From positions 62,615 through 126,614 of the forward strand of contig CAZBLH010000002.1 of NCBI GenBank assembly GCA_964492775.1: a DNA stretch of 64,000 bases. Direction: 5' to 3'. Both the position numbers and the translations under genes were made by a program. This DNA comes from an uncultured Eubacteriales bacterium. Lineage in GTDB: Bacteria > Actinomycetota > Coriobacteriia > Anaerosomatales > PHET01. The notes beneath the pieces are model-generated. The model had not been told where the DNA came from, searched no databases, and was given only the letters and a program-made list of their open reading frames with translations. Below, one piece after another: positions 1 through 64,000 of this stretch (position 1 is the first letter of the stretch; each line of letters starts with the position of its first letter).

Positions 1-1478
1 TGCCGATTTCGGTCACACTCGCTCTTTCCGAGCAGCGCGTGGCATGGCGGACGGCGTACTGGATCGGTGCGGTGCTCACAGCGATCGTGACGATCACCGC
101 CTTCACGCGCAGCGCGTGGGTGGGCGGTACCGTTGCTGTGGTAGTCCTGCTTGTGATGGCGTACCGGCAGAAGGTCAGACTCCGCCGAGAAGACCTGGTG
201 ATGGCAGGCCTTGCCGTCGCAGTCGCAGCGGGCATCGTCGTGCGCAGCCTCTCGGCTCCCTCCGAGGTCATGAACTTCTTCGCCCGCATCAAGTCCATCT
301 TCGAGTTCGGCGAAGGTAGCGCGCTTACTCGCTTCCAGATCTGGGACGCGGCGCTGCAGGCGATCAAGGAGCGCCCGATTCTCGGATTCGGCGCCGATAC
401 CTTCCGGCTCGTGTTCCCTCGCTTCAAGCCCGCCGCTTATGTTGCTGCCGCCGGATACTTGTCCGTTGCCGACAATGTGCACAACTACCCCCTGCAGCTC
501 GCGAGCGCCTTGGGCATTCCCGGAGTGCTCCTGCTGTACGCCCTGTTCGTGTGGGTACTCGTGATCTCCTTCGGGCGCGCGTTCGCGACGAAGGGGCCCG
601 AGAGCGGCAACATCGTCTACTCGGGCCTGTGGGCGGCGGTGGTCGGCTACATCGTGCACCTGTTCTTCGGCTTGTCCGTCACCGGCACGACCGTGCTGCT
701 GTGGCTCGTGTTCGGGCTCCTGCTCGCCCCAGGCGCGCGGACCGTCGAGTTCAGGGGGGTCGAGTCAGCAGCCCGTGGACTGGTAGCGGGGCTCGCCGTC
801 GCGCTTGCGAGCGTGCTGTTCATCGGCAACGCGGTCTACCTCTACGCAGACCACTACTACCTTCTGGCGCGGCTCGGCTCGGCCGATCCTGCTGTGCGCG
901 TCGAGAACGCCCAACGGGCTGTCGCGCTCAATCCCTTCAACGACATCTACCGTGCCGAGGTGGGGCTCGCCTTCATCGACCAGGGTTACGCGCACCTCAG
1001 CGCCGTGACGAGCGACCCGAACGCAGCGACAGCGGCGTACGACTCGTTCCTGCAGGCAGAGCGGTCCCTGATCGAGACGATCGAGTTCGTTCCGCCCGAG
1101 TACGACAACTACGTCTTTCTTGCCAACCTCTACAACACGATGGGGGAGTACTTCGACTCGGCGTACTTCGAGGACGCGAAGCGGACGGCTCAGCAAGGCA
1201 TCGAGGTGGAGAAGTACGGCCCGGCAATCCGCACCGAGTACGCGCGGGCGCTGGCTGCCACCGGTGATCTCGAGGAAGCCGTCAGCCAGCTCGAGTACGC
1301 GGTCGGACTCGACCCGGCGTACGGCCAGGGGGCGCTGATCCTCTCTCAGCTGTACGAGACATCGGGCGACTTGGAGATGGCGCTCGAGGTGCTGCAGGCT
1401 GCCGAGTCCCGCAAGCCGGGCCAGGCGGGAGTCGCCGAGCAGATCGCAGCGCTGGAAGCGAGCCTGACCGCCCCGTAA
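1..1478 (+). CDS. O-antigen-ligase (Wzy_C)-like polytopic membrane protein with a C-terminal TPR domain; the 5' end is probably outside the window
   Basis: The frame stays open from nt 3, upstream of the listed start at 39. The N-half is hydrophobic helices with O-antigen-ligase-like motifs (RSAWVGG, GFGADTFRLVF, HNYPLQ). The C-half has repeated TPR-like helix pairs (ALNPFNDIYRAEVGLAF; AVGLDPAYGQGALILSQLY). Confidence 0.6.
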   Translation, partial: PISVTLALSEQRVAWRTAYWIGAVLTAIVTITAFTRSAWVGGTVAVVVLLVMAYRQKVRLRREDLVMAGLAVAVAAGIVVRSLSAPSEVMNFFARIKSIFEFGEGSALTRFQIWDAALQAIKERPILGFGADTFRLVFPRFKPAAYVAAAGYLSVADNVHNYPLQLASALGIPGVLLLYALFVWVLVISFGRAFATKGPESGNIVYSGLWAAVVGYIVHLFFGLSVTGTTVLLWLVFGLLLAPGARTVEFRGVESAARGLVAGLAVALASVLFIGNAVYLYADHYYLLARLGSADPAVRVENAQRAVALNPFNDIYRAEVGLAFIDQGYAHLSAVTSDPNAATAAYDSFLQAERSLIETIEFVPPEYDNYVFLANLYNTMGEYFDSAYFEDAKRTAQQGIEVEKYGPAIRTEYARALAATGDLEEAVSQLEYAVGLDPAYGQGALILSQLYETSGDLEMALEVLQAAESRKPGQAGVAEQIAALEASLTAP

Positions 1479-1592
1479 CCGGCGCGAACGCTGGTCAGCC
1501 GCGCGGCGCGTTGCGGCGCTGACTGTGGGCATGCCTGTTGCAGAAGGTCGTTGAGACACGATGGAACGCCAACGCTCACGGAGCGAGCAGCT

Positions 1593-2813
1593 ATGAATGA
1601 CGACATCAAGCGCATCATGTATAGCCTCGAGGAGACCGACGAGCCCGACGGTGATGTGCCCGAGGCACCGTCTCCTGACGCTGCGCCTCCGAGTGACGAC
1701 TCGGAACTGCTCATTGACGACGTGGAGGCGCGCAACAAGCGCACGCGTCGCATCCTGATCGCGGCCGCTATCGTCCTCACCATAGTGTTGGGCGTGCTCG
1801 TGTGGTTGCTCCTTACCGGCGGCCTCGGCGACCGGATCGCGCCGCTCAATCGCACCCCCGTCTCGGGAATCTCTGCCGAACTCGTGATCGATGGGCCGGG
1901 CACGGGCGACCTGCCCAAGTTCGATTCACCCATGGGCGCGGCGTTCAGCAGGAATGGTGAGTTGATCTACGTCGCAGACTCCGGCAATGACCGGGTCTGC
2001 ATCTTTGAGCGAGACGGGACTTATGTCTCCGAGTTCGGAGGCAAAGGCGTCGCCAAGCCGATCGAAGGCACTAAGCCGACCTGGGATGAAGGCGAGCTCA
2101 ACTACCCCGTCGACATCGCAGTGGACCGTCAGGGCTTGGTGTACGTCGCCGACTTCTACAACGACTCCATCTCGGTCTTCTCGGCGGAGGGCGAGTTTGT
2201 GCGGCGCTTCCCGGACCCGCATAAGGTGGTCGGCAAGGGTGGATCCGGGAGCGGAGGCACCGGGATCGCGGTGACTTCGGTCCATGTGGCGGGCAACCGT
2301 CTGTACGCCACCGACTCCTACCAGGTGTTCGTATTCAGCCTCGAAGGCGAACTGATTCAGCAGTTCGGCCGTCCGGGGATCGAGCCGGGGCAGTTCGATC
2401 GGCCTGGCGGAGTCGCGGTGGACGACGGTGGTCGCATCGCCGTGTCGGACTCGAACAACAACAGGGTCACGATGTTCACGCCAATGCTCGAAGTACTCTG
2501 GAGCACCGGTGGTCGGAGGCCGCTGGAGTACGGAGCAACCCCAACTCAGACTCCCGACGCCGCGTCTGAGGGATTCGTGTTGCCGAGAGGCATCACCGTG
2601 ATCGATGGGGGAGACCTGCTCATCGCCGATCCGCTTGCGCAGGAGCTTGTGCGCGTGTCTGGGATCGGAAGAATCGTGACCCGGTACGGAAGCAGGGGCG
2701 TGCAACCCTCGGAGCTCAACTTCCCGAGCGATGTGGACTGGATGGACGAGCGTGTCCTCATCACAGACCGGGAGAACGATCGCGTGCAGGTTGCCCGTCT
2801 TGTGGACGAGTAG
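1593..2813 (+). CDS. Membrane-anchored NHL-repeat beta-propeller protein
   Basis: This lies in ORF 1551..2813, and I prefer the ATG at 1593 (MNDDIKR). It has an acidic/Pro-rich N-tail, one TM helix (ILIAAAIVLTIVLGVLVWLLLTGG), then about 6 NHL signatures (FDSPMGAAFSRNGELIYVADSGNDRVCIF; LNYPVDIAVDRQGLVYVADFYNDSISVF; FDRPGGVAVDDGGRIAVSDSNNNRVTMF; LNFPSDVDWMDERVLITDRENDRVQV). Confidence 0.8.
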   Translation: MNDDIKRIMYSLEETDEPDGDVPEAPSPDAAPPSDDSELLIDDVEARNKRTRRILIAAAIVLTIVLGVLVWLLLTGGLGDRIAPLNRTPVSGISAELVIDGPGTGDLPKFDSPMGAAFSRNGELIYVADSGNDRVCIFERDGTYVSEFGGKGVAKPIEGTKPTWDEGELNYPVDIAVDRQGLVYVADFYNDSISVFSAEGEFVRRFPDPHKVVGKGGSGSGGTGIAVTSVHVAGNRLYATDSYQVFVFSLEGELIQQFGRPGIEPGQFDRPGGVAVDDGGRIAVSDSNNNRVTMFTPMLEVLWSTGGRRPLEYGATPTQTPDAASEGFVLPRGITVIDGGDLLIADPLAQELVRVSGIGRIVTRYGSRGVQPSELNFPSDVDWMDERVLITDRENDRVQVARLVDE

Positions 2814-2824
2814 TGGCGTGAACC

Positions 2825-2854
2825 TTGCTCTAGCTTAATCGTGATTGGTAGACT
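2825..2854 (+). promoter_or_regulatory. Candidate sigma70-type promoter for the heptahaem cytochrome gene
   Basis: TTGCTC (2825-2830), an 18-nt spacer, then TAGACT (2849-2854). It is followed by GAAGAGG and the ATG at 2889. The track's GTG start at 2841 would fall inside this element. Confidence 0.35.
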
Positions 2855-2888
2855 GGCAGCGTACCTTCCTGAAGAGGTGTCTTCTCTG

Positions 2889-3953
2889 ATGCGCAGGATC
2901 CTGATAATCGCACTTGCTACCGTGGCTTTCACAACTGTGGCGGCTACGGCTCTCGCGTATCCAAGTCCCGCTGAACCCTTGCAGGCCTGTGTCGAATGCC
3001 ACGGGAGTGCTGACGTTTCCGCGGCCACCGAACCGAGTGGGCCACACGGCGGCTACACAGTCGGTACCGATAAGTGCAGCACCTGTCACTCGGTCCACCA
3101 AGCCAAGTCTCCTCGCGCGCTTCTGCGCGGGGCGACGATTGCGGCCACCTGCAACACCTGCCATGACGGCACCGGTGGCCGCGGTGTCTACGGAGCAATC
3201 GCGCATCGGATGTCCGATGAGGAACAGGGTCCGCTGGGTGGACACACCCTCGGTGGTGCTGTCGACGGCAAGGTCACCGTCCCGGGCGGCAATCCTGATG
3301 GCACTCCGGCTCAGGTCGCTTTCACTGGCGAGGACGGCGGGTTGACATGCACCGACTGTCATAGCGCCCACGGCGGCGATACCGTTGACAAGTTCAAGGG
3401 TGACCGTTCTCGCGAGACCTCCGGCACTGTGATCGAGTCGAGCCGTCTGCTCCGCGCACGCCCGACTTCGGCGGATAATGCCGTGACAACATACGGCACT
3501 GACTGGTGTGTTGCCTGCCACAAGGGCGCTGATAAGGCTGGCATGAATCACCCTGTAGCGAGTTCGACATCGACCGTTCCCGCTGACTACTCGCAGGTTC
3601 GCGGTCTGCAGAGCTACGACGCGACGGCATTCGTAGAGGCCAATGAGCTGATTGGCCTTGGCCGGTCGAACCTTGGCTACGTCATGCCGACCGGCCTGAA
3701 CGATGGCACTGCTCCGATCTGCCAGCAGTGCCATGAGGACTCTCGGAGCATCGCGAACGACCCTGCGTATCCGCAGTCGGTCCGACGCGCGACTGAGGAG
3801 TTCAGCGCACCGTACTCCGGCGAGATTGACGGCAACCCGAAGTTCCAGAACTTCCCGCACGAGACCGTCAATTCGAAGCTGCTCATCGAGCCGAAGGACT
3901 CACTCTGCACAAACTGCCACGATGTGGTGCCCGGGCCTGGCAGCAGCGAGTGA
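2889..3953 (+). CDS. Secreted multihaem c-type cytochrome (7 CxxCH motifs)
   Basis: This lies in ORF 2841..3953, and the ATG at 2889 gives a Sec signal peptide (MRRILIIALATVAFTTVAATALA|YP). There are seven CxxCH motifs: CVECH, CSTCH, CNTCH, CTDCH, CVACH, CQQCH, CTNCH. The pattern CSTCHSVH..LLR..CNTCHDGTGG resembles doubled-CXXCH multihaem domains. I see no TM helix and no LPXTG signal. Confidence 0.85.
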   Translation: MRRILIIALATVAFTTVAATALAYPSPAEPLQACVECHGSADVSAATEPSGPHGGYTVGTDKCSTCHSVHQAKSPRALLRGATIAATCNTCHDGTGGRGVYGAIAHRMSDEEQGPLGGHTLGGAVDGKVTVPGGNPDGTPAQVAFTGEDGGLTCTDCHSAHGGDTVDKFKGDRSRETSGTVIESSRLLRARPTSADNAVTTYGTDWCVACHKGADKAGMNHPVASSTSTVPADYSQVRGLQSYDATAFVEANELIGLGRSNLGYVMPTGLNDGTAPICQQCHEDSRSIANDPAYPQSVRRATEEFSAPYSGEIDGNPKFQNFPHETVNSKLLIEPKDSLCTNCHDVVPGPGSSE

Positions 3954-3986
3954 CAGCATTGGCGAAAGCTGACCCGTTAACGGGGC

Positions 3987-4015
3987 TTAAAGAGTCAGGA
4001 TAGTTGTGCTAGTGT
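3987..4015 (+). promoter_or_regulatory. Candidate promoter for the ~12-haem cytochrome gene
   Basis: TTAAAG (3987-3992), a 17-nt spacer, then TAGTGT (4010-4015). TAnnnT hexamers of the same kind (TAGTGT/TAGACT) also occur upstream of nuoA (23925-23930) and prfA (56252-56257, 56264-56269). Confidence 0.3.
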
Positions 4016-4044
4016 GGCAGCGCGTTGAGTTCAACGCGCTGCCA
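4015..4044 (+). promoter_or_regulatory. Perfect 12-bp inverted repeat (operator or 5'-UTR stem-loop)
   Basis: TGGCAGCGCGTT-gagttc-AACGCGCTGCCA. It lies between the putative -10 element and the AAGGAGG RBS of the gene starting at 4065. Only TTT follows it. Confidence 0.35.
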
Positions 4045-4064
4045 TTTCACTGCAAGGAGGAACG

Positions 4065-5468
4065 ATGAGCGAGTTCGATCGCACAGAGGGCCCAGACGAC
4101 CAGGGTCCCGTTGGTGCGTCCGGGGACGAGCCGCGCGAGAAGGTCGAGGGCTACGAGCGGGTCGAGGATGTGCCGCTCGGCAAAGCGACTACGGCTTCCC
4201 CTGGTGACTCTTCCGGCTCTGACAAGCCCGTAAAGAAGTCCAACGAGCGTAAGCGGCTCAGCGGGCTGGTGGGAGGCTTCAAGAACCCGGCGACGCGTCC
4301 CCGCTTCATTATCTGGACGGGCGTTGCGGTATTCGCACTCGCTGCAGTCATGATCGTGGCGCTTGGCGTCACGTCGACGCGGTGGTTCTGTGCTGAGGGC
4401 TGTCACAAAGTCCAGGATGACTCGATCATCGCTTACGAGCATTCCCCCCACAAGAACATCAGTTGCATGGCGTGCCACATGCCGGCCGGAGCGGATCCCA
4501 TCACGTTCATCCTCCACAAGGCCGAGGCGCTCGGTGAGCTCTACCTCACCGTGACTGACAACTTCGAGCTGCCGCTCAACGGGCATAGCCATGTGTCGCT
4601 CACCATGGCGTCGGCCCAGTGCACGCAGTGCCACGCTCTCGACACTCGCAAAGTGACGCCCTCCGCCGGCATCCTGATCGACCACGAGGTCCACGCATCC
4701 AAGGGTGTCGAGTGCACGTACTGCCACAACCGCGTGGCGCATGTCGAGGACTTCGAGCTGACGCTCAACGACCCCTCCACCGGTGAGCGCAACAAGCCGC
4801 ACGCGAACTTCTCGTCGATGACCGCTTGCTTCCGTTGCCACGTTCAGGGCGACGTGAAGGCCGCCGTTGCGTCGCTGACTGCTCCGGGTGAATGCAGCGC
4901 CTGTCACACCCCCGGATTCGAGCTCAAGCCTGCAAGCCACAAGGAAGCGGACTTCTTCCCGGCCAAGCATGGCGAACTTGCCAATGCTGAGGCGGAGCGG
5001 GTAGCCGAGGCCCTCGCTGAGGTTGGCGGCGCGGGTGAGGGTGAGGAGCACTCGAGCCTGAAGCTCCCGTCGATCGGCACAGACAAGGCGTACGCGTCCT
5101 CCGGTGGCGAAACGCTCGGTACCCAGCTGCCCGCCGTCGAGACGATCAACGAGTGCTATACCTGCCACGCCGAGAAGTTCTGTACCGACTGCCACAAGGC
5201 GCCGGTGCCGCACCCTGCAGACTTCATTCAGGCCCACGGCGAGTGGGGGCAGAAGGATCCGAAGTCCTGCGAGATGTGCCACGGTCCGGTCGACCGTTTC
5301 TGTGACGACTGCCACCACGGCAGCGCCATCAACTGGACGGTGGACACCAGCAGGTCGTGGATCCAGCAGCACGACGACGCTGTTGGCAAGACTGGCGCCA
5401 AGGCGTGCTTCGAGTGCCACGATCCGACCTACTGCGCACGGTGTCACGTAAGAGGCGGCAAGCTCTAG
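4065..5468 (+). CDS. Membrane-anchored multihaem cytochrome c; an N-terminal NapC/NirT/NrfH-like quinol dehydrogenase module fused to further haem domains (11 CxxCH + 1 CxxxCH)
   Basis: An AAGGAGG RBS sits 5 nt upstream of the ATG. The protein has an ~80-aa charged N-tail, one TM helix (FIIWTGVAVFALAAVMIVALGV), then WFCAEGCHKV...HSPHKNISCMACHMP, which is typical of NapC/NirT. Further motifs are CTQCH, CTYCH, CFRCH, CSACH, CYTCH, CTDCH, CEMCH, CDDCH, CFECH, CARCH. Confidence 0.85.
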   Translation: MSEFDRTEGPDDQGPVGASGDEPREKVEGYERVEDVPLGKATTASPGDSSGSDKPVKKSNERKRLSGLVGGFKNPATRPRFIIWTGVAVFALAAVMIVALGVTSTRWFCAEGCHKVQDDSIIAYEHSPHKNISCMACHMPAGADPITFILHKAEALGELYLTVTDNFELPLNGHSHVSLTMASAQCTQCHALDTRKVTPSAGILIDHEVHASKGVECTYCHNRVAHVEDFELTLNDPSTGERNKPHANFSSMTACFRCHVQGDVKAAVASLTAPGECSACHTPGFELKPASHKEADFFPAKHGELANAEAERVAEALAEVGGAGEGEEHSSLKLPSIGTDKAYASSGGETLGTQLPAVETINECYTCHAEKFCTDCHKAPVPHPADFIQAHGEWGQKDPKSCEMCHGPVDRFCDDCHHGSAINWTVDTSRSWIQQHDDAVGKTGAKACFECHDPTYCARCHVRGGKL

Positions 5469-5597
5469 CCGCTCCCGGGGCACTGCGATAGCCGATGCGA
5501 TACACTGTCCCCCTGTCCGGGTTCCGGGCAGGGGGACGGCTTTGGCCGCAGGGTAATCCGGATACGGTGTCTTTGACGAAAGGGACCTTGCGAAGCC

Positions 5598-7406
5598 ATG
5601 CCCAAAGTGGATGTCGTCCTTCTGCACGCGCCGGCTGTCTATGACTTCCGTGAGCGCTCGATCATGTTCGGGCCGGTCTCGGACATGGTGCCGTCGACGC
5701 CGATTTTCGAGATGTATCCCGTCGGGCTCACTACGATGGCGGAGTACATGGAGCGGCATGGCATCACCGTGCGTATCGTCAACCTGGCGGTGCTCATGCT
5801 CAACCGCCCGAACTTCGACGTAGAAGCGCATATCGCGAGCATGGATGCCGCTTTGTTCGGCATCGACCTGCACTGGCTGCCTCACGCCCATGGCTCGGTG
5901 GAGATCGCGCGCATCGTCAAGCGGCTGCATCCCGACACGCCCGTGGTCTTCGGCGGGCTTTCCTCGACCTACTTCCACGAAGAGCTCATCACCTATGACG
6001 CCGTCGATCTCGTGATGCGCGGAGACTCGACCGAGGAGCCGATGCGCCAACTGGTCGAGGCCGTGAAGCGCGGTGGCTCGCTCAGCGAGATACCCAACCT
6101 CACCTGGAAAGACTCGACCGGGGCGGTGACGGTGAACCCGCTCGAGTGGGTTCCGCGCGACATGAACGCCATCTCGCTTGACTACTCCTACAACATGAAG
6201 GCGGTCATCCGGTACCGCGACATGATGGGCTTCGTTCCCTTCAAGGACTGGCTCCAGTACCCGGTGTGCGCCTCACTGATCTGCAGAGGCTGCACGCACA
6301 ACTGCGTGACCTGTGGCGGCTCGGCGCACTCGTTCCGGGAGCACTTCGGAAGAGGCCGCGTCGCGTTTCGCGATCCCGATCTGCTGGTGAGAGACATCCG
6401 GCACATCCAGCGCTACATCCCCGGACCCATGTTCGTGCTCAATGACTTCCTGCAGGCCGGGCCGGAGTACACTCGCCAGTTCATCGAGGGTCTCAACGGC
6501 ATCAAGATGAAGAACCCGATCGGGTTCGAATTCTTCGGCCCGCCCAAAGAGGGTTTCTACGAGCTGCTGGACGCGAACCTCAACGACTGGTCGGTGGAGA
6601 TCAGCGTTGAAAGCCATGATGACGGGGTGCGCGCAGCCTTCGGTAAGAAGCACTATACGATCGATCAGATCGAGTACACCATCAAGGACGCGCTCGCCAA
6701 GGGTTGCTCGCGTTTCGACCTGTACTTCATGACCGGCATTCCGACCCAGACTGCGGCGAGCGTCCGGGAGACTGCCGACTACGTCCGGCACCTCTACGAA
6801 TCGGTCGGGTACGACAAGCGGCTGCTCTGCTTCATCAGCCCCATGGCGCCCTTCCTCGATCCGGGCTCGCAGGTCTTCGACCGCCCAGAGGATTTCGGCT
6901 ACACACTCAGGGCCAAGACTCTCGAAGAGCACAGGGAGCGCCTCCTCCTGCCCTCGTGGAAGCACATCATGAATTACGAGAGCGATGCAATGACCGCCGA
7001 CGAGATGGTCGACTCGACGTATGATGCGGCCCTGGCGATCAACCGCATCAAGGGTGAAGGCGGAGTGATCGATACCGCCACGATGGCGACCACGGAGACG
7101 CGCATCGCCGAAGCTCGCGACGCCATGCGCAGGATCGACGCGATCATGGACGGTCCGATCTCAACGCGCGAGCCTGCGCTGGTAGCGCTTAAAGAGGAGT
7201 TCGACCGCCTGTCCCAGTCAACGGTATGCGAGAAGACCGAGCTGAACTGGCCGCGGTACGTGGGCGTGCGCCACGTGGCTGCCGCCGCCGGCCTGTTCGT
7301 GCGCGAGAACACCGCCCTGCTGTTCGGTAAGAACAAGGACGGTGTGCGCCCTGCTGTATCCGACCAGCACACCCGAACTGAACCGGTCTACGAGCCGAAA
7401 GCCTGA
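5598..7406 (+). CDS. B12-binding-domain radical SAM protein, substrate unknown
   Basis: The N-terminal ~170 aa have a Rossmann-like B12-binding-domain layout (VVLLHAP...VRIVNL...GIDLHW...PVVFGG...VDLVMRGD). The radical SAM cluster motif is CTHNCVTC (CX3CX2C), embedded in VCASLICRGCTHNCVTCGG. There are only 8 Cys in total, so I see no SPASM or other auxiliary-cluster motif. Confidence 0.75.
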   Translation: MPKVDVVLLHAPAVYDFRERSIMFGPVSDMVPSTPIFEMYPVGLTTMAEYMERHGITVRIVNLAVLMLNRPNFDVEAHIASMDAALFGIDLHWLPHAHGSVEIARIVKRLHPDTPVVFGGLSSTYFHEELITYDAVDLVMRGDSTEEPMRQLVEAVKRGGSLSEIPNLTWKDSTGAVTVNPLEWVPRDMNAISLDYSYNMKAVIRYRDMMGFVPFKDWLQYPVCASLICRGCTHNCVTCGGSAHSFREHFGRGRVAFRDPDLLVRDIRHIQRYIPGPMFVLNDFLQAGPEYTRQFIEGLNGIKMKNPIGFEFFGPPKEGFYELLDANLNDWSVEISVESHDDGVRAAFGKKHYTIDQIEYTIKDALAKGCSRFDLYFMTGIPTQTAASVRETADYVRHLYESVGYDKRLLCFISPMAPFLDPGSQVFDRPEDFGYTLRAKTLEEHRERLLLPSWKHIMNYESDAMTADEMVDSTYDAALAINRIKGEGGVIDTATMATTETRIAEARDAMRRIDAIMDGPISTREPALVALKEEFDRLSQSTVCEKTELNWPRYVGVRHVAAAAGLFVRENTALLFGKNKDGVRPAVSDQHTRTEPVYEPKA

Positions 7407-7414
7407 TTGCCGAG

Positions 7415-8164
7415 ATGCCCGAACACAACCAGTCAAACACCACTCCAGTGACCGAGGCTGCGCCTGGTGAGGCCACTGCGGAGCGCGTGCGCGGCATCTT
7501 CTCCAATATCGCGTCGAGCTACGACACGTTCAACGCGCTCGCGTCGCTCGGCATCGACCGCAGCTGGCGCAGCGCGTTGGTCAAGGCAGGTCGGTTCGAT
7601 GCCACTTCCCGGGCGCTCGACATCGCAGCCGGCACTGGCGACGTCTCGCTGGCGATTGCCAAGAAGGCTGCACCTGCCGAGGTGGTCGTCTCGGACTTCG
7701 CGCCCGAGATGCTCGTGATCGCCGAGGAGAAGGCGCGGTCGTACCAGGGCCCTACGCGACTCAAGTTCATTGAGGCCGATGCTCAGGCGCTGCCGTTCGA
7801 GGACGACAGCTTCGACGTGGTGACCGTCGCTTTCGGCGTGCGGAACTTCCCCAAGCGGGAACTCAACTTCGCCGAGGTGCTGCGGGTGCTGAAGCCCGGT
7901 GGACGCTACGTGATCCTCGAGTTCTCGCGGCCGCCGTTCGCGCCGTGGCGGGCTGTCTATCACGTGTACCTACGCGGCGTGATTCCGGCGATCGGCGCTC
8001 TCCTCACCGGCGACAAGCCCAGCTTCGTGTATCTCAACGACTCGATCCGCCGTTTCCCGACGCAGCCGGAGCTCGCTGCAGAGCTCAAGGAAGCGGGTTT
8101 CTCGGCGGTCGAGTGGAAGAACCTCACCGGCGGTATCGTCGCACTGCATACGGCGGTTAAGTAG
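7415..8164 (+). CDS. menG: Demethylmenaquinone methyltransferase (UbiE/MenG family, class I SAM methyltransferase)
   Basis: IFSNIASSYDTFNALASLGIDRSWR is the UbiE/MenG signature region. The SAM motif is LDIAAGTGD, followed by DSFDVVTVAFGVRNF and LKPGGRYVILEFS. Confidence 0.85.
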   Translation: MPEHNQSNTTPVTEAAPGEATAERVRGIFSNIASSYDTFNALASLGIDRSWRSALVKAGRFDATSRALDIAAGTGDVSLAIAKKAAPAEVVVSDFAPEMLVIAEEKARSYQGPTRLKFIEADAQALPFEDDSFDVVTVAFGVRNFPKRELNFAEVLRVLKPGGRYVILEFSRPPFAPWRAVYHVYLRGVIPAIGALLTGDKPSFVYLNDSIRRFPTQPELAAELKEAGFSAVEWKNLTGGIVALHTAVK

Positions 8165-8222
8165 CCGCTCGCCTACGCGGGCTGGGGTAGAATCGCGTGT
8201 AACCGACGCTGAAGGGGCATCG

Positions 8223-9569
8223 ATGCTGCTTACTGCCAGATACGTGCTTCCCGTCGCCGCACCTCACATCGAGTACGGAGCAGTCCTTGTGAGAGGCGAC
8301 CGCATCGTCGAGATCGGCGACTTTGAACACCTGCGCGCCAAGCACCCCGACGAGGAGGTGCGCGACTTCGGTCTGGCCGCGATCATGCCCGGCTTCATCG
8401 ACCTGCACACGCACCTTGAGTACACGACTATGCGTGGGCTCGTCGACGACGTGCCCTACTCACGCTGGAAGTATCAGTTGTTGCAGAAGGAGCGCCTGTA
8501 CTCGCCCGAGGACTGGGACGACTCGGCGATGCTCGGCGCGCTCGAGGTCCTGCAGTCCGGCATCACGACGATCGCTGACATCACCGAGACCGGCGCCTCG
8601 GCCCGGGCCGCGAACCGTGCGGGCCTGCGATCGGTCATCTACCGCGAAGTCCTGACTATGGACCGGCATGAGGTTCCGGGCGTGATGCAGGCGGCGGCGA
8701 CCGACATCGAGGATTGGCGCTCGGAGGCCGACGGTGAGCGCACTCGGTTCGGAATTGCGCCTCATGCTCCGTACTCATGCCACCCGGAGCTGTTCCAGAA
8801 GGTTGCCGAGTATGCCGCCGACGGCACCCCGGTCGCGATGCATCTGGCCGGCAGCCGCGAAGAGTACCAGTTCGTGAAGTACGGCTCCTCCATGCTCGCG
8901 ATCGACGTTCGCGACATATACGACGCTCAGGCGCCCCTGTGGCTGCCGACGGGAGTGAGCCCGGTCCGCTACGTCCTGCAGTGGGGCTTGTTCGACGTGC
9001 CGAACGTGATGGCGGTGCACTGCACGCAGATCGATGGGGACGACATCGAGATCCTGGCGTCACGGGACGTCTCGGTTGCGCACTGCCCGCGCTGCAACGC
9101 GAAACTGGGAATGGGAATGGCGCCAGTGGCTGCGTTGCTCGGCGCCAAGGTGCGGGTCGGTTTGGGAACCGACTCCCCGGCAGCATCGAACTCGACCGAC
9201 ATGTTCGAGGAGATGCGCATCGGGCTGCTGCTTCAGCGTGCCGCGTGCGGCGAGGGTCGCTTCACCCCCGCTCGCGAGTTCGTGAAGATGGCCACTCTGG
9301 ATGCGGCGCGTGCCCTGCGCCTGGAAAGGGAGATAGGATCGATCGAGCCTGGCAAGCGGGCTGACCTCATCGCAGTCGACCTCTCGGAGCCGCACCAGCT
9401 GCCCACGCACAACCCCTATGGGACACTCGTTCACACCGCAAGCCAGGAGAATGTCTTGTGGACGATGGTCGGAGGCAAGGTGCGCTATGAGGCACACCAG
9501 TGGCCACAAGTGGATCACGAGCGGGTGTTTGCGCGGGCCGAGGAGATGCGCAGCAAGCTCAGCGCCTAA
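8223..9569 (+). CDS. Amidohydrolase-superfamily deaminase (MtaD / aminodeoxyfutalosine-deaminase-like)
   Basis: The metal-binding motif is PGFIDLHTHLEY, with later HLAGS, AVHCT and GLGTDS motifs typical of the MTA/SAH/guanine-deaminase clade. Adjacency to menG suggests a futalosine-pathway role, which is inference. Confidence 0.6.
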   Translation: MLLTARYVLPVAAPHIEYGAVLVRGDRIVEIGDFEHLRAKHPDEEVRDFGLAAIMPGFIDLHTHLEYTTMRGLVDDVPYSRWKYQLLQKERLYSPEDWDDSAMLGALEVLQSGITTIADITETGASARAANRAGLRSVIYREVLTMDRHEVPGVMQAAATDIEDWRSEADGERTRFGIAPHAPYSCHPELFQKVAEYAADGTPVAMHLAGSREEYQFVKYGSSMLAIDVRDIYDAQAPLWLPTGVSPVRYVLQWGLFDVPNVMAVHCTQIDGDDIEILASRDVSVAHCPRCNAKLGMGMAPVAALLGAKVRVGLGTDSPAASNSTDMFEEMRIGLLLQRAACGEGRFTPAREFVKMATLDAARALRLEREIGSIEPGKRADLIAVDLSEPHQLPTHNPYGTLVHTASQENVLWTMVGGKVRYEAHQWPQVDHERVFARAEEMRSKLSA

Positions 9570-9709
9570 CCTATCTTCAGGTTTGTCCTCCGTTGGCGTG
9601 GTCGTTGCTTCATTACACGCGATGACCCCGACACGGGGTGTTTGATGTTGCAAGTGAGTCTGTATGCCGTTTCGGGGGAAGCCCCGTCCGACTTGGGAGG
9701 TTACCTCAC

Positions 9710-10099
9710 GTGAGTGACCAGGATTTCTTCTTCGACGATGAAGAGCAGGTAGTGGCCGAGAAGGACAAGGCTCCTGCCAAGAAGGGTGCGCAGGCGAAGA
9801 GTGTGCCGGCGAAGAGCGCTCCCGCCCAGAGTGCACCTGCCACAGTGCAGACCGTCACGCTCTCGATGGCCGTGCTCATCGGCGTCATCGGCCTGCTGGC
9901 CGGCTTCATCATCGGAGTGATCGTGCCGGTCGGCGGCGCCTCGACTCCAGCTCCGACCCCCACCACGCCGGTGACCACCGGTGGAAGCATGGGCGGCGCC
10001 CCGCAGCTCAGCGAGGAGCAGCTCACCAACGGACAGCTGCCTGAGGGTCATCCTGACATCGAGGCGATGGGTGGCAGCGAGGCCACGACGACTCCGTAG
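9710..10099 (+). CDS. Small single-pass membrane protein, unknown function
   Basis: This lies in ORF 9638..10099. I prefer the GTG at 9710 because of the GGGAGG RBS 8 nt upstream. It has an acidic/Lys-Ala-rich N-tail, a TM helix (MAVLIGVIGLLAGFIIGVIV), a Pro/Thr linker and a C-terminal LPEGHPDIEAMGG. Confidence 0.45.
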   Translation: MSDQDFFFDDEEQVVAEKDKAPAKKGAQAKSVPAKSAPAQSAPATVQTVTLSMAVLIGVIGLLAGFIIGVIVPVGGASTPAPTPTTPVTTGGSMGGAPQLSEEQLTNGQLPEGHPDIEAMGGSEATTTP

Positions 10100-10166
10100 G
10101 CGGACTCGCCCTGGACTGCGGCCCATCTTGGAGCCGGACGCGGCGGTGCTTGGAAAGGCGACCTGA

Positions 10167-10817
10167 GTGGCGATCAACAAAGCGAAGACCTCAACCGGCA
10201 CCAAGGCGGTGCTCATCTTCCTGATCGTGGCATTCGTCACGAGCTTCGTGAGCATCGGCTCGGGGCTGCTCAGCGGGGGAACGGGCGGCAACCAGACCCC
10301 AACGTCAGGGACGGACCCTCTGGCCTCGATTGACGCGCGACATCAGCCGACGGTCTCGTCGCTCACGAGCCAGCTGCAGAGCGACCCCAACAACTACGAG
10401 TTGCTGGTTCAGCTCGGCAACACGTACTTTGACTGGGCCTCGGAGCTGCAGCAGGCCTCACAGGCGACCACGTCAACCGCCGGTGCGGATGGTCCGGTCT
10501 GGGTGGCTGCCAAGGACGCATACAGCCGAGCGCTCGCAGTACGTGACGACGAGCCTGGCGTGAACATCGACTACGCGATTGCGCTGTTCTACTCCGGAGA
10601 GACGGACCGTGCCATTGAGGTCGCGTCCAGCGTGGCTGAGACAACGCCCGATTTCGCCCCTGCCTGGTTCAACCTGGGCATCTTCAGCGAGGCTGTCGGG
10701 CGCTCGGCGGATGCTCTGACCGCGTTCAAGAAGGCGGTCGAGCTCGACCCCAACGGATCGCAGGTCAACATCGGGTACGCCAAGGAGCGCGTGACCCAGC
10801 TCGAGGCCGCGAACTGA
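10167..10817 (+). CDS. Membrane-anchored TPR-repeat protein
   Basis: It has an N-terminal TM helix (AVLIFLIVAFVTSFVSIGSGLL) and then 3-4 TPR-like repeats (NNYELLVQLGNTYFDWA; AKDAYSRALAVRDDEP; APAWFNLGIFSEAVGRSADALTAFKKAVELDP). Confidence 0.65.
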   Translation: MAINKAKTSTGTKAVLIFLIVAFVTSFVSIGSGLLSGGTGGNQTPTSGTDPLASIDARHQPTVSSLTSQLQSDPNNYELLVQLGNTYFDWASELQQASQATTSTAGADGPVWVAAKDAYSRALAVRDDEPGVNIDYAIALFYSGETDRAIEVASSVAETTPDFAPAWFNLGIFSEAVGRSADALTAFKKAVELDPNGSQVNIGYAKERVTQLEAAN

Positions 10818-10876
10818 TCGAGGCGAGGGAGCCGCAGCGTCCATGACGCTGCGCTTGAAGATCTTCACGAGGAAAC

Positions 10877-10905
10877 GAACGGCATGCCCCAAGGGCATGC
10901 CGTTC
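10877..10905. terminator. Stem-loop terminator between convergent genes
   Basis: A perfect 13-bp stem, GAACGGCATGCCC-caa-GGGCATGCCGTTC, is followed by TTCGTCTTC. A second hairpin, CGCAGCGTC-cat-GACGCTGCG, lies at 10833-10853. Confidence 0.55.
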
Positions 10906-10933
10906 TTCGTCTTCGGCGATGCTTGAAGCAGGT

Positions 10934-11275
10934 CTATCCTGCGATGATCTGCTTCGCCTCTTCGATGCTGACCGCGGTCGAGAAGATGCCGTTGAGCCGG
11001 GTGAGCGAGAGGATGTTGTCGACGGTCTCGTTGGTGACGAGCACCAGTTTGCCGCCGGTGACGCCGTACTCCTTCGACAGCGAGAGCAGCAGCCCAAGAC
11101 CTGAGCTGTCGAGGTACTCGAGCCCCGAGAGGTCGACGATTACTGCGGGCGGCTCAGACTTCAGGATGTTGTCGATGCTCACGCGGAGCGCGCTGCATTC
11201 CCCGTAGTCCAGGTCGCCGAGCAGCTCCAGGAGCCAGAACTCGTTGCGCTGATCCAGATTGATTGTGAGAGCCAT
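10934..11275 (-). CDS. STAS-domain anti-sigma-factor antagonist (SpoIIAA/RsbV-like)
   Basis: It is 113 aa with the pattern LELLGDLDY...AVIVDLSGLEYLDSSGLGLLLSL...LVLV...L.LTRL, and the phosphorylatable Ser context DSSGLG is conserved. Confidence 0.8.
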   Translation of the reverse strand: MALTINLDQRNEFWLLELLGDLDYGECSALRVSIDNILKSEPPAVIVDLSGLEYLDSSGLGLLLSLSKEYGVTGGKLVLVTNETVDNILSLTRLNGIFSTAVSIEEAKQIIAG

Positions 11276-11410
11276 AGCATCCTTCCTTCGATGCGCGTTT
11301 ACGACAATGGTACCCTTTCGCGGGCATCTCGACGCTGCCGCTCTAGGATGAACCGCGCAAGGGCGTTACAATCGGTTGCACTGTTTCAGAGCGACCAAGG
11401 GGCCGATCAC

Positions 11411-11746
11411 ATGGAACTGGGTATCACGACCGACCGCGACGGAGACGTCTGCTCCATGACGCTCGTAGGCGAAGTCGATGTCTACACGGCGCCGAGGCTC
11501 AAGGAAGAGCTCATCTCAGCGGTGCAGTCCGGCTGCTCGAACGTGATCGTCAACATGGAGGAGGTCGGGTTCATCGACAGCTCCGGGCTAGGCGTTCTCG
11601 TAAGCGCGCTTCGCCGCGCACGCGAGCGCGACGGTGTCGTGCGCATCGTCTGCACGCGCGACAACATCCTGAAGATCTTCAGGATAACCGGGCTCGACAA
11701 GGTCTTCCCGATCTTCGCCGATGCGGAGGAAGCGAGCAGGTTCTAG
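11411..11746 (+). CDS. STAS-domain anti-sigma-factor antagonist (second copy, divergent)
   Basis: This lies in ORF 11291..11746, and I prefer the ATG at 11411 (MELGITTDRDG). The pattern is TLVGEVDVYTAPRLKEEL...VIVNMEEVGFIDSSGLGVLVSALRRA...ILKIFRITGLDKVF. Confidence 0.8.
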   Translation: MELGITTDRDGDVCSMTLVGEVDVYTAPRLKEELISAVQSGCSNVIVNMEEVGFIDSSGLGVLVSALRRARERDGVVRIVCTRDNILKIFRITGLDKVFPIFADAEEASRF

Positions 11747-11816
11747 ACTATCTGCCGAGAATTCCGTGCTTTGCCAGTAGAGTAGGTTCTCTGCAAGTAG
11801 CGACCCGAATGAGAGT

Positions 11817-12236
11817 GTGACTGTGTTTGGTATCAGTGGCTTCGAGCTGCTCATAATTGTCGCCTTCATCCTCGTCATATTCGGTCCCGAGCGGCTTCCT
11901 GAGATCGCGCGCTCCGCTGGAAAGGCGCTGCGCGCGTTCAAGACCGCCCAGGAAGACATGGAGCGTCTCATCAAGCTTGAGATGCTGACCGGCGACCGTA
12001 AGCCCGCGGCGCCCGCGGGCCCCACGCCTGCCGAGCGTGCGGCTGCAGGCGTTGCGAAGCAGCAGGCGGCCAAAGCCGCGGCGGCTGCGAGCGGGTCGGC
12101 TGCGATACCGGCCACACCGGCGGTCGCTCCCGAGGAGGAAGTCGACATCGCCGAGCAGAGGGCCCAAGCGCAGGCAGCTGAGAGCGTGTGGGATATGACG
12201 AGTGACGACGGTGACGATGAGGAGGATGAGGAGTAG
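11817..12236 (+). CDS. tatA: Twin-arginine translocase TatA/TatB-family protein
   Basis: FGISGFELLIIVAFILVIFGPERLPEIARSAGKALRAFK is the canonical TatA/B N-terminus. A long Ala-rich and acidic tail makes a TatB-like role possible. Confidence 0.85.
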   Translation: MTVFGISGFELLIIVAFILVIFGPERLPEIARSAGKALRAFKTAQEDMERLIKLEMLTGDRKPAAPAGPTPAERAAAGVAKQQAAKAAAAASGSAAIPATPAVAPEEEVDIAEQRAQAQAAESVWDMTSDDGDDEEDEE

Positions 12237-12250
12237 CTTCCTCGCAAATC

Positions 12251-13024
12251 ATGCCGATTGGACCTAAGAGACTCCCGTTCTTCCAGCACCTTGCCGAGCT
12301 TCGGCAACGCTTGGTGATCATTCTCATCACGCTTTCGGTGGGCGCGTCAGTCCTGTACATGGAACGGTTCTTCGAGCCCATCCTGAAGTTCGTGCTCGCT
12401 CCGATCGCCGACCTCTTGCCACCCGAGGGCCTGCTGTACTTCGGTCCGTTCGAGGCATTCACGTTCCGGTTCAAGGTCTCGCTCTTCGCCGCGATCGTGA
12501 TCTTCAGCCCGATCATCATCTGGCAGATACTCGCGTTCTTCCTGCCCGCACTCAAGGAGAAGGAACAGAAGTGGGTCATTCCCACCTTCTTCGTCGCGGT
12601 TGCGCTGTTCCTGGGTGGTGCGGCATTCGCCTACAAGATCGTCATGCAGCCCGCGTTCGAGTTCATGTTCGCCCAAGCGGGGGAGATGACTACGATCTTC
12701 CCCAGTGCTGACCGCTTCTTGACGGGCATCTTGTTGCTGCTGGTCGGATTCGGCGTCGCGTTCGAGATACCGATCGTGGTGTTCTATGCGATCGGGTTCG
12801 GCCTCATCCCATACGCGAAGCTGCGCGAGAACTGGCGGTTCGTGTACTCAGGCCTCGCCGTCGTCGCCGCGATCGCCACGCCTGACTGGTCGCCCGTCAC
12901 GATGGGCATGCTGATGGGCGCTCTCGCAGGTCTGTACGAAGGAAGCCTGCTGCTCTCCAGAATCGTGTTCTCCCAGCGCATCAAGGCGCAGCAGGAGGAG
13001 TCCATCGCACAGGCGAGCGCGTAG
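12251..13024 (+). CDS. tatC: Twin-arginine translocase subunit TatC
   Basis: It has 6 predicted TM helices, the N-terminal motif FFQHLAELRQRL, and FFLPALKEKE. Confidence 0.9.
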   Translation: MPIGPKRLPFFQHLAELRQRLVIILITLSVGASVLYMERFFEPILKFVLAPIADLLPPEGLLYFGPFEAFTFRFKVSLFAAIVIFSPIIIWQILAFFLPALKEKEQKWVIPTFFVAVALFLGGAAFAYKIVMQPAFEFMFAQAGEMTTIFPSADRFLTGILLLLVGFGVAFEIPIVVFYAIGFGLIPYAKLRENWRFVYSGLAVVAAIATPDWSPVTMGMLMGALAGLYEGSLLLSRIVFSQRIKAQQEESIAQASA

Positions 13025-13042
13025 AGATCCCAGGAGTGTGCG

Positions 13043-13387
13043 ATGCACGAGATGGGAATAGCGCAGGGCATTCTCGATGCTGCAGTCGATGCCGCCAACG
13101 ACGACGGCGGTCGTCCCATAACCGAAATACACGTGAGCGTCGGCGAACTCACAATGATTGTGGAGTTCGCGCTCAGATTCGCGTTCGATTCGCTGCGCGA
13201 AGGCACGCTGGCCGAGGGCGCCGAGCTCGTGGTGAACGCAGTCCCGGCGCGCTCGCGATGTGACGAATGCGGCCACGAGTACACCCATGACCGATTCCAG
13301 ATGCTCTGCCCGGCGTGCGGGTCACTCGCTGTGACGCTGCTCGCCGGCAAGGAGCTACAGATCGACTACATCGAGACGGAGGACTGA
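13043..13387 (+). CDS. hypA: Hydrogenase nickel-insertion protein HypA
   Basis: It starts MHEMGIAQGILD and has the zinc ribbon CDECGHEY...CPACGS. It is 114 aa and has an AGGAG RBS. Confidence 0.9.
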   Translation: MHEMGIAQGILDAAVDAANDDGGRPITEIHVSVGELTMIVEFALRFAFDSLREGTLAEGAELVVNAVPARSRCDECGHEYTHDRFQMLCPACGSLAVTLLAGKELQIDYIETED

Positions 13388-13390
13388 GCG

Positions 13391-14071
13391 ATGGCGAAGA
13401 TCGGCCTCGAGAAGCCCATCTTGGATCGCAACGACAAGATCGCCGAGCAGAACCGGGCTACCTTCGATTCCGCGGGGGTGTTCGTCCTCGATCTGATGGC
13501 CTCGCCTGGAGCGGGCAAGACGTCGACGATTCTCGCGACCATCGAGGCGCTTCGGGACCGGTACAACATCGCAGTGATCGAGGGCGACGTCGCCTCCAAG
13601 GTAGATGCCGAGAAGATCAAGGCGCGCGGCATACCTGCAGTACAGATCAACACTGGTGGCATCTGTCACCTGGAAGCCGACGTGATCTCGCGTGCAGTCA
13701 GCGAACTGGATCTCGCGGAGTTGGACCTGATCATCATCGAGAACGTCGGCAATCTCGTTTGTCCTGCCGAGTTCTACCTCGGCGAACACGCCAAAGTGAT
13801 GATCCTCTCGGTGCCCGAGGGCCATGACAAGCCGTACAAGTACCCGGATATGTTCCAGATCACGGAGGCTGTGATCTTGAACAAGGTCGACACGATGCCC
13901 GTCTTCAACTTCGACGGAGCCGAGTTCCGCTCGGTCGTTGGCCAGCTGAACCCGAAGGCACCCATCTTCCCGATCTCAGCGACGACAGGGGAGGGCGTGG
14001 GGGCGTGGGCCGCATGGATCGCCGAGCGTGTCGAGGAGGTCCGGGCGGCGGCGGGCAAGGAGCAGCGATGA
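13391..14071 (+). CDS. hypB: Hydrogenase nickel-incorporation GTPase HypB
   Basis: The P-loop is SPGAGKTST, followed by ENVGNLVCPA and LNKVD motifs. Confidence 0.9.
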   Translation: MAKIGLEKPILDRNDKIAEQNRATFDSAGVFVLDLMASPGAGKTSTILATIEALRDRYNIAVIEGDVASKVDAEKIKARGIPAVQINTGGICHLEADVISRAVSELDLAELDLIIIENVGNLVCPAEFYLGEHAKVMILSVPEGHDKPYKYPDMFQITEAVILNKVDTMPVFNFDGAEFRSVVGQLNPKAPIFPISATTGEGVGAWAAWIAERVEEVRAAAGKEQR

Positions 14072-14622
14072 TCTCTCGCGACGAGGCCTTCGCGCTCGTC
14101 ACCGAGCGCATCCCTCAGGCGAACCTACTCTCGCACTGCGTCGCCACTGAGATCATCATGGAGGCGCTCGCCGAGCGGCTCGGCCTGGGCTCGGAGGATG
14201 TGGAGCGCTGGGCACTCACAGGCCTGCTGCACGATCTCGACTATGCCGAGACGGGCGATGACCCCGAGCGCCACGGCCTGATCACTGTCGAGCTGCTCGA
14301 AGGCGTGCTCGATGACGAGATGCTCCACGCCATCCTTGCGCACGCCGGCAAGGCGCCGCGTGAGACGCAGATGGACCACGCGCTCTGGTGCGCCGATCCC
14401 ACCACCGGGTTCATTGTGGCCACCGCACTCGTGCGTCCCGACCGCTCACTCGAAGGTGTCGAAGTCAAGAGCCTGAAGAAGCGCTGGAAGGAGAAGGCCT
14501 TCGCCCGCGGTGCGAACCGCGAGCAAATGGCCGGGCATGAGGCTCTTGGGCTGGAGCGTGAGGAGTTCCTCGCGCTTGCGCTCGACGCGATGAAGGCCCG
14601 CCACGCCGAGGTCGGACTCTAG
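14068..14622 (+). CDS. HD-domain phosphohydrolase
   Basis: The ATG at 14068 overlaps the hypB stop (ATGA). It has H...LLHDLDY (the HD motif) and a later HA...H. Confidence 0.65.
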   Translation: MISRDEAFALVTERIPQANLLSHCVATEIIMEALAERLGLGSEDVERWALTGLLHDLDYAETGDDPERHGLITVELLEGVLDDEMLHAILAHAGKAPRETQMDHALWCADPTTGFIVATALVRPDRSLEGVEVKSLKKRWKEKAFARGANREQMAGHEALGLEREEFLALALDAMKARHAEVGL

Positions 14623-14696
14623 CCGACGCGCGTCTCCGCACCGCCCCGCTCAAGGCATCCTCGGCGCGTCCCTCGCTGCAACCCAAACACCATCGG

Positions 14697-14725
14697 TTGA
14701 CGCCGTGTGTATACTCGGCTGCAAT
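14697..14725 (+). promoter_or_regulatory. Candidate promoter of the topoisomerase gene
   Basis: TTGACG (14697-14702), a 17-nt spacer, then TGCAAT (14720-14725). An alternative -10 is TATACT at 14710-14715. Downstream are GGAGG (14741-14745) and the TTG at 14754. Confidence 0.35.
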
Positions 14726-14753
14726 CATTCCGCGTGCCAGGAGGTCGCGTCAG

Positions 14754-17270
14754 TTGAAGCTTGTAGTCACCGAGAAGAACATCGCCGCCAAGAAGCTTGC
14801 CGAGATGCTCGCTGTCGGCAAGTCGAAGGCAGACAAGGTCTACTCGACCGCGGTCTACCGCTTCCGGCGCGATGGCGAGGACTGGGTGTCCATCGGTCTG
14901 AAGGGCCACATCCTGGGCGTTGAGTTCCCCACCAAGCTCCGGTTCGATGCCGAACGAGGCGCGTGGAAGGCCGTCTGGGAAGAGGGCCCTGAGACCGCTG
15001 CCAAGATTCCGGGTCTGCCAACACCGCCGTGGGAAGAGCGGCGTAAGCCCTATCTCAAAGATGGCATCGATCTCAAGTCCTGGAAGCTTGATGCGCTTCC
15101 TTATCTAGTGTGGGCGCCTGTGGGCAAAGCCCCGGCGGAGCGGGAGATCATCCGCTCGCTGAAGAAGCTCGCGAAAGAGGCGGACGAGATCATCATCGCG
15201 ACCGACTTCGACCGGGAAGGCGAGCTTATCGGCAGCGATGCCCGCGGGCTGGTTCGGGCGGTCAACAAGCAGGCACCGGTGTACCGAGCACGGTTCTCGG
15301 CGATCACCAAAGATGAGCTGGAGCGCGCCTTTGCTGACCTTTCCGAGGTTGACGACTGCCTGGCCCAAGCGGGAGAGTCCCGCCAGGACATCGATCTGAT
15401 CTGGGGCGCGGTGCTTACCCGTTATCTGACGATGGCCAAGTTCTCCGGGTACGGCAACGTGCGCTCGGCGGGTCGCGTGCAGACCCCGACGCTCGCCCTC
15501 GTCGTCGAGCGTGAGCTCGAGCGTGAAGCCTTCGTGCCCGAGACGTACTGGCAGGTGCGCGCCCGCTTCGCCGAGCCTGGCGAGGGCACCGAGTTCTCGG
15601 CGGGACACGCCACCGACCGGTTCAAGAACGCCGCGGAGGCCGAGGCCGTGATGGCCGCCGTGGAGGGCAAGAACGACGGGCGTGTCACAGCGGTCGAGCG
15701 CAAGAAGCGCAAGGTCGCCCCGCCCACACCTTTCAACACTACCGAGCTCCAGGCCGCCGCGTCCCGCGAAGGGCTCTCGCCCGCAAGAACGATGCGCATC
15801 GCCGAGACGCTCTATATGAACGGTCTCATCAGCTACCCGCGTGTCGACAACACCGTCTACCCGCCTTCGCTGGACCTCCAGGGTATCCTGGGCTCACTGT
15901 CGGAGGTTGCCGCCTATCGTGACTACGCGAAGCGCCTGCTGGCCGCTCCAGGTGGATTGAAGCCCACGCGCGGCAAGAAGGAAACGACCGACCACCCGCC
16001 GATCCACCCGACGGCAGCAGCCAACCTCGACAAGCTCAAGCCCGAGGAGGCGAAGCTCTACAACCTCGTCGCTCGGCGTTTCATGGCAACGCTTTCCGGT
16101 CCCGCGACCATCGAGGGCACCAAGGTGACAATCGAGGTGGGCGGAGAGCCGTTCGTTGCGCGCGGAGACGTGCTAATGGACGCGGGCTTCCGCGAGATCT
16201 ATCCGTACGGCCTCAAGAAGGACGAGCAGCTTCCTGCGCTCGCCGAGGGCGGCACCGTCGACTTTCTCGGCGCTGAGCTTGCCGAGAAGCAGACTGAGCC
16301 GCCCGCACGCTATGGCCAGGGCACACTTCTGCAGGAGATGGAGAAGCGCGGCCTCGGGACCAAGGCAACGCGCCACAGCATCATCGAGCGCCTGATCAAC
16401 GTGGGCTACGTCGAGGAAGCTGAGACAGGACGCGCCCTCGTGCCGACTTGCCGCGGGCGCGCCGTCATAGAGGTCCTCACGAGCTACGCGCCGCGCATCA
16501 CGACGCCGGATATGACCGCCGAGCTCGAGAGTGAGATGGATGACATCGCCAATGGGCGGAGCGAGCGCGAAGACGTGGTGCGCCACTCGCGCGACCTTCT
16601 CGGCAAGATCATGGACGAGCTGCTGCCCAAAACCGGTGATGTCGGTGAGATGCTGCGTGTCGCCACGGCCGAGGATGCGCGCGTGGGCAAGTGCCCGAAG
16701 TCAGGACACGACCTGTTGGTGAAGTCATCAGCGAAGACGCGCGGGCAGTTCGTAGGCTGTGCGGGGTGGCCTGATTGCGATGTCGTGTACCCGCTCCCGC
16801 AGGGCAAGATCGACGCCGTCGAAGAGCCCTGCCCCGAGTGCGGCACGCCGCAGATCCGGGTCACACAGTTCCGGAGCAAGCCGGTGGTGCGCTGCCTCGA
16901 CCCCGAGTGCAAGACCAACTTCGAGGCCCAGGTCGACTTGGGCGAGTGCCCGACGTGTCGTGCGCAGGAGCGGCCGGGCGGCAGACTGCTGTCCCAGCGG
17001 TCCAAGAACCTGAAGCGGTTCGCGCGTTGTACCAACTACGACGAGTGTGGCACGAGCTACCCGCTGCCGCAGCATGGGGAGCTTGCTGCCACCGGCGAGA
17101 TATGCGACCCATGCGGCTCGCCGATGGTCATCGTGACCACGCGTCGGGGCCCGTGGAAGATCTGCATCGATCCGAAGTGTCCCGCCAAGGCCGAGCAGGC
17201 CGAGAAGAAGCCGGCCAAGAAGGCCGGGGGCACGCGGAAGCCGGCTGCGAAGCGCGCGAAGAAATCCTGA
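14754..17270 (+). CDS. Type IA DNA topoisomerase with archaeal-Topo I / Topo III-like signatures and C-terminal zinc ribbons
   Basis: This lies in ORF 14697..17270. I prefer the TTG at 14754 because of the GGAGG RBS. The Toprim region is KLVVTEKNIAAKKLAEML ... ATDFDREGELIG. The active-site region GLISYPRVDNTVY is YPR-type, not the YMRTDS of bacterial TopA. There are at least 4 Cys4-type ribbons (CPKSGH..CAGWPDC; CPECG..CLDPEC; CPTC..CTNYDEC; CDPCG..CIDPKC) and a Lys-rich tail. Confidence 0.85.
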   Translation: MKLVVTEKNIAAKKLAEMLAVGKSKADKVYSTAVYRFRRDGEDWVSIGLKGHILGVEFPTKLRFDAERGAWKAVWEEGPETAAKIPGLPTPPWEERRKPYLKDGIDLKSWKLDALPYLVWAPVGKAPAEREIIRSLKKLAKEADEIIIATDFDREGELIGSDARGLVRAVNKQAPVYRARFSAITKDELERAFADLSEVDDCLAQAGESRQDIDLIWGAVLTRYLTMAKFSGYGNVRSAGRVQTPTLALVVERELEREAFVPETYWQVRARFAEPGEGTEFSAGHATDRFKNAAEAEAVMAAVEGKNDGRVTAVERKKRKVAPPTPFNTTELQAAASREGLSPARTMRIAETLYMNGLISYPRVDNTVYPPSLDLQGILGSLSEVAAYRDYAKRLLAAPGGLKPTRGKKETTDHPPIHPTAAANLDKLKPEEAKLYNLVARRFMATLSGPATIEGTKVTIEVGGEPFVARGDVLMDAGFREIYPYGLKKDEQLPALAEGGTVDFLGAELAEKQTEPPARYGQGTLLQEMEKRGLGTKATRHSIIERLINVGYVEEAETGRALVPTCRGRAVIEVLTSYAPRITTPDMTAELESEMDDIANGRSEREDVVRHSRDLLGKIMDELLPKTGDVGEMLRVATAEDARVGKCPKSGHDLLVKSSAKTRGQFVGCAGWPDCDVVYPLPQGKIDAVEEPCPECGTPQIRVTQFRSKPVVRCLDPECKTNFEAQVDLGECPTCRAQERPGGRLLSQRSKNLKRFARCTNYDECGTSYPLPQHGELAATGEICDPCGSPMVIVTTRRGPWKICIDPKCPAKAEQAEKKPAKKAGGTRKPAAKRAKKS

Positions 17271-17373
17271 CCGACACCGCCGTCCCGGTCAGATTCCGCG
17301 GCAATGGGGCATCTAGTCTGCAGACCGCAGATTCGGTCTCGGGAGTGTCACCGCGACGGACTGGGGGTCAGCG

Positions 17374-18087
17374 ATGCGCATCGCTGTGATAGAGCACCGG
17401 CTATGCTCAACGACCGGTGAGGATGCTGCCGCATTGGCGGAGGCGGTCGTGTCCGCCGCTCGTGACGGTGCCGAGGTCGTCTTCCTGCCCGCCGTGTTCG
17501 ATTCTCTTGACGCCGCGGCTCAGCGCGCGTTCTCCGATGGCGTTGCGGGTGTATCGGCGACGTGGCTGCTACCGAGGGTCGAGTCGCGAGCGCTCGGCCA
17601 GGCATTCTCGGCCATGCCGATCTTTGGCGCCGGTGAGAGGCTCGGGTCCGTCGCCCTTGTCCACGGCGACTCGTGTTTCGACTCGGGAGCGATCGCCGAG
17701 GTGGCTACATCCGAGCCCGCAGTGCTCGTGATGACACCGCTCAGTGAGAACGAACTGCAGGCCGAGGCGGTGCTCGAATTTGCGATCGGGCTCTCGGAGT
17801 CCGTCGCGCCGCTTGTGGTGGTCGCCGAGCCGGTCGGTGGCGGCTTCGGCGAGCCAGGGCAGGGCGGCAGTGCGATCGTCCTTCTCGGCAAGGTGCTTGC
17901 CGAGGCGCTCGGGCCAGACGGGGGCGTGCTGTTTGCCGAGGTGCCGGAGCCGCTGCCTCGGCCGTCGCCGCCGGAGCCGCTGCCTGCCGTCCCGACGATA
18001 CTCGCGCAGCGTGCTGCCACGCATGCAGGCCGCAAACTTGACATGGGCTATCTCGCGGACCTCTCCGATGGGGCAGCGTCGCAGTAG
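17374..18087 (+). CDS. Hypothetical protein, possibly a degenerate carbon-nitrogen hydrolase fold
   Basis: MRIAVIE...GAEVVFLPAVF...HGDSCFDSG...GGSAIV recalls the nitrilase-superfamily layout, but the usual FPE glutamate context reads LPA. Confidence 0.3.
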   Translation: MRIAVIEHRLCSTTGEDAAALAEAVVSAARDGAEVVFLPAVFDSLDAAAQRAFSDGVAGVSATWLLPRVESRALGQAFSAMPIFGAGERLGSVALVHGDSCFDSGAIAEVATSEPAVLVMTPLSENELQAEAVLEFAIGLSESVAPLVVVAEPVGGGFGEPGQGGSAIVLLGKVLAEALGPDGGVLFAEVPEPLPRPSPPEPLPAVPTILAQRAATHAGRKLDMGYLADLSDGAASQ

Positions 18088-18195
18088 GCGTTTGTGCGCG
18101 GGTAGCGACCGTGGCGCGTGCTAGAATCGCGGTGAATCCGGCCGCCTCAGATGCCTGCGGCTTCCACCCGGGCACTTTCGTTTGAAGGGACACCC

Positions 18196-19131
18196 GTGAC
18201 GTATCCGAAGGTGACCGTGGTCGGCGCTGGGCAGGTCGGCGCGACCGCGGCCGAACTCCTGCTCCTGCGCGATCTTGCCGACGTCGTGCTCATTGACGTT
18301 GCCGAGGGCCTGCCTCAAGGCAAGGCGCTCGACCTGATGCACATGCGGTCGATCGAGGACTTCGGTCCGCGCGTGACCGGCACGAACGACTACGCGGACA
18401 CGGCCGGCAGCGACGTCGTCGTCATCACCGCCGGTATTCCGCGGCGACCGGGGATGACCCGCGATGACCTGCTCGCCACCAACAGCGAGATCATGCGCTC
18501 GGTCATCACCCAAGCTGCAGCGGTTTCGCCGGACGCCGTCTTCATCTGCGTCACGAATCCGCTCGACATCATGACCTACCTCGCTCACAAGGAGTCGGGC
18601 CTGCCCGCCGAGCGCGTCATCGGCATGGGCGGCGTCCTCGACTCGGCACGTTTCGCCTTCGCGATTGCCGAGAAGACCGGCGCGGGCATCTCGGAGATCG
18701 AGGCGCTTGCGATAGGCGCGCACGGTGATGCGATGGTGCCGATGCCGCGCTTCTCGACCGTGGCCGGGCGCGCGCTCGGCGAGATTCTCTCCGCCGATGA
18801 TGTCGAGGCGCTCGTGCAGCGCACCATCTTCGGTGGCGCGGAGGTGGTCGGGCTGCTCAAGGCCGGCTCGGCGTTCTATGCGCCCGCGGCTTCGATCGTC
18901 GCGATGGTGCGCGCCGTGCTCGAGGACTCGGGCACCGTGCTCCCGAGCTGCGTGCTGCTGCGCGGTGAGTACGGCATCGAAGATGTGTACCTTTCGGTTC
19001 CGGCCAAGCTGGGCCGGGCCGGAGTGCTCGGCATCGACGAGCTGCCGCTCAATGATGCCGAGCGGCATGCGCTGCAGCTCTCCGCGGCAACCGTCGCCAA
19101 CTCACTCGATGCCCTAGGGTTGCGAGGCTAG
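18196..19131 (+). CDS. mdh: Malate dehydrogenase (LDH-like MDH family)
   Basis: This lies in ORF 18151..19131, and the GTG at 18196 follows GAAGGGA. Motifs are KVTVVGAGQVGAT, ITAGIPRRPGMTRDDL and GAHGD. Confidence 0.85.
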   Translation: MTYPKVTVVGAGQVGATAAELLLLRDLADVVLIDVAEGLPQGKALDLMHMRSIEDFGPRVTGTNDYADTAGSDVVVITAGIPRRPGMTRDDLLATNSEIMRSVITQAAAVSPDAVFICVTNPLDIMTYLAHKESGLPAERVIGMGGVLDSARFAFAIAEKTGAGISEIEALAIGAHGDAMVPMPRFSTVAGRALGEILSADDVEALVQRTIFGGAEVVGLLKAGSAFYAPAASIVAMVRAVLEDSGTVLPSCVLLRGEYGIEDVYLSVPAKLGRAGVLGIDELPLNDAERHALQLSAATVANSLDALGLRG

Positions 19132-19132
19132 C

Positions 19133-19975
19133 GTGATCACCGCCGAGCGGATCGCCGAGGCGGTCTCCAGGCTCGTTCCAGAGGCCGCGTTCACCATGCG
19201 TGCGGATGTCGCACGCGCGCTCTCAGCGGCGGCTGAGTCGGAGCGCTCCGAGCGTGGGCGGGCGGTCCTCAGCCAGATGATCGAGAACGAGCGGTTGGCC
19301 CGTGAGGGCCGGATACCGCTGTGCCAGGACACAGGCACCGTCTGGGTACGCATCGAGCTTGGCAGCGAGGAGACGCTTACCGGGAACGTGCAGACCGAGG
19401 TCAACGCTGCGGTCGCCGAGGCGTACCGCTCGGCAGGCCTCAGGATGTCCGTTGTCTACGATGCCCTGCTGGAGCGCGTGAACACCGGCGACAACACGCC
19501 GGCGTTCATCGAGCTGGTCTGGCGGCCGGGTACCGGGGCGACCGTGAGCGTGATGCTCAAAGGCGGCGGCTCAGACAACGCGTCCCGAGTCGAGATGCTG
19601 CCCCCGAGCGCCGGCTATGCGGGCGTCAAGGAGTTCGTGCTCAAGACAGTCACGGAGCGGGCGACAGGAGCCTGCCCTCCGCTGCTTGTCGGCGTCGGCG
19701 TGGGCACGACCTTCGACAAGGTCGGGGCGCTTGCGAAGCGCGCGCTCCTGCGGGAGATCGGCACGATTCCCAAGGACGATCGCGTCGCAGAGTTGGAGGC
19801 GGAGCTGCTCGAGGCCGTCAACGCGACCGGAATCGGCCCTGCCGGGCTCGGTGGCGACACGACCGCGCTCGCGGTCCATCTTGCGACGGCGCCGTGTCAC
19901 ATTGCCGCTCTCCCGGTCGCCGTGAACCTGGGATGCTGCGCCGTGCGGAGCGCCACCGTCGAGGTGGTCTCGTGA
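19133..19975 (+). CDS. Fe-S class I fumarate hydratase / tartrate dehydratase, alpha subunit
   Basis: It has the IPLCQDTGTVWV motif and is 280 aa, like the N-terminal half of class I fumarases. Confidence 0.85.
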   Translation: MITAERIAEAVSRLVPEAAFTMRADVARALSAAAESERSERGRAVLSQMIENERLAREGRIPLCQDTGTVWVRIELGSEETLTGNVQTEVNAAVAEAYRSAGLRMSVVYDALLERVNTGDNTPAFIELVWRPGTGATVSVMLKGGGSDNASRVEMLPPSAGYAGVKEFVLKTVTERATGACPPLLVGVGVGTTFDKVGALAKRALLREIGTIPKDDRVAELEAELLEAVNATGIGPAGLGGDTTALAVHLATAPCHIAALPVAVNLGCCAVRSATVEVVS

Positions 19976-20553
19976 TGCCGCAGCGTGAACCGATTCGCAT
20001 CGACATGCCGGCATCGCGCGAGCGGCTTGCGGAGTTGCGCGCTGGCGACGAAGTCCGGTTGTACGGCCCCGTCTACACGGCGCGCGATGCGACACATGTG
20101 CGCTTGCTTGAAGAGCTGCGCACAGACGGTGTGCTGCCGTACGGGCTCATTGGTCAGACGCTCTTCTATGCGGGGCCGACGCCAGCGGTGGCGGGGCGCC
20201 ACGGCGGCGCAGTCGGTCCGACGACCGCCAAACGCATGGACTTCGCCACACCGGAGCTCCTGGCGGCGGGTATCGTTGCGACCATCGGCAAGGGTACTCG
20301 CAGCGAAAAGGTACGTGAGGCGTGCCGGGCCACCGGCAGCGTGTACTTCGCTGCGGTGGGCGGTGCTGCTGCCCTGCTCGCGTCGCACGTCGCATCGGCC
20401 GAGACGGTAGCCTATCCTGAGCTCGGCACAGAAGCGCTGGTGCGCATGGTGCTCGACGGATTCCCTGCGTGGGTCGCGATCGACTCGGCGGGTATTGACC
20501 TGTATGCAACCGCGCCTCGGCAATGGCGCGATACGTTAGCGAGTGTCGAGTGA
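19975..20553 (+). CDS. Fe-S class I fumarate hydratase, beta subunit
   Basis: This is an internal ATG at 19975 in ORF 19321..20553, and it overlaps the alpha-subunit stop (TGATG). Motifs are GDEVRLYGPVYTARDATH, YAGPTP and IGKGTR. Confidence 0.85.
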   Translation: MPQREPIRIDMPASRERLAELRAGDEVRLYGPVYTARDATHVRLLEELRTDGVLPYGLIGQTLFYAGPTPAVAGRHGGAVGPTTAKRMDFATPELLAAGIVATIGKGTRSEKVREACRATGSVYFAAVGGAAALLASHVASAETVAYPELGTEALVRMVLDGFPAWVAIDSAGIDLYATAPRQWRDTLASVE

Positions 20554-21233
20554 CGTTCGAGGATCCACATTCTTCTGCGCGGCGCACAGTACCCGGCCTC
20601 TTCATCACGTTCGAGGGCGGTGAGGGCTCTGGCAAGTCGACGCAGATACGCATGCTGGCGCAGCGGCTGCGCGAGGGTGGCCTGACCGTGCGCACCGTTC
20701 GAGAGCCCGGCGGCACGGTGGTAGGAGAGGCTGTCCGAACGCTGCTTCTCGATCCCGAGCATGAGGGGCTCGACGCGCGCGCCGAACTGCTCTTGTACGA
20801 AGCCTCGCGTGCCCAGCACGTGGCCCAGGTAATCGCGCCAGCGCTTGCTGCCGGAGAGATCGTACTCTGCGACCGGTACACAGACTCGTCGCTCGCGTAT
20901 CAGGGCCATGGCCGTGGTCTGCCGGTGACCGAAGTCGCGACGCTCAACCAGATCGCCAGCGGCGGGCTGGCGCCAGAGCGCACGCTGCTCCTCGACATCG
21001 AGCCTGAGCTGGGCATCCAGCGAGCCACCGCCGTCGCTGTGGATCGCCTCGAACGTGAGAGCCTGGCGTTTCACGAGCGGGTGCGCGAGGGATTCCTCTC
21101 GGTCGCCCGTGCCGAGCCCGACCGCGTCCGCGTCATCGATGCTTCGGGCAGCGTCGCTGAGGTTGCCGAGCGGGTGCTTGAGGCCGTGAGCGACATGCCT
21201 GTGATCACCGCAGCGCTCGGACAGCAGGACTGA
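20550..21233 (+). CDS. tmk: Thymidylate kinase
   Basis: The P-loop is FITFEGGEGSGKSTQ, followed by DRY.DSSLAYQG. The start is either the GTG at 20550 (GTGA overlap) or the track start at 20523. Confidence 0.9.
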   Translation: MTFEDPHSSARRTVPGLFITFEGGEGSGKSTQIRMLAQRLREGGLTVRTVREPGGTVVGEAVRTLLLDPEHEGLDARAELLLYEASRAQHVAQVIAPALAAGEIVLCDRYTDSSLAYQGHGRGLPVTEVATLNQIASGGLAPERTLLLDIEPELGIQRATAVAVDRLERESLAFHERVREGFLSVARAEPDRVRVIDASGSVAEVAERVLEAVSDMPVITAALGQQD

Positions 21234-21234
21234 G

Positions 21235-22356
21235 ATGCCGCGCTCGGTCTGGGACGATATCATTGGGCAGCCGCGCGTCGTGGGGTTCCTGCGCGGCGTC
21301 ATCGAGACCGGCACGGTGTCGCACGCGTACCTGTTCGTCGGGATGCCGGGTGCCGGCAAGAAGACTACCGCCCGCTCCTTCGCCTGTGCGCTCTTCTGTG
21401 GTGATTGCTGCGGCACGTGTGGCGCATGCACGCGGGTGAAGCGTGGTACGCATCCTGACGTGCACATCATCGAACCCGAAGGCGCAGGCGGTTACGTCGC
21501 CGCGCAGGTGCGCGAGCTGGTTCGCGATGTGAATCTCGCGCCCATCGAAGGGCCACGCAAGGTCTACATCATCGAGTCGGCGGACAGCTTCAACGATGCG
21601 TCGGCAAACGCGCTCCTCAAGACGCTTGAAGAACCGCCGGCCGACGTCGTCTTCATCCTGCTCGCGCACGCTGTCGACCTGGTGCCGCCGACGATCGTCT
21701 CGCGTTGCCAGGTCGTGCGGTTCCGCAGGCTTGCGCCGTCCGCAGCGATCCGCGAGCTTGTCGCGATCTCCGGGGCGGGCGAGGAGGAGGCCGCTATCGC
21801 GCTCGCCGCGGCAGGTGGTGTGATCGTGCGGGCTCGTGATTTCCTCGCATCGCCAGGCCGCCGCGTCGCTCGGATGCGCATCCTGCGCGCGCTCGACGAC
21901 TTGCCGACCGGCGACGACCTCGACGTGCTCACCGCAGCCAAGGAGCTGCTTGCCGCGGTCAAAGCGCCACTCGAGGAGGTGCGCACCGCTCAAGCGAGTG
22001 AGCTTGCCGAGCGCGCCGAGTTTCTCGGCAAGGCTCAGGCGAAGGGGCTTGAGGAGCGCCACAAGCGTGAGCTGACCGCACGCGAGCGTGAGGGCATCGC
22101 AGAGATCTTGAACGTAGCCGAGAGCTGGCTGAGAGATTGCTTGACACTATCTCAAGGAGTCGAAGATCTTGCGATCAACACCGACGCTCTCGACGCAATG
22201 CAAGACATAGGGCGTATGATCACTCCTGCAGCGGCGACTCGTGCACTGCGAGCGGTCAACGTGGCTCGCCGCCGCATCTCGTATAATGTGAGCCCCCAGC
22301 TGGCCATCGAGGCCATGCTTTTCGATATTCGAGAGGTTCTTAGATGCCCACGGTAG
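21235..22356 (+). CDS. holB: DNA polymerase III delta' subunit
   Basis: Motifs are HAYLFVGMPGAGKKTTA, the Zn module CGTCGACTRV, NALLKTLEEPP and SRCQVVRF. Confidence 0.85.
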   Translation: MPRSVWDDIIGQPRVVGFLRGVIETGTVSHAYLFVGMPGAGKKTTARSFACALFCGDCCGTCGACTRVKRGTHPDVHIIEPEGAGGYVAAQVRELVRDVNLAPIEGPRKVYIIESADSFNDASANALLKTLEEPPADVVFILLAHAVDLVPPTIVSRCQVVRFRRLAPSAAIRELVAISGAGEEEAAIALAAAGGVIVRARDFLASPGRRVARMRILRALDDLPTGDDLDVLTAAKELLAAVKAPLEEVRTAQASELAERAEFLGKAQAKGLEERHKRELTAREREGIAEILNVAESWLRDCLTLSQGVEDLAINTDALDAMQDIGRMITPAAATRALRAVNVARRRISYNVSPQLAIEAMLFDIREVLRCPR

Positions 22357-23621
22357 TCGGAGTTCGGCTCCGCTTTTCAAAGACGTTGTGGTTCGATCCC
22401 GCAGGCACCGATCCCCAGGAAGGCGAGACAGTTCTCGTCGACACTGAGCGCGGCACCGAGGTCGGCACGGTAACCCAGCCACCTCATGAGATCCCAGCCG
22501 AGCAGCTCGTTGCGCCGCTCAAGCCGATTCTGCGCATTGCGGACGAGGCCGACCTCGAGAAGCTTGCCGAGCTGCAGGAGCGGGAGAGGGAGGCGATGGC
22601 GGGCTTCCGTGAGCTGGTAGAGGCTCACGGGCTCGATATGAAGCCGGTCGATGTGGAGTACCTCATCGACGGCGACAAGGTCGTCTTCTACTTCTCGGCG
22701 GAGGAACGAATCGACTTCCGGAACCTCGTGCGCGAGCTGGCGGCGAGGTACCACGCGCGCATCGACATGCGCCAAGTCGGAGTACGCGACGAGGCTCGCG
22801 CGGTGGGCGGCGTCGGTCACTGCGGCCAGATGCTGTGCTGCGTTCGGCTCGGCAATGACTTCCAGCCGGTCTCGATCCGGATGGCGAAAGAACAAGACCT
22901 ACCCCTGAACCCCTTGAAGATAAGCGGGCTTTGCGGCAGACTCATGTGCTGTCTTCGCTACGAGTACGATGCCTACAAGGACTACAAGTCCCGGGCGCCG
23001 CGACGCGGGGCGATGATCGAGACGCCCAACGGCGAGGGCAAGGTCACGGATCTTAACACTCCGAAGGAGACTGTGACCCTGCGGCTCCAAGATGGGAGCA
23101 ACGTCACGGTGCCACTCGCCGAGATGACGTGTGCGAAGGGCTCGGGGTGTCCGTGCTCGGTGAGCGCGGAAGCGTTTGAAAAAGCCACAGGACCGGCAAC
23201 GACCGTGCTCACACTGCCCGACATCGATCTCGCTGGCGGGAAGAGCGCGAAATCCGCCGAGAAGGACACCACCACCGAGTCCAAGTCGGACACCGGGGGA
23301 GGCAGTCGCCGGAAGCGGCGTCGTGGCAAGAGGCCCGAGGGCGGAGAAGCGGCTCAGGGCGGGCAGGCGAAGGGCAAGCAGGGACAGGAGCCGAACGGCT
23401 CGGGTCCCGAGCAGCCCAAGCAGTCGCGCAACGCGGGCCCGAAGTCGCAGAAGGTACCCCGCCGGGGAGCCGGCGGAGCGGACGTCAGCAAGGCGTCCAG
23501 CGCGCCGAAGGGCGACGCGAACACAGGGGCCGGAGGCGCCGAGACTGGCGGCACGCGGACGCCGCGCAGGAGGCGGCGGCGCAGGCCGAGCTCTGGTGGC
23601 GACGCCCAAGCGTCGGAGTGA
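22344..23621 (+). CDS. PSP1-domain protein (YaaT/RicT-like) with a long basic low-complexity tail
   Basis: The PSP1 core is GHCGQMLCCVRLGNDFQPVSIRMAKEQDLPLNPLKISGLCGRLMCCLRYE. The last ~150 aa are rich in Gly, Lys, Arg, Ser and Ala. Confidence 0.8.
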   Translation: MPTVVGVRLRFSKTLWFDPAGTDPQEGETVLVDTERGTEVGTVTQPPHEIPAEQLVAPLKPILRIADEADLEKLAELQEREREAMAGFRELVEAHGLDMKPVDVEYLIDGDKVVFYFSAEERIDFRNLVRELAARYHARIDMRQVGVRDEARAVGGVGHCGQMLCCVRLGNDFQPVSIRMAKEQDLPLNPLKISGLCGRLMCCLRYEYDAYKDYKSRAPRRGAMIETPNGEGKVTDLNTPKETVTLRLQDGSNVTVPLAEMTCAKGSGCPCSVSAEAFEKATGPATTVLTLPDIDLAGGKSAKSAEKDTTTESKSDTGGGSRRKRRRGKRPEGGEAAQGGQAKGKQGQEPNGSGPEQPKQSRNAGPKSQKVPRRGAGGADVSKASSAPKGDANTGAGGAETGGTRTPRRRRRRRPSSGGDAQASE

Positions 23622-23668
23622 GCGTCAGACGTTCCAGACGTTGTAGTGTTTGACAGAGTGACCAACAG

Positions 23669-23744
23669 GCCGACGTAGCTCAGCTGGTAGAGCAGCGCAC
23701 TCGTAATGCGCAGGCCAGGGGTTCGAGTCCCCTCGTCGGCTCCA
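23669..23744 (+). tRNA. tRNA-Thr (anticodon CGT)
   Basis: A cloverleaf can be read by eye: acceptor GCCGACG/CGTCGGC, D-arm GCTC-AGCTGGTA-GAGC, anticodon stem GCGCA/TGCGC with loop CTCGTAA, and T-arm AGGGG-TTCGAGT-CCCCT. The discriminator is T and CCA is encoded. Confidence 0.9.
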
Positions 23745-23754
23745 CGAACGTATA

Positions 23755-23785
23755 CAGGGACTCAGCCGAGTCCCTGTTTTCTTTT
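23755..23785 (+). terminator. Rho-independent terminator after tRNA-Thr
   Basis: CAGGGACTC-agcc-GAGTCCCTG followed by TTTTCTTTT. Confidence 0.75.
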
Positions 23786-24016
23786 CCGCTTCCGCACATG
23801 TACCCGGGGCGCGAAAGCGGTACCCTTAACAGAGGTAAGGCTGTGTTTGCCGCTTACCGTGGAAACTCGGCCGTTCACCGAAGGGATGCGCCGTTTAGCT
23901 GGTAGGTCCCGGGTCGCGGTGTGGTAGTGTCCGACGACCCCGCCCGCCTTGCCCAGAGAGCCTGTCTGGACTCAGCGCGTGCGGTCGTGGCGGAATAGTA
24001 CGCGAGGAGGTGGACC

Positions 24017-24379
24017 GTGGAACTTGAGGGCATCGTCATCACCGTATTCATGGTGCTCGGCGCCTTGTTCGCGGCGGTCGTCTTCGCCACCTCGGCACTG
24101 CTCGGACCGTCCAAGCCCTCCGCGGCCAAGGGTGCAACCTATGAGTGCGGCGTCGACTCGGTTGGGCCCCCCTGGGTGCGGTTCCGTGCTGGCTACTACG
24201 TCTATGCGCTCCTGTACGTGATCTTCGATATCGAGACCGTGTTCCTGTATCCCTGGGCGGTCACGTTCGGTCAAGCGGGTGTGGGTTGGTTCGTGTTCGC
24301 CGAGATGGTCGTGTTCGTGACCATTCTGGTCGCCGGCTTGGCGTACGCCTGGAAGGAGGGCGCACTCAGGTGGCGCTAG
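24017..24379 (+). CDS. nuoA: NADH-quinone oxidoreductase subunit A
   Basis: It is 120 aa with 3 TM helices and the motifs YECG and [12 protein letters not shown]. Confidence 0.9.
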
Positions 24380-24876
24380 ACCGACTGACAGGCGAGGACT
24401 CGATCCTCTTCATCCGGAGCGAGCAGCTGTTCGACTGGGCCCGCCGGCGTTCGCTGTGGTACATGGCCTTCGGCATCGCGTGCTGCGCGATCGAGGGGCT
24501 GATGCACGCCTCCGGCCCGCGCTTCGACTTCGATCGTCACGGAGTGTTCTTCCGGGCCAGCCCGCGCCAGGCCGATGTGATGATCGTCGCCGGCACGGTG
24601 AACCACAAGATGGCTGACACGGTGAAGAAGCTCTACGACCAGATGCCTGAGCCCAAATGGGTCGTGGCGATGGGCGCGTGCGCCTCCACCGGAGGTCCAT
24701 TCCGCGAGTACCCCAACGTCGTGCTGGGCGTCGACAAAGTCGTGCCTGTCGATGTCTACATCCCGGGCTGTCCTCCTCGGCCCGAGTCGGTGCAGTACGC
24801 GTTCCTGACGCTCATGGACAAGATCAGCGCGAGGACGGAGGAGCGGCTTGAGGCCAGACGCGATGCACATCGCTGA
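24370..24876 (+). CDS. nuoB: NADH-quinone oxidoreductase subunit B
   Basis: The GTG at 24370 follows GGAAGGAGGG and lies within ORF 24145..24876. Motifs are [26 protein letters not shown] and PGCPPRPE (N2 cluster ligands). Confidence 0.9.
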
Positions 24877-25324
24877 CATCCTCGCGCGCGTCGGCGTCGA
24901 TGGGGGAGTGAGTGCCGAGATCGAGCAGGTTGAGCCGCTCGGCCCGGTTCTGCGCGTCGATGCCAGCGACACCGCTGCGGCCCTCGCGGCGCTGAAGGAC
25001 TCGGATCTCGCCTACGTGATGCTGGTGGACTTGTTCGGCATCGACATCGGCGAGGCGGTCGACATCGTCTACCACGTCCGCTCGCTGTCGAGTACCGGCG
25101 ATGCGTATCTCAAGGCGCGCTACGAATACGGGTCGGCGCTAACGAGCGTATGGAAGGTGCATCCCGCCGCGCTCTTGCCCGAGCGGGAGTGCGCCGAGAT
25201 GTTCGGGCTTTCCCTTGAGGGGCATCCCAATCCCAAGCGGCTGCTGACAGTCGAGGGCGCGATGCTACCCCCGCTTCTGAAGTCGACGGAGATCCGAACG
25301 GCTGAGGAGGTGAGGTCCCGGTGA
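24848..25324 (+). CDS. nuoC: NADH-quinone oxidoreductase subunit C
   Basis: It is 30-kDa-subunit-like ([24 protein letters not shown]). The start is the TTG at 24848 (GGAGGAG 4 nt upstream) or the ATG at 24863. Confidence 0.8.
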
Positions 25325-26529
25325 GCGATCCGCGTAGCACCGTCCGGCATGTCGGCTGGCTGGCCGACGCGCCAGCTTGCGACATCGAGGACCTGCCGCT
25401 TTCGATCCGGCGTGCGCCCTGCGGTGTGGACGAGCTCGAGACCGAGCACCTCGTCTTGAACATGGGTCCCCAGCACCCGTCGACGCATGGGGTGCTGCGC
25501 GTGCTGCTCGAGCTGGATGGCGAAGAGATCATCACCGGCGAAGCCGCGATCGGATACCTGCACCGCGGTATCGAGAAGCTCGCCGAGCACCGACGCTACA
25601 GCGCAGTGGGTACTCTCATGGACCGCGGCGACTATGTCTCCGGGATCCACGGCGAGCTGGCGTTCGCGTTGGCCGCCGAGAAGGTCGCAGGCATCGAGGT
25701 ACCTCGCCGTGCGAGCTGGCTACGGGTGTTGGTCGGCGAGTTGAACCGCCTCTCAAGCCACCTGGTGTGGTACGGCACGATGGGGCTGGACGCGGGCGCG
25801 ATGGGGCAGTTCCTGTACGCATTGCGCGACCGCGAGAACCTGCTTGACATCCTTGAAGACATCAGTGGCCAGCGGATGATGTTCAACTACGTCCGTCCGG
25901 GCGGCGTGGTCGCGGACATCACGCCGACGGCGGAGGCAAAGATCCGCGAGTTCCTCACCACGATTGACAAGTACCTCACCGAGCATGAGGAGCTGCTCGG
26001 CGGAAACGAGATCTTCCAAGCGCGCATGCGTGGTGTCGGCGTGATCGACAAGGACATGGCGGTCGCGTTCGGTCTCACCGGTGCGAACCTGCGCGCCTCG
26101 GGTGTGAGCTTCGACGTGCGTCGTGACCGCCCGTACGCCGCGTACGCCGAGATGGAGTTCGACGTCCCCACCGAGCGGACCGGCGACTGCTACTCGCGCT
26201 ACCTCGTGCGCATGGCCGAGATGCGCGAGTCCGTGCGCATCCTGCGCCAGTGCATGGACGGCCTGCCTGAGGGTGAGTACACCGCGAAAATGCCGAAGGT
26301 CTTCAGGCCTCCGGCAGGGGAGGCGTACGCTGCTGTCGAATCCCCGCGCGGTGAGCTTGGCGTCCATCTGGTGAGCGACGGCACAGAGCGTCCTTACCGG
26401 ATGCACTACCGCCCACCAGCGCTCTACGCGCTGCAGGCAGGCGAGGTGCTCTTGCCCGGACAGCTTATCGCGGATGCGGTTGTGACGCTCGGCAGCCTCG
26501 ACTTCGTGCTCGGGGAGATCGACCGATGA
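25321..26529 (+). CDS. nuoD: NADH-quinone oxidoreductase subunit D
   Basis: Motifs are LNMGPQHPSTHGVLR, GYLHRGIEKL and a C-terminal LDFVLGEIDR. It has no NiFe-type CxxC pairs. Confidence 0.9.
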   Translation: MSDPRSTVRHVGWLADAPACDIEDLPLSIRRAPCGVDELETEHLVLNMGPQHPSTHGVLRVLLELDGEEIITGEAAIGYLHRGIEKLAEHRRYSAVGTLMDRGDYVSGIHGELAFALAAEKVAGIEVPRRASWLRVLVGELNRLSSHLVWYGTMGLDAGAMGQFLYALRDRENLLDILEDISGQRMMFNYVRPGGVVADITPTAEAKIREFLTTIDKYLTEHEELLGGNEIFQARMRGVGVIDKDMAVAFGLTGANLRASGVSFDVRRDRPYAAYAEMEFDVPTERTGDCYSRYLVRMAEMRESVRILRQCMDGLPEGEYTAKMPKVFRPPAGEAYAAVESPRGELGVHLVSDGTERPYRMHYRPPALYALQAGEVLLPGQLIADAVVTLGSLDFVLGEIDR

Positions 26530-27518
26530 GCCTGCTATACGCGACATTGCGCGTGCTTGCGGCGCTCAGCCTGATGCTCATGAACGGCGTCGTGCTGATT
26601 TTGATGCTACGCAAGGTGCTCGGCCGTCTGCATCTGCGGCTGGGTCCGATGGAGCTGGGTCCGCAGGGCATGTTCCAGACGACCGCCGACGTGCTCAAGC
26701 TGCTCACGAAGGAAGACATCACCCCCACGCGCGTCGACAAGGCGCTGTTCTACATCGCGCCGCTGATCGTGTTCGTCCCGTCGCTCGCGGCCTACGGGGC
26801 GCTGCCGTTCTCGGGGGAATGGGTCATCGCCGACCTCAACCTGGGCCTGCTCTGGACGTTCTCGATCATGGCAATCATCCCGCTGGGAATCGTCGCGGCA
26901 GGTTGGGCGAGCTACAACAAGTGGTCGCTGATGGGCGGAATGCGGGCCGTCGCCCAGCAGGTGAGCTACGAGGTCCCGCTGCTTCTCGCAGCGCTTCCTC
27001 CCGTCATGATCGCCGGGTCCCTCAAACTGAGCGATATCGTGCGGGCTCAGATTGACTCGGTGTGGTTCTGGCTGCCATGCCTGCCTGCGTTCGTTCTGTT
27101 CCTCATCGCCGGGCTGATGGAGTCGAACCAGACTCCGTTCGACATGTCCGAGGCCGACTCAGAGCTCGTCGCGGGTTACGCGACCGAGTACTCGTCGATG
27201 AAGTTCGGACTGCTGTTCCTCGCTGAGTTCTCCAACACTTTCATCCTCGCCTCGTTGATCGTCACGCTGTTCCTTGGCGGATGGTCACTGCCCTTCGTGC
27301 CCGATACGGTCATCGGCGCCCCCGTCGTGTTCGCGCTCAAGACGTACGCGGTGATCTTCGTTCTGATGTGGATACGCGGCACCATGCCGCGCGTGCGCAT
27401 CGATCAGATGCTGGCCTTCGGCTGGAAGGCCATGCTTCCGCTCTCGCTCGCGTGGGTCATGGTGACTGCCGCGGTCATCAAGGTCTGGCCTCTGCTCTTC
27501 GGAGGTGTGGGCCGATGA
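26526..27518 (+). CDS. nuoH: NADH-quinone oxidoreductase subunit H
   Basis: The ATGA overlaps the nuoD stop. It is polytopic, with the motifs LRKVLGRLHLRLGP, ESNQTPFDMSEADSELVAGY and EYSSMKF. Confidence 0.9.
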   Translation: MSLLYATLRVLAALSLMLMNGVVLILMLRKVLGRLHLRLGPMELGPQGMFQTTADVLKLLTKEDITPTRVDKALFYIAPLIVFVPSLAAYGALPFSGEWVIADLNLGLLWTFSIMAIIPLGIVAAGWASYNKWSLMGGMRAVAQQVSYEVPLLLAALPPVMIAGSLKLSDIVRAQIDSVWFWLPCLPAFVLFLIAGLMESNQTPFDMSEADSELVAGYATEYSSMKFGLLFLAEFSNTFILASLIVTLFLGGWSLPFVPDTVIGAPVVFALKTYAVIFVLMWIRGTMPRVRIDQMLAFGWKAMLPLSLAWVMVTAAVIKVWPLLFGGVGR

Positions 27519-28033
27519 AGATCTGGGGCTCGGGGCTGCTTAAGGGTATGGCCATCACGATGCGCAACATGTTGCGCACGCCGATCACTGTCCAGTACCC
27601 GCACCAGAAGGTCGTGCTGCCCGAGCGTGCGCGCTGGGCTTTGCAGATGAAGTACGACGAGGCGGGCGAGCACAAGTGCACGGCGTGCCTGATCTGCGAA
27701 CGGACATGTCCCGACTACATCATCGACATCGAGGTCACGACCGCCGAGGACAGAAGCAAGCACATCGACGCCTACACCTATGAGATCGGAGCCTGCATGA
27801 TGTGCGGGCTGTGCGTGGAGGCGTGCCCGTTCGACGCCATCCAGATGGGCAAAGACTACGAACTCGCCCGAACCTCAAGCGAACAGCTCACCATCCGCCT
27901 GCTGGAAGACACTCCGGCAGTCTCGCCGAAGCGCAAAGCCGCGGCTGCGAGTGAGAACTCGGCGCGCACCTCTGCGGCCGAGTCGGCCGCCACCTCCGCC
28001 GCTGAGTCGGCGCCTGAGGAGGTGGGCTCGTGA
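27515..28033 (+). CDS. nuoI: NADH-quinone oxidoreductase subunit I (2x[4Fe-4S]) with a C-terminal Ala/Ser/Glu-rich extension
   Basis: The ATG at 27515 (ATGA overlap) lies inside ORF 27281..28033. The cluster motifs are CTACLICERTCP and CMMCGLCVEACP. A ~40-aa tail contains the tandem SAAESAAT/SAAESAP. Confidence 0.9.
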   Translation: MKIWGSGLLKGMAITMRNMLRTPITVQYPHQKVVLPERARWALQMKYDEAGEHKCTACLICERTCPDYIIDIEVTTAEDRSKHIDAYTYEIGACMMCGLCVEACPFDAIQMGKDYELARTSSEQLTIRLLEDTPAVSPKRKAAAASENSARTSAAESAATSAAESAPEEVGS

Positions 28034-28536
28034 ACGACATCCTCGGAGTGGTCGTGTTCGTCGCACTGGCTGCCTTCTCCATCGGTGGAGCTATGGCGAT
28101 GGTCACCTCGCGCAACGTCGTTCACGCCGCGTACTGGTTGCTCGCGGTCTCGGCCGCTGCCGCAGGGCTCTTCGCACTGCTCGAGGCGGGCTACGTGGCA
28201 CTGATCCAGTTGCTGGTCTACGCCGGTGCCGTCGCGATTCTCAACATCTTCACGATCATGATCACTATGCGTCGTCGGGAAGACGCGGTCCGCCCACGCG
28301 ATCTCTCCTGGACCGGGTTCGTTCTGACCGCAGGCTTCTTCGGGCTCGTGACGTACGCGGTGCTCGGCAGCCCCCTTCCCGAGGCCGTGCCCGTCGCCGA
28401 GTTCCCCGGGTTGCTTGAGTTCGGCAGGCAGCTCTTCTCGGCACAGGGTTGGGCTCTGCCGTTCGAGGTTGCCTCTCTGGTACTCACTGCTGCGCTGGTC
28501 GCCGCGGTGTGGTGGTCGAAGGAGGACGACGAGTGA
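28030..28536 (+). CDS. nuoJ: NADH-quinone oxidoreductase subunit J
   Basis: GTGA overlap with the nuoI stop. It has 5 TM helices and the motif ALIQLLVYAGAVAILNIF. Confidence 0.85.
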   Translation: MNDILGVVVFVALAAFSIGGAMAMVTSRNVVHAAYWLLAVSAAAAGLFALLEAGYVALIQLLVYAGAVAILNIFTIMITMRRREDAVRPRDLSWTGFVLTAGFFGLVTYAVLGSPLPEAVPVAEFPGLLEFGRQLFSAQGWALPFEVASLVLTAALVAAVWWSKEDDE

Positions 28537-28844
28537 GCGTTGGCCTGACGCCATATCTGATCCTCGCGGCCGCGCTGTTCTCGATCGGGTTGTTCGGCGC
28601 CGTCTCGAAGAAGGGTGCCGTGCCGGTGCTCATGTCGCTCGAGCTCATGTCTGTGGCTGTCAGCCTGAACCTGCTCGCGTTCTCGAAGCATGTGACACCG
28701 GAGCAGATGACAGGACAGTACTTCACGGTCTTCTCAATGGTCATCTCGGCAGCTGAGATCGGTATCGGGCTCGCGCTCGTCATCGCGATATACCGCGCAT
28801 CGCGCACCGCCGAGCTGGCCGACATTTCGGACTTGAAGGGGTAG
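28533..28844 (+). CDS. nuoK: NADH-quinone oxidoreductase subunit K
   Basis: The GTG at 28533 (GTGA overlap) lies in ORF 28449..28844. It has 3 TM helices and the motifs LMSLELM and AAEIGIGLALV. Confidence 0.85.
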   Translation: MSVGLTPYLILAAALFSIGLFGAVSKKGAVPVLMSLELMSVAVSLNLLAFSKHVTPEQMTGQYFTVFSMVISAAEIGIGLALVIAIYRASRTAELADISDLKG

Positions 28845-28846
28845 CG

Positions 28847-30778
28847 GTGGACTGGGTCGCACTCATACCCCTGCTCCCGGCAGCGGCGTTTATTGCGCTT
28901 CTGCCTCTGTCGCGTGCTGTGCGCAACCGGATGCTCTGGCTGCCGGTCGCTGCGATGTCCGGCTCGCTCGCCCTTTCAGTCGCGTCGCTTATCGCAATAT
29001 GGCCGAGCGGCTCGGCTGAGGCGGCCTCCGGGCCCGCCTGGCGGCTGAGCTGGCCTCTTGCCTCTGTAGGTGGTGCGGATATCGGCCTGTCGCTGTCGCT
29101 CGACCCGCTCGCTGCAGCCACGCTTACCGTTGTCACGATCGTTGCCACAGGCGTACTGGTGTACTCGCTCGGCTACCTGCACCGTGACGACCGCCGAGGC
29201 TGGTACTTCGCAGTGGTCTCGCTGTTCACGTCGGCCATGCTTGCGCTCGTGCTCTCGGGGAACCTGCTTCTGACCTTCGCCATGTGGGAGGTCATGGGTT
29301 TGTGCTCGTACCTGCTCATCGGCTTCTGGCATGAGCTCGAGGCACCGCGCAAGGCCTCTCAGAAAGCGTTCCTCACCACGCGCATCGGCGATCTCGGCTT
29401 CCTGGTTGCGCTCTTCGCGATTTTCGCGAACACCGGCAGCTTCGACCTGGCGCAAGTTCTTCAGGCTGCGCCCGGCTGGGCCCCTGGGGTCGCGCTCGTT
29501 GTGGCGCTTGGACTGCTTTGGGCTGCGATGGGTAAGTCGGCGCAGCTGCCGCTACACGTGTGGCTCCCTGACGCGATGGCCGGCCCGACGCCTGCGTCCG
29601 CGCTCATCCATGCGGCCACCATGGTCGCTGCTGGCGTGTTCGTCGTCGCCCGCATGTTGCCTGTCTTCGAGCTGGTGCCCGGAGTCATGAGCGCGATGCT
29701 TGTGATTGGAGCCGTGACCGCGCTCGTCGGCGGACTGCTCGCAGCGGTCCAGCACGATGTGAAGAAGGTGGCGGCCTACTCGACGATCAGCCAGCTCGGC
29801 CTCATGTTCGTGGCGCTCGGCGCGGGGAGCGCGACCGCGGCGCTGTTCCACCTGACCACGCACGCCTTCTTCAAGTCCCTGATATTCCTCGGCAGTGGCG
29901 TGATCATCCACTCCGCTCACACGCAGGACATGCGGGAGATGGGCGGGCTCGCGAAGCATCTGCCCGTCACGACCGTGACGTTTGGCATCGGATGCCTTGC
30001 GCTCGCCGGCGTACCGCCGCTGTCTGGCTTCTTCAGCAAGGACGAAATCCTTGCCGTCCTGCTGCATGATCAGCACTACGCGATCTTCGCCGTCGTGGTG
30101 CTCTCATCGGCGATCACCGCCTACTACGTCACCCGCCTGTGGTTCCGTGTCTTCACCGGACCCGAGCAGGGCCACGGCCTGCATGAGGCGCACTACTCAA
30201 TGCTCGCGCCGATGGTCGTGCTTGCCGCGATCACTCTGGTGGCCGGCTTCGGCACGACGCTGTTCGCCGGGCTGTTCGGCGAGACGGGCCACTTCCCGGG
30301 CCTCGACATGTGGCTCATCTCGTTCGCCGTCGCCGGGACGGGCATCGCTGCCGGCTGGTGGATCTACGGGCGCCGCTCGGCAGTCACGAACACGCGCGTG
30401 TGGAAGGACCGATTCGGCTACGCGTATGACGCGCTGGCGAACAAGCTGTACTTCGACCTCACGTACGAGAAGGTCTTCATTCGCGGCTACTTCGTGCTAG
30501 CGTCGGAGCTCAGCCGCTTCGACGCCAGGGTCGTCGATGGTGTCGTCAATGGAGCGGCCCGCGTCTGGTCGGTGCTTTCCGGCGGCATGTCGCTGTTTGA
30601 CGGCCGAGTTGTGGATGGCGCGGTGAACGGGCTTGCATCGGGAGCGAGGGCGCTCGGCAACTCGGCGCGTCGGATCCAGACCGGGCGGCTACAGGACTAC
30701 CAGCGGCTCATCGTGGGAGCCTCGCTCTGCCTGCTTATGGGCTTGTACGTACTGATGCTGGTGAAAGGGGCCGGATAA
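28847..30778 (+). CDS. nuoL: NADH-quinone oxidoreductase subunit L (antiporter-like)
   Basis: It is 643 aa, with WEVMGLCSYLLIGFW, GKSAQLPLHVWLPDAMAGPTPASALIHAATMV and a C-terminal lateral-helix region. Confidence 0.9.
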   Translation: MDWVALIPLLPAAAFIALLPLSRAVRNRMLWLPVAAMSGSLALSVASLIAIWPSGSAEAASGPAWRLSWPLASVGGADIGLSLSLDPLAAATLTVVTIVATGVLVYSLGYLHRDDRRGWYFAVVSLFTSAMLALVLSGNLLLTFAMWEVMGLCSYLLIGFWHELEAPRKASQKAFLTTRIGDLGFLVALFAIFANTGSFDLAQVLQAAPGWAPGVALVVALGLLWAAMGKSAQLPLHVWLPDAMAGPTPASALIHAATMVAAGVFVVARMLPVFELVPGVMSAMLVIGAVTALVGGLLAAVQHDVKKVAAYSTISQLGLMFVALGAGSATAALFHLTTHAFFKSLIFLGSGVIIHSAHTQDMREMGGLAKHLPVTTVTFGIGCLALAGVPPLSGFFSKDEILAVLLHDQHYAIFAVVVLSSAITAYYVTRLWFRVFTGPEQGHGLHEAHYSMLAPMVVLAAITLVAGFGTTLFAGLFGETGHFPGLDMWLISFAVAGTGIAAGWWIYGRRSAVTNTRVWKDRFGYAYDALANKLYFDLTYEKVFIRGYFVLASELSRFDARVVDGVVNGAARVWSVLSGGMSLFDGRVVDGAVNGLASGARALGNSARRIQTGRLQDYQRLIVGASLCLLMGLYVLMLVKGAG

Positions 30779-30780
30779 GC

Positions 30781-32238
30781 GTGCTGACCGCTATCGTCTT
30801 CCTACCGCTGCTCGGCGTGCTCGGCTGCGCGCTCGTGCCAAGGAGCCACGCCGGACTCGCCCGCTGGGTCGCGCTCGTTGTCACCGTGGCCGATCTCGTG
30901 CTGGCCGCCGTGATGGTCGCTCGCTTCGCCCCCGATGGCGGGCTGCAGTTTGCCGAGCGGCTCTCCTGGATCCCGCAGGCTGACATCCAGTACTTCCTCG
31001 GCGTGGACGGCATTTCGATGCCGCTGGTCGCTCTCTCGGCGCTCCTGACCTTCCTTGCGGTCATCGCGAGCTGGAAGATCGACGCCAACCCACGCATGTA
31101 CTTCGCGATGATGCTGCTTCTGCAGGTGGGCATGAACGGCGTCTTCTCTGCACTGGACCTCGTGCTCTTCTACGTCTTCTGGGAGCTCGTGCTCGTGCCG
31201 ATGTACTTCCTCATCTCCAAGTGGGGCGGCCCGCGGCGCGAGTACGCGGCGATCAAGTTCTTCCTCTACACGCTACTGGGCTCGGTGTTCATGCTCGTCG
31301 GCATCGTCGCTCTCTACCTCTACACCGGCACCTTCGATATTGTCGAGCTTGCCGAGAAGGGCTCCGCGCTCGCACCCGGCGTCCAGTGGTGGCTGTTCGC
31401 CGCATTCTTCCTCGGCTTCGCCGTGAAGGTCCCGGTCTTCCCGCTGCATACGTGGCTTCCTGACGCGCACGTCGAGGCGCCGACGGCGGGCTCGGTACTG
31501 CTCGCGGGCGTGCTGCTGAAGATGGGGACGTACGGCTTCATGCGGATCTCGCTGCCGGTGCTTCCTGATGCATTCGCGAGCTGGCAGTGGGCGATCGGGC
31601 TTCTGGCGGTGATCTCGATCGTGTACGGAGCGGCGGTAGCCTTCGCCCAGAGCGACCTCAAGAAGCTGGTCGCCTACTCGTCCGTGTCGCACATGGGCTT
31701 CGCCATGCTCGGCATAGCCTCGGGCACGGCTGCGGGACTCTCCGGCGCGATGGCGGTGAATGTGAGCCATGGACTGGTCACCGGCATGCTATTCCTGATG
31801 GTCGGCATGCTCTACGACCGCACGCACACCCGCGAAATCTCCAAGCTCTCCGGCGTCGTTGGGGCGACACCCGTGATCGGTGGCTTACTCGCCTTCGCTT
31901 CCTTCGCCTCGCTCGGCCTGCCCGGCTTGTCGGGATTCGTCGGCGAGTTCCTGTCGCTCCTCGGGGCGTGGGCATCCGCGGCGGTTCCCGCGTGGATGGT
32001 GCTTGTGGCGGCGCTCGGCGTGCTTCTCGGCGCCGCCTACATCCTGTGGATGCTGCAGCGTGTGGCGTTCGGCGAGCCGAGCGAGGCCATGGCCGGCCAG
32101 GCCGACGCGTCGCTTCGCGAGATCGCGACGGTGCTGCCGCTCGTCGCGCTCGTCGTCGTGATCGGCCTGTACTGGTCGTCGCTGCTGCGATACGTGGACC
32201 CCGCGGTTACTGAGCTCGCTCGGCTGCTGGGGGCGTAG
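30781..32238 (+). CDS. nuoM: NADH-quinone oxidoreductase subunit M
   Basis: Motifs are FYVFWELVLVPMYFLI and VKVPVFPLHTWLPDAHVEAPTAGSVLLAGVLLKMG. Confidence 0.9.
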   Translation: MLTAIVFLPLLGVLGCALVPRSHAGLARWVALVVTVADLVLAAVMVARFAPDGGLQFAERLSWIPQADIQYFLGVDGISMPLVALSALLTFLAVIASWKIDANPRMYFAMMLLLQVGMNGVFSALDLVLFYVFWELVLVPMYFLISKWGGPRREYAAIKFFLYTLLGSVFMLVGIVALYLYTGTFDIVELAEKGSALAPGVQWWLFAAFFLGFAVKVPVFPLHTWLPDAHVEAPTAGSVLLAGVLLKMGTYGFMRISLPVLPDAFASWQWAIGLLAVISIVYGAAVAFAQSDLKKLVAYSSVSHMGFAMLGIASGTAAGLSGAMAVNVSHGLVTGMLFLMVGMLYDRTHTREISKLSGVVGATPVIGGLLAFASFASLGLPGLSGFVGEFLSLLGAWASAAVPAWMVLVAALGVLLGAAYILWMLQRVAFGEPSEAMAGQADASLREIATVLPLVALVVVIGLYWSSLLRYVDPAVTELARLLGA

Positions 32239-33609
32239 ATGACCGGCTACTGGCTCATAGCGCCCGAGATTCTGCTGATTGCTGCGGTCGCGTGGGCGCT
32301 CTTTGCCGAGCGGCTGCCCGGCGGCGACCGCTCGGCACCGTGGGTCGGGTTCGTGCTCGCGATAGCAGCAGGTGCCCTGTCGGCACTAGCCACGACGGGC
32401 GCGGCCTACTTCGGCGACCTCATCGTGGTAGACGCGGCGGCGCGTTTTGCGCGTGTGGCCATCGCGGCGATCACGGCACTGTGGATGCTGTGGACCGCAG
32501 GCCGAGGGCGTGGCCGCATCCGCGAGGCGGTCGCGCTCGCTCTGCTGTCGGCGATCGGGTGCCTTCTGATGGCAAGCGCCCAGGAGATCGTCACCATTGT
32601 GCTCGCGCTCGAGCTCGCGACGATGCCGGCCTACGTGCTCATCGGGTACCGGCGCTGGCGGGTGTCGGGGCTCGAGGGAGCCCTCAAGTACTTCCTGCTC
32701 TCGATGCTCACGACACTCGTGATGCTGTACGGGCTGTCGTTCGTGTACGGCCTCACGGGCACCACGCGCCTGGCCGAGCTCGACCTCTCCGGCACCGGCG
32801 CGCTCGGCATCCTCGCCGTCACGCTCACACTGGTCGGCCTGCTCGCCAAGCTTTCGGCCGCGCCGTTCCATTACTGGGCTCCCGACGCCTACGAGGGCGC
32901 CGAGTCCTGGTCCGTCGCGTTCGTATCGACCGTCCCCAAGCTCGCCGGTGCCGTCGCGGTCGTGCGCTTCGTGTTAGCTCTCGCCGACTCCTCGGCCGGG
33001 CTCGGGCCGGCACTGCTCGTTGCATCCGTCACCTCCATGGTGCTTGGCAACCTCGCTGCGCTCTCGCAGGATGATGTCCGGCGCATGATGGCATACTCGG
33101 GTGTGGCCCACACGGGATACCTGCTTCTCGCTGCGGCGACGCTCTCTCCCTCCGGATACGGTGCCGCGGTCTTCTATGCCGCTGCCTATGCGCTCCCATC
33201 GCTCGGCGTGATGCTCGTGGCCGCCGAGGTGGGGGACCGAGTGAGCGACTTCGGCAGCGCCGCCGCCAGACGCCCCGTCGTGGCGTGGTCGGTGGTGGCG
33301 ATGCTCGTCTCGCTGATCGGCATTCCGCCGCTGCTTGGCTTCTTCGGCAAGCTCTACCTCTTCGGCACTGCGGTTGATGCGGGGCTTGGAGTGTGGGTGG
33401 TGCTGGCGGTTGCGATGAGCGTGGTATCCGCCGCCTACTACTTGCGCATCGTGCGCGCCATGTTCGCTACCGATTCGGAGCAGGGGAGCACCGAGGTTCG
33501 CGGATCGGTGGCCGCCGACGCCGCCATCATCGCAACGGCAGTACTCACGTTCGCGCTCGGGCTTGCCGCAGGACCGCTGTTTTCCGCGCTCGGCGCACTG
33601 ATGCCGTAA
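32239..33609 (+). CDS. nuoN: NADH-quinone oxidoreductase subunit N
   Basis: It has LAKLSAAPFHYWAPDAYEGAESW and is the last gene of the operon. Confidence 0.9.
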   Translation: MTGYWLIAPEILLIAAVAWALFAERLPGGDRSAPWVGFVLAIAAGALSALATTGAAYFGDLIVVDAAARFARVAIAAITALWMLWTAGRGRGRIREAVALALLSAIGCLLMASAQEIVTIVLALELATMPAYVLIGYRRWRVSGLEGALKYFLLSMLTTLVMLYGLSFVYGLTGTTRLAELDLSGTGALGILAVTLTLVGLLAKLSAAPFHYWAPDAYEGAESWSVAFVSTVPKLAGAVAVVRFVLALADSSAGLGPALLVASVTSMVLGNLAALSQDDVRRMMAYSGVAHTGYLLLAAATLSPSGYGAAVFYAAAYALPSLGVMLVAAEVGDRVSDFGSAAARRPVVAWSVVAMLVSLIGIPPLLGFFGKLYLFGTAVDAGLGVWVVLAVAMSVVSAAYYLRIVRAMFATDSEQGSTEVRGSVAADAAIIATAVLTFALGLAAGPLFSALGALMP

Positions 33610-33777
33610 GGTGCGCTCGGCCGGCATTACGCTCGGTGGCCTCCGAAGTATGGAGACGCCGTGGACCGCAGCTGTCACCTCCGTGAATCGCGGGCGATCG
33701 GGCACATCGGGGTACAGTAATTGTTTGAGGCCACGTGCAAGAACACCCCATTTCGCTCAGTTCGCGAGGTGAAGCAG

Positions 33778-35103
33778 ATGTCCGCTGACGAGACGTATTC
33801 CGATTCCGAGAACCGCGCCGACACCCGCGCCGAGACGGCCGCCGAGCGACCCACGGTCGCACCGGCGCCTCCTGCCATCCCGCCCGGGCCGCTGCCGGCC
33901 TGCGCCGGCGATGACGAGGTGCCGTGTGTGGAGCCAGTACCGGCAGCGAGTCGACCTTCGGGTGGCGCACTGGTTCTCTCGGCAGCCTTGGGCGCCATCG
34001 TCGGGGGTCTGCTCATCACCGTACTTGCGGCGTGGGCGTTCGGGCTCGTCCCAGGCACGAGCCCGCTCATCAAGCTGCCGTCATCCGGCAGGATTGAGAC
34101 CCCACGACCGACCGAGACGGTCATCAACATCGAGGGTGGCGACGTCAATGCGGTGGCTCAGACCGTTGCCGAGAAGGTCGTGCCGTCGGTGGTAAGCATC
34201 ACCGTCGCGCAGCGCGGCGTCGACCCGTGGACTGGTCAGGAGTTCACGCAGGAGTCCGGTAGCGGCTCGGGCGTGATCATCCGCGAGGACGGCTACATCA
34301 TCACCAACAACCACGTCATCGACGGGGCCGATCGCCTAATCGTCACGGTTGGCGTCGAGGACAAGGAAGCCAAGATCGTGGGCACCGACCCCTCCACCGA
34401 CCTGGCGGTCATCAAGATCGAGGGCTCGGGCTATCCCGCGATTGGCGTCGGGTCCTCAACCGACCTGGTCGTCGGCCAGTGGGTCATGGCCGTGGGAAGC
34501 CCCTTCGGTTTCGAGCGGACGGTGACCGTCGGGGTAGTTTCGGCGCTCAACCGCAGTGAGCTCATGCAGTCCGGCAACGACCTGACCACCTACACGAACC
34601 TCATCCAGACTGACGCCGCCATCAATCCGGGCAACTCCGGTGGGGCGCTCGTGAACGAGGAAGGCAAGCTGGTCGGCATCAACTCGCTGATTCAATCGCC
34701 GTCGGGACAGGTGGGCGCGGCCCAGTCCTCGGGCGTCGGGTTCGCCATACCTGCGGACTTCGCCCTGAGCGTTGCCGAGCAACTGATCGAGACGGGTAGG
34801 GCAACGCACCCGATCATGGGCGTGAGCACCGAGACGGTGAACGAGACCATCGCCGCCGAGTTCGACCTTCCGGTCCGCCGAGGTGCCCTCGTGCGACTCG
34901 TGCAGTCGGGTTCGCCTGCCGAGGCCGCGGGTATCGAGCGCGGCGACATCATCGTGCGCATCGAGGATCGCGAGATCTCGGGTGTCGAAGACGTCTTTGC
35001 GGTCACGCGCTCGCACAAGGTAGGGGACACGATCACGGTGGAGGTCGTGCGGGATGGCGAGCGCAGGACCTTCGACGTCACGCTCGCGTCTGATACCCAG
35101 TGA
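33778..35103 (+). CDS. htrA: HtrA/DegP-family serine protease with a PDZ domain, membrane-anchored
   Basis: This lies in ORF 33721..35103, and I prefer the ATG at 33778. It has a TM helix (ALVLSAALGAIVGGLLITVLAAW), the catalytic triad contexts TNNHVI, DLAVIKI and GNSGGAL, and a PDZ region (GALVRLVQSGSPAEAAGIERGDIIV). Confidence 0.85.
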   Translation: MSADETYSDSENRADTRAETAAERPTVAPAPPAIPPGPLPACAGDDEVPCVEPVPAASRPSGGALVLSAALGAIVGGLLITVLAAWAFGLVPGTSPLIKLPSSGRIETPRPTETVINIEGGDVNAVAQTVAEKVVPSVVSITVAQRGVDPWTGQEFTQESGSGSGVIIREDGYIITNNHVIDGADRLIVTVGVEDKEAKIVGTDPSTDLAVIKIEGSGYPAIGVGSSTDLVVGQWVMAVGSPFGFERTVTVGVVSALNRSELMQSGNDLTTYTNLIQTDAAINPGNSGGALVNEEGKLVGINSLIQSPSGQVGAAQSSGVGFAIPADFALSVAEQLIETGRATHPIMGVSTETVNETIAAEFDLPVRRGALVRLVQSGSPAEAAGIERGDIIVRIEDREISGVEDVFAVTRSHKVGDTITVEVVRDGERRTFDVTLASDTQ

Positions 35104-35567
35104 GGATCACGGTCATTTCGGTCGGCCGACTCAAGGAGCGTTTCTGGCGCGAGGCGGCCGATGAGTACCTGAAGCGCCTCAGCCGCTATGCCGACGTGCG
35201 CGAGGTCGAGGTCGCCGATCGCGATCCGTCCCGTATCGGCGTCGAGCGCACACTTGTCGAGGAGGCGGCCGATGTCCTGCGTGCGATCCCCGAGGGAGCT
35301 CACGTCGTCGCGCTCGACCTCGGCGGCAAGGCTGTCTCAAGTGAGCAGTTCGCCGAGAAGATCGAAAGGCTGGCGACGGAGGGTCGTAGCAGAGTGGCGT
35401 TCATCATCGGTGGATCGCACGGCCTTGCTCCCGAGGTCATCGCGCGCTCTGACGAGCGGCTTTCGCTCGGTCCGATGACGTTGCCGCACAACCTCGCCCG
35501 AATCGTGCTGCTGGAGCAGGTGTACCGCTCCTACAAGATTCGCCGAGGCGAGCCGTACCACAAGTGA
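35100..35567 (+). CDS. rlmH: 23S rRNA (pseudouridine1915-N3)-methyltransferase RlmH
   Basis: It is a 155-aa SPOUT protein with EYLKRL, FIIGGSHGL and RIVLLEQVYRSYKI. Confidence 0.85.
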   Translation: MRITVISVGRLKERFWREAADEYLKRLSRYADVREVEVADRDPSRIGVERTLVEEAADVLRAIPEGAHVVALDLGGKAVSSEQFAEKIERLATEGRSRVAFIIGGSHGLAPEVIARSDERLSLGPMTLPHNLARIVLLEQVYRSYKIRRGEPYHK

Positions 35568-35599
35568 AAAGGTCCGGGGTGTTCGCACCCCGGACCTTT
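35568..35599. terminator. Bidirectional stem-loop terminator between convergent rlmH and the trxB-like gene
   Basis: A perfect 14-bp stem, AAAGGTCCGGGGTG-ttcg-CACCCCGGACCTTT, with A/T runs on both flanks. Confidence 0.7.
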
Positions 35600-35626
35600 G
35601 GTTCACTCCTGTGCAGGCATCGTCGC

Positions 35627-36556
35627 CTAGCGGCGCCTCAGGTCGCGGGCTGCGGCCATCGCTGCGCGAGCGCCCTGGCCTACAGCCGTAACGATCTGCT
35701 TGCCGTACTCGTCGGTGACGTCGCCGGCGGCGTACACACCCGGGGCTGAGGTCGCGCCGGACTTGTCGACGATGATCTCGCCGTGCTCGTTCAGGTCGAC
35801 CAGGCCGAGAGCGAACTCCTCGGCGGAGATGGAGCCGGCCTCGATGAAGACGCCGCGAACGCGGATGTCGAGTTCGGTGCCGCCCACCTCGACCTTGAGG
35901 TTTCGTACGCGCTCGTCGCCCTCGATAGCGATGGGCTTGGTGTTCTGCCACAGCTCGATGTAGGGGTGGACCTTGACCTTGTTGATGAGAGCCTCGGGAC
36001 CCTCGAGCTCGCCCTCGAGGACGAGAATCACCTTGATGTCGAGCGAGGCGATCTGCAGGGCGGCGTCTGCGGCGGACTCCGCGGCGCCCACCACGGCGAC
36101 GGTCTTGTCGGCGAAGAGTGCCGCATCGCAGGTCGCGCAGTAGGAGACGCCGCGCCCTACGAGCTCCTTCTCGCCCGGGATAGCGAGTCGCTTCGGGGCC
36201 TTGCCGGTCGCGATGATGACGGACTTGCCGTGGATCGTCAGACCCTCACGGGTGAAGACGTCATACCCATCGCCTTCAGGGTAGATGGAGTTCACGAGCT
36301 GGTCCTTGAGGACCTTCACGCCAAAACGGCGGATGTGGTCCTTGAAGTGGTTAACCAGCTCGGTGCCGCTGACGGGCTCCCAGCCCATGAAGTTCTCGAC
36401 GCGGTGAGCGGCACGCATCTGTCCGCCGATGAAGCCGGCGACGACCGCAGTGGAGAGTCCTGAACGGGCCGCATACATCCCGGCGGTCAGGCCTGCAGGG
36501 CCGCCGCCGATGACTACCACGTCGAAGTTGCCGGCGTGTCCTTTGATCTCGCTCAT
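35627..36556 (-). CDS. Thioredoxin-reductase-like flavoprotein lacking the canonical NADPH-binding motifs
   Basis: This lies in ORF 35627..36610, and the ATG at 36556 follows AAAGGA. FAD motifs are VVVIGGGPAGLTAG and the C-terminal GVYAAGDV. The redox-active CATC (GVSYCATCDAALF) is present. Where TrxB has GGGNSA and HRRxxxR, this protein reads VGAAESA and LVLEGELEG. Confidence 0.7.
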   Translation of the reverse strand: MSEIKGHAGNFDVVVIGGGPAGLTAGMYAARSGLSTAVVAGFIGGQMRAAHRVENFMGWEPVSGTELVNHFKDHIRRFGVKVLKDQLVNSIYPEGDGYDVFTREGLTIHGKSVIIATGKAPKRLAIPGEKELVGRGVSYCATCDAALFADKTVAVVGAAESAADAALQIASLDIKVILVLEGELEGPEALINKVKVHPYIELWQNTKPIAIEGDERVRNLKVEVGGTELDIRVRGVFIEAGSISAEEFALGLVDLNEHGEIIVDKSGATSAPGVYAAGDVTDEYGKQIVTAVGQGARAAMAAARDLRRR

Positions 36557-36721
36557 TCGAAGTCCTTTCACTCGGGTTCCCGGCGTTAGGTCCGCCCGAC
36601 ATTCTTCCATATCACGGCGTCAGCTTCACATGTTGCCGTGACGTCGATTGCGTGCCACCGTTGTGACACCCATCTCGGGCATGCTTAGAGGCGACCGACC
36701 GTCCTCGACGAAAGGGACGCC

Positions 36722-37960
36722 ATGACCGCAAGACGTCTGTTCGCGATCGGCGTGATTCTCGTACTGGCCTCCGTCGCCTGGGTCGCCCTGGGCGGTTCCG
36801 TCGAGTTCCGCACCGGTGACCGCACCGCCTACCTTGCTGATGAGGTCACCGGACTTTGGGGGGGACCGCAGGTGCAGTCCGTCCCGAATTTCACGGCGGA
36901 GGGTGGTGTTACGCCGGAGCTCGCCGGCAGCGAAATCCGCGCGGACTTCGAACTCGACCAGAGGCGCAAGGGGCTTCTGTGGTACGCGACATACGTCGTG
37001 GACTTCGACGCGACCTACCAGGTGAAGAACCCGGCGACCAAGGACGCCAAGACCACGATGGTGTTCATGTTCCCGGATGCTCAAGGGATCTACGATGGCT
37101 TCTCGGTGAAGGTCGATGGCCGAGATATCCCGGTGAGCTATCGGGGAGGCAACGCGGTTGCCTCGTTCGAGATTGCGCCTGGCGCGACGTCCGCTGTCTC
37201 GACCGGATACACGACCAACGGGCTCGACTTCTGGACCTACCAACCCAGCCCTGCAGGCGTGGGCATCATAGAGAACTTCAGGCTCACGATGAACACCGAC
37301 TTTGCTGAGGTGGACTACCCCGACGACGGCGTCTCGCCTACGTCACGGGAGCGCACCGATGACGGCTGGCAGCTAGTGTGGGACTACGACAGCGTAGTGA
37401 GTGGCCGACCCATCGGTCTGGTCATGCCCTCCCCGGCCAATCCGGGTCCTCTCGTCTCGCGAATCACCTTCTTCGCACCCATATCGCTGCTGTTCTTCTT
37501 CGCCGCACTCGTGCTGTTGACCACCACGAGTGACGTGAAGCTCCACCCGGTGCACTACGGGTTCCTCGCGGCGGCGTTCTTCGCATTTCATCTGCTACTT
37601 GCCTATCTCGCCGATCAGATCGACCTGAATGCGGCGTTCGCGATCGCTTCGGTCGCCTCGGTGCTGCTCGTGCTGGGGTACCTGCGGGTAGTGGTCGGTG
37701 CTAACCGGGCGCTGCTGGAGATCGCTCTGAGCCAGTTCGTGTTCCTCGTGCTGTTCAGTTACAGCTTCTTCTTCGAGGGGTTCACCGGTCTGGCGATCAC
37801 GATCGGCTCGGTCCTCACTCTGGCCTTCTTCATGGTGAAGACTGCGCGGGTGGATTGGGACAAGGTGTTCGAGCGTACCCCGCGTCCTCGGCTGATGAAC
37901 CCGGCGGTGCCGCCGGCTCCCCCCGCGACGGAGTCGGCTTCTCCCAGCGAGCCCGCTTAG
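36722..37960 (+). CDS. CreD-family inner-membrane protein
   Basis: It has an N-terminal TM helix, a ~230-aa extracytoplasmic domain and 5 C-terminal TM helices. The segment LHPVHYGFLAAAFFAFHLLLAYLADQIDLNAAFAIASVASVLLVLGYL parallels the E. coli CreD segment IHPMQYLLVGLSL..LLLALSEH.GF..AWIIAS, which I am quoting from memory. Confidence 0.55.
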   Translation: MTARRLFAIGVILVLASVAWVALGGSVEFRTGDRTAYLADEVTGLWGGPQVQSVPNFTAEGGVTPELAGSEIRADFELDQRRKGLLWYATYVVDFDATYQVKNPATKDAKTTMVFMFPDAQGIYDGFSVKVDGRDIPVSYRGGNAVASFEIAPGATSAVSTGYTTNGLDFWTYQPSPAGVGIIENFRLTMNTDFAEVDYPDDGVSPTSRERTDDGWQLVWDYDSVVSGRPIGLVMPSPANPGPLVSRITFFAPISLLFFFAALVLLTTTSDVKLHPVHYGFLAAAFFAFHLLLAYLADQIDLNAAFAIASVASVLLVLGYLRVVVGANRALLEIALSQFVFLVLFSYSFFFEGFTGLAITIGSVLTLAFFMVKTARVDWDKVFERTPRPRLMNPAVPPAPPATESASPSEPA

Positions 37961-38089
37961 AGGTTCGCAAGGACGCACGAGTTCTGCGAGACCCATGCAC
38001 GCCGTCGGCGGTACGCCACCAGCCGCCGATGGCATGCATGGTGTATCCTTGCAGGTCACACAGTTGCGTCTTCGGGAGGCAGTGCACCC

Positions 38090-39805
38090 TTGAGAGAGAC
38101 CGTCACTCAGCTTGTCAGCGAGGCCATCTCCGGCGCGATCGCCGACGGGGCGATATCGCTAGCCTGTACGCCTCCGGTCGAGATCGAGCGCCCTCGCGAT
38201 CACTCCCACGGGGATTGGGCGACCTCGGTTGCACTGCGCTGCTCGAAAGAGGCGGGCATGCCCCCTCGAGACATCGCCGCACTGATCGCCGAACGCATCG
38301 CTGGCCACGCGGACATCGCGTCGGTTGAGGTCGCAGGCCCCGGCTTCATAAACCTGAAGCTATCCGCTTCGGCACTCCAGCGCGTGCTCCGGGACGCGCG
38401 CGAGGCCGATGCCGATTACGCACGCTCCAGCGCCGGCGGCGGTCGCAGTGTGCAGGTCGAGTTCGTCTCGGCGAACCCCGTCGGCCCGATGCACGTCGGG
38501 CACGGCAGGTGGGCAGCGCTCGGCGATTCGATCGCGCGGGTGCTGGAGCACGCAGGGTGGCGCGTCGAGCGCGAGTTCTACATTAACGATGCCGGCGTGC
38601 AGATGGACACATTCGGAGCGTCGGTGGCAGCGCGCTACCTCGAACTTCTGAGCCGCGATGTCGAGTTCCCCGAGGACGGGTACCGCGGCGCGTACATCGC
38701 CGAGATCGCCGCCGAGGTGCTGGCGGCCGAAGGCGCTGGGCTGGCCGAGCTGCCGCTCGATGAGCTCCGGGTGCGCTGTCGTGAGATCGGGTACGCGCTC
38801 GTGCTCGAGAATCACCTCAAGCGGGTGCTGCATGAGATGGGCGTCGACTTCGACGTCTGGTTCTCGGAGCGCACGCTGCACGCTCGGCGCGAAGACGGCC
38901 GGACTGAAATCGAGGACGCGATCGAACGCCTTACCGAGCGGGGCCACATCTTCGAGCTCGACGGAGCGCTCTGGTTCCGTTCGACCGCGTTCGGCGATGA
39001 CAAAGACCGCGTGCTGCGCAAGTCTGACGGCGAGTACACGTACTTCGCCGCCGATATCGCGTATCACTGGGACAAGTTCGACGTTCGAGGCTTCGACCGC
39101 GTCATCAACATCTGGGGCGCGGACCACCACGGCTACGTCGCCCGCATGAAGGCGGCCGTCGCCGCTCTCGGCCACGAGGGCAGGCTCGATGTGGTGATCG
39201 GGCAGCTCGTGAACCTCTACCGCAACGGTGAGGCTGTTCGCATGTCCAAGCGCACGGGCGAGATGGTCACTTTCGAGGAGCTGCTCGGCGAGGTGGGCGC
39301 GGATGCGGCCCGCTACTGGTTCCTCCGCCGAAGCACCGACCAGCAGGTCGACTTCGACATCGAGATCGCCCGGCAGAGCAGTGCCGATAACCCCGTGTAC
39401 TACGTGCAGTACGCGCATGCGCGCATCTGCTCGATCCTGCGCAAGGCTGCTGCCGAGACCGGCGTAGAGGCTGATGTCGCCGTGGATGAGATCGCCCCGC
39501 AGCTCGTGGACGGCTCGGCTGACCTCTCGCCGCTTGTCACCGATGAGGAGTTCGCGCTGATGCGCCGCATCGGCGAGCTCGCCGACGTCGTCGAGATTGC
39601 CGCGCGAGACCTTGCGCCGCACCGGCTCGCGCACTACGCCGAAGATCTCGCCGCGAGCTTCCACCAGTTCTACACACGCTGCCGTGTCGTTGATCCGGCC
39701 GAGCCCGAGCTCACCGCGGCTCGGCTGTACGCGGTGGACGCGACCCGCAGAGTGTTGCGCTGCGTGCTCAGGCTTCTCGGCGTGAGCGCGCCGGAGCGCA
39801 TGTAA
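38090..39805 (+). CDS. argS: Arginine--tRNA ligase
   Basis: Motifs are SANPVGPMHVGHGR (HIGH-like), MSKRTG (KMSKS-like) and the C-terminal anticodon-binding region DNPVYYVQYAHARI. Confidence 0.9.
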   Translation: MRETVTQLVSEAISGAIADGAISLACTPPVEIERPRDHSHGDWATSVALRCSKEAGMPPRDIAALIAERIAGHADIASVEVAGPGFINLKLSASALQRVLRDAREADADYARSSAGGGRSVQVEFVSANPVGPMHVGHGRWAALGDSIARVLEHAGWRVEREFYINDAGVQMDTFGASVAARYLELLSRDVEFPEDGYRGAYIAEIAAEVLAAEGAGLAELPLDELRVRCREIGYALVLENHLKRVLHEMGVDFDVWFSERTLHARREDGRTEIEDAIERLTERGHIFELDGALWFRSTAFGDDKDRVLRKSDGEYTYFAADIAYHWDKFDVRGFDRVINIWGADHHGYVARMKAAVAALGHEGRLDVVIGQLVNLYRNGEAVRMSKRTGEMVTFEELLGEVGADAARYWFLRRSTDQQVDFDIEIARQSSADNPVYYVQYAHARICSILRKAAAETGVEADVAVDEIAPQLVDGSADLSPLVTDEEFALMRRIGELADVVEIAARDLAPHRLAHYAEDLAASFHQFYTRCRVVDPAEPELTAARLYAVDATRRVLRCVLRLLGVSAPERM

Positions 39806-39872
39806 GGACCGCGATGACGCGGGCCGCTCGCCCGCAGCCACGCACGCACGCCGCCGAGGACCAGGAGATACC

Positions 39873-41234
39873 ATGGCAAGGCCCGCAGCCCCCCGAGGAC
39901 CCGTCGATCCCGATCTGAGGACCGGGCACGATCTCATGAGCGTGTTACCGATCACCGCCGAGGTGCGCGATGGGCACCTATGGGTTGGCGGCGTCGACCT
40001 GGTCGAGCTCGCCCGCGAGGCGGGCACGGCCCTGTACGTGATGGATGAGGCCACCATCCGCACGCAACTTCGCGACTACGTGCGATGGACGACGTACCAC
40101 TGGCGCGACGTTGATGTTGTCTACGCCGGCAAGGCGTTCATGAGCATCGCGATGCTCAAGATCGTCGCCGAGGAAGGCTGCTGCCTCGATGTCTCGAGCG
40201 GGGGAGAACTCGCCTTCGCGCGGGCAGCAGGCTTCCCGATGAATCGCATCTACGTTCACGGCAACAACAAGACGCCGAGCGAACTCGCCGAGTGTCTGGA
40301 TGCGGGCGTCGGTCGCATCGTTGTCGACAGCTTCGAGGAGATGGAGCGCCTCTCGGCGATGGCCGTCGAGAGGGGCGTCACCCAGAGCGTGCTGATCCGT
40401 GTCACGCCCGGCGTCGAGGCGGATACGCACGACTTCATCATGACCGGTGCCGAGGACTCGAAGTTCGGTTTCGGGCTGAACCAGGGACTCGCGATGCGCG
40501 CGATCAGGCGCGCGATCGAGCTTCCTGGTCTCGACTTCGAGGGTCTGCACATGCACATCGGGTCGCAGATCTTTGCCCTGCAGTCGTTCGCGAAGGCCAT
40601 CGAGGTCATGGTCGCTTTCATGCGCGAGATCGAGTCTGAGACCGGCGTTGCTGTGCGGCTGCTCGACACGGGCGGCGGACTCGGCATCAAGTACGGCCTC
40701 CCCGACGAGCCCTCGACCATCGAGGAATACGGGAAGGTCGTCGTAGACGGCATCAAGGACGAGTGCGAGAAGCACGGGCTTGCCGTGCCGAGAATGGCCG
40801 TCGAGCCCGGCCGGTCGATCGTCGCCAATGCGGGAGTGACGCTGTACACCGTTGGCTCGATCAAGGAGATCCCAGGGATTCGCACCTACGTGGCGGTCGA
40901 TGGTGGGATGTCCGACAACATCCGGACCTCGCTCTATGACGCCCACTACGAAGCGCTTATCGCCAACAAGGCGGACCGTCCGCGCGAGATGGTCGCCACG
41001 GTTGCCGGCAAACACTGCGAGAGCGGGGACATCGTCGTGCGCGACGCCCCGCTGCAGAGCCCTGAGGTCGGCGACGTGATGTGCGTCTGCGCAACGGGCG
41101 CGTACTGCCAGTCGATGAGCAGCAACTATAACAAGCAGGTACGCCCCGGGGTCGTCTTCATCTCCGACGGCACGTGGCGATGGGTGGTCCGCAGGGAGAG
41201 CTACGAGGACCTGCTCCGCAACGAGCTCGGCTAG
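39873..41234 (+). CDS. lysA: Diaminopimelate decarboxylase
   Basis: An AGGAG RBS lies 6 nt upstream. Motifs are YAGKAF (PLP Lys), HMHIGSQI, GGGLGI, EPGRSIVA and CESGD. Confidence 0.9.
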   Translation: MARPAAPRGPVDPDLRTGHDLMSVLPITAEVRDGHLWVGGVDLVELAREAGTALYVMDEATIRTQLRDYVRWTTYHWRDVDVVYAGKAFMSIAMLKIVAEEGCCLDVSSGGELAFARAAGFPMNRIYVHGNNKTPSELAECLDAGVGRIVVDSFEEMERLSAMAVERGVTQSVLIRVTPGVEADTHDFIMTGAEDSKFGFGLNQGLAMRAIRRAIELPGLDFEGLHMHIGSQIFALQSFAKAIEVMVAFMREIESETGVAVRLLDTGGGLGIKYGLPDEPSTIEEYGKVVVDGIKDECEKHGLAVPRMAVEPGRSIVANAGVTLYTVGSIKEIPGIRTYVAVDGGMSDNIRTSLYDAHYEALIANKADRPREMVATVAGKHCESGDIVVRDAPLQSPEVGDVMCVCATGAYCQSMSSNYNKQVRPGVVFISDGTWRWVVRRESYEDLLRNELG

Positions 41235-41333
41235 GGTCGGGCCGTTCGGCTCTCGCAAGCGCTCGCGCTACAATGTGCCTGCAAGCCCGTGGCCTTTGTT
41301 GAGGTCACCCTACGGTCATCAGAGAGGTATCAA

Positions 41334-42620
41334 ATGCGCACCGTCAAAGTCGGCCTTATCGGCCTCGGTACCGTCGGTTCGGGTGTCGTAGAGATCATTC
41401 GCCGCCACCGTGAAGACTTCCGTTCGCGCGCCGGCGTCGACATCGAGCTCGTTCGCTTCGCCGACCGCAATACGGACCGCTTCACAGATCTAGGCTTGCC
41501 CGCCGAGGCGTGCACCACGGACGCGTTCGAGCTGCTGCGCGACCCCGAGGTCGATATCGTCATCGAGCTCATCGGAGGCACCGGGGTTGCACGCGAGGTC
41601 GTGCTTGCGGCGCTCGAAGGCGGCAAGAACGTCGTCACTGCGAACAAGGCGCTGTTGGCGAACCACGGGGAAGAGGTCATGCAGGCTGCCGAGAAACACG
41701 GCGTCGACCTCTATTTCGAGGCGAGCGTCGGCGGCGGCATCCCTATCATTGGGCCGCTCAAGCACTCTCTCACCAGCAATGAGATCGACACCGTCATGGG
41801 TATCGTCAACGGCACGACGAACTACATGCTCACCCGCATGGCCGAGGACGGGCTCGACTACGCGAGTGCGCTTGCCGAGGCGCAGGCAAAGGGCTTCGCT
41901 GAGGCGGATCCGACCGCGGATGTCGAGGGGCTGGATGCGGCGGCGAAGATCGCCATCCTGTCGTCAATCGCCTTCAACAGCCGCGTGGTGATGAGCCAAG
42001 TGCCGACCGAAGGCATCACCAACATCACGCCGACCGATATCGCCTACGCCCAGAAGATGGATTCGCAGATCAAGTTGCTGGCAATCGGAAGGCGCGTCGG
42101 CGAGCAGATCGACGTGCGCGTACACCCGACTATGATCCCGAACTCGCACCCGCTTGCGAGCGTTGCCGGCGTGTACAACGCTATCTACGTGATCGGCGAC
42201 TCGGTTGGCAAGACGATGTTCTTCGGCGAGGGTGCGGGCTCGCTGCCTGCCGCATCCGCCGTGGTCGGAGACGTGATCGAGGTCGCCCGCCGAGTGGGTG
42301 CCGGCTGCGTTCCGGCGGTCGGCTGCACGTGCACCGAAAGGCTCGAGGTGCGCGACATCACCGATCTGGAGACCCGCTACTACGTGCGGCTCTTCGTCGC
42401 CGACCGCCCCGGTGTGCTTGCGGCGACCGCGAAGGTCTTCGGCGACAACGGGGTCTCGCTGGCGAGCGTCATCCAGCAGGGGGCGGGCGAAGAGACCGCC
42501 GAGCTCGTCTACGTCACGCACACAGCGCGTGAGTCCGATGTCCGCCGAGCGCTCGAGGGTATTCGCGCACACGAGGCCGTTGCGCGCGTCGAGTCGGTCA
42601 TCCGCGTCGAGGACCTGTAG
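41334..42620 (+). CDS. hom: Homoserine dehydrogenase
   Basis: This lies in ORF 41289..42620, and I prefer the ATG at 41334. Motifs are KVGLIGLGTVGSGV, TANKALLA and GIVNGTTNYML, with a C-terminal ACT-like domain. Confidence 0.9.
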   Translation: MRTVKVGLIGLGTVGSGVVEIIRRHREDFRSRAGVDIELVRFADRNTDRFTDLGLPAEACTTDAFELLRDPEVDIVIELIGGTGVAREVVLAALEGGKNVVTANKALLANHGEEVMQAAEKHGVDLYFEASVGGGIPIIGPLKHSLTSNEIDTVMGIVNGTTNYMLTRMAEDGLDYASALAEAQAKGFAEADPTADVEGLDAAAKIAILSSIAFNSRVVMSQVPTEGITNITPTDIAYAQKMDSQIKLLAIGRRVGEQIDVRVHPTMIPNSHPLASVAGVYNAIYVIGDSVGKTMFFGEGAGSLPAASAVVGDVIEVARRVGAGCVPAVGCTCTERLEVRDITDLETRYYVRLFVADRPGVLAATAKVFGDNGVSLASVIQQGAGEETAELVYVTHTARESDVRRALEGIRAHEAVARVESVIRVEDL

Positions 42621-42623
42621 CGC

Positions 42624-43601
42624 GTGAGAGTCGCCGTAACCGTCCCCGCCACCTCGGCGAACCTGGGTCCGGGCTTCGACAGCTTCGGGCTAGCGCTCGC
42701 CATCCGCAACCGCCTCGAGGCTGAGCTCGCTGACGAGTGGAGCGTAGAGATCGTCGGGGAAGGCGCCGGACGGCTGCGCGCCGACGAAGGCAACGTTGCT
42801 GTTCGCGCCATGAAGTGTGCGTTCGCGGAGGCGGGCCGTCCCGGGCTGCGTGCCCGCATCCGCTGTGAGAATCGCATCCCTGTCGGCGGTGGGCTGGGCT
42901 CCTCATCCTCCGCGATCGTGGGCGGGCTACTTGTGGGCGAGGCGCTTGCCGAGGCCGACTTCGGCGCTCAGCGCAGACTGGAACTTGCCACCAAGCTCGA
43001 GGGGCATCCCGACAACACCGCCGCGGCGCTGAGTGGCGGCTTCACGATCTGCTGGCCTGTGGGCGGCACGGTGCGCGCGGAACGTTTCGAGCCGGTCGGC
43101 GGTTTAGCCGCGGTTGTCGTGCCCGCCAACGAGGCGCTCGCGACGAAGGCGGCGAGGGCCTTGCTTCCGCAGGCCGTGCCGCACGCTGATGCGGCATTCA
43201 ACGTCGCGCACGCTGGCCTTCTTGCTGCGGCGATCGTGACCGGCCGAGCCGAGCTGCTGGCGACAGCACTCGAGGACCGCCTGCACGAGTCCTACCGCGC
43301 TTCGGCCATCGCCGACCTCTCCGCCGTTCGCAATCTGCTCGCTGACGCGGGTGCCACAGGGGTCGCCCTCTCGGGCGCCGGCCCCACTGTGATCGGGCTG
43401 GTGGCGGCCGGGGACGATACCGCCGCGCTTGAGCTTGCCGAGAAGATCGCGGCCGACGCCGCCCACGCCGTCGCAAGGCTCGGAACGCGCCGCGAGCCGC
43501 TGGCGCTCGGCATCGCCCGCGAAGGTGCGCGTGTCGAGATCGACCGCGCGGGACAGACAGGTTGCGGCACCGGCGAGCCGGCTCGAGAAACCGGCCTGTA
43601 G
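42624..43601 (+). CDS. thrB: Homoserine kinase
   Basis: The GHMP kinase motif is PVGGGLGSSSSAIVGG, preceded by an N-terminal PATSANLGPGFD. Confidence 0.9.
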   Translation: MRVAVTVPATSANLGPGFDSFGLALAIRNRLEAELADEWSVEIVGEGAGRLRADEGNVAVRAMKCAFAEAGRPGLRARIRCENRIPVGGGLGSSSSAIVGGLLVGEALAEADFGAQRRLELATKLEGHPDNTAAALSGGFTICWPVGGTVRAERFEPVGGLAAVVVPANEALATKAARALLPQAVPHADAAFNVAHAGLLAAAIVTGRAELLATALEDRLHESYRASAIADLSAVRNLLADAGATGVALSGAGPTVIGLVAAGDDTAALELAEKIAADAAHAVARLGTRREPLALGIAREGARVEIDRAGQTGCGTGEPARETGL

Positions 43602-43669
43602 GCGGACAATCCCGGGTGGCACGCCGGCGCATGCGTGGGCCGGCAGAACGCGAGCACGGAGGCACGGTT

Positions 43670-44401
43670 GTGACCACATGGCTCGTCGCATCGGTCGCGT
43701 TGGTCTCGTTCCTCTCCGGGGCAACTGCCTCGACCATCGGGTTTGGGGTCGGTAGCCTGCTGACACCTGTAGTCGCGCTCTGGATCGGTGCCGAAGACGC
43801 AGTCACGTTGGTGGCGATACCGCATCTGGCCGGCGGACTGTTGCGCGGGTGGCAATTGCGGCGGGCGATCGACTGGCAGCTTGCCGGGCGGTTCGGACTT
43901 CTGAGTGCACTGGGCGCCCTCCTCGGAGCGTTTGTGTTTGCGCGCATCTCATCGTCTCTCCTCACGGGAGTGCTCGGCGCCCTGCTCGTGATGACGGCGG
44001 CCACTGGCGTCAGGGGATGGCCCCGGCGCTGGTCGCCACGGACACCGGCGGTATCAACTCTCGGCGCGCTATCAGGGTTCTTCGGAGGCGTCGTAGGCAA
44101 CCAAGGGGGACTCCGTGCCGCAGCGCTTTCGGCGTTCGATCTGGCACCACCAGTGTTCGTAGCCACCTCGACGGTCATCGGAATCATGATCGATCTCGTT
44201 CGAGTTCCGGTCTATTTGAGCGGCGGCTCGCCACGAGCAGCCGGACTGTGGCCAATGGTTGGGATAGCAACTGTTGGCGTGCTTGCTGGGACGGTGGCCG
44301 GTGACCGGGTCTTGCTCGGTCTGTCACCCGAGCGATTCCGAATCGCTGTATCCATCGCAGTGGGGATCCTGGGGCTCTGGTTCATCCTGGGGTCGGCGTA
44401 A
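43670..44401 (+). CDS. TauE/SafE-family membrane transporter (probable sulfite/anion exporter)
   Basis: This lies in ORF 43562..44401, and I prefer the GTG at 43670. It has ~7-8 TM helices with two internally related halves, and glycine-rich helix motifs (GFGVGSLLTP; GFFGGVVGNQGG). Confidence 0.6.
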   Translation: MTTWLVASVALVSFLSGATASTIGFGVGSLLTPVVALWIGAEDAVTLVAIPHLAGGLLRGWQLRRAIDWQLAGRFGLLSALGALLGAFVFARISSSLLTGVLGALLVMTAATGVRGWPRRWSPRTPAVSTLGALSGFFGGVVGNQGGLRAAALSAFDLAPPVFVATSTVIGIMIDLVRVPVYLSGGSPRAAGLWPMVGIATVGVLAGTVAGDRVLLGLSPERFRIAVSIAVGILGLWFILGSA

Positions 44402-44467
44402 CAAGCCTCTCCGGCGAACGCGCTACCATACGGCTGGAACGTGAGCCGAGCTGGACGGGAGGGACCC

Positions 44468-44929
44468 ATGTCGCCAGCGAGAATCGTCCTGTGGGTCCGG
44501 GGCGGGGTCGCGCGGGCGATTACGGTGACCTTGCTCGCGCTCAGCCTCCTGTCTGTGCCGTTTGGTGTTGCAGCGTGCGCGCAGAGCGCGGATGTCGGCG
44601 ATGACGCCATAGCCGCGGCCTTCGCTGAGCGGCGCAGTGACGTGCAGGTCACCGGTGAGGGAACGGTGGTTCGGCTACTTGCCGATGATAAGGACGGAAG
44701 CCGTCACCAACGTTTCATCATCGAGCTCGCCTCCGGCCAGACGCTTCTAGTCAGCCACAATATAGATCTTGCTCCAGGAATCGACGCCCTGGCGACGGGT
44801 GACATCGTGGCGTTCTGCGGTGTGTACGAGTACAACGAACAGGGTGGGCTCGTGCACTGGACTCACCATGATCCCGACGGGCAGCACGAGCCCGGGTGGA
44901 TCGAGTACGAAGGTCGTCGTTACGAGTGA
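44468..44929 (+). CDS. DUF3465-like lipoprotein
   Basis: It has a lipobox (SVPFGVAAC). The segment HQRFIIELASGQTLLVSHNIDLAP...GGLVHWTHHDPDGQHEPGWIEYEGRRYE matches the DUF3465 pattern as I recall it. Confidence 0.55.
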   Translation: MSPARIVLWVRGGVARAITVTLLALSLLSVPFGVAACAQSADVGDDAIAAAFAERRSDVQVTGEGTVVRLLADDKDGSRHQRFIIELASGQTLLVSHNIDLAPGIDALATGDIVAFCGVYEYNEQGGLVHWTHHDPDGQHEPGWIEYEGRRYE

Positions 44930-44941
44930 GGTGACGGGTGC

Positions 44942-45163
44942 ATGAAGCTCGACGAATGCGTCATCGAGCAGTACCGCGGCGACAAGCTGGTCCGTGTGTT
45001 CGTCCCCTCAGGGGATGAAGCACGTCCGTGGCGTATGGTCGTCAACGGCAAGAGCTATCTGAGAACCAACGGGTGGGTTCTCTCCAAGGTCCTGCCAACG
45101 CTCGCTGATGGCTCGCAGGTCGTGACGAAGGTGGTTCCGCTCGGCGACTGGGAGCTGCTATAG
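44942..45163 (+). CDS. Hypothetical small protein (73 aa)
   Basis: This is an ORF only, with no recognisable motif. Codon third positions are mostly G/C, as in neighbouring genes. Confidence 0.35.
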   Translation: MKLDECVIEQYRGDKLVRVFVPSGDEARPWRMVVNGKSYLRTNGWVLSKVLPTLADGSQVVTKVVPLGDWELL

Positions 45164-45553
45164 CCCCATCGCTCTGCGAAGCAACTCCTCGATACGCTCC
45201 TCCTCATCGTCGCCCAGCTCGGTGAGCGCGTAGGCTGTTGGCCACATATTGCCCTCGTCCAGCTCCGCGATCTGTTCGAATCCGAAGGTCGCATACCGCG
45301 ACTGGAACTGTGCGGCGGACTGGAAGAAGCACAGTACTTGGCCGTCCTTGGCGAACGCGGGCATGTTGTACCAGAGCCTGGGCTTGAGTGTGGGTGCGAC
45401 GCGCTCGACGATCGAAAGGAAGCGCTCGGCCATCGCGCGATCGTGATCAGGCATCGCGGCGATCTTCTCGAGTACGGCGGTGCGTCCGTCGACCTTGGCC
45501 GACTTGCTCGCGGGCTTCGCGTTGGCTTTGTCCTCGGGCATCTCCAACTCCAT
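45158..45553 (-). CDS. DUF1801 (YdhG-like) domain protein
   Basis: LKPRLWYNMPAFAKDGQVLCFFQSAAQFQSRYATFGF is typical of YdhG-like domains. It is 131 aa. Confidence 0.5.
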   Translation of the reverse strand: MELEMPEDKANAKPASKSAKVDGRTAVLEKIAAMPDHDRAMAERFLSIVERVAPTLKPRLWYNMPAFAKDGQVLCFFQSAAQFQSRYATFGFEQIAELDEGNMWPTAYALTELGDDEEERIEELLRRAMGL

Positions 45554-45987
45554 CTCTCCTTATGGTGAATCAACATCCTGACGCGTGAGGCTCACGACGC
45601 ATACACGCTTGAGACTCCCCGTCTGCCGCTGGGCTCTAACATCGGTCCAGCAGTGAGGATAGGTGCAGCCAGCAAGCAGCAGCTCCAGGAACTATTGGGA
45701 GAATCGGAGGTAGAGCGACGGGGCACTCGTTGCAGGCGCACCGTCGAGATCAGGCAAGGAAAGGTGACATGCAGAGCGCAGAAGCCGGAAGACCGGAGTC
45801 CGGAAGGAGCCTGTGTACCTGGGTATGGGGGCGCCAATCGGGATTGGTGCGGGCTTGGGGTCTTGTGGCTCACGCAGGCGAAACGCCTGTCGTGTGGTTG
45901 ACCGCGCGCTCATCGTGGGGAAGAATCTCTCAGTGATCCCCCCGTCCGTCTTCTCGGCGCGACGTGGTCCCCCCAGTGGAGGCGAAC

Positions 45988-47049
45988 ATGGCCGAAGGCT
46001 TCCCGCCCGTCCCCCCTCATGAACCCGCTGCGCAGCGGCATGGCTATGAGCCAGCAGCACCGCCGGTTCAGTCTCACGCCGTGCCCCAGGTGAGGGCAGC
46101 GGCCCCCGCTGGTAGCGCATCGGATCCCAAGAAGAGTAAGGCCAGGATTTGGTGGCTGATCGGCATCCTCGTCTTGCTGGTGCTGCTCATCGGCAGCTGC
46201 GCTGCGCCGCTCATCTTCTTCGCCACCGACAGCTCCAAGGTATCGGTGGGTTCTGGCGACGCAGTTGGCGTCATCCATCTCGACGGCGTGATCGCTGGCA
46301 CGGGCGACAGCCTCTCGGGCGTGATCACTCCCGAGCACTTCCTGTCCCTTCTCGAGCAGGCCGAGCAGGACGATCGCGTCAAGGCAATCCTGTTGCGCGT
46401 GGACTCTCCTGGCGGGACTGTTGCGGCGAGCGAAGAGATATCCCATTACGTCGCCGAATGCCCGAAGCCCGTCGTGGTCTCCGTCGGTGACGTAGGCGCG
46501 TCCGGTGCTTACATGGTCTCTTCTCAGGCCGATGAGATCTGGGCGAACGCTGGTTCTTCGGTCGGTTCCATCGGCGTCATTTCGCAGATCCCGAACGTCA
46601 GCGGGCTGATGGACAAAGTCGGCGTCGAGTTCCAAGTGATTACCGCGGGCAAGAACAAGGACACCGGCAGCCCGTATCGCCAGCTCACCGAGGATGAGCG
46701 GGCGCTCATCCAAGGCGAGGTCGATGACGCATACGAGTTGTTCATAGACCTGGTCGCCACGGGACGCCAGCTGAGCGAGCCGCAGGTCGAGGACCTCGCG
46801 ACCGGCTGGGCGTGGAACGGCGAGACGGCCAAGGACATGGGGCTCGTCGACGAGATCGGTACCTACCGGGACGCCCTGGACGCGGCGGCGGAGCGCGGCG
46901 GCATCGAAGGGGACTACGACATCGTCACCTTCGACTCCGACCCGTTCGAGAGTCTGTTCGGCCCGCTATTCTCCATCACGAGCCGCTTCGGTGGACTCGA
47001 TGCGCTGACGACGCGCGAGTCCCTGATACGCGAGAGTCTGCCCAGGTAA
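45988..47049 (+). CDS. sppA: Signal peptide peptidase SppA (36K type, S49 family)
   Basis: This lies in ORF 45964..47049, and the ATG at 45988 follows GGAGG. It has a TM helix (IWWLIGILVLLVLLIGSCAAPLIFF) and the motifs LLRVDSPGGTV, GASGAYM and GSIGV. Confidence 0.85.
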   Translation: MAEGFPPVPPHEPAAQRHGYEPAAPPVQSHAVPQVRAAAPAGSASDPKKSKARIWWLIGILVLLVLLIGSCAAPLIFFATDSSKVSVGSGDAVGVIHLDGVIAGTGDSLSGVITPEHFLSLLEQAEQDDRVKAILLRVDSPGGTVAASEEISHYVAECPKPVVVSVGDVGASGAYMVSSQADEIWANAGSSVGSIGVISQIPNVSGLMDKVGVEFQVITAGKNKDTGSPYRQLTEDERALIQGEVDDAYELFIDLVATGRQLSEPQVEDLATGWAWNGETAKDMGLVDEIGTYRDALDAAAERGGIEGDYDIVTFDSDPFESLFGPLFSITSRFGGLDALTTRESLIRESLPR

Positions 47050-47070
47050 CACCACCGAGAAGGACGCGCT

Positions 47071-47895
47071 ATGGGAAATCCCACGGTCATCGCCCACATC
47101 TCGGACCTGCACTGCGGGTCGCGCTACCACATCCCGTCGCTCGCCAAGCGCGTTATCGACGAACTCAATGAGCTCGGCCCCGATATCGTCGTGGTCACGG
47201 GTGACCTGACCGACATGGGGTTTCAGCAGGAGTTCGCTCAGGCCGCCCGGCTAATCGGTCAGCTCGAGTGTGAGCATGTTGCTGTGGTGCTCGGCAACCA
47301 TGACGCGCGCAACGTCGGTGACGTGCACTTCACCGAGCTCTTCGGCGAACGCAATACCGAGGTCGTCCACAAGGGCCTGCGTGTCCTCGCGCTCGACTCA
47401 AGCGAACCGGACCTCGACACCGGCCGGATCGGGCGCGAGCGCGCGAAATGGGTGGGGGAGCGATTCGCGACCGACGAGGAGTTCAAGGTGGTGGCGATGC
47501 ACCACCACCTCGTCCCCGTGCCTGGCACGGGCCGCGAACGGAACATCGTGCATGACGCGGGCGACCTGCTCCAGTCACTCGCCTCGTGCGGCGTCGATCT
47601 GGTCCTCTGTGGGCACAAGCACGTGCCGAACGTCTGGCGCCTCGAAGACATGCTCATCGTCAACGCCGGTACATGCTGCACTCACCGGCTCCGCGGCAAG
47701 GTCCGGCCCTGCTACAACATCATCGAGGTCATCGACGGCACGCAGGTGCGTGTGCTGCTGAAGGAGCCCTACGTGGACGCGACTATCGTTGCGGACTTCC
47801 GAGAAGTGAACCGGCGGTACTGCCGTTGGCAGCAGACCGATGCTGGTGAGGCGCTGCCGAGTTCTGGCATCGAGCCTGTGGAGGCGTCTGAATGA
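47071..47895 (+). CDS. Calcineurin-like metallophosphoesterase
   Basis: Motifs are ISDLHCG, VVTGDLTD, LGNHDA, MHHH and CGHKHV. Confidence 0.8.
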   Translation: MGNPTVIAHISDLHCGSRYHIPSLAKRVIDELNELGPDIVVVTGDLTDMGFQQEFAQAARLIGQLECEHVAVVLGNHDARNVGDVHFTELFGERNTEVVHKGLRVLALDSSEPDLDTGRIGRERAKWVGERFATDEEFKVVAMHHHLVPVPGTGRERNIVHDAGDLLQSLASCGVDLVLCGHKHVPNVWRLEDMLIVNAGTCCTHRLRGKVRPCYNIIEVIDGTQVRVLLKEPYVDATIVADFREVNRRYCRWQQTDAGEALPSSGIEPVEASE

Positions 47896-49256
47896 GCCGG
47901 TTGGTCGCACTCATAGACGGGGAGCATTATCCCCCGGTCGTCCGCTCGGCACTCGCGTCACTCGCCGCCGAGCACGAGGTTGCGGCGGCGGTGTTCGTGG
48001 GAGGGACCGAGAAGGTCGACCCCGAGGCTGCGGCTTCTTATGGCGTGCCCGTCGTGGCGCGCACGACCGTAGCGGATGCCATCCTCGAGGCGATTCGCGC
48101 ATACGCGCCCGACGCGCTGGTGGACCTCTCGGACGAACCGGTCGTCTCGGCCGCCGACCGCTTCTCTCTGGCCTCGCTCGCGCTCTCCTGTGGCGTCGGC
48201 TATCGCGGTGCCGACTTCGTCTTCGAGCCCCCGCGGGCGCTCGTCACGACCCGGACGCCGACGCTCGGCATCATCGGCACGGGCAAGCGCGTGGGCAAGA
48301 CGGCGATCTCGGCGTACGTGGCACGCGATCTCAAGCGGTTGGGGACCGATGTGGTGGTGCTCGCGATGGGTCGTGGTGGCCCTGCTGAGCCCGAGATCAT
48401 CTACGGTGACCGGATTGCGCTCACGACCAGTGATCTGCTCGCGGTCGCGCGCGAGGGCAAGCATGCGGCGAGCGACAACTACGAAGACGCTGTCATGAGC
48501 CGCGTGACGACGGTGGGTTGCCGTCGCTGTGGCGGTGGTCTGGCAGGTGAGACCTACTTCAGCAACGTCCCGCAAGGCGCAGAGCTCGCCGATTCCCTTG
48601 GCAAGGAGCTGATACTGCTGGAAGGGAGCGGTTCGGCAATCCCGCCGGTGCACGCGGATGCGACGATTCTCGTGGTCGCGGCCGGGCGCGGTGCGGGCTA
48701 CATCAGCGACTACTTCGGTCCGTACCGACTGGCTCGCGCCGACGTGGTCGCGCTTGCCTTCGCCGAGGAGCCGATGGCGACAGCGGGCGACGTCCAGCAG
48801 TTGCGCGAGGCGATCGGGCGGCTTCGACCGGGCATCCCTGTGGTCGCAACGACCTTCCGACCGCGGCCGATCGAACCCATCGCCGACAAGCGCGTCATCT
48901 TCGCGACCACCGCTCCGCCACAGGTCGCGGACCGTCTCGCCGAACATCTTGCCGAGGACAGCGAGTGTGAGGTGGTCGCCGTCACGACCCAGCTCTCGAA
49001 CCGCGCCGCGTTGCGCGAGGACCTTGCGCGCCACGTAGGCTCCGCGGATGTGATAGTCGCCGAGCTGAAGGCTGCGGCGATCGACGTCGCGGCGGCGGCC
49101 GGGGAGGTCGCCGGCATCCCGACGGTGCTCTGCGACAACGTGCCCGTCGCGCTTGACGACTCCGATCTCTCTGAGATCGTCTCTCAGGCGGCTGCTCTCG
49201 CTGCCGAGCGCGCAATCGAACGCGGTACCGATGACCGGACAGGAGCAGGCTCGTGA
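47892..49256 (+). CDS. Putative cyclic 2,3-diphosphoglycerate synthetase (COG2403-like)
   Basis: The ATGA overlaps the upstream stop. It is 454 aa with an N-terminal ALIDGEHYPPVV and the nucleotide loop IIGTGKRVGKTA. Length and motifs match my recollection of the archaeal cDPG synthetase family, and a 2-phosphoglycerate kinase gene follows immediately. This needs HMM confirmation. Confidence 0.6.
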   Translation: MSRLVALIDGEHYPPVVRSALASLAAEHEVAAAVFVGGTEKVDPEAAASYGVPVVARTTVADAILEAIRAYAPDALVDLSDEPVVSAADRFSLASLALSCGVGYRGADFVFEPPRALVTTRTPTLGIIGTGKRVGKTAISAYVARDLKRLGTDVVVLAMGRGGPAEPEIIYGDRIALTTSDLLAVAREGKHAASDNYEDAVMSRVTTVGCRRCGGGLAGETYFSNVPQGAELADSLGKELILLEGSGSAIPPVHADATILVVAAGRGAGYISDYFGPYRLARADVVALAFAEEPMATAGDVQQLREAIGRLRPGIPVVATTFRPRPIEPIADKRVIFATTAPPQVADRLAEHLAEDSECEVVAVTTQLSNRAALREDLARHVGSADVIVAELKAAAIDVAAAAGEVAGIPTVLCDNVPVALDDSDLSEIVSQAAALAAERAIERGTDDRTGAGS

Positions 49257-50206
49257 CACCCGAACGCGCCCCGACGATCACCATCTCCGACAAGGTGCAC
49301 GGGCTTCCGTTCAGCAAGGGGCTGCTTGCGGCCTCCTTCATGTCGACTGGGCTGCCACCATCGCACGCCTACGCTATCGCGCAGGCTATCCAGGATGAGC
49401 TGCGCGAGCGCGGCGAGCTCGACATCAGCTCGCGCCGGTTGCGCGAGATCGCTGCCGAGTATCTCAAGCGGATGGTTTCTGAGGAGTACGCGGATCGCTA
49501 CATCAAGATGCGGAACCTCTCGGCTCTCGACCGGCCGCTGATCATCCTCATCGGCGGAACCACCGGCGTCGGCAAGTCGACCATCGCCACGGAGGTCGCT
49601 CACCGCCTTGGTATCACGCGTATCTCCTCCACGGATTCCGTCCGAGAGGTGATGCGTGGTATATTCAGCAGAGACCTGATGCCTGCCATCTACGAAAGTG
49701 CGTTCACCGCATGGCGGGGTCTGAGAGTCCCGGTGCCGGAGGGCGCCAATCCCGTGATAGTCGGTTTTCGCGAGCAGACGGCTGCCGTGACCACTGGGGT
49801 GAAGTCGCTCATCGACCGGGCTGTTCTCGAGGGGCTATCGCTCGTGGTCGAAGGCGTGCACCTGGTGCCGGGATACCTCGATGCGGAGAACATCAAGGGT
49901 GCGCTGGTCATCCAGCTTGTCATCGCCGTCGAAGACGAGCAGTCACACCTGAGCCATTTCTACATCCGAGACGTCCAGACAGAGGGCAGCAGACCGCTCG
50001 ATAGGTACCGGACCAACTTCGACGAGATACGGATGTTGGGCCGCTACATAGAAGACATGGCGCGTGAGCATTCGACGCCGATCATTCATAGCCACCAACT
50101 GGACAGAACCGTCGCGGACGTACTGGAGCACATCATCGCGAAGGCAGTACAGGAGACAGAGACCGTCGGGCCCGTGGAGGGTTCGGAGGAGAAAGAGGAG
50201 GAGTAA
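49253..50206 (+). CDS. Putative 2-phosphoglycerate kinase (ATP-cone + P-loop kinase, COG2074-like)
   Basis: The GTGA overlaps the upstream stop. It has an N-terminal ATP-cone-like segment (GLPFSKGLLAASFMSTGL...AYAIAQAIQDEL) and then LIILIGGTTGVGKSTIA...RISSTDSVREVMR. Confidence 0.65.
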   Translation: MTPERAPTITISDKVHGLPFSKGLLAASFMSTGLPPSHAYAIAQAIQDELRERGELDISSRRLREIAAEYLKRMVSEEYADRYIKMRNLSALDRPLIILIGGTTGVGKSTIATEVAHRLGITRISSTDSVREVMRGIFSRDLMPAIYESAFTAWRGLRVPVPEGANPVIVGFREQTAAVTTGVKSLIDRAVLEGLSLVVEGVHLVPGYLDAENIKGALVIQLVIAVEDEQSHLSHFYIRDVQTEGSRPLDRYRTNFDEIRMLGRYIEDMAREHSTPIIHSHQLDRTVADVLEHIIAKAVQETETVGPVEGSEEKEEE

Positions 50207-50869
50207 GTGAAGTTCTTCTTGGACACGGCGAACATCGCCGAGATCGAGGAGGCGGCAAGCTGGGGGGTCCTCGCTGGAGTGACCACCAACCCCACGCTGT
50301 ACGCCCGCGTCGGCGGCAAACTCGCCGACTTCCCCGAGCACATCCGCCGCATCTGCGAGATCACCGACGGGCCGGTCTCTGCCGAGACGGTCGGACTCGA
50401 CCGGGACTCCATTGTCGACGAAGGCCTCTCGCTCGCCGAGATCGCCGAGAACGTCGTCGTCAAAGTCCCGACCATGCCCGAGGGGCTTGCAGCCACCCGC
50501 GTCCTCGCCGAGCGAGGGATCAAGGTCAATATGACGCTGTGTTTCACCGTGCCCCAGGCGCTTCTGGCGGCGCGGTCTGGTGCAGCGTATGTGTCCCCGT
50601 TCGTAGGGCGCTTCGATGACATCTCAGAGGACGGCATCGAGCAGCTCGCCCAGGTCGTCCAGGCGCTCGGCAACTATGACTTCGGACACGACGTCGAGGT
50701 CATCGCCGCGTCGATCCGCTCGGCGAACCACGTGACGCAGGCGGCCCTGATGGGCGCCGACATCGCAACGGTGCCGTTCGCTGTACTCAAGAACCTCGTC
50801 AAGCATCCGCTCACCGATCGCGGGCTCGAGTCGTTTCTTGCCGACTGGGAGAAGGTGAAGAACGCGTGA
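50207..50869 (+). CDS. tal: Transaldolase / fructose-6-phosphate aldolase (short type)
   Basis: Motifs are MKFFLDTANIAEI, GVTTNPTL, VKVP (Schiff-base Lys) and SPFVGR. The GTG comes directly after the upstream TAA. Confidence 0.85.
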   Translation: MKFFLDTANIAEIEEAASWGVLAGVTTNPTLYARVGGKLADFPEHIRRICEITDGPVSAETVGLDRDSIVDEGLSLAEIAENVVVKVPTMPEGLAATRVLAERGIKVNMTLCFTVPQALLAARSGAAYVSPFVGRFDDISEDGIEQLAQVVQALGNYDFGHDVEVIAASIRSANHVTQAALMGADIATVPFAVLKNLVKHPLTDRGLESFLADWEKVKNA

Positions 50870-52218
50870 CGGCCCGTCCGAGGAAGAGAGGCCGCCGTGG
50901 CGGTGGGGGACAGCCGCAAGAGGCGCCGCCGCAGCCGTCGGTGAACCGGGAACAGCTCGCTGCGATGACCGTCGCCGAGCTGCGCGCGATGGCAGCTGAG
51001 ATGGAGCTCGACGTCAAGGCGCTCAAGAAGAAGGACGAGATCGTCGATGCCGTCCTCGAGGCTAAGGTCAAGGCCGAGGGGTTCGTCGAGATCGCGGGCG
51101 TTCTCGACGTGCTGCCCGAGGGGTACGGCTTTGTACGCACGAGCGGCTACCTGCCCGGCGACAAGGACGTATACGTCTCGATGTCGACCATCAGGCGTAA
51201 CGAGCTCAGGCGTGGTGACATGCTCAAGGGTCAGGTGCGCCCGCCCAAGGAGTCCGAGAAGTACCCGGCGCTCCAGCGTCTCGCGTCGGTCAACGGGCGT
51301 GAGCCCGAGGCCGCGCGCAAGCGACCGCGCTTCGTCGACCTGACTCCCGTGTATCCGGATGAGCGTCTGCGCATGGAGCATGGTCCGCAGCACCTGACGG
51401 CGCGTACAATCGATCTCGTGGCGCCTATCGGCAAGGGCCAGCGCGGACTCATCGTCTCGCCGCCCAAGGCGGGTAAGACGACGGTGCTCAAAGACATCGC
51501 GGCGGCGATCACTGCGAACAACCCCGAGGTGCACCTCATGTGCCTGCTCGTTGACGAGCGGCCCGAGGAAGTCACCGATATGGAGCGCTCGATCCACGGC
51601 GAGGTCGTGTCATCGACGTTCGACATGCCGAGCGAGAATCACATCGCCGTTGCCGAACTCGTCATGGAGCGCGCGAAGCGCCTTGTGGAGGGCGGCAGCG
51701 ACGTCGTGATCCTACTCGACTCGATCACGCGTCTCGCTCGGGCCTACAACCTTGCGACTCCCGCCTCCGGCCGCATCCTGTCCGGCGGTGTGGACTCCCA
51801 GGCACTGTACCCGCCCAAGAAGTTCTTCGGCGCGGCGCGTAACATCGAGAACGGCGGATCACTCACGATTCTCGCCACTGCTCTCGTCGACACTGGCTCG
51901 AAGATGGATGAGGTCATCTTCGAGGAGTTCAAGGGCACGGGTAACATGGAGCTGCGGCTCGACCGCAACCTTGCGGACCGTCGCATCTTCCCCGCGATTG
52001 ACGTCATCGTGTCGGGCACGCGCAAGGAGGAGCTCATCCTCGATCCGCAGGAAGCACCCTTCGTCTGGGGTGTCCGCCGCATCCTGCATGGGATCGACAG
52101 CCCCGAGCGCGCCATGGACATGTTGCTCAAGGGACTGAAGCAGACCCAGAGCAACATGGAGTTCCTCGCGAAGATGGCTCGGCGCGCAGGCGACAAGAGC
52201 AACGGCATCGACCTGTAG
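50866..52218 (+). CDS. rho: Transcription termination factor Rho
   Basis: The GTGA overlaps the tal stop. It has an Arg/Gly-rich N-tail and the motifs GYGFVR, APIGKGQRGLIVSPPKAGKTTVL and DSITRLARAYN. Confidence 0.95.
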   Translation: MTARPRKRGRRGGGGQPQEAPPQPSVNREQLAAMTVAELRAMAAEMELDVKALKKKDEIVDAVLEAKVKAEGFVEIAGVLDVLPEGYGFVRTSGYLPGDKDVYVSMSTIRRNELRRGDMLKGQVRPPKESEKYPALQRLASVNGREPEAARKRPRFVDLTPVYPDERLRMEHGPQHLTARTIDLVAPIGKGQRGLIVSPPKAGKTTVLKDIAAAITANNPEVHLMCLLVDERPEEVTDMERSIHGEVVSSTFDMPSENHIAVAELVMERAKRLVEGGSDVVILLDSITRLARAYNLATPASGRILSGGVDSQALYPPKKFFGAARNIENGGSLTILATALVDTGSKMDEVIFEEFKGTGNMELRLDRNLADRRIFPAIDVIVSGTRKEELILDPQEAPFVWGVRRILHGIDSPERAMDMLLKGLKQTQSNMEFLAKMARRAGDKSNGIDL

Positions 52219-52284
52219 AACCCTGCACAATCACGACTGAGGCGGCGTCAATCCGCCTCGGTCGCCGGAGGACCGTCGTCGGAA

Positions 52285-52809
52285 TCAGGACACGCGCTTG
52301 CGCACCTGATACCGGATGACGGTCTTTCCTTTTGGACCCGGGCGCGACTGGTACTCCTCCTCGTGGGGCCCTGCGATCTCGTAGCCTTGCTCCTCGATGA
52401 ACTCGTGGAGCTGCCTGATCGTCGGCGTCTCCTCGGCGTATGTGCCGACGTGGAGGACCTGGGCGACCTCGCCATAGGCCCAGGGCTCGATCGTCACCGG
52501 CGTCTCCGGGTCCTTCTGCTTGAGCTCGCTCGTCCCCTCTGGAATCGGGATAGCCCAGACGGCCTCCCAGGTCTCGCGGGGCCGCTCGGCGAAGTCGGGC
52601 CCTCCCAGCCAGCGCGCGCGGGCGGGTTCGATCCTGTACTCGATGCCCAGCTTCTTGAGGCCGAACTTCAGCCCGTAGACCGCGCCATACAGCGCCGAGA
52701 AGGCCTTCTCCAGCACGTCGTTCGGGTCGCCAACCGTGCGTACGACAGCCATCAGCCGGTCGTCCATCTCGGCAATCTCAGGCACGAAGGGCTTCATCCG
52801 CTTCGGCAT
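52285..52809 (-). CDS. GyrI-like small-molecule-binding domain protein
   Basis: It is 174 aa, and MAVVRTVGDP...YGAVY...HVGTYAEETPTIRQLHEFIEEQGYEIAGPHEEEY fits the GyrI-like/SOUL fold pattern. Confidence 0.5.
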   Translation of the reverse strand: MPKRMKPFVPEIAEMDDRLMAVVRTVGDPNDVLEKAFSALYGAVYGLKFGLKKLGIEYRIEPARARWLGGPDFAERPRETWEAVWAIPIPEGTSELKQKDPETPVTIEPWAYGEVAQVLHVGTYAEETPTIRQLHEFIEEQGYEIAGPHEEEYQSRPGPKGKTVIRYQVRKRVS

Positions 52810-52846
52810 CGACTCTCATCCGCCTCTCTGCGCGTCGCTGTGCAGT

Positions 52847-53746
52847 TCAGTTCATCATCACTGGCACTTCGACGATGTTTATCCTCGATCCGTCTTTGGC
52901 AGAGCTCTCATAGAAGATGAGCGCGCCGAGCCGTCCGGGATGCGCGTTCGTGAACTCGACGGTCGCGGTCCAGGTCCCCCGGGTGCCGGTTCCGCTGGTC
53001 GCGGTCACGAACTGCTCGGTGACGATGAGCCCCTCTGGGTCGACTACCTCCAGCTGGTGCGTCGCCTCGAAGGTGTTCGAGGACCCCGACGCCGTGACCG
53101 GGCTCGTCACCACCTGTCCGGGGTACGGCTCCTCCACAAGTATCGCAGGTAGTGCGTCTTCGAAGTCTTGCCGGCCGACTGTTGGGCCGATCTTGATTCC
53201 TTCGCCGCCGAGGTTGTCCGTGGGCGTGCCGTCGATCTTGAACGACACACTGTCGATCCCGTCGAACTGGGTGAGCGTGCAGACCACCTGAGCGGCTCGC
53301 AGCTGCATCGAAAGCGAGCCACCACCGGAGGCGAACGCCCCGGTGAGGTCGAGCGTTGCAGTACTGCCGGCAAACTCCACGCCGTTCACGCGCACGCCAT
53401 CCGGGATCGCGGTCGAGAGGCCGAACTCGCGGTCGGTGGCGCTGGGCCCTTCCAGCAGCGCAGCGACCGCTGCCTCAGCGATCGCTTCGGGCGACGTGTC
53501 AGCGGTTACCTCCCGACCTGCGACACCGATCTTCTCGCCTCGCACGAAGTACAGCCGCACGGTAGCGGTCTCCAGCTCGCTTTCGGGTGGGGGTTCGGGC
53601 GTCTCGGGCGTCTCGGGCGCCGATGGCGGCTCGGGAGTGCGTCTGCAGCCGAGCGCGGATCCCATGCCGCCCACGAGCACCACGGCCAGAGCGAAGCACA
53701 GCAGCAGAGTGATCCGAGCCTTTGCGCGTTCATTCATGTACCTCAT
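52847..53746 (-). CDS. Lipoprotein with a GerMN domain and a C-terminal Ig-like (Gmad2-type) domain
   Basis: This lies in ORF 52847..53980, and the ATG at 53746 or 53737 gives a lipobox (GMGSALGC). [17 protein letters not shown]...[11 protein letters not shown] is GerMN-like. The C-terminus [27 protein letters not shown]...[10 protein letters not shown] is Gmad2-like. Confidence 0.6.
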
Positions 53747-53969
53747 GGCCCACCCCGATTGCCGAGATTTTGCTGTCAGTGAGGTGATACCCCGTTTGCC
53801 TGGCACACCCTGCCTCGGCGCGGGAATCGGTCCGCCTCGAGCGCCCGCCTCCGCTGTGTCCACGGGTGCTGGCGGATGCTCCGCAACCGTGCTAATATTC
53901 TCGGGCTGTCCTCGCTGCCCTGGTCGGAAACCAGGACTACGAAGCGAGGCATCACACGGAGGTGTACAC

Positions 53970-54401
53970 GTGAAAGCCAAGATCCATCCGAACTACGAGC
54001 TGACCACCATCGTCTGCTCGTGTGGCAACCGTTACGAGACCCGCTCGACCGCAGGCGGCGAGCTGCACGTCGAGCTCTGCAACCAGTGCCATCCGTTCTT
54101 CACGGGCCAGCAGAAGTTCGTTGACACCGGTGGACGCGTCCAGCGCTTCTCCGACAAGTTCGGTTCGGCCGCTACTTCGGTACTCGAGAAGGAGGCCGCC
54201 GAGAAGGAGGCCCGCCGCAAGGCCGCCGAGGAAGCTGCAGCCGCAGCGAAGCAGGCCCGCGAGGCCAAGGCTGCCGAGAAGGCCGCCCGCGCTGCGCAGC
54301 ACGAGGCGAAGGCTGCTCGTGACGCCGCGAAGGCCGGCACCGATGCTGAGCCGGCTGAGGCCGAGGCAGCCGTCGAGGCCACCGAGGAGTCGGCCGAGTA
54401 G
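53970..54401 (+). CDS. rpmE: 50S ribosomal protein L31 (Zn-ribbon type A) with an ~80-aa Ala/Glu/Lys-rich C-terminal extension
   Basis: The GTG at 53970 follows GGAGG and lies within ORF 53343..54401. The core [24 protein letters not shown]...[25 protein letters not shown] matches E. coli L31. The tail is [50 protein letters not shown]... Confidence 0.85.
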
Positions 54402-54533
54402 CCGCTCCGACATCAGTCTTGCAGGGGAGGCCGCCGGTGTGCGGCCTCCCTTCTTGTGTCGTCGCCAGTGCTAGAATGTACGCCGTTCCGCGAGTCCTTT
54501 GGGCTTGCCGCCATCGACTCCAGAAGGACCCGA

Positions 54534-55223
54534 ATGGACGTTCGCCTTCTCTCTCACACGCCCGACCCCGAGCGCTTCGTGGCCGTAGCCGCGCGCCTTT
54601 GCTATGCGCCTGTCGGAGCAGCTGAGCTCATGGACAACATGAGCGACGAGGCGGTGCGCAAGGTGCTTTTCACGATAATGCAGAGCGGGCACTTCTCGGC
54701 GCTCGAGCACGTCAGCTACACGTTCGCGATCGACGGCGTATCGCGCGCGCTCACTCATCAGCTCGTCAGGCATCGCCTCGCGAGCTACAACCAGCAGTCG
54801 CAGCGCTACGTGTCCTACGCCGAGGAGCCGGTATTCATCGTGCCGCCCGATGTGGAGGCGGACGAGGCGCGCCGAGCTGCGTTTCTCGGGGCATGTCGCG
54901 AAGCGTTCGCGGCGTACCGCCGGATGCTCGACGCCGGGGCGGCGCCGGAAGACGCGCGCTACCTGCTCCCGAATGCCATGGAGACCAAGATAGTGGTGAC
55001 GATGAACGTGCGCGAGCTACTGCACTTCTTTGAGCTGCGGTGCTGCAAGCGGGCGCAGTGGGAGATCCGTGATCTGGCCCTGCGCATGCTCGAGCTGGCC
55101 GAACCCACGGCGCCCTTCATCTTCATGGATGCTGGGGCGGCGTGCCGGAGAGGGCCCTGCTCAGAAGGAAAGATGACCTGCGGTGAGCCGTACGCTAAGG
55201 CGCCGAAACGGGAGGCGGTATGA
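54534..55223 (+). CDS. thyX: FAD-dependent thymidylate synthase ThyX
   Basis: This lies in ORF 54456..55223, starting at the ATG at 54534. The ThyX motif is RHRLASYNQQSQRY, followed by ELRHFFELR-like NVRELLHFFELR. Confidence 0.9.
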   Translation: MDVRLLSHTPDPERFVAVAARLCYAPVGAAELMDNMSDEAVRKVLFTIMQSGHFSALEHVSYTFAIDGVSRALTHQLVRHRLASYNQQSQRYVSYAEEPVFIVPPDVEADEARRAAFLGACREAFAAYRRMLDAGAAPEDARYLLPNAMETKIVVTMNVRELLHFFELRCCKRAQWEIRDLALRMLELAEPTAPFIFMDAGAACRRGPCSEGKMTCGEPYAKAPKREAV

Positions 55224-56200
55224 GCGACGGAACCGAGCGCCTAGACCTGGATTGTCCGGTGAGCCACACGCACATCGGCGGCCAGGCGGTCCTCGAAGGC
55301 GTGATGATGCGCGGCAAGTACAACTGGGCTGTTGCGGTCAGGACGCCCGATGGCTCCATACACACTGAAGAACACGAGCTCGCCAGCGCGTCGCAGAAGC
55401 ACGCCTGGATGCGCAAGCCGATCGTGCGCGGGGTTGTCGCGCTGGTGGAGACGATGTCGCTTGCGATGAAGGCACTCTCCATCTCGGCGACCGCTTCCGG
55501 TGAAGGGGAGGAGGACGGGGAGCCCGAGGCTCTCTCGGCCAAAGAGGTCACCATCTCTATGCTGTTCGGCGTGGTGCTCGCCGTTGGGATCTTCATCGTG
55601 CTTCCGGCCGTGGTGACGAACCTTCTCGTGGGTTCGGCTGCGGAACGCCCGCTCGTGTGGAATATCGTGGACGGCCTGCTGAGAGTCGTGGCGTTCTTCG
55701 TCTACATCTGGGCGGTGAGTCGGCTCGAGGATATCCAACGGGTGTTCGGGTACCACGGAGCCGAGCACAAGGTGATCCACGCATACGAGCACAAGCTGCC
55801 GCTTGAGCCGGCAATTATCCAGCGTTACTCGACCCAGCACATGCGGTGCGGCACGTCGTTCCTGCTCATGGTGATGATCATCGCGATTCTCGTATTCTCT
55901 CTCGTTCCCGTGCGACTGATGGCCGCCGCCATCGGCGCGGAGGGCCGGATCATGGTGATGCTCATCGCGATCGCCTCGCGTCTCGTGCTCATCCCGCTCG
56001 TGGCCGGCCTGGCATACGAGGTGACCGTGAAGTGGGCCGGGAACCATCCAGACAACCCGGTCGTGAAGGTCATGCTATGGCCGGGGCTGATGCTGCAGAA
56101 CATGACGACGCGAGAGCCGGACGACGGCATGGTGGAGGTCGCGGTGGCCGCGGTATTGCCGGTCATCGAGCGTGAGGCCCGCGAGGAAGCGGCTGCCTGA
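55220..56200 (+). CDS. DUF1385-family membrane protein (commonly upstream of prfA/prmC)
   Basis: The ATGA overlaps the thyX stop. Motifs are GGQAVLEGVMMRG, YHGAEHKVIHAYE and RCGTSFL, with several TM helices. Confidence 0.7.
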   Translation: MSDGTERLDLDCPVSHTHIGGQAVLEGVMMRGKYNWAVAVRTPDGSIHTEEHELASASQKHAWMRKPIVRGVVALVETMSLAMKALSISATASGEGEEDGEPEALSAKEVTISMLFGVVLAVGIFIVLPAVVTNLLVGSAAERPLVWNIVDGLLRVVAFFVYIWAVSRLEDIQRVFGYHGAEHKVIHAYEHKLPLEPAIIQRYSTQHMRCGTSFLLMVMIIAILVFSLVPVRLMAAAIGAEGRIMVMLIAIASRLVLIPLVAGLAYEVTVKWAGNHPDNPVVKVMLWPGLMLQNMTTREPDDGMVEVAVAAVLPVIEREAREEAAA

Positions 56201-56290
56201 CGCGCGGCCATTCTCGGCGGAGAGGGGCCTAGGCCTCAAGCCGCTGCGTAGTAGTGTGAGTGATAGACTCTCAACCCATCAGGTATCGAA

Positions 56291-57379
56291 ATGAAGGATC
56301 CGATGCGCAACAAGCTCGAACAAATTCTCGCAGCTTACGAAGACCTCACAGCGAAGCTGGCCGATCCGGCTGTATTCGGCGACCAGAAGGAGTATGCGCG
56401 GCTCGCCCGGGAGCAGCGCGGTCAAGCGCCGCTCGCCGAGAAGGCCCGCGAGTATCTGCAGGCAGCGTCGGAGCTCGACGAGGCCCGCGAGGTCATGCGC
56501 TCCGAGTCCGACCCCGAGATGCGCGAGTTCGCTGCCGAGGAGGTACGCGAGATCGAGGCACGCCTGCCTGCGCTCGAGGAAGAGCTGAAAGTCATGATGC
56601 TCCCGAGCGACCCGAACGACGAGAAGGACATCATCGTCGAGATCAGGGCCGGCGCCGGGGGCGACGAGGCGGCGATCTTCGCTGGCGACCTGTACCGTAT
56701 GTACACGCGCTACGCCGAGCTTCAGCGCTGGAAGGTCGAGGAGATCGACGCGAGCGAGTCGGACTCGGGTGGATTCAAGGAGGTCTCCTTCCGGGTCCGT
56801 GGCGACAAGGTCTACTCGAAGATGAAGTTCGAGTCGGGTGTGCACCGCGTGCAGCGTGTGCCCGTCACCGAGTCCCAGGGACGCATCCACACCTCCACGG
56901 CCACGGTGGCAGTGCTGCCTGAGGCCGAGGAGGTCGAGGTCGAGATCAACCCCAACGACCTGCGGATCGATGTGTATCGCTCAAGTGGGCCAGGGGGGCA
57001 ATCGGTCAACACGACTGACTCGGCGGTTCGGATAACGCACCTGCCCACGGGGCTTGTCGTCCAGTCGCAGAACCAGAAGTCGCAGCTCCAGAACAGAGAG
57101 GCCGCGCTGCGCGTACTGCGTGCGCGCCTGTACGAGGTCGAACTTGAGCGCCAGCAGGCCGAGCTCGGCGCGCAGCGGCGCAGTCAGATCGGCTCGGGCG
57201 ACCGTTCCGAGAAGATTCGCACCTACAATTACCCGCAGGACCGCGTCACTGATCACCGCATCGGGCTGACCGTGCATAACATCCCCGGCATCATGGCCGG
57301 TGAGATTGACGCGCTGGTGGACGGGCTGATCGCCGCCGACCGAGCGGAACGCCTGGCCGCTTTCGCGGACGCAGGCTAG
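56291..57379 (+). CDS. prfA: Peptide chain release factor 1
   Basis: It has a PxT-type stop-codon recognition region ([14 protein letters not shown]), the GGQ motif ([12 protein letters not shown]) and [12 protein letters not shown]. Confidence 0.95.
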
Positions 57380-57393
57380 AGAGCGGAAGCCTG

Positions 57394-58269
57394 ATGACAC
57401 GCGAGCGGGTCTGGACGGTCAAGGCAGCGCTCGACTGGTGTGTGATCTACCTCGCCGAGAAGGGCGATGACAACCCGCGCCTGTCGGCCGAGTGGCTGCT
57501 CTCTGCTGCTACGGCTCTCTCCCGAGTGGAGATCTACGCTTACCACGACCGGCCCCTCACGCCGGAGGAGCGCACGCTGCTCCGGGATGCCGTGAGACGA
57601 CGGGCGGCGGGGGAGCCGCTTCAGTACGTGACCGGGGAGGTCGCGTTCCGGCACCTGGTGGTCAAGATCCGCGAAGGTGTGCTCATCCCGCGTCCTGAGA
57701 CCGAGGTGCTTGTCGAGGTCGCGCTGCAGGAGATCTCGGAACGCACCGCACCTCTGGTCGCCGACGTCTGCACCGGCTCGGGGGTGATTGCGCTCTCCGT
57801 GGCCCAAGAGCACGAGGGCGCTCGGGTGTGGGCCACCGATATATCTCCGGTTGCAGTCGAGGTGGCGGCCGAGAACACGGAGCGACTCGCGTTCGGGGAG
57901 AACGTGAGCGTGATCGAGGGCGACCTTCTCGGCGGCTTGCCTGACGACCTGCGTGGGCGCCTCGATCTCGTGATCTCGAATCCACCCTACATCCCGACGG
58001 CCGCACTGGCGGATCTTCCTGCCGAGGTGTCCGGGTTCGAGCCGCGCCTCGCGCTCGACGGCGGTGAAGACGGTCTTGCGGTGTTCAGGCGACTTGCGGC
58101 TCAGGCCTCTGAGTGGCTCGCGCCCGATGGTGTGCTTTGTGTGGAGTTGGATGAATCAAGGGTACGCGCAGCAGGCGATGAGGCGTTACAGTGGTATGTA
58201 GAGGTAAGGGTGAAGAAGGACCTCGCGGGACGGGATCGCGTACTAGTGGCTGCGAGGCCCAGAGCATAG
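57394..58269 (+). CDS. prmC: Release-factor glutamine N5-methyltransferase PrmC
   Basis: Motifs are EPLQYVTGEVAFR, DVCTGSG and VISNPPYI. Confidence 0.9.
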   Translation: MTRERVWTVKAALDWCVIYLAEKGDDNPRLSAEWLLSAATALSRVEIYAYHDRPLTPEERTLLRDAVRRRAAGEPLQYVTGEVAFRHLVVKIREGVLIPRPETEVLVEVALQEISERTAPLVADVCTGSGVIALSVAQEHEGARVWATDISPVAVEVAAENTERLAFGENVSVIEGDLLGGLPDDLRGRLDLVISNPPYIPTAALADLPAEVSGFEPRLALDGGEDGLAVFRRLAAQASEWLAPDGVLCVELDESRVRAAGDEALQWYVEVRVKKDLAGRDRVLVAARPRA

Positions 58270-58306
58270 AAGGAGCCAGCAGGACGAAGATTGGGAGGCG
58301 GTCGCA

Positions 58307-58951
58307 ATGTCCAAGACCTATCGAGTAGACCCGGAGAACCCCTCGGCAGAAGTGATGAATCTCGCCGCAAGCGTACTGCTTGACGGCGGGATCGTTGTTT
58401 TTCCGACCGAGACGGTTTACGGGATCGGTGCGCTAGCTGACTCAAAGTTCGGCCCGCACGAGATATTCGAGGTCAAGGATCGACCACCACATCTGCCCAT
58501 TCCGCTGCTTGTTGAGACCGAGGACGCGCTGGACACCTGGGGCGTAGACGTCCCCGAGTACGCTCACCGCATTGCCCACAAGTTCTGGCCCGGAGCCGTC
58601 ACGATCGTCGTCAAGGCCTCCGAGCGCGTGCCGCGCGACTTCCGCGCCCCCGACGGTACGATCGGGCTTCGCTCTCCCGCACACGAGGTAGTCATGGAGC
58701 TTCTGCGCGCGACTGGCAGCCCGCTCTTCACGACCTCGGCGAACACGCACGGGTCGCCTGCGCCGGGCTCCTTCGATGAGGTGGAGGACCGCATCATCGT
58801 CGCCGCGGACCTGGCACTCGATGGCGGCGAAACGGAACACGGTCTGTCCTCCACCGTCGTCCTCGCTACTGGCCCCGAGCCCGTCGTGATTCGCGAAGGT
58901 GCCGTCAGGATCGACGAGATCATGGCTGCCGCTGCGGAGCCCGTCGACTGA
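58307..58951 (+). CDS. tsaC: L-threonylcarbamoyladenylate synthase (TsaC/YwlC, Sua5/YrdC domain)
   Basis: Motifs are GGIVVFPTETVYGIGA, KDRPPHLPIPLLV and SANTHGSP. Confidence 0.85.
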   Translation: MSKTYRVDPENPSAEVMNLAASVLLDGGIVVFPTETVYGIGALADSKFGPHEIFEVKDRPPHLPIPLLVETEDALDTWGVDVPEYAHRIAHKFWPGAVTIVVKASERVPRDFRAPDGTIGLRSPAHEVVMELLRATGSPLFTTSANTHGSPAPGSFDEVEDRIIVAADLALDGGETEHGLSSTVVLATGPEPVVIREGAVRIDEIMAAAAEPVD

Positions 58952-59009
58952 CAGGCCGTGCGGTACAATCTCACAGCTTCCGGCACGCTATCGGTGAGAA
59001 GGAGACTAT

Positions 59010-59444
59010 ATGCGAGTGGCGCTCGGTTCTGACCACGCCGGTTTCGAGCAGAAGGAACACCTGAGGGCATTCTTGGAGGGCCAGGGAATCGATGTAGATG
59101 ACGTTGGCACCACCTCCGCCGAGGAGTCCGTCGACTACCCGGACTACGCCCAGGCGGTCGCGCATGCGGTCGCTGAGGGGCTCGCCGACTTTGGCGTGCT
59201 GGTGTGCGGCACAGGGCTCGGCATGGCGGTAGCGGCCAACAAGGTCGCTGGTGTTCGGGCTGTGCCGGTCACGACTCCGGACTTCGCCAAGCTCGCACGC
59301 GCACACAACGACGCCAACGTCGTCGCAGTTTCGGGCCGCTTCATCGACCCCGAGATCAACGAGCAGATCGTAAGCGCGTTCCTTTCCACAGAGTTCGAAG
59401 GCGGCAGGCATTCAAGGCGGGTTGAGAAGATCGATCGCCCGTGA
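59010..59444 (+). CDS. rpiB: Ribose-5-phosphate isomerase B
   Basis: Motifs are RVALGSDHAGF, VLVCGTGLGMAVAANK and RHSRRV. Confidence 0.9.
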   Translation: MRVALGSDHAGFEQKEHLRAFLEGQGIDVDDVGTTSAEESVDYPDYAQAVAHAVAEGLADFGVLVCGTGLGMAVAANKVAGVRAVPVTTPDFAKLARAHNDANVVAVSGRFIDPEINEQIVSAFLSTEFEGGRHSRRVEKIDRP

Positions 59445-59452
59445 TCTGCGAC

Positions 59453-59486
59453 GAGCATCGGCCTCTGATTCAAGGGGCCGATGCTC
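59453..59486 (+). terminator. Stem-loop after rpiB (weak T-tract)
   Basis: GAGCATCGGCC-12 nt loop-GGCCGATGCTC followed by AGTTTCTC. It overlaps the track's upstream glyA start at 59481, which supports the ATG at 59535 as the real start. Confidence 0.4.
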
Positions 59487-59534
59487 AGTTTCTCGGTACG
59501 TACTGATGGTTTCGACCGTAGAGGAGCACCACAC

Positions 59535-60782
59535 ATGGCATTGAGGTACATCCCGGCGCAGGACCCCGAAGTCGCAGCGGCTGTGGACGCGGAGCTCGCA
59601 CGCCAGCGCGGCACAATCGAGCTCATCGCTTCGGAGAACTTCGTCTCGCCTGCGGTACTCGAGGCAGCTGGAACGGTGCTCACAAACAAGTACGCCGAGG
59701 GACTGCCTGGCAAGCGTTACTACGGAGGTTGCGAGAAGGTCGACATCGTCGAGAACCTCGCCAGGGACCGCGCCAAGGAGCTGTTCGGCGCCGACCACGC
59801 GAACGTGCAGCCGCACGCGGGGGCCCAGGCGAATCTTGCAGCCTACTTCGCCTTCTTGAAGCCCGGTGACACCGTGATGGGCATGAATCTCGCGATGGGC
59901 GGCCACCTCACGCACGGTTCTCCGGTGAACTTCTCGGGCAAGTGGTTCAACGTCGTGCCTTACGGGCTCGACATGGAGACTGAGACAATTGACTACGAGG
60001 GCATGGAGCAGCTCGCGCTCGAGCATCGTCCCAAGATGATCATCGCCGGCGCCTCGGCCTACCCGCGCGTGATCGATTTCGAGCGCTTCGCACACGTCGC
60101 GAAGAAGATCGACGCCATCTTCATGGTAGACATGGCGCATATCGCGGGTCTCGTAGCGACCGGCGCGCATCCGTCGCCGGTGCCCTGGGCGGACGTCGTG
60201 ACCTCCACGACCCACAAGACGCTGCGGGGGCCGCGCTCTGGCATCATCCTCTGCAAGTCGGAGCATGCCGCCGCAATTGACAAAGCGGTCTTCCCGGGCC
60301 TGCAGGGCGGACCGCTCGAGCACATCATCGCCGCGAAGGCCGTTGCGTTCCGCGAAGCCATGCAGCCGGAGTTCACGACCTACATCGACCAGGTGGTCAT
60401 CAACGCCAAGGCCATGGGGGCCGCGATGGTGGAGTGCGGATTGCGCCTGGTTTCCGGCGGCACCGACAACCACCTCATGCTTGTCGACTTGCGACCCGCC
60501 GAGATCACCGGCAAGGACGCCGAACACCTTCTCGAAGAGGTCGGGTTCACCGTCAACAAGAACGCGATCCCCAACGACCCGGAGTCACCGTTCGTCACGA
60601 GCGGCATCCGCGTGGGTTCCGCCGCGATGACGACGCGGGGCTTCTCGGAAGGCGAGGCGCACACGGTCGGTTGCCTGATGGCGAACGCCATCTTCAAGCG
60701 TGATGACGCAGCTGCTCTCGCCGACATCAAGACCGAGGTCGACGCGCTCATCGCCAAGCACCCGCTCTATCCCGAGTTGTAG
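59535..60782 (+). CDS. glyA: Serine hydroxymethyltransferase
   Basis: Motifs are [21 protein letters not shown] and [14 protein letters not shown] (PLP Lys). Confidence 0.95.
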
Positions 60783-60800
60783 GAGGAGGACTTAGGCCGC

Positions 60801-61451
60801 ATGGGGGCAGACGCGCGCTTCGGCGAGCGAGTAGTGGTCGTCGACCACCCGCTCGTACAGCACAAACTATCGATCCTGCGCGATTCGCGCACCGGGACCA
60901 AGGAGTTCCGCGAGCTCGTGCGCGAGTTGGCGATGCTCGAGGCCTACGAGGCTACCCGCGGAATGGCGCTTGAGGAGACGAGGGTCACCACGCCGGTCAC
61001 CGACACGCCTGCCCGCCGACTCGCGGGCAAGAAGATTGTCGTGGTGCCGGTGCTTCGAGCCGGGCTCGGCATGGTCGAGGGCATCCTTGCGCTCGTGCCG
61101 AACGCCAAGGTGGGACACGTCGGCCTGTACCGGGATCCCGTGACACACATGCCCGTCGAGTACTACACCAAGCTCCCTGATGACATCGATCTGAGGGATG
61201 TGCTCATCGTCGACCCGATGCTTGCGACAGGCGGCTCGGCGGTGGCGGCAATCCAGTACCTGCGCGCGCAGGGCGCGAAGCACATCCGGCTGTTGGTGCT
61301 GATTGCGGCGCCCGAGGGCATACAGGAGGTCCTCGATAACACCAGCGACGTCACGATCTACACCTGCGCGATCGACTCGCACCTCAATGATCACGCCTAC
61401 ATCGTTCCTGGTCTCGGCGATGCCGGTGACCGGCTATACGGGACCGAGTGA
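60801..61451 (+). CDS. upp: Uracil phosphoribosyltransferase
   Basis: Motifs are [12 protein letters not shown], the PRPP site [13 protein letters not shown], and [16 protein letters not shown]. Confidence 0.95.
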
Positions 61452-61461
61452 GGAGCTTGGC

Positions 61462-61926
61462 GTGACGCGACCGTCTTGGGACGAGTACTTCATGTCGATC
61501 GCCGAGCAGGTCTCGGGCCGCTCGACGTGCATGCGCCGAAGGACCGGCGCCGTGCTCGTGAAGGGCAAACGCATCCTCGCGACCGGCTACAACGGCGTGC
61601 CGGCCGGCCTCGCCCACTGCGAGGCGGTCGGGTGTCTGCGCGAGCAGCGTGAGATACCGAGCGGCTCCCACCACGAGCTATGCCGGGGAATCCACGCCGA
61701 GCAGAACGCGGTGATCCAGGCGGCCCGCCACGGCATCGCCATTGACGGCTCCACGGTCTACTCGACGCACCAACCCTGCGTACTGTGCGCAAAGATCCTC
61801 CTGAACGCGGGTGTGGTCGACGTTGTCTTCCGCGAGGCCTATCCTGACCCGCTTTCCGAGGAGCTCTTCGCCGAGGCGGGCGTCGTCCCGCGTCGCATCA
61901 CACCGTCGGGGGTTGCGATTCCGTGA
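61462..61926 (+). CDS. dCMP deaminase (ComEB-type cytidine/deoxycytidylate deaminase)
   Basis: The GTG at 61462 follows AGGAG and lies within ORF 61303..61926. Motifs are WDEYFM, VGAVLV-like GAVLVK, HAEQNA and PCVLCAKIL. Confidence 0.85.
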
Positions 61927-63014
61927 GCCTGCGGCACTATGCGGCACTCATAGCTGTGGCGGCCGTCGTCGCGCTCGTCGCGACGCCGGTCGTTCGGCGT
62001 TTGTCGATGAGCCTCGGGCTGCTCGATGCGCCCAACGCCCGCAAGGTTCACGTGGCCCCAATCTCCCGGCTGGGCGGCGTCGCGATCTATCTCGGCATCG
62101 TCGCCGCCATGACGATGCAGGTGGTGGGCGAGGCATACCTTGGTTGGGGCGGGTCGGTGCTGAACTCGCAGGAAGGCCTGAGCCTGGGGATCGTGTTTGC
62201 CGGCATCACGCTAGTCTTCGTCGTGGGGCTCATTGATGACGTGTTCGACATCCCACCGCTCGCCAAGCTCGCAGGGCAGGTCGTCGCTGCAGGTGTCGTC
62301 GCGGTCGGCGGGCTCTCAATCGAGTTCGTCGGTAACCCGTTTGGCGGGGGGCTTCTGCTGCTCGGGTTGCTATCGATTCCGGTCACCGTCTTCTATCTCG
62401 TCGGCTTCGCAAACGTCATCAACCTGATCGATGGACTCGATGGTCTGGCCGCTGGAGTGAGCGTCATCGCGGCGTCGAGCCTGTTGGTGCTGGCTGCACA
62501 GGGCAATCGGCTCGACGCAGCGGCCCTGGCGGCAGCACTCATCGGCGCGTGCCTGGGATTTCTGAGGCACAACTTCCACCCCGCATCGATATTCATGGGG
62601 GACTCGGGCGCGATGCTGCTCGGCTTCACGCTCGGAGTCGTGTCGCTTCTTGGCGTGATGAAGACGACCGCGGCCATCGCGCTCGCCGTCCCGCTATTGA
62701 TTGTCGGCGTGCCGATCTTCGACACGGCCTCGGCGATCCTCCGGCGCCTGCGCCACAAGCGGCCGATACACGAGGCCGACGCCGGCCACATCCACCACCG
62801 GCTACTGGGCCGCGGCTTCGGGCACCGGCAGACGGTCCTGATCATCTACGTATGGTCCGGCGCGCTCGCGCTGGGGGCCTACGCGGTGAGGTATACGACC
62901 GGTCCGATCCGGCTGGGCGCCCTTCTTGCGCTGTTCGCGATCACGGCGGTGATGGCGTACTGGCTGGGGCTCTACGAGGTCGCTCATGTGAGCGAGGGTG
63001 ACGCGTCCAAGTAG
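61923..63014 (+). CDS. wecA: UDP-GlcNAc:undecaprenyl-phosphate GlcNAc-1-phosphate transferase (WecA/Rfe/TagO, MraY-like)
   Basis: The GTGA overlaps the upstream stop. It is polytopic, with the motifs [26 protein letters not shown] and HIHHRLL. Confidence 0.85.
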
Positions 63015-63092
63015 CCCGAGCTGAATCGGCGTTAACCACAGGCTCCAGGCACGCAATCGGGGTCTTGCTTTGGACTCGCGAGTCTTCGGCTC

Positions 63093-63121
63093 TTGCCCGC
63101 AGCCCGACCTTAACGTATTAT
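63093..63121 (+). promoter_or_regulatory. Candidate promoter of the atp operon
   Basis: TTGCCC (63093-63098), a 17-nt spacer, then TATTAT (63116-63121). It lies ~160 nt upstream of the first atp-region ORF. Confidence 0.4.
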
Positions 63122-63284
63122 GAGCCGGCTTCCGGAGGCCTCCCGGCTCAAGTGGCGTCCGCGATAGCAGAACCCCCGTGCGCGTTCGGTCTCTATGCGT
63201 GTGCGTTGGCGGGACCGAGTACGAAGATGGCGCACGGCATCAGGGTAGAAACCCCGTAGTCTCTTATAAGAAGGAGTCGAGCGA

Positions 63285-63620
63285 GTGACCCCACTCGTGG
63301 GTAGCGTGTACGCAGTAACAGGGGACACCGTTGCTGCCGCTATCGTCGGCCTCGCACTGGGAGTCGGCATGTTCGCCGTTGTGCGCATGAGCGTGCGTTT
63401 TGTCACGCCCGACGCGCCTGAGATCGGCGTCGCCCGCGCACTCGCACTCAACATGCTCGCCATGGGCGCCGCATTTGGCGCGCTCGCCGTCGCCTTCCTG
63501 TTTGCTCGCACGTATCTCACGGCCTTCGGGCTCGGCCTTGTGGTCGGGTTCGTCGTTCCGTCGCTGATCGCGCTCTTCACCATGTCCGGTGTCACGAAGG
63601 CCCTTGGCTCAGGGAGGTAG
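63285..63620 (+). CDS. Small hydrophobic protein upstream of atpB (AtpI-like position)
   Basis: It is 111 aa with 3-4 TM helices and an AAGGAG RBS. It sits where M. tuberculosis has Rv1303, ahead of atpB. Confidence 0.4.
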   Translation: MTPLVGSVYAVTGDTVAAAIVGLALGVGMFAVVRMSVRFVTPDAPEIGVARALALNMLAMGAAFGALAVAFLFARTYLTAFGLGLVVGFVVPSLIALFTMSGVTKALGSGR

Positions 63621-63628
63621 TCAACCGC

Positions 63629-64000
63629 GTGGAAGGTCTTGGCGAAAAGGTACAGGAGCTACTCCATCATCTGGAGGCGGCTCCGCTCTTTGGACACGAG
63701 GGGAGTGAGCTGAACTCGCTCGGCGTAGCGCAGTGGAAGCTGACGCCGGTGTTCACGAACTACATGCTCTTCCTGCTCGTCGGCATCGCATTGTGCCTCG
63801 TCTTCTTCGTTTTCGTGCGCGCCTCGATCGCGAGGTCGCGCAAGAGTGACCTCGTGCCCTCGGGTGTGGGCAACATCGGTGAGGCAGGGTACACGTTCGT
63901 GCGCAGCAATATCGTGCTCGACGTGCTCGGCGAAGAAGGGGCCAAGTACACGTCGTTCGTCGCGACGGTCTTCTTCGCGGTGCTATTTCAGAACCTGCTC
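63629..64000 (+). CDS. atpB: F0F1 ATP synthase subunit a, 3'-truncated by the window end
   Basis: This gene is not in the ORF track because it has no stop in the window. The GTG at 63629 opens a frame that runs to nt 64000. The translation is VEGLGEKVQELLHHLEAAPLFGHEG...FTNYMLFLLVGIALCLVFFVFV...PSGVGNIGEAGYTFVRSNI...FVATVFFAVLFQNLL, which is typical of a subunit-a N-terminus. Confidence 0.75.
   Translation, partial: MEGLGEKVQELLHHLEAAPLFGHEGSELNSLGVAQWKLTPVFTNYMLFLLVGIALCLVFFVFVRASIARSRKSDLVPSGVGNIGEAGYTFVRSNIVLDVLGEEGAKYTSFVATVFFAVLFQNLL

Follow-up and report, generated by a model that had tools for sequence, protein, structure and literature searches.

A TIGR04190-family radical SAM protein with a cobalamin-type domain is linked to menaquinone genes and may act late in menaquinone biosynthesis

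The window, a stretch of 64,000 nucleotides from an uncultured member of the Coriobacteriia, contains a real open reading frame at 5598..7406 that starts with ATG and encodes a protein of 602 amino acids, identified by ORF, translation, and HMM analysis as a B12-binding-domain radical SAM protein of the TIGR04190 (Ta0216) family. All features described here lie on the forward (+) strand. An N-terminal Rossmann-type B12-binding domain (residues 37-146; 5706..6035) matches PF02310 in Pfam with an E-value of 2.9e-13 and 50.1 bits against a cutoff of 32.1, and residues 228-395 match the Radical_SAM family PF04055 (E 3.1e-11). A single CX3CX2C cluster motif, CTHNCVTC, was read from the sequence at residues 232-239 (6291..6314), and the protein has eight cysteines in total, at positions 224, 229, 232, 236, 239, 370, 411, and 544; length, domain, motif, and cysteine count are all as given in a preliminary description of this DNA. 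An alignment of 34 diverse homologues revealed that only the three cluster cysteines, C232, C236, and C239, are invariant. C544, the one cysteine within the last 200 residues, is not conserved, nor are C224 and C229, which lie beside the cluster motif. The protein therefore has no motif for an auxiliary cluster, be it of the SPASM, twitch, or another type, and there is no PF13186 match in Pfam, in agreement with the earlier claim that such clusters are absent. Within the B12 domain, N62, G99, G120, D137, and G142 are among the residues invariant across the same alignment, while H92, W93, H96, and G119 are conserved at ≥90%. The protein is soluble and lacks a transmembrane segment (Kyte-Doolittle maximum of 1.1 with a 19-residue window).

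An AF2 model of the 602-residue protein (pLDDT 90.7, pTM 0.90) was compared with solved structures using Foldseek. The best matches were TsrM, TokK, MgmA, OxsB, and CysS, all cobalamin radical SAM enzymes, with a probability of 1.0 and TM scores of 0.51-0.56 at an identity of only 12-15%; a sequence search of the PDB gave a best match with an E-value of only 0.07. These enzymes share the three-part fold of the model, comprising a Rossmann domain, a partial TIM barrel with the CX3CX2C motif, and a C-terminal domain, but act on soluble antibiotic precursors or protein rather than on a membrane quinone. The predicted architecture, with a cobalamin-type Rossmann domain, a one-cluster radical SAM core, and a helical C-terminal domain, is that of a class B enzyme. 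The protein thus presumably uses cobalamin, although this is less certain because AprD4, which is also among the Foldseek matches, has a B12-like domain yet contains no cobalamin. MenK, MqnK, and MenK2, which carry out the same role as that proposed below, namely extra methylation of menaquinone carbons in anaerobes, Coriobacteriia among them, are HemN-like class C enzymes without a B12 domain and thus belong to a different radical SAM class. The protein has no HemN-family match in NCBIfam or Pfam, and HemN (1olt) aligned with the core of the model only, ranking 46th with a TM score of 0.25, which bears out the earlier assignment to class B rather than to the MenK/MqnK class. Similarly, the extra conserved cysteine clusters of Tes/GDGT-MAS enzymes are missing from this protein with its three invariant cysteines, and NF045702 (Tes) is not among its NCBIfam matches, as expected from the previous argument against a multi-cluster enzyme of this type.

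The stop codon of the radical SAM gene is separated by 8 nt, as reported previously, from the start of a gene encoding a 249-residue UbiE/MenG demethylmenaquinone methyltransferase (7415..8164; PF01209, 228.5 bits). This gene product passes the cutoffs of both TIGR01934 (246 versus 158.35) and NF001244 (226.7 versus 216), confirming the identity that had been proposed for it as a genuine UbiE/MenG. The following gene (8223..9569; PF01979, 201 bits) encodes an amidohydrolase that is probably of the MTA/SAH/5'-deoxyadenosine deaminase type and is kept after MenG in most of the Coriobacteriia loci among those listed. Among solved structures, the MTA/SAH deaminases 4dyk, 4gbd, 4f0r, and Tm0936 come closest to it (170-138 bits), and their scores exceed those of the aminofutalosine deaminases 3v7p and 2imr (93 and 85 bits, respectively), and an assignment as aminofutalosine deaminase was dropped for this reason; all NCBIfam equivalogs fell below their cutoffs, the highest scoring 284 versus 540. 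Upstream, a multihaem cytochrome gene (4065..5468) ends 129 nt before the radical SAM gene, one nucleotide fewer than previously stated, and this gap contains a 15-bp GC-rich hairpin (5506..5538). RNA folding of 5469-5597 gave -65.7 kcal/mol with a z-score of -3.6, and none of 200 shuffled sequences folded as well. The hairpin, which a simple terminator scan missed because its U-tract is weak, is probably a terminator that parts the cytochrome gene from the radical SAM unit. Downstream of the deaminase gene, a consensus scan identified a terminator-like hairpin with a T-rich tail (9625..9649), a weak pattern match composed of a 6-bp stem with 5 GC pairs and the tail GTTTGATGTT, which probably marks the 3' end of the unit. 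The locus is a three-gene unit consisting of the radical SAM gene, followed by menG and the deaminase gene. The Rfam elements of the window amount to one tRNA, with no riboswitch or other element, and a scan for sigma-70-type promoters gave no match, the sigma-70 consensus being uninformative for this phylum.

In NCBIfam, the radical SAM protein scores 632.6 bits against the curated cutoff of 500 for TIGR04190 (B12_SAM_Ta0216; E 5.7e-190), with residues 5-513 aligned to profile positions 1-509 of 554, and over 5,800 proteins are homologous to it at E<1e-10; it is thus not the orphan that it had been taken for. Family members have the same length and domain order as the protein described here, and their N-terminal consensus, HAPSVYDFR...FEMYPxG, is closely similar to its HAPAVYDFR...FEMYPVG. 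No feature sets the protein apart from TIGR04190, and by sequence it is an ordinary member of this large, catalogued, and uncharacterised family, of which no mention was found in the searchable literature. TIGR04190 proteins occur in Coriobacteriia, Chloroflexota, Latescibacterota, Thermoplasmatales, Bathyarchaeota, and Lokiarchaeota, as well as in Hydrothermarchaeota, with very high conservation across phyla and domains (46-59% identity), and the clade that comes closest without reaching the cutoff is made up of archaea (Nitrososphaerota, Bathyarchaeia, and Methanocellales). The scan of gene neighbourhoods was limited to 600 candidates, such that Eggerthella and Adlercreutzia may carry the gene even where the scan does not show it, and its query alignment was narrower than the diverse 34-sequence alignment.

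Among the 38 actinobacterial-type loci listed, menG is directly adjacent or fused to the TIGR04190 gene in 28, with radical SAM identities down to 50%, and lies 180-950 nt downstream in four more, which are from Eggerthellaceae. The two genes adjoin one another in the cultured gut isolate Rubneribacter badeniensis. Radical SAM-UbiE fusion proteins, each encoded by a single ORF on its contig, were found in three lineages (P0022, P0124, and P0125), and one fusion gene stands alone amid unrelated genes (L090). The three fusion proteins are nearer to unfused proteins (76.5%, 63%, and 57% identity) than to one another (48-55%) and thus have independent origins, such that fusion to MenG took place at least three times. 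Bacillus gerC is a hepS-menG-hepT operon and Micrococcus has hexs-a-menG-hexs-b, both of which serve late menaquinone biosynthesis. The same order of small subunit, menG, and large subunit is found in three deep-branching actinobacterial loci (L032, L037, and L050), where a gene for a small polyprenyl-synthase-like subunit is followed by the TIGR04190 gene, menG, and a gene for a HepT-like large subunit; a fourth (L034) has the small subunit, TIGR04190, and menG followed by a partial polyprenyl-synthase match before the contig ends. Unlike the Bacillus and Micrococcus operons, these loci have the TIGR04190 gene inserted between the small subunit and menG of a hepS-menG-hepT-type operon. In the window, by comparison, only the radical SAM gene, menG, and the deaminase gene are present. 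Adjacency to MenG within actinobacteria could largely be inherited synteny.

Quinone genes also accompany TIGR04190 in lineages unrelated to actinobacteria. In a Latescibacterota-like locus (L085), genes for MenA, a polyprenyl synthase, TatA, and a small radical SAM protein precede the TIGR04190 gene, which is followed by tatA and tatC, and this MenA scores 138 against the TIGR00751 cutoff of 102. Synteny of ubiE with tat genes is a classic arrangement that is also present in E. coli. Two Bathyarchaeota-type loci (L095 and L096) contain a MenA-like gene, a polyprenyl synthase gene, a UbiE-like gene, and TIGR04190, while another (L097) contains the polyprenyl synthase gene, the UbiE-like gene, and TIGR04190. 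In three more (L163, L168, and L169), a MenA-like gene lies directly upstream of TIGR04190, with a UbiE-like gene also present in L168. Of these Bathyarchaeota-type loci, L095, L097, L163, and L168 had their proteins checked against the TIGR04190 profile, and all four exceed its cutoff. In Thermoplasmatales, the TIGR04190 gene is found at the end of the nuo operon, and further neighbours of the family include Fdh, NrfD, and Tat genes; as these are quinone-using respiratory modules, they were counted towards a quinone role. The link to quinone genes is thus conserved well beyond this genome, as MenG adjacency and fusions and as MenA and polyprenyl synthase neighbours; the preliminary description had named a combination that would speak against it, homologues without such linkage that fall in a family of known function acting on some unrelated substrate, and this is not what was found. 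In contrast, no gene for MenG, MenA, or polyprenyl synthase lies within 6 kb in approximately 45 Chloroflexota loci, where MoxR and DUF58 are the conserved neighbours, and 54 Desulfobacterota-like loci have the TIGR04190 gene between genes for FdhE and a UshA-like protein and selA. These members without quinone neighbours keep other readings of the family open. Many Chloroflexota lack known quinone pathways according to a 2025 survey (10.1101/2025.09.17.676790), and they therefore fit poorly with a role confined to quinones. The idea of a selenoprotein, raised by the SelA and SelB neighbours, found no support, as the homologous ORFs at those loci were called as single uninterrupted frames with no in-frame stop.

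These gene associations suggest that the TIGR04190 enzyme probably performs an undescribed step on menaquinone. Our leading, still tentative, proposal is that the protein encoded by 5598..7406, as a radical SAM enzyme of the cobalamin type, carries out a tailoring reaction on (demethyl)menaquinone, in all likelihood a methylation. It would act late in menaquinone biosynthesis, at the lipid stage, and share with MenG its prenylated naphthoquinone substrate, and the likeliest reaction would be an additional cobalamin-dependent C-methylation on either the ring or the prenyl tail. In such a mechanism, the reduced cluster would cleave a first SAM, the resulting 5'-deoxyadenosyl radical would activate the substrate, the methyl group would be supplied to the substrate by methylcobalamin, and cob(I)alamin would be re-methylated by a second SAM. 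The by-products SAH and 5'-deoxyadenosine, which are inhibitory and would be made by both SAM enzymes, may be cleared by the deaminase; it is from the pairing of MenG with a deaminase of the SAH/5'-deoxyadenosine type that we infer methyl transfer via methylcobalamin with two SAM consumed per turnover. MenK and MenK2, both of class C, already account for the methylmenaquinones known in Coriobacteriia, and this counts against the proposal. Methylthiolation, as in methionaquinone-type chemistry, was dropped since there is no conserved cysteine for an auxiliary sulfur-donor cluster. Slr0320 was not retained as support, being a different B12 radical SAM protein whose connection to quinones is only speculation in its paper.

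For the family as a whole, it is conceivable, and we suggest it with reserve, that TIGR04190 represents an unrecognised cobalamin-type component of late menaquinone biosynthesis that is widespread in strict anaerobes of both Bacteria and Archaea and that yields a modified quinone. The family could provide a third route, this one of class B, to methylated menaquinones such as compounds of the thermoplasmaquinone type, or else make an undescribed tail-modified quinone. The redox window in which anaerobic electron transport operates is set by respiratory quinones, which also serve as biomarkers in chemotaxonomy and environmental studies. The menaquinone-tailoring enzymes known to us are few, namely MenG, the class C MenK/MqnK, and MenJ. 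If the proposal is true, this conserved and often fused partner of MenG, whose range extends from Coriobacteriia to Bathyarchaeota and Thermoplasmatales, would bring a new class of enzyme into quinone biosynthesis, assign a function to a family of thousands of members, and possibly explain unassigned quinone variants of uncultured anaerobes. In that case, members in Chloroflexota and other groups "without known quinone pathways" might point to a quinone or pathway still to be discovered.

A different role on isoprenoids, which we consider unlikely, would be that of a tailoring enzyme of the archaeal-lipid type that cyclises, desaturates, or methylates an unactivated carbon of polyprenyl or isoprenoid lipids without being specific to quinones. 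By description, GrsA/GrsB, Gmm/Cgm/Pgm, and Ted, which act on isoprenoid chains, resemble the protein studied here in architecture, with Grs, Gmm, and Ted sharing a B12 domain, one CX3CX2C radical SAM cluster, no auxiliary cluster, and a helical C-terminus (PMC13459092; 10.1101/2025.10.20.683597). Their archaeal distribution overlaps with that of TIGR04190, which has genuine members in Thermoplasmatales, Bathyarchaeota, Lokiarchaeota, and Hydrothermarchaeota, and whose nearest sub-cutoff clade is archaeal, in overlap with the reported distribution of Ted homologues; polyprenyl synthase genes also recur as neighbours, and quinone genes are missing from the surroundings of the Chloroflexi members. 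However, every fusion is to UbiE, a methyltransferase acting on the ring, and MenA occurs among the neighbours, which points to the assembled quinone rather than to free polyprenyl or membrane lipids. Moreover, the host here is a bacterium of the Coriobacteriia, and GDGTs would not be expected from bacterial hosts; the neighbours are quinone genes rather than Tes, Gms, or AttH, and the AttH-like hydratase that partners Ted was seen beside no member. Equally doubtful is a housekeeping function in anaerobes on a non-quinone substrate such as a nucleoside, cofactor, RNA, or protein, for which the position next to menG would be inherited synteny and the other neighbours lineage-specific gene order. 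Identities of 46-59% across phyla and domains are as expected of a core function, and the neighbours differ from one large lineage to the next (MoxR and DUF58, SelA and SelB, FdhE, or nuo). Enzymes of purine-nucleoside metabolism also recur, including the MtaD-like deaminase, adenosine deaminase with SurE, the UshA-like protein, and YfiH, but these are explained equally well as scavengers of SAM by-products. Three independent UbiE fusions, one of which lies outside any conserved synteny, argue against a housekeeping function. So does the occurrence of genes for UbiE, MenA, or polyprenyl synthase next to TIGR04190 in three lineages that are unrelated and differ in gene order, which would be hard to obtain from chance or synteny alone.

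Two further alternatives have less in their favour. It is improbable that the enzyme replaces a core menaquinone step, such as a decarboxylation or ring formation that is performed elsewhere by UbiD/UbiX-type or Men enzymes. An essential step would be in keeping with the broad distribution and strong conservation of the family; however, we know of no precedent for aryl decarboxylation by a class B enzyme, and the prenyltransferase of the Latescibacterota-like locus passes the MenA equivalog cutoff, MenA already being decarboxylating. The L095/L096 cluster does resemble a predicted late futalosine gene set, with the radical SAM gene in place of UbiD/UbiX (PMC4746308), but use of the Men pathway is reported for gut Eggerthellaceae (PMC4746308). 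Least probable is maturation of haem or of the adjoining multihaem cytochromes, a substrate class that had been entertained in the preliminary description. A gene for an NrfH-like 11-haem cytochrome lies directly upstream of the radical SAM gene here and in approximately 12 close relatives, and cytochrome c genes also occur near the Hydrothermarchaeota member. Nevertheless, the cytochrome cassette is missing where MenG is kept in L001/L002, L013, L017, L020, L025/L026, Eggerthellaceae, and deeper lineages, such that of the previously noted position between cytochromes and menG, only the menG side is conserved and the cytochrome side is local. The absence of the cytochromes from most lineages that keep the TIGR04190 gene, together with the strong hairpin that separates the two genes, makes a haem or cytochrome substrate unlikely, and the gene is neither fused to cytochrome or Ccm genes nor coupled with them in an operon. 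NrfH-type cytochromes are menaquinol dehydrogenases, and the presence of one at this locus is consistent with a role of the radical SAM enzyme in quinone metabolism.

The open reading frame at window positions 5598-7406 (plus strand) was confirmed as real by translation and encodes 602 residues, in which Pfam placed B12-binding and Radical_SAM domains (residues 37-146 and 228-395, respectively), the latter containing the cluster motif CTHNCVTC (residues 232-239; C232, C236 and C239). These are the only invariant cysteines, of eight in total, in an alignment of 34 homologues (26-62% identity), and neither an auxiliary-cluster signature (SPASM, twitch or Tes-like) nor a transmembrane segment was found in the protein. 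The preliminary description had reported this size, a B12-type N-terminal domain, a single CX3CX2C motif, eight cysteines and no SPASM or further cysteine motif, all of which proved accurate. An AlphaFold2 model (pLDDT 90.7, pTM 0.90) lies closest, among solved structures, to the cobalamin-dependent radical SAM enzymes TsrM, TokK, MgmA, OxsB and CysS (TM 0.51-0.56, 12-15% identity), and a search of the PDB by sequence gave no significant match. On its predicted fold the protein is a member of structural class B and would be expected to bind cobalamin. It thereby differs from MenK and MqnK, which are class C, and is of neither the Tes nor the SPASM type, as the preliminary description had also maintained.

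Its earlier label of orphan had to be abandoned. The protein scores 632.6 bits against NCBIfam TIGR04190, "Ta0216 family B12-binding domain/radical SAM domain protein" (curated cutoff 500), with HpnR the second-best family at 48 bits, which makes it a typical representative of a family that is catalogued but has no assigned function; neither a mention of TIGR04190 or Ta0216 nor any class B enzyme linked to menaquinone was found in the searchable literature. At E<1e-10 a 90%-clustered database yields over 5,800 homologous proteins, and at 50% identity and E<1e-30 there are 359 clusters. The nearest relatives (68-84% identity) are from Coriobacteriia MAGs, which assigns the window to a Coriobacteriia-type actinobacterium. 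Members above the cutoff occur in Eggerthellaceae, including the cultured Rubneribacter badeniensis, in Geothermocultor, Oleimmundimicrobium, many Anaerolineae and other Chloroflexota, Dehalococcoidia, Latescibacterota, Dethiobacter and Desulfobacterota-like metagenome contigs, and, among archaea, in Thermoplasmatales, Hydrothermarchaeota, Lokiarchaeota and Bathyarchaeota. Identity across phyla and domains is unusually high at 36-59%, and the closest clade scoring under the cutoff consists of archaeal sequences. Eggerthellaceae proteins carry a low-complexity C-terminal tail of ~150 aa rich in Ala, Gly, Glu and Arg (loci L015, 2986-3493, and L035, about 7794-8247), which the window protein lacks. 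Upstream of the TIGR04190 gene, at a distance of a few kb, Geothermocultor-type loci encode one or two more radical SAM paralogues with a B12-binding domain (L031, 3209-4585; L032, 455-3330; L034, 452-3514), and the only one scored on NCBIfam, that of L031, is not a TIGR04190 member.

Directly upstream of the window gene lies a membrane-anchored NrfH-like cytochrome gene (4065-5468, 11 CXXCH), itself preceded by a gene with 7 CXXCH, and 8 nt downstream begins a gene (7415-8164) whose product exceeds the UbiE/MenG NCBIfam cutoffs, in agreement with its earlier identification as a demethylmenaquinone methyltransferase. The 8-nt spacing had been given correctly, and that to the cytochrome gene, stated as 130 nt, measured 129 nt. 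This 129-nt gap contains a GC-rich hairpin of 15 bp (5506-5538), and its RNA fold (-65.7 kcal/mol, z -3.6) was equalled by no shuffled sequence. MenG is followed by an amidohydrolase (8223-9569) with a terminator-like site 3' of it (9625-9639). We read the radical SAM enzyme, MenG and the amidohydrolase as a probable unit (5598-9569) apart from the cytochromes. The amidohydrolase is closest to MTA/SAH deaminases (170-138 bits against the solved structures 4dyk, 4gbd, 4f0r and Tm0936); the aminofutalosine deaminases 3v7p and 2imr are far more distant (93 and 85 bits), and the protein passed no NCBIfam equivalog cutoff.

The position beside the cytochromes, to which attention had been drawn, is incidental. 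An NrfH-like cytochrome gene is found upstream of the TIGR04190 gene in only ~12 loci, and in L001 and L002 a Wzy_C/TPR gene, which in the window lies 4 kb upstream, abuts the radical SAM gene. The intervening NHL-repeat gene and two multihaem cytochrome genes with 7 and 11 CXXCH (window 1551-5468) are missing from L001 and L002, so the cassette is a local insertion, an indel among close relatives.

The linkage to MenG, by comparison of 80 genome loci gathered with the family alignment and further contigs for chosen homologues, was found to be conserved. Of the actinobacterial-type loci, 38 extend far enough downstream for comparison: in 28 the MenG gene is immediately next to the radical SAM gene or fused to it, in four, all Eggerthellaceae with the C-terminal tail, it lies 180-950 nt downstream, and in the available sequence of six it was not found. 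In most Coriobacteriia loci the amidohydrolase follows MenG. Radical SAM-UbiE fusions form three protein clusters (P0022, 826 aa; P0124, 893 aa; P0125, 826 aa), each one continuous ORF on its contig and the first seen in two independent samples. As the identity of each with unfused proteins (76.5%, 63% and 57%) exceeds that with the other fusions (48-55%), fusion arose at least three times, and since the P0125 gene is surrounded by unrelated transporter and sensor genes, the pair persists as a unit outside conserved synteny. A fusion to TatC (P0130, locus L092, 117-2561; 814 aa, one ORF on a short contig) and a candidate fusion to PGA_cap (P0134, 1060 aa) were also seen.

Other late-menaquinone genes accompany the family. 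In Geothermocultoraceae (L032), Oleimmundimicrobium (L037) and an Actinomycetes MAG (L050), the order is a degenerate polyprenyl-synthase-like small subunit (~198-219 aa), the radical SAM enzyme, menG, a HepT-like large subunit (TIGR02748, 303 bits in L050) and the amidohydrolase, which we take to be the Bacillus gerC arrangement with a radical SAM gene inserted; L034 shares this order as far as menG, followed by a partial polyprenyl-synthase match up to the contig end, and in L031, L056 and L070 a polyprenyl-synthase large subunit adjoins the TIGR04190 gene. L085 encodes in order an Fdh-type molybdoenzyme, a 4Fe-4S protein, NrfD, FdhE, a MobA-like protein, MenA (138 bits, cutoff 102), polyprenyl synthase, TatA, a small radical SAM protein, TIGR04190, TatA, TatC and complex-I-like genes. 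Scanning metagenomes with P0171, a member of Bathyarchaeota type, returned loci ordered MenA-like gene (opposite strand), polyprenyl synthase, UbiE-like gene, TIGR04190 (L095 and L096, the latter a truncated copy of the same protein), the last three of these (L097), MenA-like gene, TIGR04190 (L163, L169), and MenA-like gene, UbiE-like gene, TIGR04190 (L168); the four scored (L095, L097, L163, L168) passed the family cutoff. Linkage to the late-menaquinone module is thus found, in different gene orders, in no fewer than three lineages unrelated to one another. The MenG link is conserved, is strengthened by the independent fusions and, in bacteria and archaea alike, takes in MenA and polyprenyl synthase. 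The small radical SAM protein of L085 (6094-7008) is 69% identical to that of a Latescibacterota MAG, the group in which L085 is placed by similarity only. This protein and its counterpart in L084 (6091-7014), a contig of a Latescibacterota MAG, are 304-307 aa long, overlap the TIGR04190 start codon, match PTO1314 best at 115-120 bits, below its cutoff of 306, and HpnH weakly, and may form a two-enzyme radical SAM pair with TIGR04190.

Elsewhere the contexts diverge. MoxR and DUF58 genes, which normally form a pair, flank TIGR04190 in at least 15 Chloroflexota loci, the MoxR (AAA+ ATPase) loci of Anaerolineae and other Chloroflexota being L039-L048, L054, L055, L062, L067, L074, L086 and L089, and further Chloroflexota loci carry SurE, adenosine deaminase or CBS genes. 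In 54 Desulfobacterota-like loci (L103-L173), the conserved order is Fer4_11, FdhE, a truncated UshA-like phosphoesterase, TIGR04190, SelA, an RluD-like protein and YfiH. No quinone gene was found within the fetched flanks of either group, and many Chloroflexota lack known quinone pathways (survey, 10.1101/2025.09.17.676790); together these weigh most heavily against a function confined strictly to quinones. Purine-nucleoside enzymes recur beside the gene, namely adenosine deaminase (PF00962; L057, L073, L081) and SurE nucleotidase (L057, L072, L073, L077, L078) in Chloroflexota, an MtaD-like deaminase in Actinomycetota and YfiH in Desulfobacterota-like loci, where the UshA-like 5'-nucleotidase/metallophosphoesterase (~310 aa; e.g. 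L120, 2322-3254) lies immediately upstream.

We tentatively propose, at slightly under even weight, that the window enzyme tailors menaquinone. The remaining weight is divided among a more general role in tailoring isoprenoids, an unrelated housekeeping function and a step of the core pathway. Bearing on isoprenoids, the archaeal-lipid enzymes GrsA/GrsB, Gmm/Cgm/Pgm and Ted have an architecture in common with the window protein, a likeness of description rather than sequence that makes kinship with them a lead.

In the best-supported reading, menaquinone tailoring, the cobalamin-type radical SAM enzyme would act on the prenylated naphthoquinone together with MenG. Additional C-methylation would be the favoured reaction, because methylases are numerous among characterised class B radical SAM enzymes, the protein found fused to this one is a methyltransferase on the same molecule and the unit holds a deaminase of a kind that disposes of SAH and 5'-deoxyadenosine; the product could instead be modified at the prenyl tail. 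The methylmenaquinones of Adlercreutzia are already accounted for by the class C enzymes MenK and MenK2. Methylation is also favoured because methylated menaquinones are known from two of the groups that carry the gene: in Thermoplasma, TPQ-7 accounts for 97% of the quinones under anoxic conditions (PMC10821996), and Coriobacteriia produce MMK and DMMK (PMC8549271).

Tat genes lie within ~5 kb of TIGR04190 in 24 loci, which may be compared with the classic ubiE-ubiJ-ubiB-tatABC order of E. coli. In Hydrothermarchaeota one member is surrounded by genes for cytochrome c and molybdoenzymes, and a Thermoplasmatales MAG has the gene after a nuo operon, in the same orientation and close to TatC and TatA. 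Three window ORFs have no Pfam match at E<1e-8 (47892-49256, 454 aa; 49253-50206, 317 aa; 43198-44187, minus strand, 329 aa). In the window's own nuo operon (23949-33609), the gene for NuoH (26526-27518) comes immediately after that for NuoD (25321-26529), with NuoL, NuoM and NuoN at 28847-33609; as NuoE, NuoF and NuoG are apparently absent between NuoD and NuoH, the operon would encode an 11-subunit-type complex I without the NADH-oxidising module. Just upstream lies a tRNA-Thr(CGT) gene (23669-23744), the sole Rfam/ARAGORN match in the window.

Follow-up and report, generated by a model that had tools for sequence, protein, structure and literature searches.

The 64,000-nucleotide stretch of DNA analyzed here (the window) encodes a complex I without the NuoEFG module, which raises the question of whether this enzyme is intact and, if so, which donor supplies its electrons.

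An eleven-gene nuo operon without nuoEFG

Eleven co-directional genes in the order nuoA-B-C-D-H-I-J-K-L-M-N occupy positions 24017-33609 of the forward strand. Each matches one complex I family of Pfam (E-values 1e-20 to 1e-107), in agreement with the original prediction of an eleven-subunit enzyme, and chance matches are of no concern because the family matches are strong and the gene order is canonical. Throughout, neighbouring genes either share 4-14 nt or stand 0-2 nt apart, and they form a single operon with tight translational coupling. The longest listed ORFs of nuoB, nuoC, nuoI and nuoK begin too early and their starts were refined; those of nuoC, nuoI and nuoK are the same as in an identical Logan contig (L001) with called genes, and that of nuoB, which is cut by the end of L001, agrees with the call in the closed genome of a relative (L002). 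The genes and the elements preceding them are as follows:

23669-23744, tRNA-Thr(CGT), preceding the nuo leader
23754-23777, intrinsic terminator of tRNA-Thr(CGT), preceding the nuo leader
23787-24016, forward, putative nuo promoter and 5' leader (inferred function; block conserved upstream of nuoA)
24017-24379, forward, nuoA, 120 aa, membrane subunit ND3 (PF00507, E 1.3e-36)
24370-24876, forward, nuoB, 168 aa, cluster N2 subunit (PF01058; NCBIfam NF005012)
24863-25324, forward, nuoC, 153 aa, short 30-kDa subunit (PF00329, E 1.3e-20; 153-aa call in L001)
25321-26529, forward, nuoD, 402 aa, 49-kDa quinone-site subunit, short type (PF00346, E 2e-93)
26526-27518, forward, nuoH, 330 aa, ND1 (PF00146, E 1.3e-107)
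27515-28033, forward, nuoI, 172 aa, two [4Fe-4S] motifs for clusters N6a/N6b (Fer4 families)
28030-28536, forward, nuoJ, 168 aa, ND6 (PF00499, E 1.2e-28)
28533-28844, forward, nuoK, 103 aa, ND4L (PF00420)
28847-30778, forward, nuoL, 643 aa, antiporter-like, long C-terminal extension (PF00361 and PF00662)
30781-32238, forward, nuoM, 485 aa, antiporter-like (PF00361 and PF01059)
32239-33609, forward, nuoN, 456 aa, antiporter-like (PF00361, E 1.6e-54)

Several NCBIfam models also exceeded their cut-offs, namely NF005012 for NuoB (227 bits, cut-off 116), NF004739 for NuoD (464, cut-off 360), TIGR01971 for NuoI (117.5, cut-off 113) and NF005141 for NuoL (576, cut-off 556), and NuoM scored 599 bits with TIGR01972. 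NuoI matched TYKY/Nqo9 structures in a PDB search. The region upstream of nuoA is conserved in about ten close relatives. In its leader, GCCG(C/T)T(T/C)A(C/G)C occurs three times as a direct repeat (23849, 23870 and 23890), alongside a conserved GTGTGGTAGTGTCCGAC block with a -10-like TAGTGT at approximately 23925-23930; a sigma-70 consensus scan of this region gave no match.

The Pfam families of NuoE (PF01257), NuoF (PF01512) and NuoG had no match among the approximately 60 genes of the window, and tblastn queries taken from L085, a 14-subunit contig (NuoE, NuoF and part of NuoG), found nothing at E<=1e-3 in its 64 kb. Queries for NuoE/F/G from a 14-subunit contig had no match in 1.44 Mb comprising the window and related loci, where the NuoF motif control was positive, and no homologue of any of the three lies closer than about 10 kb to 80 related nuo loci. 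These loci are flanked by housekeeping genes, with PSP1/holB/tmk upstream and htrA/rlmH downstream. That nuoD leads directly into nuoH, and that the missing genes are not an assembly gap, had been proposed from the window alone; both statements hold. The nuoD stop and the nuoH start share an ATGA at 26526-26529 (4-nt overlap), and about 65 Coriobacteriia-like loci, including one on a closed 2.5 Mb chromosome, show the same junction and the full gene order. While nuoD adjoins nuoH in 63 of 65 such loci (alignment gaps of 0-60 nt), the exceptions L067 and L068, with gaps of 137 and 232 nt, look like frameshifted assemblies.

The window NuoD is of a short type, lacking about 25 residues of Thermus Nqo4 (roughly 308-332). 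Among the sampled relatives, short-type NuoD is followed by nuoH (L084, L086 and 80 loci), and long-type NuoD by nuoE or nuoE-F-G (L083, L085). According to our analysis, it is very probable that no N-module assembles with the eleven-subunit complex. An N-terminal NuoD extension of about 40 aa is specific to the Coriobacteriia clade, and NuoC and NuoD are fused in some of its members.

Functional residues and position within the complex I family

Residues for cofactors, the quinone site and the pump are invariant or nearly so over 50-80 related operons. The ligands for clusters N6a, N6b and N2 are complete in the window operon: all four N2 cysteines of NuoB, placed by PDB alignments (C38/C39 in tandem, C104 and C134), are invariant in 65 sequences, as are the eight cysteines of NuoI in 60. 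By alignment, NuoD has equivalents of Thermus Nqo4 H38, Y87, T135, D139, F146 and D401, and its H56, Y105, D157, F164 and D394 are conserved in 80 relatives. Relatives likewise conserve the acidic loop residues of NuoH, E37 and E75 of NuoK, E135, K216, K247 and E389 of NuoM and E125, K204, K234 and K371 of NuoN, and E148, K230, K343, K398 and D399 of NuoL are invariant among them. Residue comparison with relatives showed that the [NiFe] ligands are absent from the window NuoD, and a hydrogenase was therefore rejected; a relic was rejected because the Fe-S ligands and the quinone-site and pump residues are present and near-invariant in relatives. Since these residues are kept and the [NiFe] ligands are gone, the operon almost certainly encodes a functional eleven-subunit (NUO11) quinone-reducing proton pump, as judged from its sequence.

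Compared with the 14-subunit enzymes of Thermus thermophilus (Nqo1-14; PDB 4HEA/2FUG) and Mycolicibacterium smegmatis (PDB 8E9G), the subunits of the Q and P modules are clearly homologous (NuoD 332-336 bits, NuoB 171-172 bits), and the cluster ligands and quinone-site residues are all identical. The window operon differs in lacking NuoE, F and G, in its short NuoC (153 aa) and in a NuoD about 41 residues shorter than that of M. smegmatis. The four best PDB matches are equidistant, and the 14-subunit enzyme of actinobacteria is not particularly close.

The original comparison with cyanobacterial NDH-1, archaeal Fpo/Fqo and the enzymes of anaerobes agrees with reviews of the family (PMC11238625, PMC4758237). 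Cyanobacterial and plastid NDH-1 (ferredoxin:plastoquinone oxidoreductase, PDB 6HUM) is the best-documented case of a ferredoxin donor and also has an eleven-subunit, Nuo-homologous core without an N-module (NdhH against NuoD, 330 bits in the PDB search). It needs, however, the ferredoxin-binding extra subunits NdhL-Q, S and V, none of which the window has; its quinone differs, and NdhH is of the long type, aligning with the window NuoD in two stretches. NCBIfam scores of the window proteins were 346 for NdhH (cut-off 583) and 80 for NdhI (cut-off 302). Archaeal Fpo/Fqo (F420H2:phenazine/quinone oxidoreductase) shares the core of eleven subunits and has a D subunit of the short type as well, the FpoD model aligning end-to-end with the window NuoD in one stretch. 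In Methanothrix, ferredoxin probably serves as the donor in the absence of FpoF. The window lacks FpoF and FpoO, scores under the Fpo cut-offs (FpoD 327, cut-off 600; FpoH 242, cut-off 475) and would have menaquinone rather than methanophenazine as acceptor. Fpo also keeps vestigial [NiFe] cysteines (PMC4758237) that are gone from the window NuoD. Group 4 membrane-bound [NiFe] hydrogenases and Mbx/Mbs (PDB 6CFW, 6U8Y, 7Z0S) share ancestry and module architecture, and their large subunit also lacks the NuoD insertion and aligns in a single stretch. They score much lower (131-231 bits), the PDB ranking of NuoD being 330-336 bits for complex I/NDH-1, 231 for MBS, 160 for MBH and 131 for FHL; the window differs in its replaced [NiFe] cysteines, its quinone-site residues and its three antiporter-like subunits with a NuoL-type extension.

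The same eleven-gene order without an N-module occurs in another phylum, in Desulfitobacterium hafniense DCB-2 (nuoABCDHIJKLMN, ACL21757-67), which shares the tandem-cysteine N2 site and the quinone-site His and Tyr; both are taken to be menaquinone-type organisms, with ferredoxin as the favoured candidate donor. The 366-residue NCBIfam NuoD model PRK12322, a model for 11-gene operons of the Bacillus type, also fits the window NuoD from end to end in a single stretch (463 bits, under the cut-off of 522).

Electron donor and acceptor

Taken as a whole, the locus is probably best explained as an eleven-subunit, ferredoxin-fed, quinone-reducing proton pump; that reduced ferredoxin is the main donor we regard as an even call. 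A low-potential one-electron carrier would dock on the exposed side of NuoI, which in 14-subunit enzymes lies under NuoG, and this carrier would most likely be ferredoxin reduced by pyruvate:ferredoxin or 2-oxoacid:ferredoxin oxidoreductases. Electrons would move along N6a, N6b and N2 to (methyl)menaquinone, which would be reduced in the NuoD/NuoB/NuoH pocket, with protons pumped via NuoH/A/J/K and NuoN/M/L and the quinol reoxidized by NrfH-like multihaem cytochromes. Besides the nuo genes, the window encodes a MenG/UbiE methyltransferase above its NCBIfam cut-off (7415-8164), two multihaem cytochromes (2841-5468), with an NrfH-like one among the nearby genes, and a TrxR-like protein without NADPH motifs. 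Apart from NuoI there is no ferredoxin gene in the 64 kb, no NdhS-like accessory gene in or beside the operon, and no obvious basic docking extension on NuoI, whose C-terminal tail of about 35 aa is of low complexity and rich in Ala/Ser/Glu. In both cultured Anaerosomatales, nuoEFG is absent genome-wide, complexes II and III are missing, PFOR is present, and ferredoxin has been proposed as the donor of complex I (PMC9686372). The same model was put forward for the D. hafniense enzyme, which is rotenone-sensitive and required for growth with lactate or pyruvate, not with H2 (PMC11238625).

The same enzyme might instead run mainly in reverse, with the proton motive force driving electrons uphill to ferredoxin from menaquinol filled by a periplasm-facing uptake hydrogenase or formate dehydrogenase, which would provide autotrophy (reductive glycine pathway, PFOR) with reductant of low potential. 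The cultured relatives are lithoautotrophs using H2 or formate and possess a cytochrome b-linked uptake hydrogenase of group 1i as well as a PFOR that requires reduced ferredoxin (PMC9686372), the window contains hypA and hypB at 13043-14071, the D. hafniense complex is dispensable with H2 as donor, and reverse running of NUO11 enzymes has been discussed (PMC11238625). The sequence sets no direction, however, and the two modes are not mutually exclusive; we consider predominantly reverse operation unlikely. We are similarly doubtful that free ferredoxin is replaced by a specialized input module with its genes elsewhere, docking on NuoI/NuoD, be it an FpoF/FqoF-like F420H2 dehydrogenase subunit, a flavodoxin, a hydrogenase or formate dehydrogenase of the soluble kind, or a protein particular to this lineage. 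Some actinobacteria make F420. The family offers precedents in FpoF, the flavodoxin-linked subunits of Campylobacter and cyanobacterial NdhS/V/O (PMC11238625, PMC4758237), and NUO11 enzymes, for which no universal partner is known, may according to one proposal serve several donors as docking platforms (PMC11238625). Yet the operon, the window and the 10 kb flanking each of 80 related loci contain no candidate gene, scores with the Fpo and Ndh models of NCBIfam are far under the cut-offs, and the description of the cultured relatives does not mention F420 (PMC9686372).

That NADH is still the donor, through nuoEFG or a second, complete 14-gene operon elsewhere, with a borrowed N-module or with the present operon as a redundant paralogue, seems highly improbable. 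The window spans just 64 kb of the genome, and stand-alone NuoEF-like genes are frequently encountered as components of formate dehydrogenases or hydrogenases (PMC11238625). Against this donor stand the genome-wide lack of nuoEFG in both cultured relatives (PMC9686372), the 11-gene layout conserved across the clade, the short NuoD, which adjoins nuoH in every sampled case, and the finding that the D. hafniense genes annotated 'nuoEFG' are formate dehydrogenase subunits (PMC11238625). The quinone acceptor is only putative for the lineage because respiratory quinones were 'not detected' in either cultured species (PMC9686372), and Dehalococcoides retains an 11-subunit Nuo alongside an organohalide-respiration complex that is described as independent of quinone-mediated electron transfer (PMC6005880). 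A different membrane acceptor or a quinone-independent role, as discussed for that genus, is nevertheless extremely unlikely here: the residues for quinone reactivity are all conserved together with the tandem-cysteine N2 site (criteria of PMC4758237), the MenG/UbiE gene passes its cut-off, an NrfH-like multihaem cytochrome is encoded nearby, and a negative quinone assay is weak evidence in low-biomass anaerobes.

Relation to cultured Anaerosomatales

For the preferred ferredoxin-fed pump, the nearest cultured counterparts are Anaerosoma tenue M08DHB (MCK8114634-44) and Parvivirga hydrogeniphila Es71-Z0120 (MCL4079286-96), in which a nuoNMLKJIHDCBA locus without NuoEFG has been described (Khomyakova et al., 2022; PMC9686372). 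These Anaerosomatales/OPB41 share with the window the class Coriobacteriia, the gene order, multihaem cytochromes, [NiFe] hydrogenase maturation genes and the absence of complexes II and III; P. hydrogeniphila has an additional second, partial nuo locus. The closest relatives of the window NuoD (77-82% identity) are from Coriobacteriia or 'Actinomycetes' MAGs. The organism is an uncultured actinobacterium of the class Coriobacteriia, close to the Anaerosomatales/OPB41. As the identity of its NuoD to MAGs labelled Anaerosomatales is just 67-69%, the window may come from a lineage sister to these.

The novelty of the locus was overrated in the original prediction, since both the observation and the ferredoxin hypothesis had already been published for this lineage (PMC9686372), and eleven-subunit enzymes have been the subject of reviews since 2011. 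The ferredoxin-centred metabolism at which that prediction hinted is putative. The eleven-subunit operon is real but ordinary: it is intact, conserved and of a long-known type, and the same interpretation has been published for its nearest cultured relatives.

Gene content and layout of the nuo operon

Eleven co-directional genes occupy positions 24017-33609 of the forward strand, each of them matching one complex I Pfam family (E 1e-20 to 1e-107) in the order A-B-C-D-H-I-J-K-L-M-N. The longest open reading frames of nuoB, nuoC, nuoI and nuoK begin too early, and their starts were reset from gene calls in an identical Logan contig (L001) and in the closed genome of a relative (L002), the latter being used for nuoB since L001 ends inside this gene.

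Genes of the nuo operon and features directly upstream (window positions; nuo genes assigned by Pfam)
23669-23744, tRNA-Thr(CGT), upstream of nuoA
23754-23777, intrinsic terminator, upstream of nuoA
24017-24379, +, nuoA
24370-24876, +, nuoB (start after the gene call on L002)
24863-25324, +, nuoC (start after the gene call on L001)
25321-26529, +, nuoD
26526-27518, +, nuoH
27515-28033, +, nuoI (start after the gene call on L001)
28030-28536, +, nuoJ
28533-28844, +, nuoK (start after the gene call on L001)
28847-30778, +, nuoL
30781-32238, +, nuoM
32239-33609, +, nuoN

The nuoD stop and the nuoH start share an ATGA at 26526-26529 (4-nt overlap), and the remaining nuo junctions are overlaps of 4-14 nt or spacings of 0-2 nt. 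Together with the Pfam matches, this ATGA bears out the original prediction of an eleven-gene complex I order without nuoEFG. In a canonical 14-subunit complex, nuoE, nuoF and nuoG belong to the operon and normally lie between nuoD and nuoH; the window operon has none of the three. A Pfam scan of about 60 window genes gave no match to the families of NuoE (PF01257), NuoF (PF01512) or NuoG. The 14-subunit metagenomic contig L085 supplied control proteins (NuoE, NuoF and residues 1-600 of NuoG), and a tblastn search with them (E<=1e-3) found no hit in the window and 84 loci (1.44 Mb). Two NuoF signature regular expressions, which match the NuoF of L085 as a positive control, were likewise without a match in the window and loci (1.42 Mb).

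A NuoD search in which each GTDB species was represented by one genome returned 80 loci. Among the 65 Coriobacteriia-like loci holding both genes (56-82% NuoD identity), nuoH begins 0-60 nt past the end of the nuoD alignment in 63; the other two are L067 (gap of 137 nt) and L068 (232 nt), whose assemblies appear to be frameshifted. The eleven-gene order is retained in about 65 related loci, one of which lies on the closed 2.5 Mb chromosome OW818687.1 and shares the flanking genes of the window, with htrA and rlmH following the operon and topA, mdh, fumAB, tmk, holB and PSP1 preceding it. A search for accessory or donor genes inside the operon and next to it turned up nothing but housekeeping neighbours, the ones also present in the closed relative genome. 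That the absence of nuoEFG is not an assembly gap, as had been proposed, is confirmed by this layout, which is kept across the clade including the closed chromosome; it is a conserved clade trait and not an assembly artefact.

Additional nuo clusters were seen in two metagenome-assembled genomes. In ELA247 (L023, 1-8400), nuoABCD is directly preceded by another, divergent cluster of nuo-like genes, H-I-K-L-N-M (36-53% identity), and in MFD00032.bin.2.33 a complete 11-gene operon occurs twice, on separate contigs (L012, L068). These extra clusters could be paralogues or strain mixtures. Upstream of the window operon, separate genes encode the alpha (19133-19975, +) and beta (about 19975-20553, +) parts of a class I fumarase; in the closed relative (L002, 2447-5323), an MFS transporter gene is inserted between them.

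The tRNA-Thr(CGT) and the intrinsic terminator ahead of nuoA indicate that the nuo operon is transcribed as a separate unit, behind a leader of about 240 nt. The nuoN-htrA interval shows no terminator, a sigma-70 consensus scan found no promoter, and the tRNA was the only Rfam match in the whole window, with no riboswitch or leader RNA ahead of nuoA. The leader contains direct repeats of GCCG(C/T)T(T/C)A(C/G)C at 23849, 23870 and 23890 (spacing 21 and 20 nt), and three of the seven matches to this degenerate 10-mer in the whole window (both strands) fall there. They are followed by a conserved, -10-like block, GTGTGGTA(C/G)TGTCCGAC (repeats and block within window 23849-23930), and the arrangement is kept upstream of nuoA in about ten close relatives. 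The repeats may be a binding site for a transcription factor that overlaps with the -35 region. Relatives further away (67-69% NuoD identity, genomes labelled Anaerosomatales among them) do not have these repeats and carry a palindrome-like TTGTAAC-N4-GTTAC(G/A)TTGTC about 100-150 nt upstream of nuoA (L024, L036, L043 and L048, with a variant in L019). Its half-sites are similar to Rex or CRP-type operators; if real, such operators would place a complex not fed by NADH under redox-sensing control.

Type of enzyme and the short-type NuoD

The residues that define a complex I core are retained. In NuoB, the N2 site consists of the tandem C38/C39 with C104 and C134, all invariant in 65 sequences, and GCPPRPE is among its motifs. 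NuoI has two CxxCxxCxxxCP motifs for clusters N6a and N6b, CTACLICERTCP and CMMCGLCVEACP, with all eight Cys invariant in 60 sequences. NuoD residues H56, Y105, T153, D157, F164 and D394 align with Thermus Nqo4 H38, Y87, T135, D139, F146 and D401, and these quinone-site residues are kept in 80 relatives; the vestigial [NiFe] positions 86 and 403 (Thermus numbering) are Asp and Val. Two further cysteines in the N-terminal extension of NuoD (C20 and C34) were considered as an extra metal site, which was ruled out because they are not conserved in relatives. The Mrp-antiporter-like NuoL, NuoM and NuoN are all present, as are NuoA, NuoH, NuoJ and NuoK (Pfam, NCBIfam), and NuoL has a long C-terminal extension. 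The transmembrane Glu, Lys and Asp residues of NuoH, NuoK, NuoL, NuoM and NuoN are invariant or nearly so in 51-64 sequences; a pumping role of such Glu and Lys residues is established from work on E. coli and Thermus. At the level of sequence, a Q-module and a P-module that are intact and under purifying selection are evident, with no N-module (NuoE/F/G) nearby. With its quinone-site residues kept and its [NiFe] Cys ligands gone, NuoD puts the window complex in the quinone-reducing type by published criteria of quinone reactivity (PMC4758237).

Compared with solved structures, the window NuoD scores 336 bits against complex I of M. smegmatis, 333 against Chaetomium, 332 against Thermus and 330 against Thermosynechococcus NdhH, but only 231, 160 and 131 bits against MBS, MBH and formate hydrogenlyase. 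The window subunits fall under the generic Nuo models of NCBIfam and stay well below the cut-offs for cyanobacterial/plastid NDH-1 (NdhH 346 bits vs 583; ndhI 80 vs 302) and for Fpo/Fqo (FpoD 327 vs 600; FpoH 242 vs 475; FpoI 63 vs 180; FpoK 87 vs 145; FpoL 343 vs 1050). The window also has no genes for the photosynthesis-specific NDH-1 subunits NdhL-Q, NdhS and NdhV, and no FpoF-like gene. Unlike group 4 [NiFe] hydrogenases and Mbx-Mbs, the window NuoD has neither an N-terminal nor a C-terminal [NiFe]-binding CxxC motif and reads GPQHPSTHG at the N-terminal site and LDFVLGEIDR at the C-terminus. By these comparisons, the enzyme is classified as neither NDH-1 nor Fpo nor hydrogenase.

NuoD itself is of a short type. 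Thermus Nqo4 is about 25 residues longer, the window protein being without roughly Nqo4 308-332, and M. smegmatis NuoD is about 41 residues longer. The indel lies at window NuoD residues ~321-329 (gene 25321-26529); nearly all PDB complex I/NDH-1 chains align to the window NuoD in two stretches around this gap, and MBH, MBS, the FpoD model and the 366-residue NuoD model PRK12322 align in a single stretch. All 80 related loci have the short form, and among NuoD cluster representatives (50% identity) the length differences are bimodal, at ~0-10 and ~25-35 residues. The indel (~25-41 residues) matches the operon type in all four contexts that could be read (contigs L083-L086): the short-type representatives P0122 (55% identity, fused NuoCD) and P0126 (48%) are followed by nuoH, and the long-type P0125 and P0132 (48% each) by nuoE and nuoE-F-G, respectively. 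If this match holds, a nuoD fragment alone could predict an enzyme without N-module. A NuoD phylogeny had been named as a check with the original prediction. In a crude neighbour-joining tree of 119 NuoD representatives, the window falls in a clade of 12 that are all short-type, but the deeper split between short and long types is not clean. Neither monophyly nor an ancestral position of the short type is claimed here. The short-type NuoD would speak weakly against an N-module borrowed from elsewhere in the genome and against recent decay from an actinobacterial 14-gene operon, an argument limited by cyanobacterial/plastid NdhH, the exception that is long-type without N-module, and by the E. 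coli complex I structure paper, which offered nothing specific on what the NuoD insertion does where the N-module attaches.

Electron input and output

The window context fits a quinone-linked chain, with a MenG/UbiE methyltransferase, multihaem cytochromes and hypA/hypB.

Candidate components of a quinone-linked chain (window positions)
2841-3953, +, 7-haem c-type cytochrome with MtrA/DmsE/MtrC-like domains (7 CxxCH motifs)
4065-5468, +, 11-haem c-type cytochrome with an NrfH/NapC-like quinol-dehydrogenase part (11 CxxCH motifs)
7415-8164, +, MenG/UbiE methyltransferase (above the NCBIfam cut-off)

The adjacent cytochromes (2841-5468) likely form a quinol-to-extracellular electron transfer module like those of Anaerosomatales. 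The methyltransferase belongs to a three-gene cluster (5598-9569, +) with a B12-binding radical SAM gene (TIGR04190, 633 bits vs cut-off 500) and a TRZ/ATZ or aminofutalosine-deaminase-like amidohydrolase, which may serve quinone modification or biosynthesis. The genes hypA and hypB (13043-14071, +), for nickel insertion into [NiFe] hydrogenase, lie between tatC on one side and an HD-domain gene and topA on the other, and no hydrogenase structural gene was found beside them within the window. Downstream of the operon, a TrxR-like flavoprotein of 327 aa (35627-36610, -) has the redox-active CATC, a second Rossmann motif reading GAAESAA instead of GGGNSA, and no HRRxxxR (266 bits vs the TIGR01292 cut-off of 343); its sequence is consistent with a non-NADPH, for example ferredoxin-dependent, enzyme. 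An interval of about 2.3 kb (43602-45963), from thrB to an S49 peptidase gene, contains only two small minus-strand ORFs and gave no Pfam or Rfam match.

We posit that a low-potential carrier would reduce N6a on the exposed face of NuoI, from where electrons would pass through N2 to a menaquinone-type acceptor and protons would be pumped. Reduced ferredoxin is the favoured carrier, an assignment to which we give roughly even chances. Midpoint potentials are about -400 mV or lower for ferredoxin, -320 mV for NADH and about -74 mV for menaquinone, so that the driving force from ferredoxin to menaquinone is comfortably enough for full pumping. Among window ORFs of at least 40 aa, only NuoI contains ferredoxin motifs. 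The idea that the C-terminal tail of NuoI is a ferredoxin-docking extension comparable to the Lys-rich tail of FpoI found no support: the NuoI tail is Ala/Ser/Glu-rich, of low complexity and variable in length among relatives.

The best named NuoD matches are 'Coriobacteriia bacterium' genomes, with those labelled Anaerosomatales at 67-69% identity. Both cultured members of Anaerosomatales/OPB41 carry nuoNMLKJIHDCBA without NuoEFG (Khomyakova et al., 2022; PMC9686372), and this same gene order in cultured relatives supports the original prediction's reading of an eleven-subunit complex without this module. Both strains encode PFOR, multihaem cytochromes and a group 1i uptake hydrogenase, and complexes II and III are absent (PMC9686372). 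Respiratory quinones were 'not detected' in either strain, and the same strains carry, besides the nuo operon, a cytochrome b-linked uptake hydrogenase and putative quinol-oxidising cytochromes (PMC9686372). This quinone result is oddly at variance with a quinone site whose residues are all conserved. The Desulfitobacterium hafniense enzyme of the same eleven-subunit type (NUO11) is rotenone-sensitive, and the cells need it on lactate or pyruvate and can do without it on H2; ferredoxin was modelled as its donor, which the authors still call unresolved (PMC11238625). A literature search found no experiment or structure defining the donor for any non-photosynthetic NUO11 enzyme.

Other readings were weighed against forward electron flow from ferredoxin. 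The complex may instead run in reverse, making reduced ferredoxin for autotrophy, or be served by a dedicated input module of an unknown, F420 or flavodoxin type; we regard either as rather unlikely. It is quite unlikely, in our estimate, that the input is a lineage-specific partner encoded away from the operon, distinct from free ferredoxin, NADH or F420H2, or that, if the relatives are quinone-less, the electrons go to a membrane acceptor other than a quinone, for instance a multihaem cytochrome. A partner or acceptor of this kind, if real, would give a pump of the complex I type an input or output chemistry that is new.

An N-module or a second operon elsewhere in the genome is very unlikely: both cultured relatives are without NuoEFG (PMC9686372), and the short-type NuoD counts weakly against a borrowed module. 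A role independent of quinone we consider highly improbable.

Significance for the lineage

For this lineage, both the operon without nuoEFG and this reading of it had been published before, and the NUO11 class is well known, having been reviewed since Moparthi and Hagerhall (2011). The window adds one more intact example, with no new handle on the donor question in non-photosynthetic bacteria. For annotation, it follows that the operon product should not carry the name NADH dehydrogenase. Many subsurface anaerobes, among them the OPB41/Anaerosomatales actinobacteria that reduce iron and sulfur, probably have a complex I without N-module as their main site of energy coupling.

Follow-up and report, generated by a model that had tools for sequence, protein, structure and literature searches.

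Cyclic 2,3-diphosphoglycerate (cDPG) is called exclusive to methanogens in reviews (PMC10690619), and both reviews and recent enzymology report it only from (hyper)thermophilic methanogens, as a thermoprotective extremolyte (PMC10690619, PMC12136491). It has also been viewed as a gluconeogenic branch (PMC1224877). The crystallized synthetase (CpgS) of Methanothermus fervidus contacts its ligands through K145, R146, K149, T150, D208, E305, T353, E404, and K406, and possesses an N-terminal domain of ~127 amino acids with a unique fold that gives E45 and K46 to the substrate site of the partner subunit (PMC10690619). The only cDPG hydrolase activity described so far, that of Methanothermobacter thermautotrophicus, comes from a membrane-bound enzyme that K+ and Pi inhibit (PMC1224877), and no gene has been assigned to it in the searchable literature. 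No report of cDPG in any bacterium appeared in the literature searched, and a search that included OPB41, Coriobacteriia, Bipolaricaulota, and MAGs returned no paper on bacterial cDPG genes; the genes described here also go unmentioned in the supplement to the OPB41 isolate paper.

The window, the whole 64,000-nucleotide stretch of DNA analyzed here, belongs to an uncultured, Coriobacteriia-like (OPB41-type) actinobacterium. It contains the following features:

45898 to 45926, + strand: sigma-70-like promoter match, TTGACC-17-AAGAAT, 5' of SppA (motif scan)
45964 to 47049, + strand: signal peptide peptidase SppA (S49), first gene of the string (PF01343, TIGR00706)
47071 to 47895, + strand: soluble, calcineurin-type metallophosphoesterase, MPE (PF00149 and intact motifs)
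47892 to 49256, + strand: cDPG synthetase homolog (CpgS), 454 amino acids (homology to 8ORU/8ORK)
49253 to 50206, + strand: 2-phosphoglycerate kinase (2PGK) homolog, 317 amino acids (NF003259, PF03477)
50207 to 50869, + strand: small transaldolase/fructose-6-phosphate aldolase, TalC/FSA type (TIGR00875, 260.7 bits against a cut-off of 245.95)
50866 to 52218, + strand: transcription termination factor Rho, last of the string (TIGR00767, 644 bits)
52234 to 52264, + strand: 12-bp G+C-rich hairpin with no U tract, 16 nt past the rho stop (folding against shuffles)

The MPE, synthetase (cDPGS), and 2PGK genes constitute a conserved bacterial three-gene module, MPE-cDPGS-2PGK, inside a housekeeping argS-lysA-hom-thrB ... 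rho-rpmE-prfA backbone. The first-pass annotation had described three coupled open reading frames followed by transaldolase and rho, and its coordinates and junctions were verified in the sequence, with + strand frames at 47071-47895, 47892-49256, and 49253-50206. The MPE stop and synthetase start overlap in an ATGA (...TCTGA ATGA..., 47892-47895), the synthetase stop and kinase start in a GTGA (49253-49256), and the transaldolase stop and rho start in another GTGA (50866-50869), while the TAA stop of the kinase abuts the GTG start of the transaldolase (50204-50209). Shine-Dalgarno-like GGAGG, AGGAG, or GAAGG sequences are found 7-10 nt 5' of each start. The SppA gene (PF01343, 171 bits; TIGR00706, 212.7 bits against a cut-off of 155) lies on the same strand 21 nt 5' of the MPE gene, and therefore the co-directional string comprises six genes (45964-52218), limited by a divergent gene upstream and by the hairpin downstream. 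The predicted transcription unit probably ends at this hairpin, whose folding energy is -27.9 kcal/mol (z = -2.1 relative to shuffled sequences). The promoter match at 45898-45926 is the only candidate start for the string and is weak evidence for one, as the scan returned one site against 0.8 expected from shuffles, a chance-level result that is not significant alone. SppA has one transmembrane segment, is found upstream in some related loci only, and is probably just a syntenic neighbor.

The 454-amino-acid protein is a homolog of cDPG synthetase, as first proposed, and not a generic MobB/CobQ NTPase. It matches the M. fervidus enzyme (PDB 8ORU/8ORK) with an E-value of 1.5e-120 in phmmer (query residues 3-425, chain residues 5-437) and PDB 9SXB with an E-value of 2.5e-103, and a MAFFT alignment gives 46% identity with the M. 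fervidus enzyme over the full length. The predicted LIDGEHYPP motif is present, as is the Walker A motif GTGKRVGKT (residues 129-137), which corresponds to the GTGKRxGKT shared with M. fervidus. All 11 mappable 2,3-DPG, Mg, and ADP ligand or catalytic residues are identical to those of the M. fervidus enzyme (E40, K41, K132, R133, K136, T137, D195, E292, T340, E391, and K393), and the same residues are kept in six of the six bacterial relatives aligned; the mapping of M. fervidus "P335" is ambiguous, yet the FRPxP motif is conserved. The CpgS-specific N-terminal domain is also present: PF27272 (CpgS_N) is on record for exactly this 454-amino-acid protein, and the GGTEK motif retains E40 and K41. 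None of the models in the Pfam and NCBIfam profile sets searched matched the protein, and close homologs are named "2,3-diphosphoglycerate synthetase" by PGAP and IMG. In contrast to the M. fervidus enzyme, the window protein has a host that is bacterial and probably not a hyperthermophile.

The 317-amino-acid protein shares with the archaeal 2PGK family (NF003259/PRK04220; COG2074) an ATP-cone (residues 23-89; PF03477, 29.7 bits against a cut-off of 25.8), a P-loop, with the GGTTGVGKST Walker A motif noted earlier, and pairing with a cDPG synthetase. It matches NF003259 from end to end (residues 8-303, profile positions 5-297 of 306; E-value 3.5e-93), although its 312.3 bits fall below the curated cut-off of 343. 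The possibility of a different P-loop kinase finds no support in the family scores, where 2PGK is the best match by far at 312 bits, followed by a family at 152 bits and mevalonate-3-phosphate kinase at 78 bits. No solved 2PGK structure was found for comparison in a structure search. Judged from these homologies, the two proteins are very probably a cDPG synthetase and a 2PGK. A similar arrangement is found in Thermococcus paralvinellae, where the gene for a synthetase closely related to that of PDB 9SXB overlaps the next gene, which encodes an ATP-cone/P-loop kinase 36% identical to the window kinase (E-value 2e-56). Unlike the window genes, which are followed by Tal and rho, the Thermococcus pair neighbors a mannosylglycerate-synthase-like glycosyltransferase and has no MPE-subfamily neighbor; a Metallophos gene 5 kb away was not matched by the window MPE in BLASTP at an E-value of 0.01.

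The third member of the module, the MPE, matches PF00149 with 68.2 bits (cut-off 21.5) and has all five metal-binding motifs intact (DLH-12, GDLTD-44, GNHD-75, HHH-144, and GHKH-181). No transmembrane segment or signal peptide was detected in it, the maximum Kyte-Doolittle 19-residue score being 1.19 where SppA, used as a control, scored 2.82. It is thus predicted to be soluble, unlike the M. thermautotrophicus hydrolase activity. The predicted MPE model (pLDDT 80) finds its nearest folds, which are also its best sequence matches, in the glycerophosphodiesterase GpdQ (2DXL) and the class III cyclic-nucleotide phosphodiesterase Rv0805 (3IB7), with TM-scores of 0.62-0.69 and 21-24% identity (22-24% for Rv0805). 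These proteins share the binuclear metallophosphoesterase fold and five catalytic motifs with the window MPE, which differs from them in its own invariant Arg-rich motifs and its conserved link to cDPG genes. The MPE belongs to a distinct subfamily with the signature HHHxxPxPGTGRERN and several invariant or near-invariant arginines (GRxGRxR, GTGRERN, and RLRG), a feature that would fit a polyanionic substrate. An anti-phage defense function was considered and rejected, as PADLOC returned a 32-bit partial match for the MPE and none for the synthetase or kinase, and DS9_1 reached 67 bits against a cut-off of 420.

Synthetases of this family form ~200 clusters at 50% identity with E-values <1e-30 and are encoded in at least 568 species genomes. 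Many of these are bacterial, and the bacterial carriers include Actinomycetota, Bipolaricaulota, and Cloacimonadota. Databases already name the family in bacteria; the new point is its linkage to the MPE. Of 67 bacterial loci, 55 have the MPE immediately upstream of the synthetase, at synthetase identities as low as 40-50%, and about 12 (~18%) lack it. None of 21 archaeal loci carries the MPE, and in contrast to the translationally coupled window gene, the synthetase of Methanobacteriaceae stands alone (19 loci). With the MPE as the starting point, a synthetase was found downstream in 46 of 66 metagenome loci, and ~30% of the sampled subfamily members are not adjacent to one. Among the 103 loci that extend far enough past the synthetase, 58 have all three of 2PGK, Tal, and Rho downstream of it. 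One locus (L090) carries MPE-cDPGS-2PGK-GlpX, all overlapping, outside the thrB-rho context, and Cloacimonadota (L088) have a rearranged order of cDPGS-2PGK-CBS-tandem MPE, in which the N-terminal half of the tandem MPE shares 35% identity with the window MPE (E-value 2e-46). As a lone query the Cloacimonadota tandem MPE found no relatives in the metagenome scan, and the scan for MPE relatives was rerun with an alignment as query.

Adjacency alone can reflect inherited gene order because Tal and rho are equally syntenic. The MPE may accordingly be a bystander to a real cDPG pathway, a general cyclic-nucleotide or glycerophosphodiester phosphodiesterase whose position is inherited like those of SppA, Tal, and rho. 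The identities of its nearest solved relatives would fit this reading, as would the CpdA/Icc names that some sources give to its homologs, its absence from the archaeal loci and from some bacterial ones, and the presence of subfamily members at ~50% identity in unrelated contexts (e.g., L128). However, Rv0805 and GpdQ are distant in sequence, and the MPE scores only 38.6 bits against the curated cAMP phosphodiesterase model NF008359 (cut-off 225). The triad also persists outside the backbone and, rearranged, in an unrelated phylum, and MPE-synthetase adjacency is kept in loci that lack SppA, Tal, or even 2PGK. We therefore regard a bystander MPE as unlikely, although it is the strongest of the alternatives. 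The earlier proposal that the MPE is the turnover enzyme has gained in one part: its belonging with the cDPG genes is strengthened by an adjacency that has been kept over deep divergence among bacteria and that occurs in two different gene orders. The other part, a role as cDPG or 2,3-DPG hydrolase, is advanced here as a tentative prediction that could well prove wrong.

In the cycle that we propose, the kinase would phosphorylate 2-phosphoglycerate to 2,3-diphosphoglycerate, and the synthetase would then join the two phosphates at the cost of a second ATP, giving cDPG, a cyclic pyrophosphate. The soluble MPE would provide the return leg by opening the anhydride (cDPG to 2,3-DPG) and/or by converting 2,3-DPG to phosphoglycerate and Pi. 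The product would be an anionic solute rich in phosphate, carbon, and energy that branches off lower glycolysis/gluconeogenesis. The recurrent partners of the module, Tal/FSA, GlpX FBPase, and iPGM, are gluconeogenesis enzymes or feeder steps, in agreement with the published placement of cDPG on a branch of gluconeogenesis (PMC1224877). Co-translation of a synthetase and a hydrolase would need regulation, as it would otherwise result in a futile cycle. Other systems place the genes that make and degrade a reserve compound in one operon, e.g., ppk-ppx. We infer cDPG production, the MPE substrate, and the physiological role from these comparisons, and on balance we lean toward a cycle linked to gluconeogenesis in which cDPG is made and broken down again, the MPE acting as the hydrolase. 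A phosphate/carbon-storage role, as suggested in the first-pass annotation, is plausible, and we favor a storage or solute role over thermoprotection. Production of 2,3-BPG as a dPGM cofactor was considered and is unlikely, because the mutase of the cultured OPB41 relatives is of the cofactor-independent type (PMC9686372).

The homologs may instead perform a different bacterial chemistry, with the kinase and synthetase acting on another phospho-acid, or with the MPE as a phosphatase that completes the biosynthesis of some other product, much as synthase-phosphatase pairs do for other compatible solutes, in which case the end product would not be cDPG. This would be consistent with a kinase that scores under the 2PGK equivalog cut-off, with only 46% synthetase identity to a characterized enzyme, and with the lack of a bacterial cDPG report in the literature searched. 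Some lineages also have MPE-cDPGS with no adjacent 2PGK (e.g., a soil group, L098-L121) or a synthetase with neither partner (e.g., P0125 and Bipolaricaulota). The full identity of the 2,3-DPG, Mg, and ADP contact residues in the window and its aligned bacterial relatives argues against this explanation, as do the partners iPGM, GlpX, and Tal, which are sugar-phosphate enzymes, iPGM interconverting 3-PG and 2-PG directly. In either form we consider a different chemistry improbable. If instead the module functions as a cDPG cycle, the main meaning of cDPG would shift toward a general phosphate/carbon reserve or anionic solute. The MPE is a concrete candidate gene for cDPG breakdown. The broader proposal is more speculative than the assignment of the hydrolase itself but still a real possibility: that cDPG is a widespread bacterial metabolite, a phosphate/carbon/energy reserve or solute in a large clade within Actinomycetota whose members are anaerobic and for the most part not thermophilic, and in scattered other phyla, with the Arg-rich MPE as its hydrolase. 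Such bacteria may also supply enzymes from non-hyperthermophilic hosts for the biotechnological cDPG production pursued in PMC12136491.

The module is not a recent archaeal import, and the inter-domain transfer suggested in the first-pass annotation is not supported; judged by its sequences, the synthesis module in bacteria is conserved and vertically inherited. Its GC content (0.64-0.66) is within the window range (0.616-0.688), as expected of native DNA. The nearest synthetase homologs are all from Actinomycetota and archaea are among the most distant, and the module keeps the same slot in the thrB-rho-rpmE backbone across actinobacterial lineages whose synthetases are 40-50% identical. Neighbor-joining synthetase trees resolved only shallow clades, with an all-archaea split in 0 of 200 bootstrap replicates; they do not show in which direction any ancient transfer between domains ran. 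The record names of many relatives hint at groundwater, peat, or sediment, making a thermoprotective role doubtful, and the synthetase is also present in mesophilic Methanobrevibacter; a thermoadaptive role is not indicated. Recent transfer of an archaeal thermoprotectant pathway as a thermoadaptation is therefore very improbable, despite the (hyper)thermophilic methanogen source of the characterized enzymes and solute (PMC10690619, PMC12136491), the listing of 2PGK as a characteristic archaeal gene in bacteria (PMC1274311), and a nominal composition-based growth temperature of ~61 C for the window proteins. This last estimate (IVYWREL) is uninformative: the same four proteins score alike in the peat- and groundwater-named relatives, and the index therefore reflects a signal of lineage rather than of temperature.

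The putative genes for cyclic 2,3-diphosphoglycerate (cDPG) metabolism lie on the + strand of the window in a string of six tightly packed genes which, from our reading of the ORFs, runs from SppA through rho:

45964-47049, +, SppA
47071-47895, +, calcineurin-type metallophosphoesterase (MPE), 274 aa
47892-49256, +, cDPG synthetase homolog (cDPGS), 454 aa
49253-50206, +, 2-phosphoglycerate kinase (2PGK)-family protein, 317 aa
50207-50869, +, transaldolase/fructose-6-phosphate aldolase (Tal/FSA), 220 aa
50866-52218, +, rho

SppA and MPE are separated by 21 nt; the next two junctions are ATGA and GTGA, the kinase TAA is immediately succeeded by the GTG of Tal/FSA, and Tal/FSA meets rho at GTGA. 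A Shine-Dalgarno-like element is found 5' of every start. A divergent ORF and a single weak promoter-like match mark the upstream border of the string, and a 12-bp hairpin located 16 nt past rho (z = -2.1) its downstream border. Checked against the sequence, the coordinates, overlaps, and motifs quoted in the first-pass annotation were all correct.

A comparison of the 454-aa protein with the crystallized cDPG synthetase of Methanothermus fervidus (8ORK/8ORU) shows a match across residues 3-425 (E 1.5e-120, 46% identity), and a second deposited cDPG synthetase, 9SXB, is matched at E 2.5e-103. The ligands 2,3-DPG, Mg2+, and ADP are contacted in the M. fervidus enzyme by E45 and K46 of the partner subunit, K145, R146, K149, T150, D208, E305, T353, E404, and K406 (PMC10690619); in our alignment, neither the window protein nor any of six bacterial relatives departs from the M. 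fervidus residue at any of these 11 positions. The Pfam and NCBIfam copies searched contain no model for this family, and the precomputed annotation of the exact protein is PF27272 CpgS_N. The homology, conserved ligand residues, and CpgS_N annotation therefore rule out a generic MobB/CobQ NTPase, and the original assignment to the cDPG synthetase family stands.

The 317-aa protein, originally proposed to be 2PGK, matches NCBIfam NF003259 (2-phosphoglycerate kinase) over its full length at E 3.5e-93, residues 8-303 aligning with positions 5-297 of the 306-position profile, with the families ranked next at 152 and 78 bits. Its score of 312 bits falls narrowly under the curated cut-off of 343, and with this one formal criterion missed we file it as a 2PGK-family protein, as proposed. 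It carries a P-loop and an ATP-cone over the Pfam threshold; no solved structure of any relative was found. Thermococcus paralvinellae possesses an overlapping kinase gene of the same architecture after its cDPG synthetase, 36% identical to the window kinase. A mannosylglycerate-synthase-like glycosyltransferase adjoins this pair (locus L086, 4467-8171), and thus the genes of two different solute pathways may be adjacent in this archaeon.

The synthetase family is neither rare nor restricted to archaea. In a search of 5.8 billion proteins, 7,858 of 8,000 candidates scored reached E <= 1e-10, and clusters at 50% identity numbered 1,020 (E <= 1e-3), 636 (E <= 1e-10), and 202 (E <= 1e-30). At least 568 species genomes carry a synthetase, with named bacterial carriers including Coriobacteriia-like and other Actinomycetota MAGs, Candidatus Aquicultor, Bipolaricaulota, and Cloacimonadota, and archaeal carriers including Methanobrevibacter, other Methanobacteriaceae, and Thermococcus. 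Public databases name the two core genes already, and NCBI and IMG label bacterial proteins "(cyclic) 2,3-diphosphoglycerate synthetase", so that the call is not a novel one. In the papers searched, the solute is described as restricted to (hyper)thermophilic methanogens (PMC10690619, PMC12136491), and no paper discussing bacterial cDPG genes was found in the searchable literature. The conserved three-gene bacterial module MPE-cDPGS-2PGK and the candidate hydrolase it contains appear not to have been described so far.

Among bacterial loci with enough upstream sequence, MPE lies directly 5' of the synthetase in 55 of 67 and 2PGK directly 3' of it in 63 of 67, while MPE is found at none of 21 archaeal synthetase loci; a few duplicate contigs are included in these numbers. 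In the search from the MPE side, 66 metagenome loci extend far enough downstream, and the synthetase immediately follows MPE in 44 of them and lies slightly further away in two more. The remaining 20 contain mostly more divergent MPEs, and a few at ~50% identity also occur in unrelated contexts, so that the link is strong but not exclusive. It persists after the loss of SppA, Tal, and even the adjacent 2PGK. The triad is also found outside the thrB-rho interval in locus L090 (MPE-cDPGS-2PGK-GlpX, every junction overlapping), and a Cloacimonadota contig (L088) has the order cDPGS-2PGK-CBS-MPE. The MPE of this contig (8733-10232, 499 aa) contains the MPE domain twice, through an internal tandem duplication, and belongs to the subfamily of the window MPE (35% identity, E 2e-46); the stand-alone CBS-domain protein preceding it could be a regulatory partner. 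Loss of the adjacent 2PGK is seen in a soil group of metagenome contigs, L098-L121 (e.g., L099, 3969-9860), with the order argS-PhnD-like-MPE-cDPGS-GlpX-rho, in which the PhnD-like protein is of the phosphonate-binding type; the kinase of this group must be encoded elsewhere in the genome or be absent. The early hunch that the phosphoesterase belongs with the cDPG genes is thus borne out by its frequent adjacency to the synthetase and its recurrence in the rearranged gene order of L088.

The window MPE retains all five metallophosphoesterase motifs, and the Arg-rich motifs GRxGRxR, HHHxxPxPGTGRERN, and RLRG are invariant or nearly so across its subfamily. Its structural model is confident (pLDDT 80), with GpdQ and Rv0805 as nearest folds at only 21-24% identity, and it scores far below the curated cAMP-phosphodiesterase cut-off. 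The protein is soluble, in which it differs from the sole described cDPG hydrolase activity, that of a membrane-bound enzyme subject to inhibition by K+ and Pi (PMC1224877).

The proposed 2PGK and synthetase would convert 2-phosphoglycerate to the cyclic pyrophosphate at the cost of two ATP, a route that has been worked out biochemically for the archaeal enzymes (PMC12136491, PMC1224877). We infer that the window genes produce cDPG and that MPE acts on cDPG or 2,3-DPG, in which case it would work in the reverse direction, either opening the anhydride or taking a phosphate off 2,3-DPG. Such chemistry is plausible, as the metallophosphoesterase superfamily has pyrophosphatase-type, diesterase, and monoesterase members. 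Reserve polymers provide a precedent for co-operonic synthesis and breakdown genes, such as ppk-ppx. Some form of regulation would be required to keep synthetase and MPE out of a futile cycle. The combination of 2PGK, Tal, and Rho recurs in 58 of 103 loci, and other recurrent neighbors are the fructose-1,6-bisphosphatase GlpX (11 loci) and iPGM (two Bipolaricaulota loci). The Tal/FSA, GlpX, and iPGM neighbors agree with published work in which cDPG is seen as a gluconeogenic side branch and a store of carbon and phosphate (PMC1224877).

The module sits in the backbone argS-lysA-hom-thrB ... rho-rpmE-thyX-DUF1385-prfA, and three actinobacterial contigs (L089, L091, and L092) carry the insertion at the corresponding position, 3' of the threonine genes and 5' of rho, with synthetases only 44-45% identical to that of the window. 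Module GC (0.64-0.66) is within the window range. In a bootstrapped neighbor-joining tree, the window synthetase groups with Coriobacteriia-like sequences at 100%, its nearest neighbors are all actinobacterial, and archaeal synthetases are among the most distant; a split between archaea and bacteria was recovered in 0 of 200 replicates, with deep nodes unresolved. This pattern fits old, vertical inheritance inside a large clade of actinobacteria. An ancient transfer between the domains, in either direction, would also be compatible with this tree, from which its direction cannot be read. Taken as a recent archaeal origin, the inter-domain transfer suggested in the first-pass annotation is wrong or at least unsupported, given the actinobacterial neighbors, within-range GC, common slot, and lack of an archaeal-bacterial split.

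Within this backbone, hom is directly followed by homoserine kinase (41289-43601, +) without an intervening threonine synthase, whereas L089, L091, and L092 have hom-thrC-(thrB); an ApgM-like phosphomutase occupies the thrB position in L091. The otherwise conserved adjacency of rho and rpmE is broken in the window by a spore-germination-type protein with Germane and Gmad2 domains (52847-53980, -), adjoined by a GyrI-like protein (52285-52809, -).

A thermoadaptive role, also suggested originally, is unsupported. Close relatives have record names suggestive of peat (palsa), groundwater, and sediment, and the rumen genus Methanobrevibacter also has the synthetase. The composition-based growth-temperature estimate for the window is ~61 C; peat and groundwater relatives give similar values for the same proteins, with MAGs at much higher values standing apart, and the index is therefore uninformative here. 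Cultured members of the order have optima of 30 C and 47-60 C (PMC9686372).

Elsewhere in the window, AT skew is strongly negative (-0.25 to -0.29) at 28000-34000, where three Proton_antipo_M genes lie in a row (nuoL/M/N-like, 28847-33609); a foreign island was rejected, as the skew stems from the codon composition that membrane proteins have. The sole RNA gene detected in the 64 kb is tRNA-Thr(CGU) (23669-23744, +). Ribosomal protein L31 (53943-54401, +; PF01197 at residues 11-74) ends in a low-complexity tail of ~75 residues, rich in Ala, Glu, and Lys, that roughly doubles the usual length of the protein.
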